Shown here in pieces: positions 1 through 64,000 of a stretch of DNA of 64,000 nucleotides. Both the position numbers and the translations under genes were made by a program. Source of the DNA: Eledone cirrhosa (Eukaryota); NCBI GenBank assembly GCA_964016885.1, contig OZ024764.1:27094001-27158000 (forward strand). The letters are read 5' to 3'. The notes beneath the pieces were generated by a model. That model worked only from the letters and a program-made list of their open reading frames with translations, did no database searches and had not been told where the DNA came from. How positions within the stretch are numbered: the stretch's first letter is position 1; every line of letters starts with the position of its first letter.

Positions 1-3000
1 ACAGAGAGAGAGACAGATGAAACGAGGGAGATAGAGATGAAACGAGAGAGAGAGATGAAACGAGAGAGAGGAAGAGAGAGATGGAACGAGAGAGAGGAAG
101 GGAGAGATGGAACGAGAGAGAGGAAGACAGAGATGAAACGAGAGAGAGAGAGAGCAAGATGAAACGAGAGAGAGAGATGAAACGAGAGAGAGGAAGAGAG
201 AGATGGAACGAGAGAGAGGAAGAGAGAGATGGAACGAGCGAGAGGAAGACAGAGATGAAACGAGACAGAGAGAGATCGAGATGAAACGAGAGAGAGGAAG
301 AGAGAGAGCGCAAGATGAAACGAGAGAGAGAGAGAGAGCGAGATGAAACGAGAGAGAGGAAGAGAGAGAGCGCGAGATGAAACGAGAGAGAGGAAGAGAG
401 AGAGCGCGAGATGAAATGAGAGAGAGAGAGCGAGATGAAATGAGAGATTGAGAGTGAGATGAAACGAGAGAGTGAGAGAGAGCGAGATGAAATGACAGAG
501 AGAGAGCGAGATGAAATGAGAGAGAGAGAGCGAGATGAAACGAGACAGAGAGAGCGGGATGAAACGAGACAGAGAGATCGAGATGAAATGAGAGAGAGAG
601 AGCGAGATGAAATGAGAGAGAGAGAGCGAGATGAAACGAGAGAGTGAGAGCGAGATGGAACGAGTCAGAGAGAGCGAGATGAAACGAGAGAGTGAGAGCT
701 AGATGAAACGAGAGAGAGAGGAAACGAGAGAGAGAGGAAACGAGAGAGAGGAAACGAGAGAGAGGAAACGAGAGTAGAGAGCAAGATGAAACAGGAGAGA
801 GAGAGAGCGAGATGAAACCGGAGAGAGAGAGCGAGATGAAACGAGAGGGAGGGAGAGATGAAACGAGAGAGCGAGAGAGAGATAGAGGGAGATGAAACGA
901 GAGAGTGATAGCTAGATGAAACGAGAGAGAGAGGAATAGAGAGATGGAACGAGAGAGAGGAAGACAGATATGAAACGAGAGAGAGAGAGAGCGAGATGAA
1001 ACGAGAGAGAGGAAGAGAGAGAGCGCGAGATGAAACGAGAGAGAGAGAGCGAGATGAAACGAGAGAGAGAGCGAGATGAAACGAGAGAGAGGAAGAGAGA
1101 GAGCGCGAGATGAAAGTCTGTCATGTAATGTTATGGACATATCTGCCCTTGGGGCTAATAATTGTCATGTAATGTTATGGACATATCCACCCTTGGGGCT
1201 AATAATTGTCATGTAATGTTATGTACATCTCTGCCCCTGTGGCAAATAATTCTGTCATGTAATGTTATGGATACCTCTGTCCCTGTGGCTAATAATTATG
1301 TCATGTAATGTTATGGACATCTCTGCCCCTGTGGCTAATAATTCTGTCATGTAATGTTATGGACATCTCTGCCCCTGTGGCTAATAAATTCGTCATGTAA
1401 TGTTATGGACATCTCTGCCCCTGTGGCTAATAAATCTGTCACGTAATGTTTTGGACATCTCTTCCCCTGTGGCTAATAATTCTGACATGTAATGTTATGG
1501 ATATCTCTGCCCCTGTGGCTAATAATTCTGAGAGAGATGAAACAAGTGAGGGATAAGAGAGAGATGAAACAAGTGAGGGATTAGAGTGTTGAAACAAGAG
1601 AGAGAGAGGAAGAGAGAGTGAGAGCGAGATCAAACGAGAGAGAGAGAGCGAGATGAAATGAGAGAGTGAGAGCGAGATGAAACGAGAGAGAGAGAGCGAG
1701 ATGAAATGAGAGAGAGAGAGCGAGATGAAATGAGAGAGAGAGAGCGAGATGAAACGAGACAGAGAGAGCGAGGTGAAACGAGAGAGAGAGAGAGCGAAAT
1801 GAAACGAGACAGATTAGAGCGAGATGAAAAGAGAGAGAGAGAGCAAGATGAAATGAGAGAGAGAGAGCGAGATGAAACGAGAGAGTGAGAGCTAGAGGAA
1901 ACGATAGAGACAGGAAACGAGAGAGAGAGGAAACGAGAGAGAGGATACGAGAGAGAGGAAACGAGAGTAAAGAGCGAGATGAAACAGGAGAGAGAGAGCG
2001 AGATGAAACAGGAGAGAGAGAGCGAGATGAAACGAGAGGGAGAGTGAGATGAAACGAGAGAGCGAGAGAGAGATAGAGGGAGATGAAACGACAGAGAGAG
2101 AGACAGATGAAACGAGTGAGATAGAGATGAAACGAGAGAGAGAGATGAAACGAGAGAGAGGAAGAGAGAGATGGAACGAGAGAGAGGAAGAGAGAGATGG
2201 AACGAGAGAGAGGAAGACAGAGATGAAACGAGAGAGAGAGAGAGCGAGATGAAACGAGAGAGAGGAAGAGAGAGAACGCGAGATGAAACGAGAGAGAGAG
2301 CAAGATGAAACGAGAGAGAGGAAGAGAGAGAGCGCAAGATGAAACGAGAGAGAGAGAGCGCGAGATGAAAGTCTGTCATGTAATGTTATGGACATATCTG
2401 CCCTTGGGGCTAATAATTGTCATGTAATGTTATGGAAATCTCTGCCCCTGTGGCTAATAATTCTGTCATGTAATGTTATGGACATCTCTGCCCCTGTGGC
2501 TAATAATTCTGTCATGTAATGTTATGGACATCTCTGCCCCTGTGGCTAATAAATCTGTCATGTAATGTTATGGACATCTCTGCCCCTGTGGCTAATAATT
2601 CTGACATGTAATGTTATGGACATCTCTGCCCCTGTGGCTAATAAATATGACATGTAATGTTATGGACATCTCTGCCCCTGTGGCTAATAAATCTGTCATG
2701 TAATGTTATGGACATCTCTGCCCCTGTGGCTAATAATTCTGACATGTAATGTTATGGACATCTCTGCCCCTGTGGCTAATAAATCTGTCATGTAATGTTA
2801 TGGACATCTCTGCCCCTGTGGCTAATAATTCTGACATGTAATGTTATGGACATCTCTGCCCCTGTGGCTAATAAATTCGTCATGTAATGTTATGGACATA
2901 TCTGCCCCTGTGGCTAATAAATCTGTCATGTAATGTTATGGACATCTCTGCCCCTGTGGCTAATAATTCTGACATGTAATGTTATGGATATCTCTGCCCC

Positions 3001-6000
3001 TGTGGCTAATAATTCTGAGAGAGATGAAACAAGTGAGGGATAAGAGAGAGATGAAACAAATGAGGGATTAGAGTGTTGAAACAAGAGAGAGAGAGGAAGA
3101 GAGAGTGAGAGCGAGATCAAACGAGAGAGAGAGAGCGAGATGAAATGAGAGAGTGAGAGCGAGATGAAACGAGAGAGAGAGAGCGAGATGAAATGAGAGA
3201 GCGAGAGCGAGATGAAATGAGAGAGAGAGAGCGAGATGAAACGAGACAGAGAGAGCGAGATGAAACGAGAGAGAGAGAGAGCGAAATGAAACGAGACAGA
3301 TTAGAGCGAGATGAAACGAGAGAGAGAGAGCGAGATGAAATGAGAGAGAGAGAGCGAGATGAAATGAGAGAGAGAGAGCGAGATGAAACGAGACAGAGAG
3401 AGCGAGGTGAAACGAGAGAGAGAGAGAGAGCGAAATGAAACGAGACAGATTAGAGCGAGATGAAACGAGAGAGAGAGAGAGCAAGATGAAATGAGAGAGA
3501 GAGAGCGAGATGAAACGAGAGAGTGAGAGCTAGAGGAAACGAGAGAGAGAGGAAACGAGAGAGAGGATACGAGAGAGAGGAAACGAGAGTAGAGAGCGAG
3601 ATGAAACAGGAGAGAGAGAGCGAGATGAAACGAGAGGGAGAGAGAGATGAAACGAGAGAGCGAGAGAGAGATAGAGGGAGATGAAACGACAGAGAGAGAG
3701 ACAGATGAAACGAGGGAGATAGAGATGAAACGAGAGAGAGAGATGAAACGAGAGAGAGGAAGAGAGAGATGGAACGAGAGAGAGGAAGAGAGAGATGGAA
3801 CGAGAGAGAGGAAGACAGAGATGAAACGAGAGAGAGAGAGCGAGATGAAACGAGAGAGAGGAAGAGAGAACGCGAGATGAAACGAGAGAGAGAGAGAGCA
3901 AGATGAAACGAGAGAGAGGAAGAGAGAGAGCGCAAGATGAAACGAGAGAGAGAGCGCGAGATGAAAGTCTGTCATGTAATGTTATGGACATATCTGCCCT
4001 TGGGGCTAATAATTGTCATGTAATGTTATGGAAATCTCTGCCTCTGTGGCTAATAATTCTTTCATGTAATGTTATGGACATCTCTGCCCCTGTGGCTAAT
4101 AATTCTGTCATGTAATGTTATGGACATCTCTGCCCCTGTGGCTAATAAATCTGTCATGTAATGTTATGGACATCTCTGCCCCTGTGGCTAATAATTCTGA
4201 CATGTAATGTTATGGACATCTCTGCCCCTGTGGCTAATAAATATGACATGTAATGTTATGGACATCTCTGCCCCTGTGGCTAATAAATCTGTCATGTAAT
4301 GTTATGGACATCTCTGCCCCTGTGGCTAATAATTCTGACATGTAATGTTATGGACATCTCTGCCCCTGTGGCTAATAATTCTGAGAGAGATGAAACAAGT
4401 GAGGGATTAGAGAGAGATGAAACAAGTGAGGGATTAGAGTGTTGAAACAAGAGAGAGAGAGAGGAAGAGAGAGTGAGAGCGAAATCAAACGAGAGAGAGC
4501 GAGATGAAATGAGAGAGTGAGAGCGAGATGAAACGAGAGAGAGAGAGAGAGCGAGATGAAATGAGAGAGAGAGAGCGAGATGAAATGAGAGAGAGAGAGC
4601 GAGATGAAACGAGACAGAGAGAGCGGGATGAAACGAGACAGAGAGAGCGAGAGCGAGATGAAACGAGACAGAGAGAGCGAGATGAAACGAGAGAGAGAGA
4701 GCGAGATGAAATGAGAGAGAGAGAGCGAGATGAAACGAGAGAGTGAGAGCGAGATGGAACGAGACAGTGAGAGCGAGATGAAACGAGAGTGGGAGAGCTA
4801 GATGAAACGAGAGAGAGAGGAAACGAGAGAGACGAAACGAGAGAGAGGAAACGAGAGTAGAGAGCGAGATGAAACAGGAGAGAGAGAGCGAGATGAAACA
4901 GGAGAGAGAGAGCGAGATGAAACGAGAGGGAGAGAGAGATGAAACGAGAGAGCGAGAGAGAGATAGAGGGAGATGAAACGACAGAGAGAGAGACAGATGA
5001 AACGAGGGAGATAGAGATGAAACGAGAGAGAGAGATGAAACGAGAGAGAGAGATGAAACGAGAGAGAGGAAGAGAGAGATGGAACGAGAGAGAGGAAGGG
5101 AGAGATGGAACGAGAGAGAGGAAGACAGAGATGAAACGAGAGAGAGAGAGAGCAAGATGAAACGAGAGAGAGAGATGAAACGAGAGAGAGGAAGAGAGAG
5201 ATGGAACGAGAGAGAGGAAGAGAGAGATGGAACGAGCGAGAGGAAGACAGAGATGAAACGAGACAGAGAGAGATCGAGATGAAACGAGAGAGAGGAAGAG
5301 AGAGAGCGCAAGATGAAACGAGAGAGAGAGAGAGCGAGATGAAACGAGAGAGAGGAAGAGAGAGAGCGCGAGATGAAACGAGAGAGAGGAAGAGAGAGAG
5401 CGCGAGATGAAATGAGAGAGAGAGAGCGAGATGAAATGAGAGATTGAGAGTGAGATGAAACGAGAGAGTGAGAGAGAGCGAGATGAAATGACAGAGAGAG
5501 AGCGAGATGAAATGAGAGAGAGAGAGCGAGATGAAACGAGACAGAGAGAGCGGGATGAAACGAGACAGAGAGATCGAGATGAAATGAGAGAGAGAGAGCG
5601 AGATGAAATGAGAGAGAGAGAGCGAGATGAAACGAGAGAGTGAGAGCGAGATGGAACGAGTCAGAGAGAGCGAGATGAAACGAGAGAGTGAGAGCTAGAT
5701 GAAACGAGAGAGAGAGGAACGAGAGAGAGAGGAAACGAGAGAGAGGAAACGAGAGAGAGGAAACGAGAGTAGAGAGCAAGATGAAACAGGAGAGAGAGAG
5801 AGAGCGAGATGAAACCGGAGAGAGAGAGCGAGATGAAACGAGAGGGAGGGAGAGATGAAACGAGAGAGCGAGAGAGAGATAGAGGGAGATGAAACGAGAG
5901 AGAGAGGAATAGAGAGATGGAACGAGAGAGAGGAAGACAGATATGAAACGAGAGAGAGAGAGAGCGAGATGAAACGAGAGAGAGGAAGAGAGCGCGAGAT

Positions 6001-7854
6001 GAAACGAGAGAGAGAGAGCGAGATGAAACGAGAGAGAGAGCGAGATGAAACGAGAGAGAGGAAGAGAGAGAGCGCGAGATGAAAGTCTGTCATGTAATGT
6101 TATGGACATATCTGCCCTTGGGGCTAATAATTGTCATGTAATGTTATGGACATATCTACCCTTGGGGCTAATAATTGTCATGTAATGTTATGTACATCTC
6201 TGCCCCTGTGGCAAATAATTCTGTCATGTAATGTTATGGACACCTCTGTCCCTGTGGCTAATAATTATGTCATGTAATGTTATGGACATCTCTGCCTCTG
6301 TGGCTAATAATTATGTCATGTAATGTTATGGACATCTCTGCCCCTGTGGCTAATAAATTCGTCATGTAATGTTATGGACATCTCTGCCCCTGTGGCTAAT
6401 AAATCTGTCATGTAATGTTTTGGACATCTCTTCCCCTGTGGCTAATAATTCTGACATGTAATGTTATGGATATCTCTGCCCCTGTGGCTAATAATTCTGA
6501 GAGAGATGAAACAAGTGAGGGATAAGAGAGAGATGAAACAAGTGAGGGATTAGAGTGTTGAAACAAGAGAGAGAGAGGAAGAGAGAGTGAGAGCGAGATC
6601 AAACGAGAGAGAGAGAGCGAGATGAAATGAGAGAGTGAGAGCGAGATGAAACGAGAGAGAGAGAGCGAGATGAAATGAGAGAGAGAGAGCGAGATGAAAT
6701 GAGAGAGAGAGAGCGAGATGAAACGAGACAGAGAGAGCGAGGTGAAACGAGAGAGAGAGAGAGAGCGAAATGAAACGAGACAGATTAGAGCGAGATGAAA
6801 CGAGAGAGAGAGAGAGCAAGATGAAATGAGAGAGAGAGAGCGAGATGAAACGAGAGAGTGAGAGCTAGAGGAAACGATAGAGAGAGGAAACGAGAGAGAG
6901 AGGAAACGAGAGAGAGGATACGAGAGAGAGGAAACGAGAGTAGAGAGCGAGATGAAACAGGAGAGAGAGAGCGAGATGAAACAGGAGAGAGAGAGCGAGA
7001 TGAAACGAGAGGGAGAGTGAGATGAAACGAGAGAGCGAGAGAGAGATAGAGGGAGATGAAACGACAGAGAGAGAGACAGATGAAACGAGGGAGATAGAGA
7101 TGAAACGAGAGAGAGAGATGAAACGAGAGAGAGGAAGAGAGAGATGGAACGAGAGAGAGGAAGAGAGAGATGGAACGAGAGAGAGGAAGACAGAGATGAA
7201 ACGAGAGAGAGAGAGAGAGCGAGATGAAACGAGAGAGAGGAAGAGAGAGAACGCGAGATGAAACGAGAGAGAGAGCAAGATGAAACGAGAGAGAGGAAGA
7301 GAGAGAGCGCAAGATGAAACGAGAGAGAGAGAGCGCGAGATGGAAGTCTGTCATGTAATGTTATGGACATATCTGCCCTTGGGGCTAATAATTGTCATGT
7401 AATGTTATGGAAATCTCTGCCCCTGTGGCTAATAATTCTGTCATGTAATGTTATGGACATCTCTGCCCCTGTGGCTAATAATTCTGTCATGTAATGTTAT
7501 GGACATCTCTGCCCCTGTGGCTAATAAATCTGTCATGTAATGTTATGGACATCTCTGCCCCTGTGGCTAATAATTCTGACATGTAATGTTATGGACATCT
7601 CTGCCCCTGTGGCTAATAAATATGACATGTAATGTTATGGACATCTCTGCCCCTGTGGCTAATAAATCTGTCATGTAATGTTATGGACATCTCTGCCCCT
7701 GTGGCTAATAATTCTGACATGTAATGTTATGGACATCTCTGCCCCTGTGGCTAATAAATCTGTCATGTAATGTTATGGACATCTCTGCCCCTGTGGCTAA
7801 TAATTCTGACATGTAATGTTATGGACATCTCTGCCCCTGTGGCTAATAATTCTG
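1..7854 (+). repeat. Composite satellite array, GA strand on +: five GA-rich blocks alternating with five arrays of a 46-bp monomer
   Basis: Monomer TCATGTAATGTTATGGACATCTCTGCCCCTGTGGCTAATAATTCTG (46 bp). Arrays at 1121-1530 (9 units), 2376-3017 (14), 3972-4383 (9), 6090-6499 (9) and 7351-7854 (11). Intervening blocks consist of ~20-24 bp (GA)n-GC-GAGATGAAAC variants. Confidence 0.97.
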
Positions 7855-10800
7855 ATTTATTAGCCACAGGGGCAGAGATGTCCATAACATTACATGACAG
7901 AATTATTAGCCACAGGGGCAGAGATTTCCATAACATTACATGTCAGAATTATTAGCCACAGGGGCAGAGATGTCCATAACATTACATGTCAGAATTATTA
8001 GCCACAGGGGCAGAGATGTCCATAACATTACATGACAGAATTATTAGCCACAGGGGCAGAGATGACCATAACATTACATGACAATTATTAGACACAGGGG
8101 CAGATATGTCAATAACATTACATGACAGAGTTTCATCTTGCGCTCTCTCTCTCTCGTTTCATCTCGCTCTCCCTCTCTCTCGTTTCATCTCTGTCTTCCT
8201 CTCTCTCGTTTCATCTCGCTCTCTCTCTCTCTCGTTTCATCTCTGTCTTCCTCTCTCTCGTTCCATCTCTCTCTTCCTCTCTCTCGTTCCATCTCTCTCT
8301 TCCTCTCTTTCGTTTCATCTCTATCTCCCTTCTTTCATCTGTCTCTCTCTCTGTCGTTTCATCTCGCGCTCTCTCTCTCTCGTTTCATCTTGCGCTCTCT
8401 CTCTCTCGTTTCGTCTTGCTCTCTCTCTCTCTCGTTTCATCTCTGTCTTCCTCTCTCTCGTTCCATCTCTCTATTCCTCTCTCTCGTTCCATCTCTCTCA
8501 TCCTCTCTCTCGTTTCATCTCTATCTCCCTCCTTTCATCTGTCTCTCTCTCTGTCGTTTCATCTCGCGCTCTCTCTCTCTCTCGTTTCATCTTGCGCTCT
8601 CTCTCTCTCGTTTCATCTCGTTCTCTCTCTCGTTTCATCTCTGTCTTCCTCTCTCTCGTTCCATCTCTCTCTTCCTCTCTCTCGTGCCATCTCTCTCTTC
8701 CTCTCTCTCGTTTCATCTCTATCTCCCTTCTTTCATTTGTCTCGCTCTCTGTCGTTTCATCTCGCGCTCTCTCTCTCTCGTTTCATGTCGCGCTCTCTCT
8801 CTCTCGTTTCATCTCGCTCTCTCTCTCTCGTTTCATCTCTGTCTTCCTCTCTCTCGTGCCATCTCTCTCTTCCTCTCTCTCTTCCTCTCTCTCGTTTCAT
8901 CTCTATCTCCCTTGTTTCATCTCTCTCTCGCTCTCTCGTTTCATCTCTCTCTCCCTCTCGTTTCATCTCGCTCTCTCTCTCCTGTTTCATCTCGCTCTCT
9001 CTCTCTCGTTTCATCTCTGTCTTCCTCTCTCTCGTTCCATCTCTGTCTTCCTCTCTCTCGTTCCATCTCTCGCTTCCTCTCTCTCGTTTCATCTCGCTCT
9101 CCCTCGTTTCATCTCTCTCTCGCTCTCTCGTTTCATCTCTCTCTCCCTCTCATTTCATCTCGCTCTCTCTCTCCTGTTTCATCTGGCTCTCTCTCTCTCC
9201 TGTTTCATCTCGCTCTCTACTCTCGTTTCCTCTCTCTCGTTTCATCTCTCTCTCCCTCCCGTTTCATCTCGCTCTCTCTCTCTCATTTCATCTCGCTCTC
9301 TCTCTCTCGTTTCATCTCGCTCTCCCTCTCTCGTTTCATCCCGCTCTCACTCTCTCATTTCTTCTCGCTCTCTCTCTCTTGTTTCAACACTCTAATCCCT
9401 CACTTGTTTACTATCTCTCAGAATTATTAGCCACAGGGGCAGAGATGACCATAACATTACATGTCAGAATTATTAGCCACAAGGGCAGAGATGTCCATAA
9501 CATTACATGACAGAATTATTAGCCACAGGGGCAGAGATGACCATAACATTACATGACAATTATTAGCCACAGGGGCAGATATGTCAATAACATTACACGA
9601 CAGAGTTTCATCTCGCGCTCTCTCTCTCTCGTTTCATCTTGCGCTCTCTCTCTCTCTCGTTTCATCTTGCTCTCTCTCTCGTTTCATCTCTGTCTTCCTC
9701 TCTCTCGTTCCATCTCTCTCTTCCTCTCTCTCGTTCCATCTCTCTCATCCTCTCTCTCGTTTCATCTCCATCTCCCTCCTTTCATCTGTCTCTCTCTCTG
9801 TCGTTTCATCTCGCGCTCTCTCTCTCTCGTTTCATCTCGCGCTCTCTCTGTCTCGTTTCATCTCGCTCTCTCTCTCTCTCGTTTCATCTCTGTCTTCCTC
9901 TCTCTCGTTCCATCTCTCTCTTCCTCTCTCTCGTTCCATCTCTCTCTTCCTCTCTCTCGTTTCATCTCTATCTCCCTCGTTTCATCTCTCTCTCGCTCTC
10001 TCGTTTCATCTCTCTCTCCCGCTCGTTTCTTTTCGCTCTCTCTCTCCTGTTTCATCTCGCTCTCTACTCTCGTTTCCTCTCTCTCATTTCCTCTCTCTCT
10101 CGTTTCCTCTCTGTCTCGTTTCATCTCGCTCTCTCTCTTTCTCGTTTGATCTCGCTCTCACTCTCTCGTTTCATCTCGCTTCTCTCACTCTCTTGTTTCA
10201 TCTCGCTCTCTCTCTCTCTGCCTCTCTCTCTCTTGTTTCAACACTCTAATCCCTCACTTGTTTTATCTCTCTCTAATCCCTCACTTGGTTCATCTCTCTC
10301 AGAATTATTAGCCACAGGGGCAGAGATGTCCATAACATTACATGTCAGAATTATTAGCCACAGGGCAGAGATGTCCATAACATTACATGTCAGAATTATT
10401 AGCCACAGGGGTAGAGATGTCCATAACATTACATGTCAGAATTATTAGCCACAGGGGCAGAGATGTCCATAACATTACATGACAGAATTATTAGCCACAG
10501 GGGCAGTGATGTCCATAACATTACATGACAATTATTAGCCCCAAGGGCAGATATGTCCATAACATTACATGACAGAGTTCCATCTCGCGCTCTCTCTCTT
10601 CCTCTCTCTCGTTTCATCTCGCTCTCTCTCTCGTTTCATCTCGCTCTCTCGTTTCATCTCGCTCTCTCGTTTCATCTCTGTCTTCCACTCTCTCGTTCCA
10701 TCTCTCTCTTCCTCTCTCTCGTTCCATCTCTCTCTTCCTCTCTCTCGTTTCATCTCTATCTCCCTCGTTTCATCTCTCTCTCCCTCTCGTTTCATCTCGC

Positions 10801-13800
10801 TCTCTCTCTCCTGTTTCATCTCGCTCTCTACTCTCGTTTCCTCTCTCTCGTTTCCTCTCTGTCTCGTTCCATCCCGCTCTCTCTCTCTCTCTCATTACAT
10901 CTCGCTCTCTCTGTCTCGTTTCATCTCGCTCTCTCTCTCTCTCGTTTCATCTCGCTCTCACTCTCTCGTTTCATCTCGCGTTTCATCTCACTCTCCCTGT
11001 CTCATTTCACCTCGCTCTCTCTCTCTCTTCCTCTCTCTCTCTTGTTTCAACACTCTAATCCCTCACTTGTTTTATCTCTCTCTAATCCCTCACTTGTTTC
11101 ATCTCTCTCAGAATTATTAGCCACAGGGGCAGAGATGTCCATAACATTACATGTCAGAATTATTAGCCACAGGGCAGAGATGTCCATAACATTACATGTC
11201 AGAGTTATTAGCCACAGGGGCAGAGATGTCCATAACATTACATGTCAGAATTATTAGCCACGGGGGCGGAGACGTCCATAACATTACATGACAGAATTAT
11301 TAGCCACAGGGGCAGAGATGACCATAACATTACATGACAATTATTAGCCACAGGGGCAGATATATCAATAACATTACATGATAGAGTTTCATCTCGCGCT
11401 CTCTCTCTCTCGTTTCATCTTGCTCTCTCTCTCTCTCGTTTCATCTCTGTCTTCCTCTCTCTCGTTCCATCTCTCTCTTCCTCTCTCTCGTTCCATCTCT
11501 CTCATCCTCTCTCTCGTTTCATCTCTATCTCCCTCCTTTCATCTGTCTCTCTCTGTCGTTTCATCTCGTGCTCTCTCTCTCTCGTTTCATCTCGCGCTCT
11601 CTCTGTCTCGTTTCATCTCGCTCTCTCTCTCTCTCGTTTCATCTCTGTCTTCCTCTCTCACGTTCCATCTCTCTCTTCCTCTCTCTCGTTCCATCTCTCT
11701 CTTCCTCTCTCTCGTTTCATCTCTATCTCCCTCGTTTCATCTCTCTCTCGCTCTCTCGTTTCATCTCTCTCTCCCTCTCGTTTCATCTCGCTCTCTACTC
11801 TCGTTTCCTCTCTCTCGTTTCCTCTCTGTCTCGTTCCATCCCGCTCTCTCTCTCTCACATTACATCTCGCTCTCTCTGTCTCGTTTCATCTCGCTCTCTC
11901 TCTCTCTCGTTTCATCTCGCTCTCACTCTCTCGTTTCATCTCGCTTCTCTCACTATTGCGTTTCATCTCGCTCTCCCTGTCTCATTTCATCTCGCTCTCT
12001 CTCTCTCTTCCTCTCTCTTGTTTCAACACCCTAATCCCTCACTTGTTTTATCTCTCTCTAATCCCTCACTTGTTTCATCTCTCTCAGAAATATTAGCCAC
12101 AGGGGCAGAGATGTCCATAACATTACATGTCAGAATTATTAGCCACAGGGCAGAGATGTCCATAACATTACATGTCAGAATTATTAGCCACAGGGGCAGA
12201 GATGTCCATAACATTACATGTCAGAATTATTAGCCACAGGGGCGGAGACGTCCATAACATTACATGACAGAATTATTAGCCACAGGGGCAGAGATGACCA
12301 TAACATTACATGACAATTATTAGCCACAGGGGCAGATATATCAATAACATTACATGAAAGAGTTTCATCTCGCGCTCTCTCTCTCTCGTTTCATCTTGCG
12401 CTCTCTCTCTCTCGTTTCATCTTGCTCTCTCTCTCTCTCGTTTCATCTCTGTATTCCTCTCTCTCGTTCCATCTCTCTATTCCTCTCTCTCGTTCCATCT
12501 CTGTCATCCTCTCTCTCGTTTTATCTGTATCTCCCTCCTTCAATCTGTCTCTCTCTCTGTCGTTTCATCTCGTGCTCTCTCTCTCTCGTTTCATCTCGCG
12601 CTCTCTCTGTCTCGTTTCATCTCGCTCTCTCTCTCTCTCTCGTTTCATCTCTGTCTTCCTCTCTCTCGTTCCATCTCTCTCTTCCTCTTTCTCGTTCCAT
12701 CTCTCTCTTCCTCTCTCTCGTTTCATCTCTATCTCCCTCGTTTCATCTCTCTCTCGCTCTCTCGTTTCATCTCTCTCTCCCTCTCGTTTCATCTCGCTCT
12801 CTACTCTCGTTTTCTCTCTCTCGTTTCCTCTCTGTCTCGTTCCATCCCGCTCTCTCTCTCTCTCATTACATCTCGCTCTCTCTGTCTCGTTTCATCTCGC
12901 TCTCTCTCGCTCTCGTTTCATCTCGCTCTCACTCTCTCGTTTCATCTCGCTTCTCTCACTATTGCGTTTCATCTCGCTCTCCCTGTCTCATTTCATCTCG
13001 CTCTCTCTCTCTCTTCCTCTCTCTTGTTTCAACACCCTAATCCCTCACTTGTTTTATCTCTCTCTAATCCCTCACTTGTTTCATCTCTCTCAGAATTATT
13101 AGCCACAGGGGCAGAGATGTCCATAACATTACATGTCAGAGTTATTAGCCACAGGGGCAGAGATGTCCATAACGTTACATGACAATTATTAGCCCCAAGG
13201 GCAGATATGTCCATAACATTACATGACAGAGTTTCATCTCGCGCTCTCTCTCTCTCGTTTCATCTCGCGCTCTCTCTCTTCCTCTCTCTCGTTTCATCTC
13301 GCTCTCTCTCTCTCTCGTTTCACCTCTGTCTTCCATCTCTCTCTTCCTCTCTCTCGTTCCATCTCACTCTTCCTCTCTCTCATTTCATCTCTCTCTCTCG
13401 TTTCATCTCTATCTCTCTCTCTCGTTTCATCTGTCTCTCTCTCTGTCGTTTCATCTCCCTCTATCTCTCTCTCCCTCTCGTTTCATCTCGCTCTCTCTCT
13501 CCTGTTTCATCTCGCTCTCTCTCTCTCCTGTTTCATCTCGATCTCACTCTCTCGTTTCATCTCGCTCTCTCTCTGTCTCGTTTCATCTCGCTCTCTCTCT
13601 CTCATTTCATCTCGCTCTCTCTCTCATTTCATCTCGCTCTCTCTCTCTCGTTTCATCTCGCTCTCACTCTCTCGTTTCATCTCGCTCTCACTCTCTCGTT
13701 TCATCTCGCTCTCCCTGTCCCGTTTCATCTCGCTCACACTCTCTCATTTCATCTCGCTCTCTCTCTCTTCTTTCAACACTCTAATCCCTCACTTGTTTCA

Positions 13801-16800
13801 TCTCTCTCAGAATTATTAGCCACAGGGGCAGAGATGACCATAACATTACATGTCAGAATTATTAGCCACAGGGGCAGAGATGTCCATAACATTACATGTC
13901 AGAATCATTAGCCACAGGGGCAGAGATGTCCATAACATTACATGACAGAATTATTAGCCACAGGGGCAGAGATGACCATAACATTACATGACAATTATTA
14001 GCCACAGGGGCAGATATGTCAATAACATTACATGACAGAGTTTCATCTCGCGCTCTCTCTCTCTCTCGTTTCATCTTGCGCTCTCTCTCTCTCGTTTCCT
14101 CTCGCTCTCTCTCTCTCTCGTTTCATCTCTGTCTTCCTCTCTCTCGTTCCATCTCTCTCTTCCTCTCTCTCGTTCAATCTCTCTCTTCCTCTCTCTCGTT
14201 TCATCTGTCTCTCTCTCTGTCGTTTCATCTCGCGCTCTCTCTCTCTCGTTTCATCTCGCGCTCTCTCTCTCTCATTTCATCTCGCTCTCTCTCTCTCTCG
14301 TTTCATCTCTGTCTTCCTCTCTCTCTTCCTCTCTCTCGTTCCATCTCTCTCTTCCTCTCTCTCGTTTCATCTCTATCTCCCTCGTTTCATCTCTCTCTCG
14401 CTCTCTCGTTTCATCTCTCTCTCCCTCTCGTCTCATCTCGCTCTCTCTCTTCTGTTTCATCTCGCTCTCTACTCTCGTCTCCTCTCTGTCGTTTCCTCTC
14501 TGTCTCGTTTCATCTCGCTCTCCCTGTCTCATTTCATCTCGCTCTCTCTCTCTCTCTTCCTCTCTGTCTCTTGTTTCAACACTCTAATCCCTCACTTGTT
14601 TTATCTCTCTCTAATCCCTCACTTGTTTCATCTCTCTCAGAATTATTAGCCACAGGGGCAGAGATGTCCATAACATTACATGTCAGAGTTATTAGCCACA
14701 GGGGCAGAGATGTCCATAACGTTACATGACAATTATTAGCCCCAAGGGCAGATATGTCCATAACATTACATGACAGAGTTTCATCTCGCGCTCTCTCTCT
14801 CTCGTTTCATCTCGCGCTCTCTCTCTTCCTCTCTCTCGTTTCATCTCGCTCTCTCTCTCTCTCGTTTAACCTCTGTCTTCCATCTCTCTCTTCCTCTCTC
14901 TCGTTCCATCTCACTCTTCCTCTCTCTCATTTCATCTCTCTCTCTCGTTTCATCTCTATCTCTCTCTCTCGTTTCATCTGTCTCTCTCTCTGTCGTTTCA
15001 TCTCCCTCTATCTCTCTCTCCCTCTCGTTTCATCTCGCTCTCTCTCTCCTGTTTCATCTCGCTCTCTCTCTCTCCTGTTTCATCTCGCTCTCTACTCTCG
15101 TTTCCTCTCTCTCTCCCTCCTGTTTCATCTCGCTCTCTCTCTCTCGTTTCATCTCGCTCTCACTCTCTTTTTCATCTCGCTCTCTCTCTGTCTCGTTTCA
15201 TCTCGCTCTCTCTCTCTCATTTCATCTCGCTCTCTCTCTCTCATTTCATCTCGCTCTCTCTCTCTCGTTTCATCTCGCTCTCACTCTCTCGTTTCATCTC
15301 GCTCTCACTCTCTCGTTTCATCTCGCTCTCCCTGTCTCGTTTCATCTCGCTCACACTCTCTCATTTCATCTCGCTCTCTCTCTCTTCTTTCAACACTCTA
15401 ATCCCTCACTTGTTTCATCTCTCTCAGAATTATTAGCCACAGGGCAGAAATGTCCATAACATTACATGTCAGAATTATTAGCCACAGGGGCAGAGATGTC
15501 CATAACATTACATGACAGAGTTTGATCTCGCTCTCTCTCTCTCTCGTTTCATCAGTGTCTTCCTCTCTCTCGTTCCATCTCTCTCTTGCTCTCTCTCGTT
15601 CCATCTCTATCTTCATCTCTCTCGTTTCATCTCTATCTCCCTCCTTTCATCTGTCTCTCTCTCTGTCGTTTCATCTCGCGCTCTCTCTCTCTCGTTTCAT
15701 CTCGCGCTCTCTCTCTCTCTTTCTCTCTCTCGTTTCATCTCTATCTCCCTCGTTTCATCTGTCTCTCGCTCTCTCGTTTCATCTCTCTCTCCCTCTCGTT
15801 TCATCTCGCTCTCTACTCTCGTTTCCTCTCTCTCGCGTTCCATCCCACTCTCTCTCTCTCTCATTACATCTCGCTCTCTCTGTCTCGTTTCATCTCGCTC
15901 TCTCTCTCTCTCGTTTCATCTCGTTCTCACTCTCTCGTTTCATCTCGCTTCTCTCACTCTCGTGTTTCATCTCGCTCTCCCTGTCTCATTTCATCTCGCT
16001 CTCTCTCTCTCTTCCTCTCTCTCTCTTCCTCTCTCTCTCTTGTTTCAACACTCTAATCCCTCACTTGTTTTATCTCTCTCTAATCCCTCACTTGTTTCAT
16101 CTCTCTCAGAATTATTAGCCACAGGGGCAGAGATGTCCATAACATTACATGTCAGAATTATTAGCCACAGGGCAGAGATGTCCATAACATTACATGTCAG
16201 AATTATTAGCCACAGGGGCAGAGATGTCCATAACATTACATGACAGAATTATTAGCCACAGGGGCAGAGATGTCCATAACATTACATGTCAGAATTATTA
16301 GACACAGGGCAGAGATGTCCATAACATTACATGTCAGAATTATTAGCCACAGGGGCAGAGATGTCCATAACATTACATGTCAGAATTATTAGCCACAGGG
16401 GCCGAGATGTCCATAACATTACATGAAAGAATTATTAGCCACAGGGGCAGAGATGTCCATAACATTACATGACAGAATTATTAGCCACAGGGGCAGAGAT
16501 GTCCATAACATTACATGACAATTATTAGCCCCAAGGGCAGATATGTCCATAACATTACATGACAGAGTTTCATCTGGCGCTCTCTCTCTTCCTCTCTCTC
16601 GTTTCATCTCTGTCTTCCTCTCTCTCGTTCCATCTCTCTCTTCCTCTCGCTCGTTCCATCTCTCTCTTCCTCTCTCTCGTTTCATCTCTATCTCCCTCCT
16701 TTCATCTGTCTCTCTCTCTGTCGTTTCATCTCGCGCTCTCTCTCTCTCGTTTCATCTCGCGCTCTCTCTCTCTCGTTTCATCTCTCTCTCTCTCTCGTTT

Positions 16801-19800
16801 CATCTCTGTCTTCCTCTCTCTCGTTCCATCTCTCTCTTCCTCTCTCTCGTTTCATCTCTATCTCCCTCGTTTCATCTCTCTCTCCCTCTCGTTTCATCTC
16901 GCTCTCTCTCTCCTGTTTCATCTCGCTCTCTACTCTCGTTTCCTCACTCTCGTTTCCTCTCTCTCTCGTTTCCTCTCTGTCTCGTTCCATCCCGCTCTCT
17001 CTCTCTCTCATTACATCTCGCTCTCTCTGTCTCGTTTCATCTCGCTCTCTCTCTCTCTCGTTTCATCTCGCTCTCCCTCTCTCGTTTCATCCCGCTCTCA
17101 CTCTCTCATTTCTTCTCGCTCTCTCTCTCTTGTTTCAACACTCTAATCCCTCACTTGTTTACTATCTCTCAGAATTATTAGCCACAGGGACAGAGATGAC
17201 CATAACATTACATGTCAGAATTATTAGCCACAAGGGCAGAGATGTCCATAACATTACATGACAGAATTATTAGCCACAGGGGCAGAGATGACCATAACAT
17301 TACATGAAAATTATTAGCCACAGGGGCAGATATGTCAATAACATTACATGACAGAGTTTCATCTCGCGCTCTCTCTCTCTCGTTTCATCTTGCGCTCTCT
17401 CTCTCTCTCGTTTCATCTTGCTCTCTCTCTCGTTTCATCTCTGTCTTCCTCTCTCTCGTTCCATCTCTCTCTTCCTCTCCCTCGTTCCATCTCTCTCATC
17501 CTCTCTCTCGTTTCATCTCTATCTCCCTCCTTTCATCTGTCTATTTCTCTGTCGTTTCATCTCGCGCTCTCTCTCTCTCGTTTCATCTCGCGCTCTCTCT
17601 GTCTCGTTTCATCTCGCTCTCTCTCGTTTCATCTCTGTCTTCCATCTCTCTCTTCCTCTCTCTCGTTCCATCTTTCTCTTCCTCTCTCTCGTTTCATCTC
17701 TATCTCCCTCGTTTCATCTCTCTCTCGCTCTCTCGTTTCATCTCTCTCTCCCGCTCGTTTCTTCTCGCTCTCTCTCTCCTGTTTCATCTCGCTCTCTACT
17801 CTCGTTTCCTCTCTCTCATTTCCTCTCTCTCTCGTTTCATCTCTGTCTCGTTTCATCTCGCTCTCTCTCTTTCTCGTTTGATCTCGCTCTCACTCTCTCG
17901 TTTCATCTCGCTTCTCTCACTCTCTTGTTTCATCTCGCTCTCTCTCTCTCTTCTTCTCTCTCTCTTGTTTCAACACTCTAATCCCTCACTTGTTTTATCT
18001 CTCTCTAATCCCTCACTTGGTTCATCTCTCTCAGAATTATTAGCCACAGGGGCAGAGATGTCCATAACATTGCATGTCAGAATTATTAGCCACAGGGCAG
18101 AGATGTCCATAACATTACGTCAGAATTATTAGCCACAGGGGCAGAGATGTCCATAACATTACATGTCAGAATTATTAGCCACAGGGGCAGAGATGTCCAT
18201 AACATTACATGACAGAATTATTAGCCACAGGGGCAGAGATGTCCATAACATTACATGTCAGAATTATTAGCCATAGGGGCAGAGATGTCCATAACATTAC
18301 ATGACAATTATTAGCCCCAAGGGCAGATATGTCGATAACATTACATGAGAGAGTTTCATCTCGCGCTCTCTCTCTTCCTCTCTCTCGTTTCATCTCTATC
18401 TCCCTCCTTTCATCTGTCTCTCTCTCTGTCGTTTCATCTCGCGCTCTCTCTCTCTCGTTTCATCTTGCGCTCTCTCTCTCTCGTTTCATCTCGCTCTCCC
18501 TCTCTCTCGTTTCATCTCTGTCTTCCTCTCTCTCGTTTCATCTCGCTCTCTCTCTCTCTCTCGTTTCATCTCTGTCTTCCTCTCTCTCGTTCCATCTCTC
18601 ACTTCCTCTCTCTCGTTCCATCTCTCTCTTCCTCTCTCTCGTTTCATCTCTCTCTCCCTTCTTTCATCTGTCTCTCTCTCTGTCGTTTCATCTCGCGCTC
18701 TCTCTCTCTCTCGTTTCATCTTGCGCTCTCTCTCTCTCTCGTTTCGTCTTGCTCTCTCTATCTCTCGTTTCATCTCTGTCTTCCTCTCTCGCGTTCCATC
18801 TCTCTCTTCCTCTCTCTCGTTCCATCTCTCTCATCCTCTCTCTCGTTTCATCTCTATCTCCCTCCTTTCATCTGTCTCTCTCTCTGTCGTTTCATCTCAC
18901 GCTCTCTCTCTCTCGTTTCATCTTGCGCTCTCTCTCTCTCGTTTCATCTCGCTCTCTCTCTCGTTTCATCTCTGTCTTCCTCTCTCTCGTTCCATCTCTC
19001 TCTTCCTCTCTCTCGTTCCATCTCTCTCTTCCTCTCTCTCGTTTCATCTCTATCTCCCTTCTTTCATCTGTCTCGCTCTCTGTAGTTTCATCTCGCGCTC
19101 TCTCTCTCTCGTTTCATGTCGCGCTCTCTCTCTCTCGTTTCATCTCGCTCTCTCTCTCTCGTTTCATCTCTGTCTTCCTCTCTCTCGTGCCATCTCTCTC
19201 TTCCTCTCTCTCGTTCCATCTCTCTCTTCCTCTCTCTCGTTTCATCTCTATCTCCCTTGTTTCATCTCTCTCTCGCTCTCTCGTTTCATCTCTCTCTCCC
19301 TCTCGTTTCATCTCGCTCTCTCTCTCCTGTTTCATCTCGCTCTCTCTCTCTCGTTTCATCTCTGTCTTCCTCTCTCTCGTTCCATCTCTGTCTTCCTCTC
19401 TCTCGTTCCATCTCTCTCTTCCTCTCCCTCGTTTCATCTCTCTCTCGCTCTCTCGTTTCATCTCTCTCTCCCTCTCATTTCATCTCGCTCTCTCTCTCCT
19501 GTTTCATCTCGCTCTCTACTCTCGTTTCCTCTCTCTCTCTCGTTTCATCTCTCTCTCCCTCCCGTTTCATCTCGCTCTCTCTCTCTCATTTCATCTCGCT
19601 CTCTCTCTCTCGTTTCATCTCGCTCTCCCTCTCTCGTTTCATCCCGCTCTCACTCTCTCATTTCTTCTCGCTCTCTCTCTCTTGTTTCAACACTCTAATC
19701 CCTCACTTGTTTACTATCTCTCAGAATTATTAGCCACAGGGACAGAGATGACCATAACATTACATGTCAGAATTATTAGCCACAAGGGCAGAGATGTCCA

Positions 19801-22732
19801 TAACATTACATGACAGAATTATTAGCCACAGGGGCAGAGATGACCATAACATTACATGAAAATTATTAGCCACAGGGGCAGATATGTCAATAACATTACA
19901 TGACAGAGTTTCATCTCGCGCTCTCTCTCTCTCGTTTCATCTTGCGCTCTCTCTCTCTCTCGTTTCATCTTGCTCTCTCTCTCGTTTCATCTCTGTCTTC
20001 CTCTCTCTCGTTCCATCTCTCTCTTCCTCTCCCTCGTTCCATCTCTCTCATCCTCTCTCTCGTTTCATCTCTATCTCCCTCCTTTCATCTGTCTCTCTCT
20101 CTGTCGTTTCATCTCGCGCTCTCTCTCTCTCGTTTCATCTCGCGCTCTCTCTGTCTCGTTTCATCTCGCTCTCTCTCGTTTCATCTCTGTCTTCCTCTCT
20201 CTCGTTCCATCTCTCTCTTCCTCTCTCTCGTTCCATCTCTCTCTTCCTCTCTCTCGTTTCATCTCTATCTCCCTCGTTTCATCTCTCTCTCGCTCTCTCG
20301 TTTCATCTCTCTCTCCCGCTCGTTTCTTCTCGCTCTCTCTCTCCTGTTTCATCTCGCTCTCTACTCTCGTTTCCTCTCTCTCATTTCCTCTCTCTCTCGT
20401 TTCATCTCTGTCTCGTTTGATCTCGCTCTCTCTCTTTCTCGTTTGATCTCGCTCTCACTCTCTCGTTTCATCTCGCTTCTCTCACTCTCTTGTTTCATCT
20501 CGCTCTCTCTCTCTCTTCCTCTCTCTCTCTTGTTTCAACACTCTAATCCCTCACTTGTTTTATCTCTCTCTAATCCCTCACTTGTTTCATCTCTCTCAGA
20601 ATTATTAGCCACAGGGGCAGAGATGTCCATAACATTACATGTCAGAATTATTAGCCACAGGGCAGAGATGTCCATAACATTACATGTCAAAATTATTAGC
20701 CACAGGGGCAGAGATGTCCATAACATTACATGTCAGAATTATTAGCCACAGGGGCGGAGACGTCCATAACATTACATGACAGAATTATTAGCCACAGGGG
20801 CAGAGATGACCATAACATTACATGACAATTATTAGCCACAGGGGCAGATATATCAATAACATTACATGATAGAGTTTCATCTCGCGCTCTCTCTCTCTCT
20901 CGTTTCATCTTGCGCTCTCTCTCTCTCGTTTCATCTTGCTCTCTCTCTCTCTCGTTTCATCTCTGTCTTCCTCTCTCTCGTTCCATCTCTCTATTCCTCT
21001 CTCTCGTTCCATCTCTCTCATCCTCTCTCTCGTTTTATCTGTATCTCCCTCCTTCAATCTGTCTCTCTCTCTGTCGTTTCATCTCGTGCTCTCTCTCTCT
21101 CGTTTCATCTCGCGCTCTCTCTGTCTCGTTTCATCTCGCTCTCTCTCTCTCTCTCGTTTCATCTCTGTCTTCCTCTCTCTCGTTCCATCTCTCTCTTCCT
21201 CTTTCTCGTTCCATCTCTCTCTTCCTCTCTCTCGTTTCATCTCTATCTCCCTCGTTTCATCTCTCTCTCGCTCTCTCGTTTCATCTCTCTCTCCCTCTCG
21301 TTTCATCTCCCTCTCTACTCTCGTTTCCTCTCTGTCTCGTTCCATCCCGCTCTCTCTCTCTCTCATTACATCTCGCTCTCTCTGTCTCGTTTCATCTCGC
21401 TCTCTCTCGCTCTCGTTTCATCTCGCTCTCACTCTCTCGTTTCATCTCGCTTCTCTCACTATTGCGTTTCATCTCGCTCTCCCTGTCTCATTTCATCTCG
21501 CTCTCTCTCTCTCTCTTCCTCTTGTTTCAACACTCTAATCCCTCACTTGTTTTATCTCTCTCTAATCCCTCACTTGTTTCATCTCTCTCAGAATTATTAG
21601 CCACAGGGGCAGAGATGTCCATAACATTACATGTCAGAGTTATTAGCCACAGGGGCAGAGATGTCCATAACATTACATGACAATTATTAGCCCCAAGGGC
21701 AGATATGTCCATAACATTACATGACAGAGTTTCATCTCGCGCTCTCTCTCTCTCGTTTCATCTCGCGCTCTCTCTCTTCCTCTCTCTCGTTTCATCTCGC
21801 TCTCTCTCTCTCTCGTTTCACCTCTGTCTTCCATCTCTGTCTTCCTCTCTCTCGTTCCATCTCACTCTTCCTCTCTCTCATTTCATCTCTCTCTCTCTCG
21901 TTTCATCTGTCTCTCTCTCTGTCGTTTCATCTCCCTCTATCTCTCTCTCCCTCTTGTTTCATCTCGCTCTCTCTCTCCTGTTTCATCTCGCTCTCTCTCT
22001 CTCATTTCATCTCGCTCTCTCTCTCTCATTTCATCTCGCTCTCTCTCTCTCGTTTCATCTCGCTCTCACTCTCTCGTTTCATCTCGCTCTCACTCTCTCG
22101 TTTCATCTCGCTCTCCCTGTCTCGTTTCATCTCGCTCACACTCTCTCATTTCATCTCGCTCTCTCTCTCTTCTTTCAACACTCTAATCCCTCACTTGTTT
22201 CATCTCTCTCAGAATTATTAGCCACAGGGGCAGAGATGTCCATAACATTACATGTCAGAATTATTAGCCACAGGGGCAGAGATGTCCATAACATTACATG
22301 ACAGATTTATTAGCCACAGGGGCAGAGATGTCCATAACATTACATGACAGATTTATTAGCCACAGGGGCAGAGATGTCTATAACATTACATGACATAATT
22401 ATTAGCCACAGGGGCAGAGATGTCCATAACATTACATGGCAGATTTATTAGCCACAGGGGCAGAGATGTCCATAACATTACATGTCAGAATTATTAGCCA
22501 CAGGGGCAGAGATGTCCATAACATTACATGACAGATTTATTAGCCACAGGGGCAGAGATGTCCATAACATTACATGACAGATTTATTAGCCACAGGGGCA
22601 GAGATGTCTATAACATTACATGACATAATTATTAGCCACAGGGGCAGAGATGTCCATAACATTACATGACAGAATTATTAGCCACAGGGGCAGAGATGTC
22701 CATAACATTACATGACAGAATTATTAGCCACA
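7855..22732 (-). repeat. Same composite satellite in inverted orientation, about 15 super-units
   Basis: Reverse-complement monomer CAGAATTATTAGCCACAGGGGCAGAGATGTCCATAACATTACATGA. CT blocks start near 8125, 9600, 10571, 11381, 12357, 13225, 14034, 14772, 15514, 16561, 17350, 18347, 19902, 20868 and 21723, and each ends in ...CTAATCCCTCACTTG...CTCTCAGAA. Confidence 0.97.
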
Positions 22733-22960
22733 TGTAATGTTATGGACATCTCTGCCCCTGTGGCTAATAATTCTGTCATGTTATGTTATGGACATCTCTG
22801 CCCCTGTGGCTAATAATTCTGACATGTAATGTTAGGGACATCTCTGCCCCAGTGGCTCATAATTCTGACATGTAATGTTATGGACATCTCTGCCCCTGTG
22901 GCTAATAATTCTGTCATGTAATGTTATGGACATCTCTGCCCCTGTGGCTAATAATTCTGT
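22730..22960 (+). repeat. Five 46-bp monomers back in + orientation, ending the satellite domain
   Basis: TTAGCCACA|TGTAATGTTATGG switch at 22730-22732; the array ends ATAATTCTGT and is joined to TCAAATCTGACTGAC. Confidence 0.95.
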
Positions 22961-23297
22961 TCAAATCTGACTGACATGCATGGTATATATTTATGTTTCA
23001 TTAGACACCGCCACAATACACAGGAACTTATAAAGATATGTATATATTGTCCAGGAGTTTCGAGTTTAGTGGGAATTGTACAAATCTCAATTGGAGCTAG
23101 TCCCTGCAAGATCAGCATAAATAATGTTATACCTTTTCATGAAATCTTGCACACCCGATATTTTATACATGATTATTTAAAGGTGAACAAAAACCGAAGA
23201 ACATTGAGCAGCATTTCTCAACCTTTCTACCCATGTTGATCTCTTGAAATAGTTTTTATGTCTCAAGGAAGCCTTGCATAAAATATACTTTTTCTAT

Positions 23298-23360
23298 CTC
23301 TAGAGCAGTGGTTCCGAAATCGTGTGCTGTGAGATGAAACTAGATGAGCTGCAAAAGACT
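23298..23360 (+). mobile_element. hAT-Charlie-like terminal inverted repeat remnant (also near 42628, 45206, 57236, 59858)
   Basis: CTCTAGAG (matches the NTCTAGAN Charlie target preference) immediately followed by CAGTGGTTCC(C/G)AAAT. The matching other end was not found. Confidence 0.55.
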
Positions 23361-23437
23361 AAGATTAAGTTTTAAGATGTGAAAAATATAAAACTGAAAT
23401 TTCATATAAAAGTTCAAATATAGCTACAGCCACAAAC

Positions 23438-23660
23438 CTAGGCTCCACACCCCGCAACGCAGAGGAGAGTAAGATAGTACTGAGGCCTGACTCACCTCTT
23501 CCACTCCATTGAGACCTCTGCCATACTTGGTCCCCCTACTGCTGATTTCCTCCATAAAGTCGGGAGGAAAGACGGCAGGAGCCTCGTGAGGAGGGGCAAC
23601 TATTGTAGCAGGTGTCTCTGGCCTTGTTCCGAGGTAACGCTTTTACGTTTCTTCCACGTG
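23438..23660 (+). mobile_element. CRE-type non-LTR retrotransposon 3' fragment, subfamily 1 (copies at ~42768, 45347, 57376, 59997)
   Basis: Manual translation across frameshifts gives AEESK...IETSAILGPPTADFLHKVGRK...EPREEGQLL*QVSLALFRGNA. This resembles the ETxG...PRE...LSxAxxRGNA C-terminus of CRE restriction-like endonuclease ORFs. Confidence 0.65.
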
Positions 23661-24019
23661 TTGCGGCTGAGGGACCACTTAGACTGGGGTGAAGTGTCTG
23701 TCCCTCCCCCGACTTCTTACTTCCTTTTTTTTCTCCTTTTCAATTTCTTTTCTCTTCTTGCTTATCTCTGCTATACCACGGCATCAAAAAGATATATGAT
23801 ATATGTATGTATGGTATAGGTGTATTTATATTTAGGATAGTTATCAAAGGTAAATAGACTGGTTGGAGTAATAACAGTCTTGTTTATGTATATACACACA
23901 TATATACATATATATATATATATATATATGTTTGTTCTTGTATTTCTATAGAAAAGGTAAAGAAAAGAAGAGTGCTCTATGTATTGTACAGAGCTATTTA
24001 ATTACATAATAAACAACAG

Positions 24020-26301
24020 AATGGAAAACATTCAGACAGAGAAGAATGGATAATGAGCGTTGTAAGAGAAATTGGCCAACAATTAATATTAATGGAAATG
24101 TAGAAGAATTTCATATTAGTGATATGAATGTTTTGTGTGATCACTGTGGAGCTTTGAAATTTAGAAATGAAAATTGTAACTGTTGTAATAAAGGAAAGGT
24201 TGTGTTGCCACCATTGCAAATATACCCTGAGAGACTGAGAAATCTCTTTGAAAGAGGCCAGGAAGCAGTTGATTTCACAGAAACATCTGCAATTAAAACT
24301 ACATTTATTTCACTTCATTTGGTGTTACCACCCGGCAGAGGCCCGTATAGCTTTCATATTCAGGGTCAAACATATCAATACACCCCCATCTCTGTAACCT
24401 GCAGAAAATACACCACAATATGGCCAGTTATATATTATTGATGGGAATGAAAGTGTGTAGCACAGATTGGAAGTACAACCAAATAATTGTTTCTGGCACA
24501 AGGCCAGCAATTACTGGTACTTTATTCTATCGACCTCATAAGGATGAAAACAAAGTCAACCTTAGAGGGATTTGAACCCAGAACGTAAAGGGCCATAACC
24601 CTATGCTGCAAAGCATGGTGTCTGACGCTCTACCGATACTGCCAATCCACCACCCTAGTACCAACAAATAATGACTGCTCACCACAAAAAATGGCTATGA
24701 TAAGAGAGGTGTTGCATGAATGTTATCCATATGTCGAAGTGTACAATACAATGCATGGCATCAAACAGCAAAGTTCTAGAAGAGAAAATTGTCGTGTACA
24801 GAACTGTGAATTAAGATTTAGAAGAGGATCAGATATGAGCTGCTATAATTTACCAACTAGTAATGATAGCTGTTGTTTTGTGGGGGATTGAGGGCACACC
24901 ACCTGTACAAAGAGATATTATCATCTTTCCTAAAGACCATCCTCCTCAGAAAATACCACATAATTCATGCCACTTGGACCTCATGACCGACCGATAATGG
25001 TGAATTTTGGTGGCATAGTGACATGGAGAGGAATGCAGGACCTGTGTTTGCAATAGACTGACAATGCAGGAGTATTACATATACTGTATAGCATATAGAG
25101 GAGGATTTAGTGCGATATATAGGGCAGGTAAATTATTTTAGCAGTATTTAGTGGATGCCTATATGAAAGTAGAGGGATGCAGGCTTCAATATTTGAGGAA
25201 CAATCAAGCCCAATTGTGAGTGGATGAGTATAATGGTTTAATGAATTATCTAAACAGATGATAACACTGAGCCTTAAAAAATGAAGACAAGATATGAAAC
25301 AGAGAAGACATTGACAGAATCGTGTCAGCAGAAATACCTGCATTGGAAGATGATCCAGTACTACATGAGCAGGTTTAAAAGTTTATTATCCACAGGCCAT
25401 GTGGTTCTGGAAACCCTTTTCCCCCATTTATACAAAATGGATTTTTCCAAAAGAACTATCCAAAAACCTACAGAAGGGAAACATTATTGAACCTAAATGG
25501 ATACCCAGAGTACAGGAGGTGCAAGACAGGAACTGCAGTGTAAATTGGATGACATTCAGTAGATAACAGGAATGTTGTGCCACTTAATGCCTTTTTGCTT
25601 AAGAAATATTGTGCACATATTAATGTTGAAGTTTGCGCTTCTGTAAAAAGTGTCAAGTACCTCTTTAAATATGTTACATGGGGCATGATTGTACATCTAT
25701 AGAAGTAACGAATAATGCATTACCTAATGAGGCTCAGAACCAACACAACCATGATGAAATAAGAACCTATCTTTGTTGCAGGTATGTGTCTCAGCCAGAA
25801 GCAGTGTTGTGTCTCTCAGAATTTAAGCTTCATGGTACATCACATACAGTATACAGCCTAGCCACACACCTGGAGAACAAACAGAGTTTACTTTCAAAGA
25901 GGCAATGCTTACACCTTCTGGGATGCCGCCTCACTAACTCCAATTAAAAGCAGGATCAATAATAATGCTTCTATGGAATATTTCAATCCAGAACAGATTA
26001 TTTTATTGGCACAAGATTAGAAGTAGTGGAACTGCATAAACATTTTATCGAAGCTTCTCATATCTATGGTCCTTTGATGGGCAGGTGTGTTTTGATCCGA
26101 AGACTGAAGTTAGTTCCCAGTGGTGCCAACATCCCTTTTACTTTGGAAAGACCCCAGTTTCCATTAAGACTGTCATATGCCATGACAATCAACAAGAACC
26201 ATGGTCAAATACATGATAAAGTGGGTCTGTTCCTCCCTGAGCAAGTATTTAACCCTGGACAATTGTATGTTGCTTTTTCAAGAGTTCACAGACAGATGTA
26301 A
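24020..26301 (+). pseudogene. Helitron Rep/helicase relic, copy 1 (frameshifted, internally deleted)
   Basis: CDHCGALKF..CCNKGKVVLPPL zinc finger; PPGRGPYSFHIQGQ; YLVDAYMKVEG; SAEIP; VDNRNVVPLNAFLLKKYCAHINVEVCASVKSVKYLFKYV (Rep motif 3, ~25560-25675); DEIRTYL..RYVSQPEA; Pif1 C-terminal QFPLRLSYAMTINKNHGQ..GQLYVAFSRV. No HUH motif or Walker A was recognised. Confidence 0.9.
24488..24656 (-). mobile_element. tRNA-derived SINE inserted in the Helitron relic (same insertion at ~33777, 46413, 61034)
   Basis: The minus strand has an A-box-like TGGCAGTATCGG, a B-box GGTTCAAATCC and the core GTTGACTTTG..CATCCTT..GGTCGATAGAATAAAGTACCAGT. Flanked by AGTACAACCAAATAAT (24472-24487) and AGTACCAACAAATAAT (24657-24672), a 16-bp duplication with 2 mismatches. 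Confidence 0.85.
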
Positions 26302-28080
26302 AAATTAATCCTAGCAAACCCCCACCACTCCTACAACTGTTAGCTGTTAGACCACCCCCAGCACCACCCAACCTCCGTTCTAGTCCCACCGTTAGAACCA
26401 ATGCTGCTTACCCTGCCTCTTTTACTAGTTCACTCCTTCGCTCGAATTTCAAAGCTGGCCCTCTACACTTGGTCGTGCTCTCTGTGTCCGCACTAGCCGG
26501 TACCTAAACACAATAAAATGTCACCTGTGCTACCAAAACTACCACAGGAACTCTGTCGGCATCAGCAAGGCTCAAGCCGAAAGGCTTCAATACTAGACCT
26601 GTAATCAGGGCCACTTTACCTCCGACGACCAGCTTTCTACCGATTGTGTGTTGATGGAGGGGACATGAGACCAGCAAAGTCCTAGGAGTAGAGACTAGTA
26701 AATAATAAACGGTCCTAGCTATGTTAAGAAGACAAGAGAAATAAATATTTACCTCTTTCATGTAGGTAATATAGCGGTGTTATAAAAGTAATTATACGAC
26801 CGGTGTAACAGTCGGTATAAATGAAAGATGTAGAAATGAAAGTTGCAACAATGACATGAATAAATATACAGTAATTTAATATGAGCAAGAATAAATATTT
26901 AATGGAATTAATTAAGTGTAATTTAATAAGAAATAAGAAATAAGTAAAACAGTAAAAGAAACAATAACAAACAAAATGGAGTCACATAAAATTTGGTTTA
27001 TCTTTATAAAGCTTATTTTAAACGCGATTTTCCTTTTAAATCCGTAGCTCCGCTTACTAACCTTAGGGCTGTAACGTTACATGGTTCGAATCTTACACTC
27101 TTCTCTATAGTGCCACACGAGTTATCTCCTAGTCTTTTTATATAGTTTCACTGTTTAGTGAAAGAGGGCGCTACGAACAGTTACTTATGTAGATGGGTGG
27201 TTAGCGATTCGGCTTACAAACATTAGCATCATGACGTTACATGGGTTCGAACCCTTCCGGCGCCTCAATTTTTCAAATAGAGTTATCACCCATGGTTCTT
27301 TAGAGTTTCATTGCTTACTCGAAAGATGGCGCGGGGATCATCTTTTACGATGAGTAGTAAGAGACAATAATACATGGAAGGAGGAGAAATAGAGAGAGAT
27401 AGAAAGACGAATGTGTCACACACTCAATTCTCTCACCCTCTCTTTACTTTTATTACTCTATCTACCTCTACTTTCTCACCCTCTCTTTTTTTCTATTACA
27501 CTTTCTTCCTCGTATTTCTCACCCTCTCTTTATTTCTATTACTCTATCTACCTCATATTTCTCACCTTATCTTTACTTCTTTTATTCTTTCTTCTTTGTA
27601 TTTCTCACCCTCTATCTATCTCTTATTTCTCATCTCTCTTTACTTCTGACAGAGTGATAGATGTAAAGAGAAGGTGAGAAATAAGAGGTTGATAGATTTG
27701 GCTGTTATTTTTAACATTTTCTAATCATATGAGAGAGAGAGAGAGAGTATAAGATATATAGAGAGGGGGAAATCGCCGATGTTTACGTTGAGAAAACCTT
27801 ATAAAATGTTATAAATGGGTTTATAAAGAACAGAATGAGATAAACAAGACAAAGACAGATAAAATAAAATCAGCGATTTATTTATAATATTTTAATATAT
27901 TTTTCCTGGTCGTCTGCTTCCATTGATAGAGAGAGGAGTGGTGGGAGGTAGCCATAACAACCGTGGTAGCAACACTGTGGTTTTTAAAGAAGTGAATACA
28001 AGAAAAACTAAACAAGCAACAAATTTAATTTACTAAAATTAGTTTAAACATCTAAATCTTAAGAATATTAAATCTCTTAC

Positions 28081-28288
28081 CCCTTTAGCATTCACATTAC
28101 TCTATATATACTATTGTATTTTCACAGTAACGGCTTTATCTCACATAATATCGAATCTATGAGATTTCGATATTATTTATTTTCAGAACAATACTTTAAC
28201 ATCAGTATGAGTGGTTAATTAGGGCTGGTTTGAACAGAAAGAGGTGAGAGAATTCTGGCCGGTTACAGCTGGTTTTAATGCTAAGGGG
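28081..28288. mobile_element. piggyBac-like MITE, 208 bp
   Basis: TIRs CCCTTTAGCATT / AATGCTAAGGGG (11 of 12 complementary), flanked by TTAC (28077) and TTAA (28289). Confidence 0.75.
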
Positions 28289-28297
28289 TTAAGCCCT

Positions 28298-30479
28298 TCA
28301 AGATGTGTATGACGAGAAAGAAGCCGTTTTAGAATCGTATGACATAGATAATAACTGGAATTTCTTATGTGACAACTTACTGCAGGCTGCTGAAGACACT
28401 TGTGGCTGGAGCAGAGCTCCGACCAGACAGAGAGTGACCTGGTGGTGGGACAACACGGTAGATAAGGCCATTAGAGACAAAAGACTAGCATGGAACACTT
28501 GGATAAATGGTGGGAGTAGAGACCGATGCACAGCCGCTAAGAAAGAAGCTAGACGTCAGGTGTACTTAGCACGCAGGGAGGCTGAGAATAGGAGGGTTGC
28601 CAATGTTCTGTGACGGGAAGATCAAAGACGTGCGGTGTTCCGCATTGCAAGCCAGTGTGTCAGTGTAAATCGGGATGTTGTTGGAGATAAATGTGTCCGG
28701 AATGATGCTGGTGTACTCAGTGTCAATAATGATCAGAAAAAGGAGGCCTGGAAATGCCATTATGAGAGGCTGATGAATGTAGAGAATGAATGGGAGAGAG
28801 AGAAACTACCCACATTTGACCGAACAGAGGGACCAGCTATTGAGATTGTTGACTATAGGGTCAAAGAGGCAATTAAAGAAAGGAAAAATGGTAAGGCAGC
28901 TGGACCATCAGGGATAGTTGCTGAGATGCTGAAGGCATGAGGAGAAGTAGGTACTAAACTGGTTGCAAGCATAATCAATCAAGCTATATATGGCGGAGTC
29001 ATACCCAAAGACTGGTGCAGCAGTATTCTCATAAATTGCTACAAAGGTAAAGGGGATGCTCTGGAGAGGATCAATTATAGAGGCAGAAAACTGATGGATC
29101 AGGTTATGAAAGTGGCAGAAAGGATATTAGAGCAACTAATTAGAGAAAGAGTCAAACTAGATGAGATGCAGTTTGGTTTTGTGCCTGGGAAAAGTACAAC
29201 CGATGCCCTCTTCTTAGAGAAGAATAAGCCATTATACTTAGCTTTTGTTGACCTAGAGAAAGCCTTTGATAGTGTACCCCAGTCTGTCATCTGGTGATCC
29301 CTAAGGAAACTAGGTGTTGAGGAATGGCTTGTGAGGACAGTACAAGCTTTGTACAGAGGTACTGTCTGTAAAGTGAGGGTAGGAATGGAGTTTAGTGAGG
29401 AATTCCAGATACAAGGAGGAGTCCATCAGAGTTCGGTCCTCAGCCCGCTCTTCTTCATTATAGTCCTCCAAGCCATAACAGAGGAGTTTAAGACTAGCTG
29501 CCCATGGGAACTTCTCTATACTGACAATCTGGTTTTTATAGCAGAATCAGTAGAGGAGCTAGAGAATAAATTCTGGCTATGGAAACAGCAGTTGGAATTA
29601 AGAGGACTGAGAGTGAACCCAGCTAAAACAAAAGTGTTGATAAGTAGAAAAAAGGACAAAACTCTGATGGCCATGTTCGATATGCAGAAAAGGAACTGGC
29701 ATACATTCTATAAAATGTACACAATGCAGATCTTGGGTACACACGAGATGTAGTGGGATAGCAGGCAAACTAACAGGTAGGGAAAACTACGTATGCAGTA
29801 GATGTACAGGGAAATTTGACAGTAGAAGTTGCATTGATAGACACATTTTTCAAATGCAAGTTGGTTCTATAAAAGTGGTTGATAGCTTCAGTACCTAGGT
29901 GATCAGATTAGTATGGGAGGGGGGGGGGGGGTGTTCCGAGGCCATAGTATCTAGAATAAGGACGGGCTGGAAGAAGTTTAGGGAGCTGCCTCCTCTGGTG
30001 ACAAAGAGGGTTTCTCCCTGCATACAAAAGGTTGGTTGTTTGATGCCTGTGTGAGATGCACAATGTTGCATGGTAGTGAGACATGGGCAGCAACTGCAGA
30101 GGATATGCGAAGGCTGAAGAGAAATGAAGCAAGCATGCTCCATTGGATGTGCAATGTCAATGTGCGTGAAAGACCAAGCATGGACGAGTTGAGAGTGAAA
30201 CTCTATAAGAAGGATAAACTGCAGTGTGCGGGAAAAAAGACTGCGTTGGTATGGCCATGCGATTCGTATGTAGGATTACCGCAGGGTGAAGAAGTTCCAA
30301 GTAATCCCAGTGGGAGGAATATGCAGTAGAGGAAGACCAAGGAAGATATGGGCAGAGGTAGTGAGAGCTGACCTCAGATCGTTGAAGCTCAGAGGAGATG
30401 ATGAAGGAGAGATGCTGCGCTGAAGAGGATCTGTCCCACCCTTATAAGCAGGGAAAAGTGGATGTATAATGATGATGAT
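28298..30479 (+). mobile_element. 5'-truncated, degenerate RTE-clade LINE (reverse transcriptase pseudogene)
   Basis: TWWWD; GKAAGPSGIVAEMLKA; MQFGFVPGKSTTDA; AFVDLEKAFD; GVHQSSVLSPLFF; LLYTDNLV (decayed YADD); MLHGSETW. Multiple stops and frameshifts; (TGA)n tail at ~30470-30479. Confidence 0.92.
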
Positions 30480-30561
30480 ATATATATATGTCCCACCCTT
30501 GCAAACAGGGAAAAGCAGACGTAAAATGAAAATGATGATATATATATAGATAGATAGATAG

Positions 30562-30606
<45 letters not shown>

Positions 30607-31739
30607 CTTATACGTCATGGTGGCTACAGGTGCCAAGAGGAAGAAGCCGGACAATCCTCTGATATTTGTTTATCTTCCTTTCCTTCGTGGGCCGCGGTAC
30701 CCGGGTTTGTGGCCGAAGCGACCAAGTTGAAATCGGCCACCGGTGGTTGATATCACCAGGTTAGGAAACCCTGGTTTAGTCGCTCCAGTTATTACTTCGT
30801 TAGACATAGTAATTGAAATTAAAGCCTAAAGGTGTACTAAAGCCACAAACGTTTTTCTATCTATGAATTATTAGTGGTGTAAACAGATGAATTAAAGTCA
30901 AAGCTAACAAATATATCACCAAGAAGAATATCTAAGGATTTCCAAAGTGTAAAGTCAGCTCAAGCCTGGAGACTTATCAAGCAGGTGCCTGTCCCAGTTC
31001 CTCTAGCGTAAAGGGACTGAGAGTACATGACTTCCCCCTGGACATGATGTCAGTCCATCGCAGGGTTAACCCCCCACCTATGTGAAATTAAGTTTTTGCT
31101 CAAGTAAAACAACTAACAACACGGTCCAGGAATCGAATACACATATGATCGTAAGACCACGGGCCTCCACTATCGAAGGATCTACCCTTCATTAAAGAAT
31201 AAATTAGACTTATGCTTACATCGCCGACATAATTATGGTCGGAAAGGACATTACTGAAAATAAGGAATGAACAACTAAAGGAAGACAGAAACGGTCCCTC
31301 CTATCTGAAATATTAAGGAAGGAATCTACACAGGAGGGCCCATCTTCCTACCAAAAGAATTATTTTAACAAGCCTACATCCTACTGAGCCAAAGAAAGGG
31401 GCCTCATAACTAGAACATGCTTCATTTGTCCTAAATACGGAGCTGACTTTACATATAATTATATATATGTATATATATATAGTATGTGTGTGTGTGTATG
31501 AAGATGTATGACCCCTAGCAAGCCAAACTACAGTTACTCCCCAACATGGATAGCAAATTAAAACATTACCTGTTAGAGACAAACGTGAAATGATTTGTTA
31601 GTGAACTACCGGTGTAACAGTAATTATGTTACCGGTGTAACTATTTCTGTTTACCTTATTTTTAAATCACACTCCTATATTAGTTTAGTGACCTTTCAAT
31701 TCAAATAAATTCTTGATGATGATTGAACTCGCATCGGAG

Positions 31740-32140
31740 TAGCCCAACGCCTTGGCCTCCGCGTGTGTGAGCCACATAAATGCTCTCAACGACATAGTGA
31801 GAAGAAGCCTGGACGCAGCTGAATTTCCATCTCAACTGGAGCCAGCAGGCCTAGGCCGCGGAGATGGCAAGCACCCCGAGGGAATCACCCTCTTCCCATT
31901 CGAAGGAGGTAGATCCACAAACCCCAGCATCGCTGCCCGTCTCGCAGATGAACATAAAATAAACAAATTCCGGTGTTTGTCTTGGAGCCTCTTCTAAGCA
32001 CCAGCCGCCGTCGAGACCCCGGGCCAACTTGGACCCATTACAGCCGTGCTCCTCCGCAACATCGCAGTGTCTGTGGCCCGTCTGAGGATGGAGTCCCACG
32101 AGGTTGGATGCCTGTTGCAGCAGGTGTCACTGTCCTTACA
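31740..32140 (+). mobile_element. CRE-type retrotransposon endonuclease fragment, subfamily 2 (copies 38634-39035, 53741-54142)
   Basis: H..LNDIVRRSLDAAEFPSQLEPAGLGRGDGKHPEGITLFPF resembles the LEPxGLxRxDGKRPDG motif. It continues in another frame as PAAVETPGQLGP...ESHEVGCLLQQVSLSL. Confidence 0.75.
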
Positions 32141-32253
32141 TATATATACGTAAATGTTCCCTTGACTGCTATTTCTAGCATATATTAATAGACACTTTAG
32201 AAACAGCAGCTAAAAATCAAGAAACAACAGTGTGTGTCTGTATATATATACAC

Positions 32254-32314
<61 letters not shown>

Positions 32315-32397
32315 AGCCAAAGACACGCACACACGCACATACACATACACACAGGTGTATGTCTGCGTGTATGTATATATATGTGTGTGTCTTTTCG

Positions 32398-32441
<44 letters not shown>

Positions 32442-32569
32442 CAGTGATCCCCCTCGCAACCTTTAATTAAACAAACCTGCGATGAGGCGATGATCAAAAT
32501 AAACACCAAAGTGTAAACAAACAGCCCATAGGTGCTGCCGGATACACGATAACATGTGTAGACGAAGTA

Positions 32570-33061
32570 AAACTTTTATTACTGTAATATAAAGTAGAAA
32601 CCCTTTATTTAAACAAAGCTGCGTGGCAGCGATGATCAAAACAAACTTCAAAGTGTAAACAAACCTCTCGTAGGTGCGGCCAGATACACGCTAACATGTG
32701 TATACGAAGTGTAACAGGGAGTTGGGTCGTATTATATGACTTTCAAATTGACCCCTATTATATTCAAATTATCCCCTGTGGGGCGTGCACCCCACGTTGA
32801 GAATCCCTCATAAATAAATATATGTGAGTGTGTTGCTATGACTGCTATTTCTAGCAGGTTTACTGCAGTCCTGTAGACGCACAACAAAAACCGGAAGTGG
32901 CAGCCATTAAAAAACTTTGGCTTAAAATCAGGCAAAAGTTTTTTAACAATTTGCCAAGAAAGATAACTCTTGTCTGACTTAATCGCAAAAATCGAGGCAA
33001 AAATTTTGCGGCTGTGCAGTTTGTTTGGTGTATTTGACTGCTATTTCTAGCATGTATGGAC
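32570..33061. repeat. Solitary arm of the long inverted-repeat element
   Basis: Near-identical to 54683-55020 and reverse-complementary to 55295-55780; no partner arm nearby. Confidence 0.85.
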
Positions 33062-33156
33062 GTATGTACGGTATAGGTGTATTTATATTTAGGATAGTTA
33101 TCAAAGGTAAATAGACTGGTTGGAGTAATAACAGTCTTGTTTATGTATATACACAC

Positions 33157-33188
<32 letters not shown>

Positions 33189-33292
33189 GTTTGTTCTTGT
33201 ATTTCTATAGAAAAGGTAAAGAAAAGAAGAATGCTCTATGTATTGTACAGAGCTATTTAATTACATAATAAACAACAGAATATAATTATTCC

Positions 33293-35647
33293 ATGCAAAT
33301 AGACTTAGAATGGAAAACATTCAGACAGAGAAGAATGGATAATGAGCGTCATAAGAGAAATTGGCCAACAATTAATATTAATGGAAATCTAGAAGAATTT
33401 CATATTAGTGATATGAATGTTTCGTGTGATCACTGTGAAGCTTTGAAATTTAGAAATGAAAATTGTAACTGTTGTAATAAAGGAAAGGTTGTGTTGCCTC
33501 CATTGCAAATATACCCCGAGAGACTGAGAAATCTCTTTGAAAGAGGCCAGGAAGCAGTTGATTTCACAGAAACATCTGCAATTAAAACTACATTTATTTC
33601 ACTTCATTTGGTGTTACCACCCGGCAGAGGCCCGTATAGCTTTCATATTCAGGGTCAAACATATCACTACACCCCCACCTCTGTAACCTGCAGAAAATAC
33701 ACCACAATATGGCCAGTTATATATTATTGATGGGAACGAAGGTGTGTAGCACAGATTGGAAGTACAACCAAATAATTGTTTCTGGCACAAGGCCAGCAAT
33801 TACTGGTACTTTATTCTATCGACCTAATAAGGATGAAAACAAAGTCAACCTTGGAGGGATTTGAACCCAGAACGTAAAGGGCCATAACCCTATGCTGCAA
33901 AGCATGGTGTCTGATGCTCTACCGATACTGCCAATCCACCGCCCTAGTACCAACAAATAATGACTGCTCACCACAAAAAATGGCTATGATAAGAGAGGTG
34001 TTGCATGAATGTTATCCATATGTCGAAGTGTACAATACAATGCATGGCATCAAACAGCAAAGTGCAAGAAGAGAAAATTGTCGTGTACAGAACTGTGAAT
34101 TAAGATTTAGAAGAGGATCAGATATGAGCTGCTATAATTTACCAACTAGTAATGATAGCTGTTGTTTTGTGGGGTTTGAGGGCAGACCACCTGTACAAAG
34201 AGATATTATCATCTTTCCTAAAGACCATCCTCCTCAGAAAATATCACATAATTCATGCCACTTGGACCTCATGACTGACCCATAATGGTGAATTTTGGTG
34301 GCATAGTGACATGGAGAGGAATGCAGGACCTGTGTTTGCAATAGACTGACAATGCAGGAGTATTACATATACAGTATAGCATATAGAGGAGGATTTAGTG
34401 TGATATATAGGGCAGGTAAATTATTTTAGCAGTATTTAGTGGATGCCTATATGAAAGTAGAGGGATGCAGGCTTCTATATTTGAGGAACAATCAAGCCCA
34501 ATTGTGAGTGGATGAGTATAATGGTTTAATGAATTATCTAAACAGATGATAACACTGAGCCTTAAAAAATGAAGACAAGATAAGAAACAGAGAAGACATT
34601 GACAGAATCGTGTCAGCAGAAATACCTGCATTGGAAGATGATCCAGTACTACATGAGCAGGTTTAAAAGTTTATGATCCACAGGCCATGTGGTTCTGGAA
34701 ACCCTTTTCCCCCATTTATACAAAATGGATTTTTCCAAAAGAACTATCCAAAAACCTACAGAAGGGAAACATTATTGAACCTAAATGGATACCCAGAGTA
34801 CAGGAGGTGCAAGACAGGAACTGCAGTGTAAATTGGATGACATTCAGTAGATAACAGGAATGTTGTGCCATTTAATGCCTTTTTGATTAAGAAATATTGT
34901 GCACATATTAATGTTGAAGTTTGCGCTTCTGTAAAAAGTGTCAAGTACCTCTTTAAATATGTTACATGGGGCATGATTGTACATCTATAGAAGTAACGAA
35001 TAATGCATTACCTAATGAGGCTCAGAACCAACACAACCATGATGAAATAAGAACCTATCTTTGTTGCAGGTATGTGTCTCAGCCAGAAGCAGTGTCGTGT
35101 CTCTCGGAATTTAAGCTTCATGGTACATCACATACAGTATACAGCCTAGTCACACACCTGGAGAACAAACAGAGTTTACTTTCAAAGAGGCAATGCTCAG
35201 GTTGTGGTAGAAATGCAGGGACCCTTGCTGCCTGGTTCAAGCTAAAAGAACTTGCTTACACCTTCTGGGATGCCGCCTCACAAACTCCAATTATAAGCAG
35301 GATCAATAATAATGCTTCTATGGAATATTTCAATCCAGAACAGATTATGTAATGGCACAAGATTAGAAGTAGTAGAACTGCATAAACATTTTATCAAAGC
35401 TTCTCATATCTATGGTCCTTTGATGGGCAGGTGTGTTTTGATCCCAAGACTGAAGTTATCCCCCAGCGGTGCCAACATCCCTTTTACTTTGGAAAGACCC
35501 CAGTTTCCATTAAGACTGTCATATGCCATGACAATCAACAAGAACCATGGTCAAATACATGATAAAGTGGGTCTGTTCCTCCCTGAGCAAGTATTTAACC
35601 CTGGACAATTGTATGTTGCTTTTTCAAGAGTTCACAGACAGATGTAA
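33293..35647 (+). pseudogene. Helitron Rep/helicase relic, copy 2 (most complete)
   Basis: Same motifs as copy 1 at offset ~9288, plus TLAAWFKL and LLWNISIQNRLCNGTRLEV..VLIPRLKL. Carries the same SINE insertion and most of the same frameshifts. Confidence 0.92.
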
Positions 35648-36196
35648 AAATTAATCCTAGCAAACCCCCACCACTCCTACAACTGTTAGCTGTTAGCCCA
35701 CCCCAGCACCACCCAACCTCCGTTCTAGTCCCACCGTTAGAACCAATGCTGCTTACCCTGCCTCTTTTACTAGTTCACTCCGTCGCTCGAATTTCAAAGC
35801 TGGCCCTCTACACTTGGTCGTGCTCTCTGTGTCCGCACTAGCCGGTACCTAAACACAATAAAATGTCACCTGTGCTACCAAAACTACCACAGGAACTCTG
35901 TCGGCATCAGCAAGGCTCAAGCCGAAAGGCTTCAATACTAGACCTGTAATCAGGGCCACTTTACCTCCGACGACCAGCTTTCTACCGAGTGTGTGTTGAT
36001 GGAGGGGACATGAGACCAGCAAAGTCCTAGGAGTAGAGACTAGTAAATAATAAACGGTCCTAGCTATGTTAAGAATATATATAAGAAAAATGTTCTATAC
36101 ATTTAAGAAGACAAGAGAAATAAATATTTACCTCTTTCATGTAGGTAATATAGCGGTGTTATAAAAGTATAATAACTGATGCAGGTAGTTTGTTTC

Positions 36197-36674
36197 AAAC
36201 TATAACACATATAACTCTATCAGTGAAGCCCTTTAGTATAGGTCAACTAGGAAACTATAACACATATAACCCTATCAGTGAAGTCCTTTAGTATAGGTCA
36301 ACTGGGAAACGATAACACATATAACCCTATCAGTGAAGTCCTTTAGTATAGGTCAACTGGGAAACTATAACACATATAACCCTATCAGTGAAGTCCTTTA
36401 GTATAGGTCAACTGGGAAACTATAACACATATAACCCTATCAGTGAAGCCCTCTGGGAAACTATAACACATATAACTCTATCAGTGAAGCCCTTTAGTAT
36501 AGGTCAACTGGGAAACTATAACACATATAACCCTATCAGTGAAGTCCTTTAGTATAGGTCAACTGGGAAACTATAACACATATAACCCTATCAGTGAAGT
36601 CCTTTAGTATAGGTCAACTGGGAAATTATAACACATATAACCCTATCAGTGAAGTCCTTTAGTATAGGTCAACT
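36197..36674 (+). repeat. 55-bp minisatellite, 9 units (one 41-bp deletion unit)
   Basis: AAACTATAACACATATAACCCTATCAGTGAAGTCCTTTAGTATAGGTCAACTGGG starts at 36197, 36252, 36307, 36362, 36417, 36458, 36513, 36568 and 36623. Confidence 0.95.
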
Positions 36675-36689
36675 AACAGAAGTATTAAG

Positions 36690-36741
36690 GTGGGCTCGAT
36701 TGTGGCCCGCGGGCCGCCTGTTGCACGCCCCTCCTTTAGAC
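36690..36741 (+). mobile_element. hAT-like MITE 3' end remnant (longer version at ~51800-51870)
   Basis: GGCCCGCGGGCCGCCTGTTGCACGCCCCTC followed by CTTTAGAC resembles hAT-Charlie subterminal and TIR sequence plus an 8-bp target. Confidence 0.5.
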
Positions 36742-36765
36742 AGAATATCTATCACAGTTAAGTAA

Positions 36766-36975
36766 TACTGTGATCTGTCGGCCAACTACATTTTCCAGCC
36801 TGAGGCGTTTGGGGGAGTCGGGATACTGACTGCGAGATTCCTATCTTCACTGGCGGCTAGCCTGACGAAGGTGACTGGTGAAGCTCGTGAGGGCACTTGG
36901 TTGTTCCAGCTCCTCAGCCTCGCCATCGCCCGAGGTAACGCTGCAGACGTGCTGGCTTGCCTAAAAAATCATTAG
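36766..36975 (+). mobile_element. CRE-type retrotransposon 3' fragment, subfamily 3 (copy 51895-52104)
   Basis: The open frame reads YIFQP(E/V)AFGGVGILTARFLSSLAASLTKVTGEAREGTWLFQLLSLAIARGNAADVLACLKNH*. Confidence 0.75.
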
Positions 36976-37056
36976 AGAGGTTTCCCAGTGCTCCTCGCGA
37001 TACTGTTATCTTTTGCTCTAGTAGCAGCTCGTTTGTCCACCCCTTTCGCCTGCCTT

Positions 37057-37245
37057 TGGTTGTATGTCGTCCTAGATGTGTGTATTACCTGCTTGTGTGT
37101 TGTATGTGGTCCTAGATGTGTGTATTACCTGCTTATGTGGTCCTAGATGTATGTATTACCTGCTGGTGTGTTGTATGTGGTCCCAGATGTGTGCATTACC
37201 TGTTTTTGTGTTGTATGTGGTCCCAAATGTGTGTGCTACCCGCTT
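37057..37245 (+). repeat. ~40-bp degenerate minisatellite, 4-5 units (copy ~52187-52372)
   Basis: GTTGTATGTGGTCCTAGATGTGTGTATTACCTGCTTGTGT repeated with variants. Confidence 0.85.
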
Positions 37246-39172
37246 CTGTGATTTGTTTTGTTCCTTCTTTCTCTCTTCCGAGAAACAATCCTGTATTTTT
37301 TTAATCTATTCCATGCGTTAAGTAATTAGCAGCAACAACAAACTGATTTTCAGTTGTAAAAAGAATCTTTAAACCTTCACCATTTACATTAACACATACC
37401 ATACGTTGTCCCAGCCACAAATAAACAGTAAAAAAAACTTACTTTGCGGTTAAATTCTTCACAATTAAAAGAAAAATATTTCTAACACGTTTCTAGACAA
37501 CACCAAGTTTACACCTTCAATATCCGGTAAAAGTAAAAACAAATTCTGGAGACATTTAACGAAACGAAACTATGTAAAGAAAAACGAAAATTAAACGAAG
37601 ACAAATAGTAAATTTTAATTTTTATTAAATAAAATACCAGTAATTCACTGCAGTAGATTTAATCAACTTTACTCTCTCTGCACGAAAGAAGAAAAAAATT
37701 CCTGACTTAGTGCTTAATATATAGAGAGGGGGAGAGTTTGGTGTTACTTCATATAGAGAGGGGTATTGGAAGAGAGTGCCGTGTAGTAGATATAGAGAGG
37801 GAGAGAGTGTGTGCTAATTGATATAAAGAGGGGGATTTGCACCCCCCCCCCGCCGCCTAGAAAAATTCTGAAATGCTTCGACCTCCCTGTACATATATAT
37901 ATATATATAGTATACACACACAGACATATATATGTATATATTATATATATAGTAAATAAATGTGTGTGTGTATCAGTGGTCGCCAAACTTTTCTGTTCCA
38001 CACCCCTCCTCTAAAATATGTTTATGTTCCCCTTTAATATAAAAACAATCCGAGTATTCTGAAAGTATTATTACTGTAATATAAAGTAGAAACCCTTTAT
38101 TTAAACAAAGCTACGATGCAGCGATGATCAAAACAAACTTCTCGTAGGTGCTGCCAAGCGGGGAAAAGTGGATGTATAATGATGATGATATATATATATA
38201 TGCCCCACCCTTGCAAACAGGGAAAAGCAGACGTAAAATGAAAATGATGATATATATATAGATAGATAGATATGTATTTATACTTATACGTCATGGTGGC
38301 TACAGGTGCCAAGAGGAAGAAGCCGGTCAAATCCTCTGATATTTGTTTATCTTCCTTTCCTTTGTATATATATATATATAGTATGTGTGTATGAAGATGT
38401 ATGACCCCCTAGCAAGCCAAACTACAGTTACTCCCCAACATGGAGAGCAAATTAAAACATTACCTGTTAGAGAGGAACGTGAAATGAATTGTTAGTGAAC
38501 TACCGGTGTAACAGTAATTATGTTACCGGTGTAACTATTTCTGTTTACCTTATTTTTAAATGACACTCCTATATTAGTTTAGTGACCTTTCAATTCAAAT
38601 AAATTCTTGATGATGATTGAACTCGCATCGGAGTAGCCCAACGCCTTGGCCTCCGCGTGTGTGAGCCACATAAATGCTCTCAACGACATAGTGAGAAGAA
38701 GCCTGGACGCAGCTGAATTTCCATCTCAACTGGAGCCAGCAGGCCTAGGCCGCGGAGATGGCAAGCACCGCGAGGGAATCACCCTCTTCCCATTCGAAGG
38801 AGGTAGATCCACAAACCCCAGCATCGCTGCCCGTCTCGCAGATGAACATAAAATAAACAAATTCCGGTGTTTGTCCTGGAGCCTCTTCTAAGCACCAGCC
38901 GCCGTCGAGACCCCGGGCCAACTTGGACCCATTACAGCCGAGCTCCTCCGCAACATCGCAGTGTCTGTGGCCCGTCTGAGGATGGAGTCCCACGAGGTTG
39001 GATGCCTGTTGCAGCAGGTGTCACTGTCCTTACATATATATACGTAAATGTTCCCTTGACTGCTATTTCTAGCATATATTAATAGACACTTTAGAAACAG
39101 CAGCTAAAAATCAAGAAACAACAGTGTGTGTCTGTATATATATACACAGAGAGAAAGAGAGAGAGAGAGAGA

Positions 39173-39242
<70 letters not shown>

Positions 39243-39321
39243 AGCCAAAGACACGCACACACGAACATACACATACACACAGGTGTATGTCTGCGTGTAT
39301 GTATATATATGTGTGTGTCTT

Positions 39322-39391
<70 letters not shown>

Positions 39392-39641
39392 TTATGTCAG
39401 TGATCCCCCTCGCAACCTTTAATTAAACAAACCTGCGATGAGGCGATGATCAAAATAAACACCAAAGTATAAACAAACAGCCCATAGGTGCTGCCGGATA
39501 CACGATAACATGTGTAGACGAAGTAAAACTTTTATTACTGTAATATAAAGTAGAAACCCTATATTTAAACAAAGCTGCGATGCAGCGATGATCAAAACAA
39601 ACTTCAAATAACATGTGTATACGAAGTGTATCTGGAAGCTT

Positions 39642-40012
39642 GGTCGTATTATATGACTTTCAAATTGACCCCTATTATATTCAAATTATCCCCTGTGGGG
39701 CGTGCACCCCACGTTGAGAATCCCTCATAAATAAAAATATGTGAGTGTGTTGCTATGACTGCTATTTCTAGCAGGTTTACTGCAGTCCTGTAGACGCACA
39801 ACAAAAACCGGAAGTGGCAGCCATTAAAAAACTTTGGCTTAAAATCAGCCAAAAGATTTTCAATAATAGTAAAATTTTATTTTTGACAAGGACGATAACT
39901 TTTGTCTTACTTAATCGCAAAAATCGAGGCAAAAATTTTGCGGGTGTGCAGTTTACACGCTAAAATAAACCTGCTAGAAATAGCAGTTATAGCAACTCAC
40001 ATATATTTATAT

Positions 40013-40050
<38 letters not shown>

Positions 40051-40461
40051 CCAAACACACACCCTTATATATGTACGTGTGTGTGTGTTGACCGCTATAT
40101 ATATATATAGCAGCCAAACACATACACAGACACACATATATATATATATACATGTGTGTGTATATGTGTGTGTCCTCCTCTCGTCTATGGCTGTTATTTT
40201 TACATTGTCCTTTTTGTTATTTTTCTCGGGATTTGCCCGGATTCGAACATGCGACCACCTATTTACAATATAGAATCTTTACAGCTTTACTGACTTTTAA
40301 GTAATCCAAGTTGTAACCCCGGATTTAGTAGTGTTTAATTTATTTTGAAGTATTTTATTATTGGCCTTAGTTAGACGATCGTCCAAGACCATGCTGGGGC
40401 ATATATATATATATGTATATATATGTGTGTGTGTGTGTGTATGCTGGGGCATATATATATA

Positions 40462-40515
<54 letters not shown>

Positions 40516-41011
40516 CTAGGGCATATATATATATGTGTGTGTGTGTATATATATATATATGTGTGTGTGTCCTTTCTGTTATTCGCTGCTATTTCTAAAG
40601 TGTCAATATATATATCATATATATATATATATGATATATAAATATATGTAAGTGAGTTGCTATGACTGCTATTTCTAGCAGGTTTATTTTTAGCGTGTAA
40701 ACTGCACACCCTCAAAATTTTTGCCTCGATTTTTGCGATTAAGTAAGACAAAAGTTATCGTCCTTGTCAAAAATAAAATTTTACTATTATTGAAAATCTT
40801 TTGGCTGATTTTAAGCCAAAGTTTTTTAATGGCTGCCACTTCCGGTTTTTGTTGTGCGTCTACAGGACTGCAGTAAACCTGCTAGAAATAGCAGTCATAG
40901 CAACACACTCACATATATTTATTTATGAGGGATTCTCAACGTGGGGTGCACGCCCCACAGCGGATAATTTGAATATAATAGGGGTCAATTTGAAAGTCAT
41001 ATAATACGACC
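39642..41011. repeat. Long inverted repeat (arms ~39642-40030 and ~40620-41011) around a microsatellite-rich spacer
   Basis: Near-identical translated frames on opposite strands (39649-39852 minus, 40801-41004 plus). Partial outward extension to ~39530 and ~41160. Confidence 0.92.
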
Positions 41012-41828
41012 CAACTCCCTGTTACACTTCGTATACACATGTTATCGTGTATCTGGCAGCACCTGCGAGAAGTTTGTTTACATTTTGGGGTTTGCTTTGA
41101 TGATCGCTGCATCGCAGCTTTGTTTAAATAAAGGGTTTCTACTTTATATTACAGTAATAACACTTTTACAAGACTCGGATTGTTTTTATATTAAAGGGGA
41201 CATGTTTTTTAAACTCTGAACTCAGCATCTTTCTGTTGTTCTCCGGGATTCTAGCAAAGTATAAAAATATATATATATATATAGCTGGCAGTCAACCTCA
41301 GACTCGAAAAAGCCGCCGCTAATCGTGATCGTTGGGGTTATAATTAGACTAAAAGTGCTTCCACTGGGCACCATTAGCTGATTGTGATCATTGGAGAATT
41401 CTTTCTGCGCTGAAAGAGCCTAGGACTAAAAGATATATATATAGATGTCGAAACGGCAGTAGCACAGCCGTTGGGGTCCTGAATATTTTCACATCTATAT
41501 ATGTGTGTGTATTCTGCGACATTTATAATTACATAAGCAAGCATATTTGAATAACAAAATTTGAGGTTTAAATACTTTATTTTTTACCAATAACATAGAG
41601 AAAGGCATGAACAACACCACATGTTAATTACTTTAATATTGAAAGTAGGGTTATAAAGATTAAAAAAGCAGATTTTTTAATCTTTCATGGTGGTCTGGTG
41701 GGTGATACCAGAGATGGTGGTAGTCCTGGTTTCGGTTTCAATCCCGGTCATGGGTTACATATAAGGTCTCATTTTTTTTTTTCTTTCTTTCAGTTTTCTT
41801 CTTATCTCTAGATATAAATATATATACA

Positions 41829-41940
41829 TAAGGTAATTTGGTAGAATTGTTAGAACATCAGATAGAATTCTTTGCAGTATTTTTCCAGTTCTTTACTCTG
41901 AGTTCAACTTTACCTTTCTTCCATTCGGTGTCGATAAGTC
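41829..41940 (+). mobile_element. Degenerate tRNA-derived SINE (copies ~44422, 56436, 59058)
   Basis: TTGGTAGAATTGTTAG..TTTACTCTGAGTTCAACTTTACCTTTCTTCCATTCGGTGTCGATAAG shares its layout with the SINE at 24488. Confidence 0.6.
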
Positions 41941-43358
41941 TTGAATATGTCTAACGTAGCAATAATTGGAGCTACTTAACCAAGTTTTCCCAACCTAGTC
42001 GATGTCACCTACTGGTTGGCGATTTAAACTGTTGGCTGGGACAATGACCAACTAATCAGTCAGATTCGAACTCACTATGTCTGGCATATATTTTATATTT
42101 TATATTTGAATGACGTTCTGTAAGTAACCTGGTGGCTTAGATGGCAATACTGCTCGAATAGATGGCTTCTATTATGAAGTTATAAGTTCATTCCCTATCC
42201 AGGATTGTAGAATTAATTTTATTTAGTTATTATTTAATCAATTGTTTTAACAAACAAATTATATCTATAAAACGCCAAATATAGTGAGTTCAAATCTGAC
42301 TGACATGCATGGTATATATTTATGTTTCATTATACAACGACACAATACACAGGAACTTATAAAGATATGTATATATTGTCCAGGAGTTTCGAGTTTAGTG
42401 GGAATTGGTACAACTCTCAATTGGAGCTAGTTCCTGCAAGATCAGCATAAATAATGTTATACCTTTTCATGAAATCTTGCACACCCGATGTTTTATACAT
42501 GATTATTTAAAGGTGAACAAAAACCAAAGAACATTGTGCAGCATTTCTCAACCTTTCTACCCATGTCGATCTCTTGAAATAGTTTTTATGTCTCAGGGAT
42601 GCCCTGCATAAAATATACTTTTTCTATCTCTAGAGCAGTGGTTCCCAAATCGTGTGCTGCGAGATGAAACAAGATGAGCTGCAAAAGACTAAGATTAAGT
42701 TTTAAGATGTGAAAAATATAAAACTGAAATTTCATATAAAAGTTCAAATATAGCTACAGCCACAAACCTAGGCTCCACACCCCGCAATGCAAAGGATAGT
42801 AAGATAGTACCAAGGCCTGACTCACCTCTTCCACTCCATTGAGACCTCTGCCATACTTGGTCCCTGTACTGCTGATTTCCTCCATAAAGTCGGGAGGAAA
42901 GACGACAGGAGCCTCATGAGGAGGGGCGACTATTGTAGCAGGTGTCTCTGGCCTTGCTCCGAGGTAACGCTTTTACGTTTCTTCCACAGGTTGCGGCTGA
43001 GGGACCACTTAGACTGGGGTGAAGTGTCTGTCCCTCCCCCGACTTCTTACTTCTTTTTTTTTCTCATTTTCATTTTCTTTTCTCTTCTTGCTTATCTCTG
43101 CTATACCACGGCATCAAAAACATATATGATATGTGTATGTATGGTATAGGTGTATTTATATTTAGGATAGTTATCAAAGGTAAATAGACTGGTTGAAGCA
43201 ATAACAGTCTTGTTTATGTATATACACACATATATATATATATATATATATATTGTTTGTTCTTGTATTTCCATAGAAAAGGTAAAGAAAAGAAGAATGC
43301 TCTATGTATTGTACAGAGCTATTTAATTACATAATAAACAACAGAATATAATTATTCC

Positions 43359-43610
43359 ATGCAAATAGACTTAGACTGGAAAACATTCAGACAGAGAAGA
43401 ATGGATAATGAGCGTCGTAAGAGAAATTGGCCAACAATTAATATTAATGGAAATGTAGAAGGATTTCATATTAGTGATATGAATGTTTCGTGTGATCACT
43501 GTGGAGCTTTGAAATTTAGAAATGAAAATTGTAACTGTTGTAATAAAGGAAAGGTTGTGTTGCCACCATTGCAAATATACCCTGAGAGACTGAGAAATCT
43601 CTTTGAAAGA
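43359..43610 (+). pseudogene. Helitron relic, N-terminal zinc-finger part only, cut at RNLFER (copy 57996-58246)
   Basis: Identity with the other copies stops after CTTTGAAAGA; followed by GATTTCTCAGTCTCTCAGGG and the 89-bp array. Confidence 0.88.
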
Positions 43611-43631
43611 GATTTCTCAGTCTCTCAGGGT

Positions 43632-44342
43632 ATATATTCCCGCCGTTGAAATAAAAATTTTAATAGAAAAACGGCGGGAATATATGTTACAACCCAATCT
43701 ATATATATTTAGGTTGTAACATATATTCCCGCCGTTGAAATAAAAATTTTAATAGAAAAACGGCGGGAATATATGTTACAGCCCAATCTATATATATTTG
43801 GGTTTTAACATATATTCCCGCCGTTGAAATAAAAATTTTAATAGAAAAACGGCGGGAATATATGTTACAGCCCAATCTATATATATTTGGGTTGTAACAT
43901 ATATTCCCGCCGTTGAAATAAAATTTTTAATAGAAAAACGGCGGGAATATATGTTACAACCCAATCTACATATATTTGGGTTGTAACATATATTCCCGCC
44001 GTTGAAATAAAAATTTTAACATAAAAACGGCGGGAATATATATTACAACCCAAACATATATAGGTTGGGTTGTAACATATATTCCCGCCGTTTTTCTATT
44101 AAAATTTTTATTTCAACGGCGGGAATATATGTTACAACCCCAAAATATGTAGCTTGGATTGTAACATATATTCCCGCCGTTTTTCTATTAAAATTTTTAT
44201 TTCAACGGCGGGAATATATGTTACAACTCAAATATATATAGATTGGGTTGTAACATATATTCCCGCCGTTTTTCTATTAAAATTTTTATTTCACCGGCAG
44301 GAATATGTTACAACCCAAATATATATATATTGAGTTGTAACA
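43632..44342. repeat. 89-bp double-hairpin tandem array, 8 units (5 forward + 3 reverse)
   Basis: Unit ATATATTCCCGCCGTT-gaaataaaaattttaatagaaa-AACGGCGGGAATATAT-GTTACAACCCAA-loop-TTGGGTTGTAAC. Starts at 43632, 43721, 43810, 43899 and 43988, then loop-inverted at 44077, 44166 and 44255. Confidence 0.95.
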
Positions 44343-45786
44343 TGGGTTACATATAAGGTCTCATTTTTTTTCTTTTCTTTCTTTCAGTTTTCTTCTTATC
44401 TCTAGATATAAATATATATACATAAGGTAACTTGGTAGAATTGTTAGAACATCAGATAGAATTCTTTGCAGTATTTTTCCAGTTCTTTACTCTGAGTTCA
44501 ACTTTACCTTTCTTCCATTCAGTGTCGATAAGTCTTGAATATGTCTAACGTAGCAATAACTGGAGCTACTTAACCAAGTTTTCCCAACCTAGTCGATGTC
44601 ACCTACTGGTTGGCGATTTAAACTGTTGGCTGCGACAATGACCAACTAATCAGTCAGATTCGAACTCACTATGTCTGGCATATATTTTATATTTTATATT
44701 TGAATGAAGTTCTGTAAGTAACCTGGTGGCTTAGATGGCAATACTGCTCGAATAGATGGCTTCTAGTTCATTCCCTATCCAGGATTGTAGAATTAATTTT
44801 ATTTAGTTATTATTTAATCAATTGTTTTAACAAACAAATTATATCTATAAAACGCCAAATATAGTGAGTTCAAATCTGACTGACATGCATGGTATATATT
44901 TATGTTTCATTATACAGCGACACAATACACAGGAACTTATAAAGATATGTATATATTGTCCAGGAGTTTCGAGTTTAGTGGGAATTGGTACAACTCTCAG
45001 TTGGAGCTAGTCCCTGCAAGATCAGCATAAATAATGTTATACCTTTTCATGAAATCTTGCACACCCGATATTTTATACATGATTATTTAAAGGTGAACAA
45101 AAACCAAAGAACATTGTGCAGCATTCTCAACCTTTCTACCCATGTCGATCTCTTGAAATAGTTTTTATGTCTCAGGGAAGCCCTGCATAAAATATACTTT
45201 TTCTATCTCTAGAGCAGTGGTTCCCAAATCGTGTGCTGAGAGATGAAACAAGATGAGCTGCAAAAGACTAAGATTAAGTTTTATGATGTGAAAAATATAA
45301 AACTGAAATTTCATATAAAAGTTCAAATATAGCTACAGCCACAAACCTAGGCTCCACACCCCGCAATGCAGAGGATAGTAAGATAGTACCAAGGCCTGAA
45401 AATGAGACCTCTGCCATACTTGGTCCCTGTACTGCTGATTTCCTCCATAAAGTCGGGAGGAAAGACGACAGGAGCTTCATGAGGAGGGGCGACTATTGTA
45501 GCAGGTGTCTCTGGCCTTGCTCTGAGGTAACGCTTTTACGTTTCTTCCACAGGTTGCGGCTGAGGGACCACTTAGACTGGGGTGAAGTGTCTGTCCCTCC
45601 CCCGACTTCTTACTTCTTTTTTTTTCTCATTTTCATTTTCTTTTCTCTTCTTGCTTATCTCTGCTATACCACGGCATCAAAAACATATATGATATATGTA
45701 TGTATGGTATAGGTGTATTTATATTTAGGATAGTTATCAAAGGTAAATAGACTGGTTGGAGCAATAACAGTCTTGTTTATGTATGT

Positions 45787-45827
<41 letters not shown>

Positions 45828-45928
45828 TGTTCTTGTATTTCCATAGAAAAGGTAAAGAAAAGAAGAATGCTCTATGTATTGTACAGAGCTATTTAATTAC
45901 ATAATAAACAACAGAATATAATTATTCC

Positions 45929-46688
45929 ATGCAAATAGACTTAGAATGGAAAACATTCAGACAGAGAAGAATGGATAATGAGCGTCGTAAGAGAAATTGG
46001 CCAACAATTAATATTAATGGAAATGTAGAAGAATTTCATATTAGTGATATGAATGTTTCGTGTGATCACTGTGGAGCTTTGAAATTTAGAAATGAAAATT
46101 GTAACTGTTGTAATAAAGGAAAGGTAGTGTTGCCACCATTGCAAATATACCCTGAGAGACTGAGAAATCTCTTTGAAAGAGGCCAGGAAGCAGTTGATTT
46201 CACAGAAACATCTGCAATTAAAACTACATTTATTTCACTTCATTTGGTGTTACCACCCGGCAGAGGCCCGTATAGATTTCATATTCAGGGTCAAACATAT
46301 CAATACACACCCATCTCTGTAACCTGCAGAAAATACACCACAATATGGCCAGTTATATATTATTGATGGGAACGAAGGTGTGTAGCACAGATTGGAAGTA
46401 CAACCAAATAATTGTTTCTGGCACAAGGCCAGCAATTACTGATACTTTATTCTATCGACCTCATAAGGATGAAAACAAAGTCAACCTTAGAGGGATTTGA
46501 ACCCAGAACGTAAAGGGCCATAACCCTATGCTGCAAAGCATGGTGTCTGACGCTCTACCGATACTGCCAATCCACTGCCCTAGTCCCAACAAATAATGAC
46601 TGCTCACCACAAAAAATGGCTATGATAAGAGAGGTGTTGCATGAATATAATCCATATGTCGAAGTGTACAATACAATGCATGGCATCA
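45929..46688 (+). pseudogene. Helitron relic copy 3, 5' part (interrupted)
   Basis: Matches copy 2 up to ATGCATGGCATCA (46688). Confidence 0.9.
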
Positions 46689-49313
46689 CAAATGAATATA
46701 TATATATATACTACTAAAGTGTATGTAAAATTTTAAAATAAATACTTAAATTCAATTTGTATAATTACACATACAATATGTTTTGTTGTAAAACCCTAAA
46801 TAATGATTTAAGAAATGATGTCAATCTCTTTGTACAGAGAAAAACAATTTATATATATGCATCGTGTGCGCGTGTATACTCCATTTAAGACAGCGAAAAA
46901 CCTAGTACCTCCTTCAAAGAATGCCAAATAGTTTATGCCTAAGGTGTAACACTAATTAAGTTACTGGTATAGATATTTCAGTTGAACCCTGCTTCAAACA
47001 TGCATATTATTATTATATATTTTCAAACACACTTACATACATTATATTTATACACATAGAAATGTTAAAACTAAAGTATAATGATATAACAACAGTATAT
47101 AATAGTTTTCTTCACTTTATTGAGATGCAATCGTTTTAAAGAAAAAACATGACAGTATAAGAAATATTTAATATGATAACATAATATTTCAGGTAGGATG
47201 GTGGTTTCTCTTTGAACTAATAATTGTTTCTACTTTAGGCACAAGGCCAGCAATTAACCAGTACATTACTGGTACTTTATTTTATCGACCCCGTAAGGAT
47301 GAAAGGCAAAGTTAACCTCGGATCGTAAAGGGACGTAACTATGCTGGAAAGCATGGCGTCAGACCCTCTACCGATACTGCCAATTCACCATACAGTATAA
47401 TTATACAAATATGCATATAGATAGCAATATATATACACTAATATGTATGTACATATTTATACATATATACATATATATAGGGAGAGAGAGAGACACATGT
47501 ATGTATATATATATACACATGCGTGTATGTATGTGTTTATGTACATTCTTCGGTATATATATATGAGTCACGGTTTATTACACATTGGAGACACAGAGAG
47601 AAAGAGTTGAAACGAGAGGTGAGAGAGTTGAAACAAGAGAGGAGAGAGTTGAAACGAGAAAAGAGAGAGAGAGTTGAAACGAGAGGAGAGAGAGAGAGAG
47701 TTGTAACGAGAGGAGAGAGAGAGAGAGAGTTGAAACGAGAGGAGAGAGAGTTGAAACGAGGAGAGAGTTGAAACAAGAGGGTGAGGGGAGAGAGGGGAGA
47801 GAGTGATGAAACGAGTCGGAGATAGAGTGTGAAAGAGAGAGAGAGAGGAAGAGAGAGAGAGAGGAAGAGAGAGAGAGAGAGAGGAAGAGAGAGAGAGAAA
47901 GAGAGAGAGAGAGGAAGAGAGAGAGAGGAAGAGAGAGAGAGGAAGAGGGAGAGGGGGGATGAAACAAGAGGGTGAGGGATGAAACAAGAGAGAGAGGGGA
48001 GAGAAAGAGAGAGGGGAGAGAAAGAGAGAGGGGAGAGAAAGAGAGAGAGAGAGAGAGAACGAATTGAAACAAGAGAGAGATGAAACAAGTGAGGGATTAG
48101 AATGTTGAAACAAGAGAGAGAGGAAGAGAGAGAGAGAGCAAGATGGAACGAGAGAGAGAGAGCGAGATGAAATGAGAGCGAGATGAAACGAGAGAGAGAG
48201 AGAATGAGATGAAATGAGAGAGAGAGAGAGCGAGAGAGAGAGCGAGATGAAACGAGAGAGAGAGAGAGAGAGAGAGAGCGAGATGAAATGAGACAGAGAG
48301 AGCGAGATGAAACGAGAGAGAGAGAGAGCGAGATGAAATGAGAGAGTGAGTGCGAGATGAAATGAGAGAGAGTGAGAGCGACATGAAATGAGAGAGAGAG
48401 AGCGAGATGAAACGAGAGAGAGAGAGAGCGAGATGAAATGAGAGAGAGTCAGAGCGAGATGAAATGAGAGAGTGAGAGCGAGATGAAATGAGAGAGAGAG
48501 AGCGAGATGAAATGAGAGAGAGTGAGAGCGAGATGAAATGAGAGAGAGAGAGCGAGATGAAATGAGAGAGAGAGGAAACGAGACTAGAGAGCGAGATGAA
48601 ACAGGAGAGAGAGAGCGAGATGAAACAGGAGAGAGAGAGCGAGATGAAACAGGAGAGAGAGAGCGAGATGAAACGAGAGGGAGAGAGAGATGAAATGAGA
48701 GAGCGAGAGAGAGATAGAGGGAGATGAAACGACAGAGAGAGAGACAGATGAAACGAGAGAGAGAAATAGAGATGAAACGAGAGAGAGTGATGAAACGAGA
48801 GAGAGGAAGAGAGAGATGGAACGAGAGAGAGGAAGAGAGAGATGGAACGAGAGAGAGGAAGACAGAGATGAAATGAGAGAGAGGAAGACAGAGATGAAAC
48901 GAGAGAGAGAGAGAGCGAGATGAAACGAGAGAGAGAGAGCGCGAGATGAAACTCTGTCATGTAATGTTATGGACATATCTGCCCCTGGGGCTAATAATTG
49001 TCATGTAATGTTATGGTCATCTCTGCCCCTGTGGTTAATAATTCTGTCATGTAATGTTATGGTCATGTCTGCACCTGTGGCTAATAAATCTGTCATGTAA
49101 TGTTATGGTCATCTCTGCCCCTGTGGCTAATAATTCTGTCATGTAATGTTATGGACATCTCTGCCCCTGTGGCTAATAATTCTGACATGTAATGTTATGG
49201 ACATCTCTGCCCCGGTGGCTAATAATTCTGACATGTAATGTTATGGACATCTCTGCCCCTGTGGCTAATAATTCTGACATGTAATGTTATGGACATTGCT
49301 ATCTTGTTTCATC
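46689..49313 (+). other. 2625-bp insertion in the Helitron relic: AT-rich leader with a SINE (~47230-47390, minus), GA tract (47587-48951) and 46-bp array (48957-49296)
   Basis: Removing it restores GGCA-TCA-AACAGC as seen at 24761 and 34050; TCA is present at both 46686-46688 and 49314-49316. Confidence 0.9.
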
Positions 49314-50912
49314 TCAAACAGCAAAGTGCAAGAAGAGAAAATTGTCGTGTACAGAACTGTGAATTAAGATTTAGAAGAGGATCAGATATGAGCTGCTCTA
49401 ATTTACCAACTAGTAATGATAGCTGTTGTTTTGTGGGGGATTGAGGGCACACCACCTGTACAAAGAGATATTATCATCTTTCCTAAAGACCATCCTCCTC
49501 AGAAAATACCACATAATGCATGCCACTTGGACCTCATGACCGACCGATAATGGTGAATTTTGGTGGCATAGTGCCATGGAGAGGAATGTAGGACCTGTGT
49601 TTGCAATAGACTGACAATGCAGGAGTATTACATATACTGTATAGCATATAGAGGAGGATTTAGTGCGATATATAGGGCAGGTAAATTATTTTAGCAGTAT
49701 TTAGTGGATGCCTATATGAAAGTAGAGGGATGCAGGCTTCAATATTTGAGGAACAATCAAGCCCAATTGTGAGTGGATGAGTATAATGGTTTAATGAATT
49801 ATCTAAACAGATGATAACACTGAGCCTTAAAAAATGAAGACAAGATAAGAAACAGAGAAGACATTGACAGAATCGTGTCAGCAGAAATACCTGCATTGGA
49901 AGATGATCCAGTACTACATGAGCAGGTTTAAAAGTTTATGATCCACAGGCCATGTGGTTCTGGAAACCCTTTTCCCCCATTTATACAAAATGGATTTTTC
50001 AAAAAGAACTATCCAAAAACCTACAGAAGGGAAACATTATTGAACCTAAATGGATACCCAGAGTACAGGAGGTGCAAGACAGGAACTGCAGTGTAAATTG
50101 GATGACATTCAGTAGATAACAGGAATGTTATGCCATTTAATGCCTTTTTGCTTAAGAAATATTGTGCACATATTAATGTTGAAGTTTGCGCTTCTGTAAA
50201 AAGTGTCAAGTACCTCTTTAAATATGTTACATGGGGCATGATTGTACATCTATAGAAGTAACGAATAATGCATTACCTAATGAGGCTCAGAACCAACACA
50301 ACCATGATGAAATAAGAACCTATCTTTGTTGCAGGTATGTGTCTCAGCCAGAAGCAGTGTCGTGTCTCTCGGAATTTAAGCTTCATGGTACATCACATAC
50401 AGTATACAGCCTAGCCACACACCTGGAGAACAAACAGAGTTTACTTTCAAAGAGGCAATGCTCAGGTTGTGGTAGAAATGCAGGGACCCTTGCTGCCTGG
50501 TTCAAGCTAAATGAACTTGCTTACACCTTCTGGGATGCCGCCTCACTAACTCCAATTATAAGCAGGATCAATAATAATGCTTCTATGGAATATTTCAATC
50601 CAGAACAGATTATGTAATGGCACAAGATTAGAAGTAGTAGAACTGCATAAACATTTTATCAAAGCTTCTCATATCTATGGTCCTTTGATGGGCAGGTGTG
50701 TTTTGATCCCAAGACTGAAGTTATCCCCCAGTGGTGCCAACATCCCTTTTACTTTGGAAAGACCCCAGTTTCCATTAAGACTGTCATATGCCATGACAAT
50801 CAACAAGAACCATGGTCAAATACATGATAAAGTGGGTCTGTTCCTCCCTGAGCAAGTATTTAACCCTGGACAATTGTATGTTGCTTTTTCAAGAGTTCAC
50901 AGACAGATGTAA
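49314..50912 (+). pseudogene. Helitron relic copy 3, 3' part
   Basis: Resumes at TCAAACAGCAAAGTG; Rep motif 3 and Pif1 C-terminal motifs as in copy 2. Confidence 0.92.
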
Positions 50913-51484
50913 AAATTAATCCTAGCAAACCCCCACCACTCCTACAACTGTTAGCTGTTAGCCCACCCCCAGCACCACCCAACCTCCGTTCTAGTCCCAC
51001 CGTTAGAACCAATGCTGCTTACCCTGCCTCTTTTACTAGTTCACTCCGTCGCTCGAATTTCAAAGCTGGCCCTCTACACTTGGTCGTTGCCAGCTCACCA
51101 CCTGGTTGTGCTCTCTGTGTCCGCACTAGCCGGTACCTAAACACAATAAAATGTCACCTGTGCTACCAAAACTACCACAGGAACTCTGTCGGCATCAGCA
51201 AGGCTCAAGCCGAAAGGCTTCAATACTAGACCTGTAATCAGGGCCACTTTACCTCCGACGACCAGCTTTCTACCGAGTGTGTGTTGATGGAGGGGACATG
51301 AGACCAGCAAAGTCCTAGGAGTAGAGACTAGTAAATAATAAACGGTCCTAGCTATGTTAAGAATATATATAAGAAAAATGTTCTATACATTTAAGAAGAC
51401 AAGAGAAATAAATATTTACCTCTTTCATGTAGGTAATATAGCGGTGTTATAAAAGTATAATAACTGATGCAGGTAGTTTGTTTC

Positions 51485-51742
51485 AAACTATAACACATAT
51501 AACTCTATCAGTGAAGCCCTTTAGTATAGGTCAACTGGGAAACTATAACACATATAACCCTATCAGTGAAGCCCTCTGGGAAACTATAACACATATAACT
51601 CTATCAGTGAAGCCCTTTAGTATAGGTCAACTGGGAAACTATAACACATATAACCCTATCAGTGAAGTCCTTTAGTATAGGTCAACTGGGAAATTATAAC
51701 ACATATAACCCTATCAGTGAAGTCCTTTAGTATAGGTCAACT
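51485..51742 (+). repeat. 55-bp minisatellite, 5 units
   Basis: Starts at 51485, 51540, 51581, 51636 and 51691; contains the same 41-bp variant unit. Confidence 0.95.
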
Positions 51743-54241
51743 AACAGAAGTATTACGGGTATGGAAAAAATTCTAAATAAGCCTACAACAGTCATTGCGG
51801 GCCACTCTGACTGGTCAGGTGGGCTCGATTGTGGCCCGCGGGCCGCCTGTTGCACGCCCCTCCTTTAGACAGAATATCTATCACTGTTAAGTAATACTGT
51901 GATCTGTCGGCTAACTACATTTTCCAGCCTGTGGCGTTTGGGGGAGTCGGGATACTGACTGCGAGATTCCTATCTTCACTGGCGGCTAGCCTGACGAAGG
52001 TGACTGGTGAAGCTCGTGAGGGCACTTGGTTGTTCCAGCTCCTCAGCCTCGCCATCGCCCGAGGTAACGCTGCAGACGTGCTGGCTTGCCTAAAAAATCA
52101 TTAGAGAGGTTTCCCAGTGCTCCTCGCGATACTGTTATCTTTTGCTCTAGTAGCAGCTCGTTTGTCCACCCCTTTCGCCTGCCTTTGGTTGTATGTCGTC
52201 CTAGATGTGTGTATTACCTGCTTGTGTGTTGTATGTGGTCCTAGATGTGTGTATTACCTGCTTATGTGGTCCTAGATGTATGTATTACCTGCTGGTGTGT
52301 TGTATGTGGTCCCAGATGTGTGGATTACCTGTTTTTGTGTTGTATGTGGTCCCAAATGTGTGTGCTACCCGCTTCTGTGATTTGTTGTTTCTTCTTTCTC
52401 TCTTCCGAGAAACAATCCTGTATTTTTTTAATCTATTCCATGCGTTAAGTAATTAGCAGCAACAACAAACTGATTTTCAGTTGTAAAAAGAATCTTTAAA
52501 CCTTCACCATTTACATTAACACATACCATACGTTGTCCCAGCCACAAATAAACAGTAAAAAAAACTTACTTTGCGGTTAAATTCTTCACAATTAAAAGAA
52601 AAATATTTCTAACACGTTTCTAGACAACACCAAGTTACACCGGTAAAAGTAAAAACAAATTCTGGAGACATTTAACGAAACGAAACTATGTAAAGAAAAA
52701 CGAAAATTAAACGAAGACAAATAGTAAATTTTAATTTTTATTAAATAAAATACCAGTAATTCACTGCAGTAGATTTAATCAACTTTACTCTCTCTGCACG
52801 AAAGAAGAAAAAAATTCCTGACTTAGTGCTTAATATATAGAGAGGGGGAGAGTTTGGTGTTACTTCATATAGAGAGGGGTATTGGAAGAGAGTGCCGTGT
52901 AGTAGATATAGAGAGGGAGAGAGTGTGTGCTAATTGATATAAAGAGGGGGATTTGCACCCCCCCCCCCCCGCCTAGAAAAATTCTGAAATGCTTCGACCT
53001 CCCTGTACATATATATATATATATAGTATACACACACAGACATATATATAGTAAATAAATGTGTGTGTGTATCAGTGGTCCCCAAACTTTTCTGTTCCAC
53101 ACCCCTCCTCTAAAATATGTTTATGTTCCCCTTTAATATAAAAACAATCCGAGTATTCTGAAAGTATTATTACTGTAATATAAAGTAGAAACCCTTTATT
53201 TAAACAAAGCTACGATGCAGCGATGATCAAAACAAACTTCTCGTAGGTGCTGCCAAGCGGGGAAAAGTGGATGTATAATGATGATGATATATATATATAT
53301 GCCCCACCCTTGCAAACAGGGAAAAGCAGACGTAAAATGAAAATGATATATATATAGATAGATAGATATGTATATATATATATTTATACTTATACGTCAT
53401 GGTGGCTACAGGTGCCAAGAGGAAGAAGCCGGTCAAATCCTCTGATATTTGTTTATCTTCCTTTCCTTTGTATATATATATATAGTATGTGTGTGTGTAT
53501 GAAGATGTATGACCCCTAGCAAGCCAAACTACAGTTACTCCCCAACATGGAGAGCAAATTAAAACATTACCTGTTAGAGACGAACGTGAAATGATTTGTT
53601 AGTGAACTACCGGTGTCACAGTAATTATGTTACCGGTGTAACTATTTCTGTTTACCTTATTTTTAAATGACACTCCTATATTAGTTTAGTGACCTTTCAA
53701 TTCAAATAAATTCTTGATGATGATTGAACTCGCATCGGAGTAGCCCAACGCCTTGGCCTCCGCGTGTGTGAGCCACATAAATGCTCTCAACGACATAGTG
53801 AGAAGAAGCCTGGACGCAGCTGAATTTCCATCTCAACTGGAGTCAGCAGGCTTAGGCCGCGGAGATGGCAAGCACCCCGAGGGAATCACCCTCTTCCCAT
53901 TCGAAGGAGGTAGATCCACAAACCCCAGCATCGCTGCCCGTCTCGCAGATGAACATAAAATAAACAAATTCCGGTGTTTGTCCTGGAGCCTCTTCTAAGC
54001 ACCAGCCGCCGTCGAGACCCCGGGCCAACTTGGACCCATTACAGCCGAGCTCCTCCGCAACATCGCAGTGTCTGTGGCCCGTCTGAGAATGGAGTCCCAC
54101 GAGGTTGGATGCCTGTTGCAGCAGGTGTTACTGTCCTTACATATATATACGTAAATGTTCCCTTGACTGCTATTTCTAGCATATATTAATAGACACTTTA
54201 GAAACAGCAGCTAAAAATCAAGAAACAACAGTGTGTGTCTG

Positions 54242-54282
<41 letters not shown>

Positions 54283-54362
54283 CAGCCAAAGACACGCACA
54301 CACGAACATACACATACACACAGGTGTATGTCTGCGTGTATGTATATATATGTGTGTGTCTT

Positions 54363-54436
<74 letters not shown>

Positions 54437-54682
54437 GTCAGTGATCCCCCTCGCAACCTTTAATTAAACAAACCTGCGATGAGGCGATGATCAAAATAAA
54501 CACCAAAGTATAAACAAACAGCCCATAGGTGCTGCCGGATACACGATAACATGTGTAGACGAAGTAAAACTTTTATTACTGTAATATAAAGTAGAAACCC
54601 TTTATTTAAACAAAGCTGCGATGCAGCGATGATCAAAACAAACTTCAAATAACATGTGTATACGAAGTGTATCTGGAAGCTT

Positions 54683-55633
54683 GGTCGTATTATATGACTT
54701 TCAAATTGACCCCTATTATATTCAAATTATCCCCTGTGGGGCGTGCACCCCACGTTGAGAATCCCTCATAAATAAATATATGTGAGTGTGTTGCTATGAC
54801 TGCTATTTCTAGCAGGTTTACTGTAGTCCTGTAGACGCACAACAAAAACCGGAAGTGGCAGCCATTAAAAAACTTTGGCTTAAAATCAGGCAAAAGTTTT
54901 TTAACAATTTGCCAAGAAAGATAACTCTTGTCTTACTTAATCGCAAAAATCGAGGCAAAAATTTTGTGGGTGTACAGTTTGTTTGGTGTATTTGACTGCT
55001 ATTTCTAGCATGTATGGACACTTTAGAAATAGCAGCGAAAAACGGAAAACAGCAGAAAGAAGGACACACACCTATATATATATATATATATACCAGCTAT
55101 ACACTCACCCATACATATATATATATACCAGCTATACACACACCCATATCTACGTATAGGTGTGTGTGCGCGCGTGTATGTATATATAAATATATATATT
55201 TAAATGTATATATCTGTGCATATATATATGTATATATATATACGTGTGTGTCCTTCTTTCTTATGTTTCCCGTGTTTCGCTGCTATTTCTAAAGTGTCCA
55301 TATATGCTAGAAATAGCAGTCAAATACACCAAACAAACTGCACACCCGCAAAATTTTTTGCCTCGATTTTTGCGATTAAGTAAGACAAGAGTTATCTTTC
55401 TTGGCAAATTGTTAAAAAACTTTTGCCTGATTTTAAGCCAAAGTTTTATAATGGCTTCCACTTCCGGTTTTTGTTGTGCGTCTACAGGACTGCAGTAAAC
55501 CTGCTAGAAATAGCAGTCATAGCAACACACTCACATATATTTATTTATGAGGGATTCTCAACGTGGGGTGCACGCCCCACAGGGGATAATTTGAATATAA
55601 TAGGGGTCAATTTGAAAGTCATATAATACGACC
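54683..55633. repeat. Long inverted repeat, second copy (arms 54683-55040 and 55275-55633, ~234-bp spacer)
   Basis: The arms are reverse complements with a few mismatches; mirrored frames at 54690-54893 minus and 55423-55626 plus. Confidence 0.92.
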
Positions 55634-57831
55634 CAACTCCCTGTTACACTTCGTATACACATGTTATCGTGTATCTGGCAGCACCTGCGAGAAGTTTGTT
55701 TACATTTTGGGGTTTGCTTTGATGATCGCTGCATCTCAGCTTTGTTTAAATAAAGGGTTTCTACTTTATATTACAGTAATAACACTTTTACAAGACTCGG
55801 ATTGTTTTTATATTAAAGGGGGACATGTTTTTTAAACTCTGAACTCAGCATCTTTCTGTTGTTCTCCGGGATTCTAGCAAAGTATAAAAAAAAATATATA
55901 TATATAGATATATATATATATATCTGGCAGTCAACCTCAGACTCGAAAAAGCCGCCGCTAATCGTGATCGTTGGGGTTATAATTCGACTAAAGTGCTTCC
56001 ACTGGGCACCATTAGCTGGTTGTGATTATTGGAGAATTCTTTCTGCGCTGAAAGAGCCTAGGACTAAAAGATATATATATAGATGTCGAAACGGCAGTAG
56101 CACAGCCGTTGGGGTCCTGAATATTTTCACATCTATATATGTGTGTGTATTCTGCGACATTTATAATTACATAAGCAAGCATATTTGAATAACAAAATTT
56201 GAGGTTTAAATACTTTATTTTTTACCAATAACACAGAGAAAGGCATGAACAACACCACATGTTAATTACTTTAATATTGAAAGTAGGCTTATAAATATTA
56301 AAAAAGCAGATGTTTGTATCTTTCATGGTGGTCTGGTGGGTGATACCAGAGATGGTGGTAGTCATGGTTTACATATAAGGTCTCATTTTTCTTTCTTTCA
56401 GTTTTCTTCTTATCTCTAGATATAAATATATATACATAAGGTAATTTGGTAGAATTGTTAGAACATCAGATAGAATTCTTTGCAGTATTTTTCCAGTTCT
56501 TTACTCTGAGTTCAACTTTACCTTTCTTCCATTCGGTGTCGATAAGTCTTGAATATGTCTAACGTAGCAATAACTGGAGCTACTTAACCAAGTTTTCCCA
56601 ACCTAGTCGATGTCACCTACTGGTTGGCGATTTAAACTGTTGGCTGGGACAATGACCAACTAATCAGTCAGATTCCAACTCACTATGTCTGGCATATATT
56701 TTATATTTTATATTTGAATGAAGTTCTGTAAGTAACCTGGTGGCTTAGATGGCAATACTGCTCGAATAGATGGCTTCTATTATGAAGTTATAAGTTCATT
56801 CCCTATCCAGGATTGTAGAATTAATTTTATTTAGTTATTATTTAATCAATTGTTTTAACAAACAAATTATATCTATAAAACGCCAAATATAGTGAGTTCA
56901 AATCTGACTGACATGCATGGTATATATTTATGTTTCATTATACAGCGACACAATACACAGGAACTTATAAAGATATGTATATATTGTCCAGGAGTTTCGA
57001 GTTTAGTGGGAATTGGTACAACTCTCAATTGGAGCTAGTCCCTGCAAGATCAGCATAAATAATGTTATACCTTTTCATGAAATCTTGCACACCCGATATT
57101 TTATACATGATTATTTAAAGGTGAACAAAAACCAAAGAACATTGTGCAGCATTTCTCAACCTTTCTACCCATGTCGATCTCTTGAAATAGTTTTTATGTC
57201 TCAGGGAAGCCCTGCATAAAATATACTTTTTCTATCTCTAGAGCAGTGGTTCCCAAATCGTGTGCTGCGAGATGAAACAAGATGAGCTGCAAAAGACTAA
57301 GATTAAGTTTTAAGATGTGAAAAATATAAAACTGAAATTTCATATAAAAGTTCAAATATAGCTACAGCCACAAACCTAGGCTCCACACCCCGCAATGCAG
57401 AGGATAGTAAGATAGTACCAAGGCCTGACTCACCTCTTCCACTCCATTGAGACCTCTGCCATACTTGGTCCCTGTACTGCTGATTTCCTCCATAAAGTCG
57501 GGAGGAAAGACAACAGGAGCCTCATGAGGAGGGGCAACTATTGTAGCAGGTGTCTCTGGCCTTGTTCCGAGGTAACGCTTTTACGTTTCTTCCACAGGTT
57601 GCGGCTGAGGGACCACTTAGACTGGGGTGAAGTGTCTGTCCCTCCCCCGACTTCTTACTTCTTTTTTTTTCTCATTTTCATTTTCTTTTCTCTTCTTGCT
57701 TATCTCTGCTATACCACGGCATCAAAAACATATATAATATGTGTATGTATGGTATAGGTGTATTTATATTTAGGATAGTTATCAAAGGTAAATAGACTGG
57801 TTGGAGCAATAACAGTCTTGTTTATGTATAT

Positions 57832-57894
<63 letters not shown>

Positions 57895-58267
57895 TGTTCT
57901 TGTATTTCCATAGAAAAGGTAAAGAAAAGAAGAATGCTATATATATTGTACAGAGCTATTTAATTACATAATAAACAACAGAATATAATTATTCCATGCA
58001 AATAGACTTAGACTGGAAAACATTCAGACAGAGAAGAATGGATAATGAGCGTCGTAAGAGAAATTGCCAACAATTAATATTAATGGAAATGTAGAAGAAT
58101 TTCATATTAGTGATATGAATGTTTCGTGTGATCACTGTGGAGCTTTGAAATTTAGAAATGAAAATTGTAACTGTTGTAATAAAGGAAAGGTTATGTTGCC
58201 ACCATTGCAAATATACCCTGAGAGACTGAGAAATCTCTTTGAAAGAGATTTCTCAGTCTCTCAGGGT

Positions 58268-58978
58268 ATATATTCCCGCCGGTGAAATAAAAATTTTAAT
58301 AGAAAAACGGCGGGAATATATGTTACAACCCAACCTACATATTTTTGGGTTGTAACATATATTCCCGCCGTTGAAATAAATATTTTAATAGAAAAACGGC
58401 GGGAATATATGTTACAACCCAATCTATATATATTTGAGTTGTAACATATATTCCCGCCGTTGAAATAAAAATTTTAATAGAAAAACGGCGGGAATATATG
58501 TTACAACGCAATCTATATATATTTGGGTTGTAACATATATTCCCGCCGTTGAAATAAAAATTTTAATAGAAAAACGGCGGGAATATATGTTACAACCCAA
58601 ATATATGTAGATTGGGTTGTAACATATATTCCCGCCGTTTTTCTATTAAAATTTTTATTTCGACGGCGGGAATATATGTTACAACCCAAATATATATAGA
58701 TTGCGTTGTAACATATATTCCCGCCGTTTTTCTATTAAAATTTTTATTTCAACGGCGGGAATATATGTTACAACCCAAATATATGTACATTGGATTGTAA
58801 CATATATTCCCGCCGTTTTTCTATTCAAATTTTTATTTCAACGGCGGGAATATATGTTACAACTCAAATATATATAGATTGGGTTGTAACATATATTCCC
58901 GCCGTTTTTCTATTAAAATTTTTATTTCACCGGCGGGAATATGTTACAACCCAAATATATATATATTGAGTTGTAACA
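58268..58978. repeat. 89-bp double-hairpin array, 8 units (4 forward + 4 reverse), ~700-bp palindrome centred near 58606
   Basis: Forward starts at 58268, 58357, 58446 and 58535; reverse starts at 58624, 58713, 58802 and 58891. Confidence 0.95.
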
Positions 58979-60564
58979 TGGGTTACATATAAGGTCTCAT
59001 TTTTTTTCTTTTCTTTCTTTCAGTTTTCTTCTTATCTCTAGATATAAATATATATACATGAGGTAACTTGGTAGAATTGTTAGAACATCAGATAGAATTC
59101 TTTGCAGTATTTTTCCAGTTCTTTACTCTGAGTTCAACTTTACCTTTCTTCCATTCAGTGTCGATAAGTCTTGAATATGTCTAACGTAGCAATAACTGGA
59201 GCTACTTAACCAAGTTTTCCCAACCTAGTCGATGTCACCTACTGGTTGGCGATTTAAACTGTTGGCTGGGACAATGACCAACTAATCAGTCAGATTCGAA
59301 CTCACTATGTCTGGCATATATTTTATATTTTATATTTGAATGAAGTTCTGTAAGTAACCTGGTGGCTTAGATGGCAATACTGCTCGAATAGATGGCTTCT
59401 ATTATGCAGTTATAAGTTCATTCCCTATCCAGGATTGTAGAATTAATTTTATTTAGTTATTATTTAATCAATTGTTTTAACAAACAAATTATATCTATAA
59501 AACGCCAAATATAGTGAGTTCAAATCTGACTGACATGCATGGTATATATTTATGTTTCATTATACAGCGACACAATACACAGGAACTTATAAAGATATGT
59601 ATATATTGTCCAGGAGTTTCGAGTTTAGTGGGAATTGGTACAACTCTCAATTGGAGCTAGTCCCTGCAAGATCAGCATAAATAATGTTATACCTTTTCAT
59701 GAAATCTTGCACACCCGATATTTTATACATGATTATTTAAAGGTGAACAAAAACCAAAGAACATTGTGCAGCATTTCTCAACCTTTCTACCCATGTCGAT
59801 CTCTTGAAATAGTTTTTATGTCTCAGGGAAGCCCTGCATAAAATATACTTTTTCTATCTCTAGAGCAGTGGTTCCCGAATCGTGTGCTGCGAGATGAAAC
59901 AAGATGAGCTGCAAAAGACTAAGATTAAGTTTTATGATGTGAAAAATGTAAAGCTGAAATTTCATATAAAAGTTCAAATATAGCTACAGCCACAAACCTA
60001 GGCTCCACACCCCGCAATGCAGAGGATAGTAAGATAGTACCAAGGCCTGACTCACCTCTTCCACTCCATTGAGACCTCTGCCATACTTGGTCCCTGTACT
60101 GCTGATTTCCTCCATAAAGTCGGGAGGAAAGATGACAGGAGCCTCATGAGGAGGGGCGACTATTGTAGCAGGTGTCTCTGGCCTTGCTCCGAGGTAACGC
60201 TTTTACGTTTCTTCCACAGGTTGCGGCTGAGGGACCACTTAGACTGGGGTGAAGTGTCTGTCCCTCCCCCGACTTCTTACTTCTTTTTTTTTCTCCTTTT
60301 CATTTTCTTTTCTCTTCTTGCTTATCTCTGCTATACCACGGCATCAAAAACATATATGATATATGTATGTATGGTATAGGTGTATTTATATTTAGGATAG
60401 TTATCAAAGGTAAATAGACTGGTTGGAGCAATAACAGTCTTGTTTATGTATATACATATATATATATATTTATATGTTTGTTCTTGTATTTCCATAGAAA
60501 AGGTAAAGAAAAGAAGAGTGCTCTATGTATTGTACAGAGCTATTTAATTACATAATAAACAACA

Positions 60565-61309
60565 GAATGGAAAACATTCAGACAGAGAAGAATGGATAAT
60601 GAGCGTTGTAAGAGAAATTGGCCAACAATTAATATTAATGGAAATGTAGAAGAATTTCATATTAGTGATATGAATGTTTCGTGTGATCACTGTGGAGCTT
60701 TGAAATTTAGAAATGAAAATTGTAACTGTTGTAATAAAGGAAAGGTTGTGTTGCCACCATTGCAAATATACCCTGAGAGACTGAGAAATCTCTTTGAAAG
60801 AGGCCAGGAAGCAGTTGATTTCACAGAAACATCTGCAATTAAAACTACATTTATTTCACTTCATTTGGTGTTACCACCCGGCAGAGGCCCGTATAGCTTT
60901 CATATTCAGGGTCAAACATATCACTACACCCCCATCTCTGTAACCTGCAGAAAATACACCACAATATGGCCAGTTATATATTATTGATGGGAACGAAGGT
61001 ATGTAGCACAGATTGGAAGTACGTCCAAATAATTGTTTCTAGCACAAGGCCAGCAATTACTGGTACTTTATTCTATCGACCTAATAAGGATGAAAACAAA
61101 GTCAACCTTGGAGGGATTTGAACCCAGAACGTAAAGGGACATAACCCTATGCTGTAAAGCATGGTGTCTGGCGCTCTACCGATACTGCCAATCCACTGCC
61201 CTAGTACCAACAAATAATGACTGCTCACCACAAAAAATGGCTATGATAAGAGAAGTGTTGCATGAATGTAATTCATATGTCGAAGTGTACAATACAATGC
61301 ATGGCATCA
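60565..61309 (+). pseudogene. Helitron relic copy 4, 5' part (interrupted at the same TCA)
   Basis: Ends ATGCATGGCATCA at 61309, followed by CAAATGAATAT as at 46689. Confidence 0.9.
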
Positions 61310-61313
61310 CAAA

Positions 61314-61348
<35 letters not shown>

Positions 61349-62520
61349 TACTAAAGAGTATGTAAAATTTTAAAATAAATACTTAAATTCAATTTGTATA
61401 ATTACACATACAATATGTTTTGTTGTAAAACCCTAAATAATGATTTAAGAAATGATGTCAATCTCTTTGTACAGAGAAAAACAATTTATATATATGCATT
61501 GTGTGCGCGTGTATACTCCATTTAAGACAGTGAAAAACCTAGTACCTCCTTCAAAGAATGCCAAATAGTTTATGCCTAAGGTGTAACACTAATTAAGTTA
61601 CCGGTGTAGATATTTCAGTTGAACCCTGCTTCAAACATGCATATTATTATTATATATTTTCAAACACACTTACATACATTATATTTATACACATAGAAAT
61701 AATAAGTTAAAACTAAAGTATAATGATATAACAACAGTATATAATAGTTTTCTTCACTTTATTGAAATGCAATCGTTTTAAAGAAAAAACATGACAGTAT
61801 AAGAAATATTTAATATGATAACATAATATTTCAGGTAGGATGGTCGTTTCTCTATGATGGTGGTTTCTCTTTGAACTAATAATTGTTTCTATTTTAGGCA
61901 CAAGGTCAGTAATTAACCAGTACATTACTGGTACTTTATTTTATCGACCCCGTAAGGATGAAAGGCAAAGTTGACCTCGGATCGTAAAGGGACGTAACTA
62001 TGCTGGAAAGCATGGCGTCAGACCCTCTACCGATACTGCCAATTCACCATACAGTATAATTATACAAATATGCATATAGATAGCAATATATATACACTAA
62101 TATGTATGTACATATTTACACATATGTACATATATATAGGGAGAGAGAGAGACACATGTATGTATATATATATACACATGCGTGTATGCATGTGTGTTTA
62201 TGTACATTCTTCGGTATATATATCGGTATACACATTGGAGACACAGAGAGAGAGAGTTGAAACGAGAGGTGAGAGAGTTGAAACAAGAGAGGAGATGGTT
62301 GAAACACGAGGAGAGAGAGAGAGTTGAAACGAGAGGAGAGAGAGTGAGTTGAAACGAGGAGAGAGTTGAAACAAGAGGGTGAGGGGAGAGAGGAAGAGAG
62401 AGAGAGAGAGGAAGAGAGAGAGAGGGGATGAGAGAGAGGAATAGAGATAGAGGGGAAGAGAGAGAGGGGGAGAGAAGGGGATGAAACAACAGAGAGAGGG
62501 GAGAGAAAGAGAGAGGGGAT

Positions 62521-62555
<35 letters not shown>

Positions 62556-62819
62556 ATTGAATCAAGAGAGAGATGAAACAAGTGAGGGATTAGAGAGAGA
62601 TGAAACAAGTGAGGGATTAGAGTGTTGAAACAAGAGAGAGAGAGCGAGATGAAATGAGAGAAAGAGAGTGAGATGAAATGAGAGAGTGGGAGCGAGATGA
62701 AACGAGACAGGGAGAGCGAGATGAAATGAGAGAGTTAGAGTGAGATGAAACGAGAGAGTGAGAGCGAGATGAAACGAGAGACAGAGAGAGCGAGATGACA
62801 CGAGACAGAGAGCGAGATG

Positions 62820-62858
<39 letters not shown>

Positions 62859-64000
62859 GAAACGAGAGAGAGAGTGCGAGATGAAACGAGAGTGAGAGAG
62901 CGAGATGAAACGAGAGAGTGAGAGCGAGATGAAATGAGAGAGAGAGAGAACGAGATGAAATGAGAGAGAGAGAGAGCGAGATGAAATGAGACATAGAGAG
63001 ATGAAACGAGAGAGAGATGAAACGAGAAAGAGAGGAAACGAGAGAGAGGAAACGTGAGTAGAGAGCGAGATGAAACAGGAGAGAGAGAGCGAGATGAAAC
63101 GAGAGGGAGAGAGAGATGAAACGAGAGCGAGAGAGAGATAGAGGGAAATGAAACGTCAGAGAGAGAGACAGATGAAACGAGGGATATAGAGATGAAACGA
63201 GAGAGAGAGATGAAACGAGAGAGAGGAAGAGAGAGATAGAACGAGAGAGAGGAAGAGAGAGATGAAACGAGAGAGAAGAAGACAGAGGTGAAACGAGAGA
63301 GAGAGCGAGATGAAACGAGAGAGAGAGCGAGATGAAACGAGAGAGAGGAAGAGAGAGAGCGAGAGATGAAACTCTGTCATGGACATATCTGACCCTGGGG
63401 CTAATAATTGTCATGTAATGTTATGGACATCTCTGCCCCTGTGGCTAATAATTCTGTCATGTAATGTTATGGACATCTCTGCCCCTGTGGCTAATAATTC
63501 TGTCATGTAATGTTATGGAAATCTCTGCCCCTGTGGCTAATAATTCTGACATGTAATGTTATGGAATCTCTGCCCCTGTGGCTAATAAATCTGTCATTTG
63601 ATGTTACGGACATCTCTGCCCCTGTGGCTAATAAATCTGTCATGTAATGTTATGGACATCTCTGCCCCTGTGGCTAATAATTCTGACATGTAATGTTATG
63701 GACATCTCTGCCCCTGTAGCTAATAATTCTGACATGTAATGTTATGGACATCTCTGCCCCTGTGGCTAATAAATTCGTCATGTAATGTTATGGACATCTC
63801 TGCCCCTGTGGCTAATAAATCTGTCATGTAATGTTATGGACATCTCTGCCCCTGTGGGTGGCTAATAATTCTGACATGTAATGTTATGGACATCTCTGCC
63901 CCTGTGGCTAATAATTCTGACATGTAATGTTATGGACATCTCTGCCCCTGTGGCTAATAATTCTGAGAGAGATGAAACAAGTGAGGGATTAGAGAGAGAT
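61310..64000 (+). repeat. Second copy of the satellite-bearing insertion, continuing into a new tandem super-unit
   Basis: Leader with a SINE (~61890-62050), GA tract ~62237-63371 and 46-bp array 63377-63965. It then reads TTCTG-AGAGAGATGAAACAAGTGAGGGATTAG, the same junction as at 1530, 3017, 4383 and 6499. Confidence 0.92.

What the first reader, a model, noticed from the sequence alone, without database searches (positions are those of the whole stretch)
46689..49316. A single satellite super-unit sits as a clean insertion inside a Helitron relic: candidate founder of the 23-kb array
Seen: the Helitron reads GGCA-TCA-AACAGC uninterrupted at 24761 and 34050, but here it is split by 2625 bp with TCA on both sides. 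The insert carries one GA block plus about 7.5 46-bp monomers, i.e. the monomeric form of the unit tandemly amplified at 1-22960, with a unique leader that the array lacks. The ends (CAAATGAAT... / ...CTTGTTTCATC) show no TIR, LTR or poly-A tail, so the insert fits no ordinary TE class. Inference: either an unrecognised non-autonomous mobile unit or a repair-captured segment that seeds satellite arrays. Links between Helitrons and satellite origin are known in other animals; this composite is not one I recognise.
Basis: partly seen in the sequence, partly recalled or inferred. Interest (0 to 1): 0.72.

Follow-up and report, generated by a model that had tools for sequence, protein, structure and literature searches.

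The report
Repair patch that seeded a satellite
A 2.6-kb patchwork of older repeats sits at the same single spot of a broken rolling-circle transposon in about 115 duplicated copies; it likely landed once as a DNA-repair patch rather than jumping, and the long satellite arrays nearby likely grew in place from the same insertion, a traceable but ordinary kind of satellite birth.

Summary
The 2,625-bp insert with TCA on both sides is real, but it is not single and its leader is not unique. The left junction occurs 105 times and the right junction 46 times in the genome; 30 of 30 and 30 of 30 inspected copies share the same Helitron flanks. It is one insertion copied inside a macro-repeat, not a mobile element. 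The '23-kb array' begins 11.4 kb upstream of the window at the same junction with the same leader, so it is an expansion of the same insertion (34 kb, 25 blocks). The leader is three rearranged pieces of a 6.3-kb macrosatellite family, joined by 2-5-nt microhomologies; both ends share 2 nt with the TCA, which points to repair capture. Half of the 46-bp monomer equals the 3' tip of an abundant Tx1-like LINE. The founder idea holds for the insertion event; this copy is a sister of the arrays, and the tree cannot prove that the single unit came first (AU p=0.29). The scan noted similar in-place growth on other DNA of this genome, nothing on this sequence.

The parts
45943..46688 (+). Left part of the decayed Helitron RepHel relic (with an old SINE piece at about 46420-46580); ends in TCA (46686-46688)
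   Evidence: 98% to uninterrupted copies at 24018-24763 and 33307-34052; translation
46689..46997 (+). Leader piece A: fragment of a 6.3-kb macrosatellite unit; the donor shares CA with the Helitron at the junction
   Evidence: 96.4% to C18:33.63 Mb, 84-90% to C22 and C24 members
46998..47212 (+). Leader piece C: lies 1.8 kb downstream of A in the donor unit; joined over TCAA microhomology
47213..47586 (+). Leader piece B: lies between A and C in the donor unit (order permuted); carries a SINE (about 47218-47390) at the same place as in two C24 members
47587..48074 (+). 5' part of the GA-rich block, present only in the first unit of arrays
   Evidence: its motifs occur only at -10420 to -10133 of the 34-kb array; same GA family follows the donor relative at C18:33.63 Mb
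48075..48952 (+). 3' part of the GA-rich block: first half of the tandemly amplified super-unit
   Evidence: 43 of 43 captured monomer-to-GA junctions re-enter at this register
48953..49296 (+). 7.5 copies of the 46-bp monomer; 18-19 nt of it equal the 3' tip of a Tx1-like LINE
49297..49313 (+). 17-nt tail, likely an inverted templated snippet; shares TC with the right TCA
   Evidence: reverse complement matches own GA block (13 nt; 2 of 2000 shuffles reach 13), flank 45240-45254 (15 nt) and C5:120.5 Mb (21 nt)
49314..51484 (+). Right part of the Helitron relic and following macro-repeat DNA; starts with TCA
24761..24763 (+). Empty site (TCA once)
34050..34052 (+). Empty site (TCA once)
61310..64000 (+). 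Second filled copy: same junction and leader, start of a 25-kb array that runs beyond the window
1..22960 (.). Distal two thirds of a 34.3-kb array that starts at -11368 with the same junction and leader; fold-backs at 7855 and 22732; right junction lost

Best explanation
The insert is a patchwork of older repeats that sits at one identical site in all inspected copies; it likely entered one copy of the dead Helitron once, as a microhomology-guided repair patch at a break, was then likely copied passively with the surrounding macro-repeat, and likely seeded the long arrays by an internal tandem duplication. Steps. (1) Shown: a Helitron relic is amplified in tandem macro-repeats, with empty sites on six chromosomes-scale contigs. 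(2) Inferred: at a staggered break at TCA, repair synthesis copied or captured DNA from a locus of the 6.3-kb macrosatellite family that carried a GA satellite, switching template three times (A to C to B to GA) and finishing with a short inverted snippet. (3) Shown: the filled allele exists in about 115 copies with identical flanks on C25, C20, C18 and C1. (4) Shown geometry, inferred order: one duplication junction (monomer to position 48075, GA microhomology) defines the super-unit; unequal exchange and fold-backs enlarged it to arrays of up to at least 34 kb and removed the right junction. (5) Inferred: the 46-bp monomer arose from the 3' tip of a Tx1-like LINE plus 22-27 nt of untraced flank, at or shortly before the capture.
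For: Same flanks in 30 of 30 left and 30 of 30 right junctions. Empty site more widespread: 129 matches, also on C23 and C24. Donor family with Helitron-free context in 8 of 9 relative loci examined, all ending in CA before the leader; closest relative (96.4%) is followed by a same-strand GA block of the same motif. Insert leaders form one clade (UFboot 98) with that locus as sister (97). 2-5-nt microhomologies at A|C, C|B, B|GA and both ends. Rearranged C|B joint: 99 of the 100 listed matches (117 in all) lie in the macro-repeat clusters, the other is an unrelated SINE copy. Arrays start at the same junction; 5' GA motifs only in the first unit; one duplication register in 43 of 43 captured junctions. 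45 of 46 right junctions close a single unit. All 100 of 100 rare-variant monomers lie in these clusters or one small unplaced contig. An independent 128-bp monomer patch replaces about 10 nt of a SINE on C7 without duplication.
Against: No donor with the complete A-C-B-GA-monomer order was found, and none of 9 relative loci holds the monomer. Support for single-unit lineages branching first is weak (72, 64, 60) and monophyly of all single-unit leaders is not rejected (AU p=0.289). Recombination is evident (18 of 231 site pairs fail the four-gamete test; L142 has an array-type leader with a single unit and right junction), so single units can be made from arrays. Array units differ more from each other (4.7% over 112 nt, 16 units) than leaders do (1.6%), which would also fit an older array. 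Contigs of a second species label hold the array-type leader but no right junction (contigs cannot show absence). A formal 3-bp duplication does exist, and 2-nt microhomologies can be chance.
Confidence: 0.7

Rival explanations
1. Array first: the captured patch already held several super-units, cut from a now lost donor array, and the 2.6-kb form is a later collapse by exchange between the first and last monomer blocks.
For: AU test does not reject single-unit monophyly; recombinant single units exist (L142); array units are more diverse than leaders; the inverted GA-like tail could be the relic of a fold-back array; only the array-type leader is seen in the second species label.
Against: 45 of 46 right junctions close one unit and the exception follows a fold-back array; four more single units without right junction on C18:25 Mb form a separate early branch; no monomer array outside the clusters among 100 of 100 rare-variant hits and only C1 and C7 among contigs C1-C17; the insert's first monomers lie close to the array majority (2 of 112 nt).
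Confidence: 0.18
2. Retro-copy: a transcript ending in repeats of the LINE 3' tip was reverse-transcribed in trans by the Tx1-like LINE, giving the 3-bp duplication.
For: The LINE tip lies in sense orientation at the 3' end of the insert; the family has 2,963 exact 3' ends and makes copies truncated to about 22-24 nt, once in tandem (L202, L203, L235).
Against: The insert does not end at the LINE end or in its tail; 30 of 30 LINE ends are followed by an (ATCT)/(AT)-type microsatellite, whereas this target is Helitron coding DNA; one event only; the permuted leader needs extra steps.
Confidence: 0.08
3. Unrecognised non-autonomous mobile unit (HINE/Helentron-like, MITE or other) carrying central tandem repeats.
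For: Composite of microsatellite-like block plus short tandem array resembles Cg_HINE anatomy (PMC7492417, passages); copies on four contigs.
Against: One insertion site only; no TIR, sub-TIR, terminal hairpin or CTRR end; cluster boundaries fall at different places of the macro-repeat.
Confidence: 0.03

Closest known systems
Templated or captured insertions at double-strand breaks (PMC11724301, abstract and outline; PMC6368560, passages)
   Same: Truncated pieces of distant repeats and satellites, 1-4-nt microhomologies, short inverted templated snippet, several pieces from one locus.
   Different: Natural, germline, fixed and then amplified about 115-fold; a formal 3-bp duplication remains; no enzyme requirement can be tested here.
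Satellites derived from retrotransposon 3' ends: cetacean common satellite from the L1 3' end, PisTR-A from the Ogre 3' UTR, HeT-A 3' region (review PMC9659126, passages)
   Same: Monomer contains the 3'-terminal sequence of a retroelement.
   Different: Only 18-19 of 46 nt trace to the LINE; the array did not grow inside the LINE; it alternates with a GA block in a 1-2-kb super-unit.
DINE-TR1 and Cg_HINE: satellites from central tandem repeats of Helitron/Helentron elements (PMC6947457, PMC7492417, passages)
   Same: Tandem repeats inside a Helitron-family sequence that expand into satellite arrays.
   Different: Here the repeats are a foreign insert in a dead coding region, lack HINE modules and were not spread by transposition.

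Membership tests
Mobile element of any class | Same ends at several sites with different flanks | tested here: not met
   30 of 30 left and 30 of 30 right junctions share flanks; 105 and 46 junctions in the same clusters
TIR DNA transposon / MITE (3-bp duplication classes) | Terminal inverted repeats | tested here: not met
   longest inverted match 6 nt, within shuffled null
HINE / non-autonomous Helentron | Subterminal inverted repeats and 3' palindrome (PMC7492417) | tested here: not met
   no sub-TIR; end folds -0.3 to -3.0 kcal/mol, from monomer or AT sequence
HINE / non-autonomous Helentron | Microsatellite plus central short tandem array | tested here: met
   GA block and 7.5 monomers
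Canonical Helitron (insert itself) | 5' TC and 3' CTRR with hairpin, no duplication (recalled) | tested here: not met
   no terminal CTRR on either strand
LTR element | Direct terminal repeats | tested here: not met
   longest direct match 6 nt
LINE-mobilised retro-copy | Ends at the LINE 3' end with its tail | tested here: not met
   LINE tip is inside the monomers; insert ends in a 17-nt unrelated tail
Repair-captured (templated) insertion | Donor elsewhere, truncated at both ends | tested here: met
   leader and GA family traced; exact donor locus not found
Repair-captured (templated) insertion | Short microhomologies at the joints | tested here: met
   2 nt at both ends, 2-5 nt at three inner joints, two with one extra base
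Repair-captured (templated) insertion | Dependence on end-joining or template-switch enzymes | not testable with these tools
   historic event
Founder of the arrays | Arrays start at the same insertion junction and repeat an inner part of it | tested here: met
Founder of the arrays | Single-unit state is basal in a rooted tree | tested here: inconclusive
   best tree agrees with weak support; AU p=0.289; recombination
Helitron (host) | RepHel coding remnants | tested here: met
   Pif1_2B_dom above cut-off, weak Helitron_like_N; element termini not located

The most novel reading that the evidence does not exclude
A whole satellite family of thousands of monomers on four chromosomes was born in one repair event: its monomer was built from the 3' tip of a LINE, stitched with macrosatellite scraps into a dead Helitron, and a complete fossil series (empty site, one unit, multi-unit and fold-back arrays, a stray patch on C7) survives at under 2% divergence, allowing the tempo of satellite birth to be read across individuals and sister species.
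Probability: 0.35. Interest if true: 0.5.

Novelty: new member of a known kind. Interest (0 to 1): 0.33.

Why it matters
It is not a new class of mobile element. Its value is as a well-resolved case of how a satellite starts: parts, junctions, empty sites and stages of growth are all present in one assembly, and the Helitron acts only as a passive landing site. If the single-unit-first order is confirmed in relatives, it would be a clean, datable example of satellite DNA seeded by a repair accident.

Tried and rejected
Rfam on 46300-49500: only sub-threshold miRNA models on TA-rich DNA; Rfam gathering on five donor-family loci: none; no tRNA gene in the 6.3-kb unit. C7:42.17 Mb as monomer donor: rejected, it is a 128-bp patch inside a SINE. 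C11:41.3 Mb as leader donor: rejected, unrelated SINE copy. Tail hits on C2 and C28: 16-mer only, near the control count of 2; C5 (21 nt) left open. A donor continuing the last monomer with the tail's first bases: none, 46 of 46 hits are the junction. C20 leaders that seemed to lack the left junction: same junction with a retroelement tail inserted in the TA run (one copy read). Non-LINE half of the monomer as an inverted piece of the LINE 3' UTR: score 16, reached by 317 of 1000 shuffles, rejected. One search was mis-designed (the ambiguity letter included the consensus base) and adds nothing. No RNA holder listed. Trees left out five copies with truncated or inverted leaders (three C25:14.7 Mb, L172, C1). 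Paper searches listed no description of this repeat; they cover only the open library and are not proof that none exists.

Full report
Observation. The window is G000:C25:27094001-27158000 of a 3.0-Gb assembly. The insert spans 46689-49313 (2,625 bp) with TCA on both sides, and two empty sites lie at 24761 and 34050. It holds a 0.9-kb leader, a GA-rich block and 7.48 periods of a 46-bp monomer. No TIR, LTR, terminal hairpin or CTRR end was found. The host is a decayed Helitron RepHel frame. The SINE pieces look like the octopus tRNA-derived SINEs as I recall them; that label is recalled and was not tested.

It is one insertion, copied many times. A second copy of junction and leader lies in the window at 61310. 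Genome-wide there are 105 left junctions (up to 2 mismatches, 100 listed), 115 leader interiors and 46 exact right junctions, in clusters on C25, C20, C18 and one on C1. The 30 best leader loci (of 40 scored, 479 candidates) all continue into the same Helitron flank; 30 of the 46 right junctions were fetched and all continue into the same right flank. Empty sites number 129 and also occur in tandem on C23 and C24, so the empty state is the more widespread. The region is a macro-repeat of roughly 10-15-kb modules.

The array belongs to the same insertion. Reading upstream of the window shows that the array at 1-22960 starts at -11368 with the same Helitron flank and leader; it is 34.3 kb with 25 monomer blocks and two fold-backs. 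The copy at 61310 likewise opens a 25-kb array. Motifs of the first 490 bp of the GA block occur only in the first unit, and 43 of 43 monomer-to-GA junctions captured by my pattern in three arrays re-enter the block at one register, position 48075, over a GA microhomology (the pattern would miss other junction types, and caught 21 junctions for 25 blocks in the first array). This is the geometry of an internal tandem duplication. Arrays have lost the right junction. Of 46 right junctions, 45 close a single unit: 42 by distance to a listed leader (the four longest of them read directly) and 3 by direct reading; the exception on C20 follows a fold-back array.

Where the parts came from. An allele-specific search exposed a 6.3-kb tandem macrosatellite on C22 (207 matches in all, 68 of the 100 listed on C22) and solo relatives on C24 and C18. 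The leader is three pieces of this unit in permuted order, A, C, B; piece B carries a SINE at the same place as two C24 members. The closest relative, C18:33.63 Mb, is 96.4% identical over piece A and is followed on the same strand by a GA block of the same motif, with no Helitron. In 8 of 9 relative loci the base context before the leader could be read and ends in CA, as does the Helitron flank. The inner joints show 2-5-nt microhomologies, two with one extra base. The 17-nt tail, read backwards, matches the insert's own GA block (13 nt; 2 of 2000 shuffles reach 13), the flank 1.45 kb upstream (15 nt) and a site on C5 (21 nt); all three share TC with the right TCA. So two of the three duplicated bases at each end can be read as microhomology. 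Such truncated, multi-piece insertions with 1-4-nt microhomologies and short inverted snippets are described at experimental breaks (PMC11724301, abstract and outline; PMC6368560, passages). The rearranged C|B joint has 117 matches; 99 of the 100 listed lie in the clusters and one is an unrelated SINE. No complete donor was found.

The monomer. An exact 22-mer has 3,981 matches; among contigs C1-C17 only the C1 cluster and three monomers on C7 appear. All 100 of 100 hits to rare monomer variants lie in the clusters or on one small contig. This samples only two kinds of variant, so an array elsewhere is unlikely but not excluded. Eighteen to nineteen bases of the monomer equal the 3' tip of a LINE (E 0.001 in 1.45 Mb of held loci) with a zf-RVT domain ('Tx1-like' is my recalled label), 2,963 exact 3' ends and microsatellite tails in 30 of 30 loci read. 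Copies truncated to 22-24 nt exist, two with the same ATCTCT lead-in or a tandem repeat. The other half of the monomer is untraced. Satellites from retroelement 3' ends are known (PMC9659126, passages). The C7 patch of 128 bp replaces about 10 nt of a SINE, a second repair-type capture.

Is this copy the founder? A tree of 89 insert leaders and 4 relatives (five truncated or inverted copies left out) puts all inserts in one clade (98) with C18:33.63 Mb as sister (97). Single-unit lineages branch first and arrays are nested, but support is 60-72 and monophyly of single units is not rejected (AU p=0.289). Recombination is clear (18 of 231 site pairs; recombinant L142). The window copy carries T and A at 46965 and 46969 where arrays and the closest relative have C and G, so it is a sister lineage, 1.6% from array leaders. 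Its first monomers are 2 of 112 nt from the array majority, while 16 array units differ by 4.7% from each other, which fits a founder state but also an older array. I put single-unit-first at about 4 to 1.

Independent reads. A contig of run X1 crosses the left junction without differences but with only 22 letters on the insert side, and another matches 46696-47167 exactly; X2 and X5 (a second species label) hold the array-type leader across its inner joints. Empty sites are in X1, X2 and X5; none of their contigs covers the tail; raw reads of X21 show more depth over 49307-49317 than empty-site reads explain, so the right junction is likely present there (inferred from bin depths). An assembly artefact is therefore unlikely for the junctions; array lengths were not checked.

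Comparison and verdict. It works like a repair-captured insertion followed by ordinary tandem amplification. It is not a HINE (PMC7492417, passages) and differs from DINE-TR1 (PMC6947457, passages) in that the Helitron is a passive site. Earlier notes of this scan describe one insertion multiplied with a repeat, in-place array growth and fold-back satellites on other pieces of this genome (unchecked); none covers this place or sequence. New member of a known kind, interest 0.33.

Noticed in passing
G000:C22:15.1-18.9 Mb (L121-L137): 6.3-kb tandem macrosatellite in several blocks of both orientations; the unit holds a 400-bp near-perfect palindrome and older, 72-78% identical inverted repeats; no Rfam or tRNA hit.
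   Followed up: partly
L082, G000:C7:42172763-42172890: 2.8 monomers of the 46-bp satellite captured inside a SINE with loss of about 10 nt.
   Followed up: yes
L069:574-1960 and L207-L236: Abundant young LINE family (2,963 exact 3' ends) followed by (ATCT)n tails, often stacked or truncated to about 22 nt; L203 has a tandem duplication of the tip.
   Followed up: partly
G000:C1:212.61-212.63 Mb (L085-L089): Isolated piece of the macro-repeat: begins inside a monomer joined to a LINE coding fragment and ends in an older, 88-96% identical Helitron paralogue.
   Followed up: partly
L094, G000:C20 about 26.936 Mb: Single-unit allele with a short retroelement 3' tail, (GAT)n, inserted in the leader's TA run; nine C20 leaders lack the exact junction pattern, one was read.
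   Followed up: partly
G000:C23:8.6, 15.2, 17.4-17.6 Mb; C24:3.8 Mb: The same Helitron relic, empty, is tandemly repeated with periods of about 8.3 and 15 kb.
   Followed up: no
window 43632-44343 and 58268-58979; 36197-36674: An 89-bp palindromic minisatellite and a 55-bp minisatellite vary in copy number among macro-repeat modules.
   Followed up: no
L102-L103, G000:C24 about 27.01-27.02 Mb; L181: About 10-kb array of a related GA satellite beside a solo member of the 6.3-kb family; in L139 the GA block starts from inside the unit's palindrome.
   Followed up: partly
runs X5 and X2: A second species label holds the array-type leader and the monomer at far higher depth than the Helitron; single-unit markers were not seen there or in X2, so the single-unit allele may be polymorphic.
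   Followed up: no
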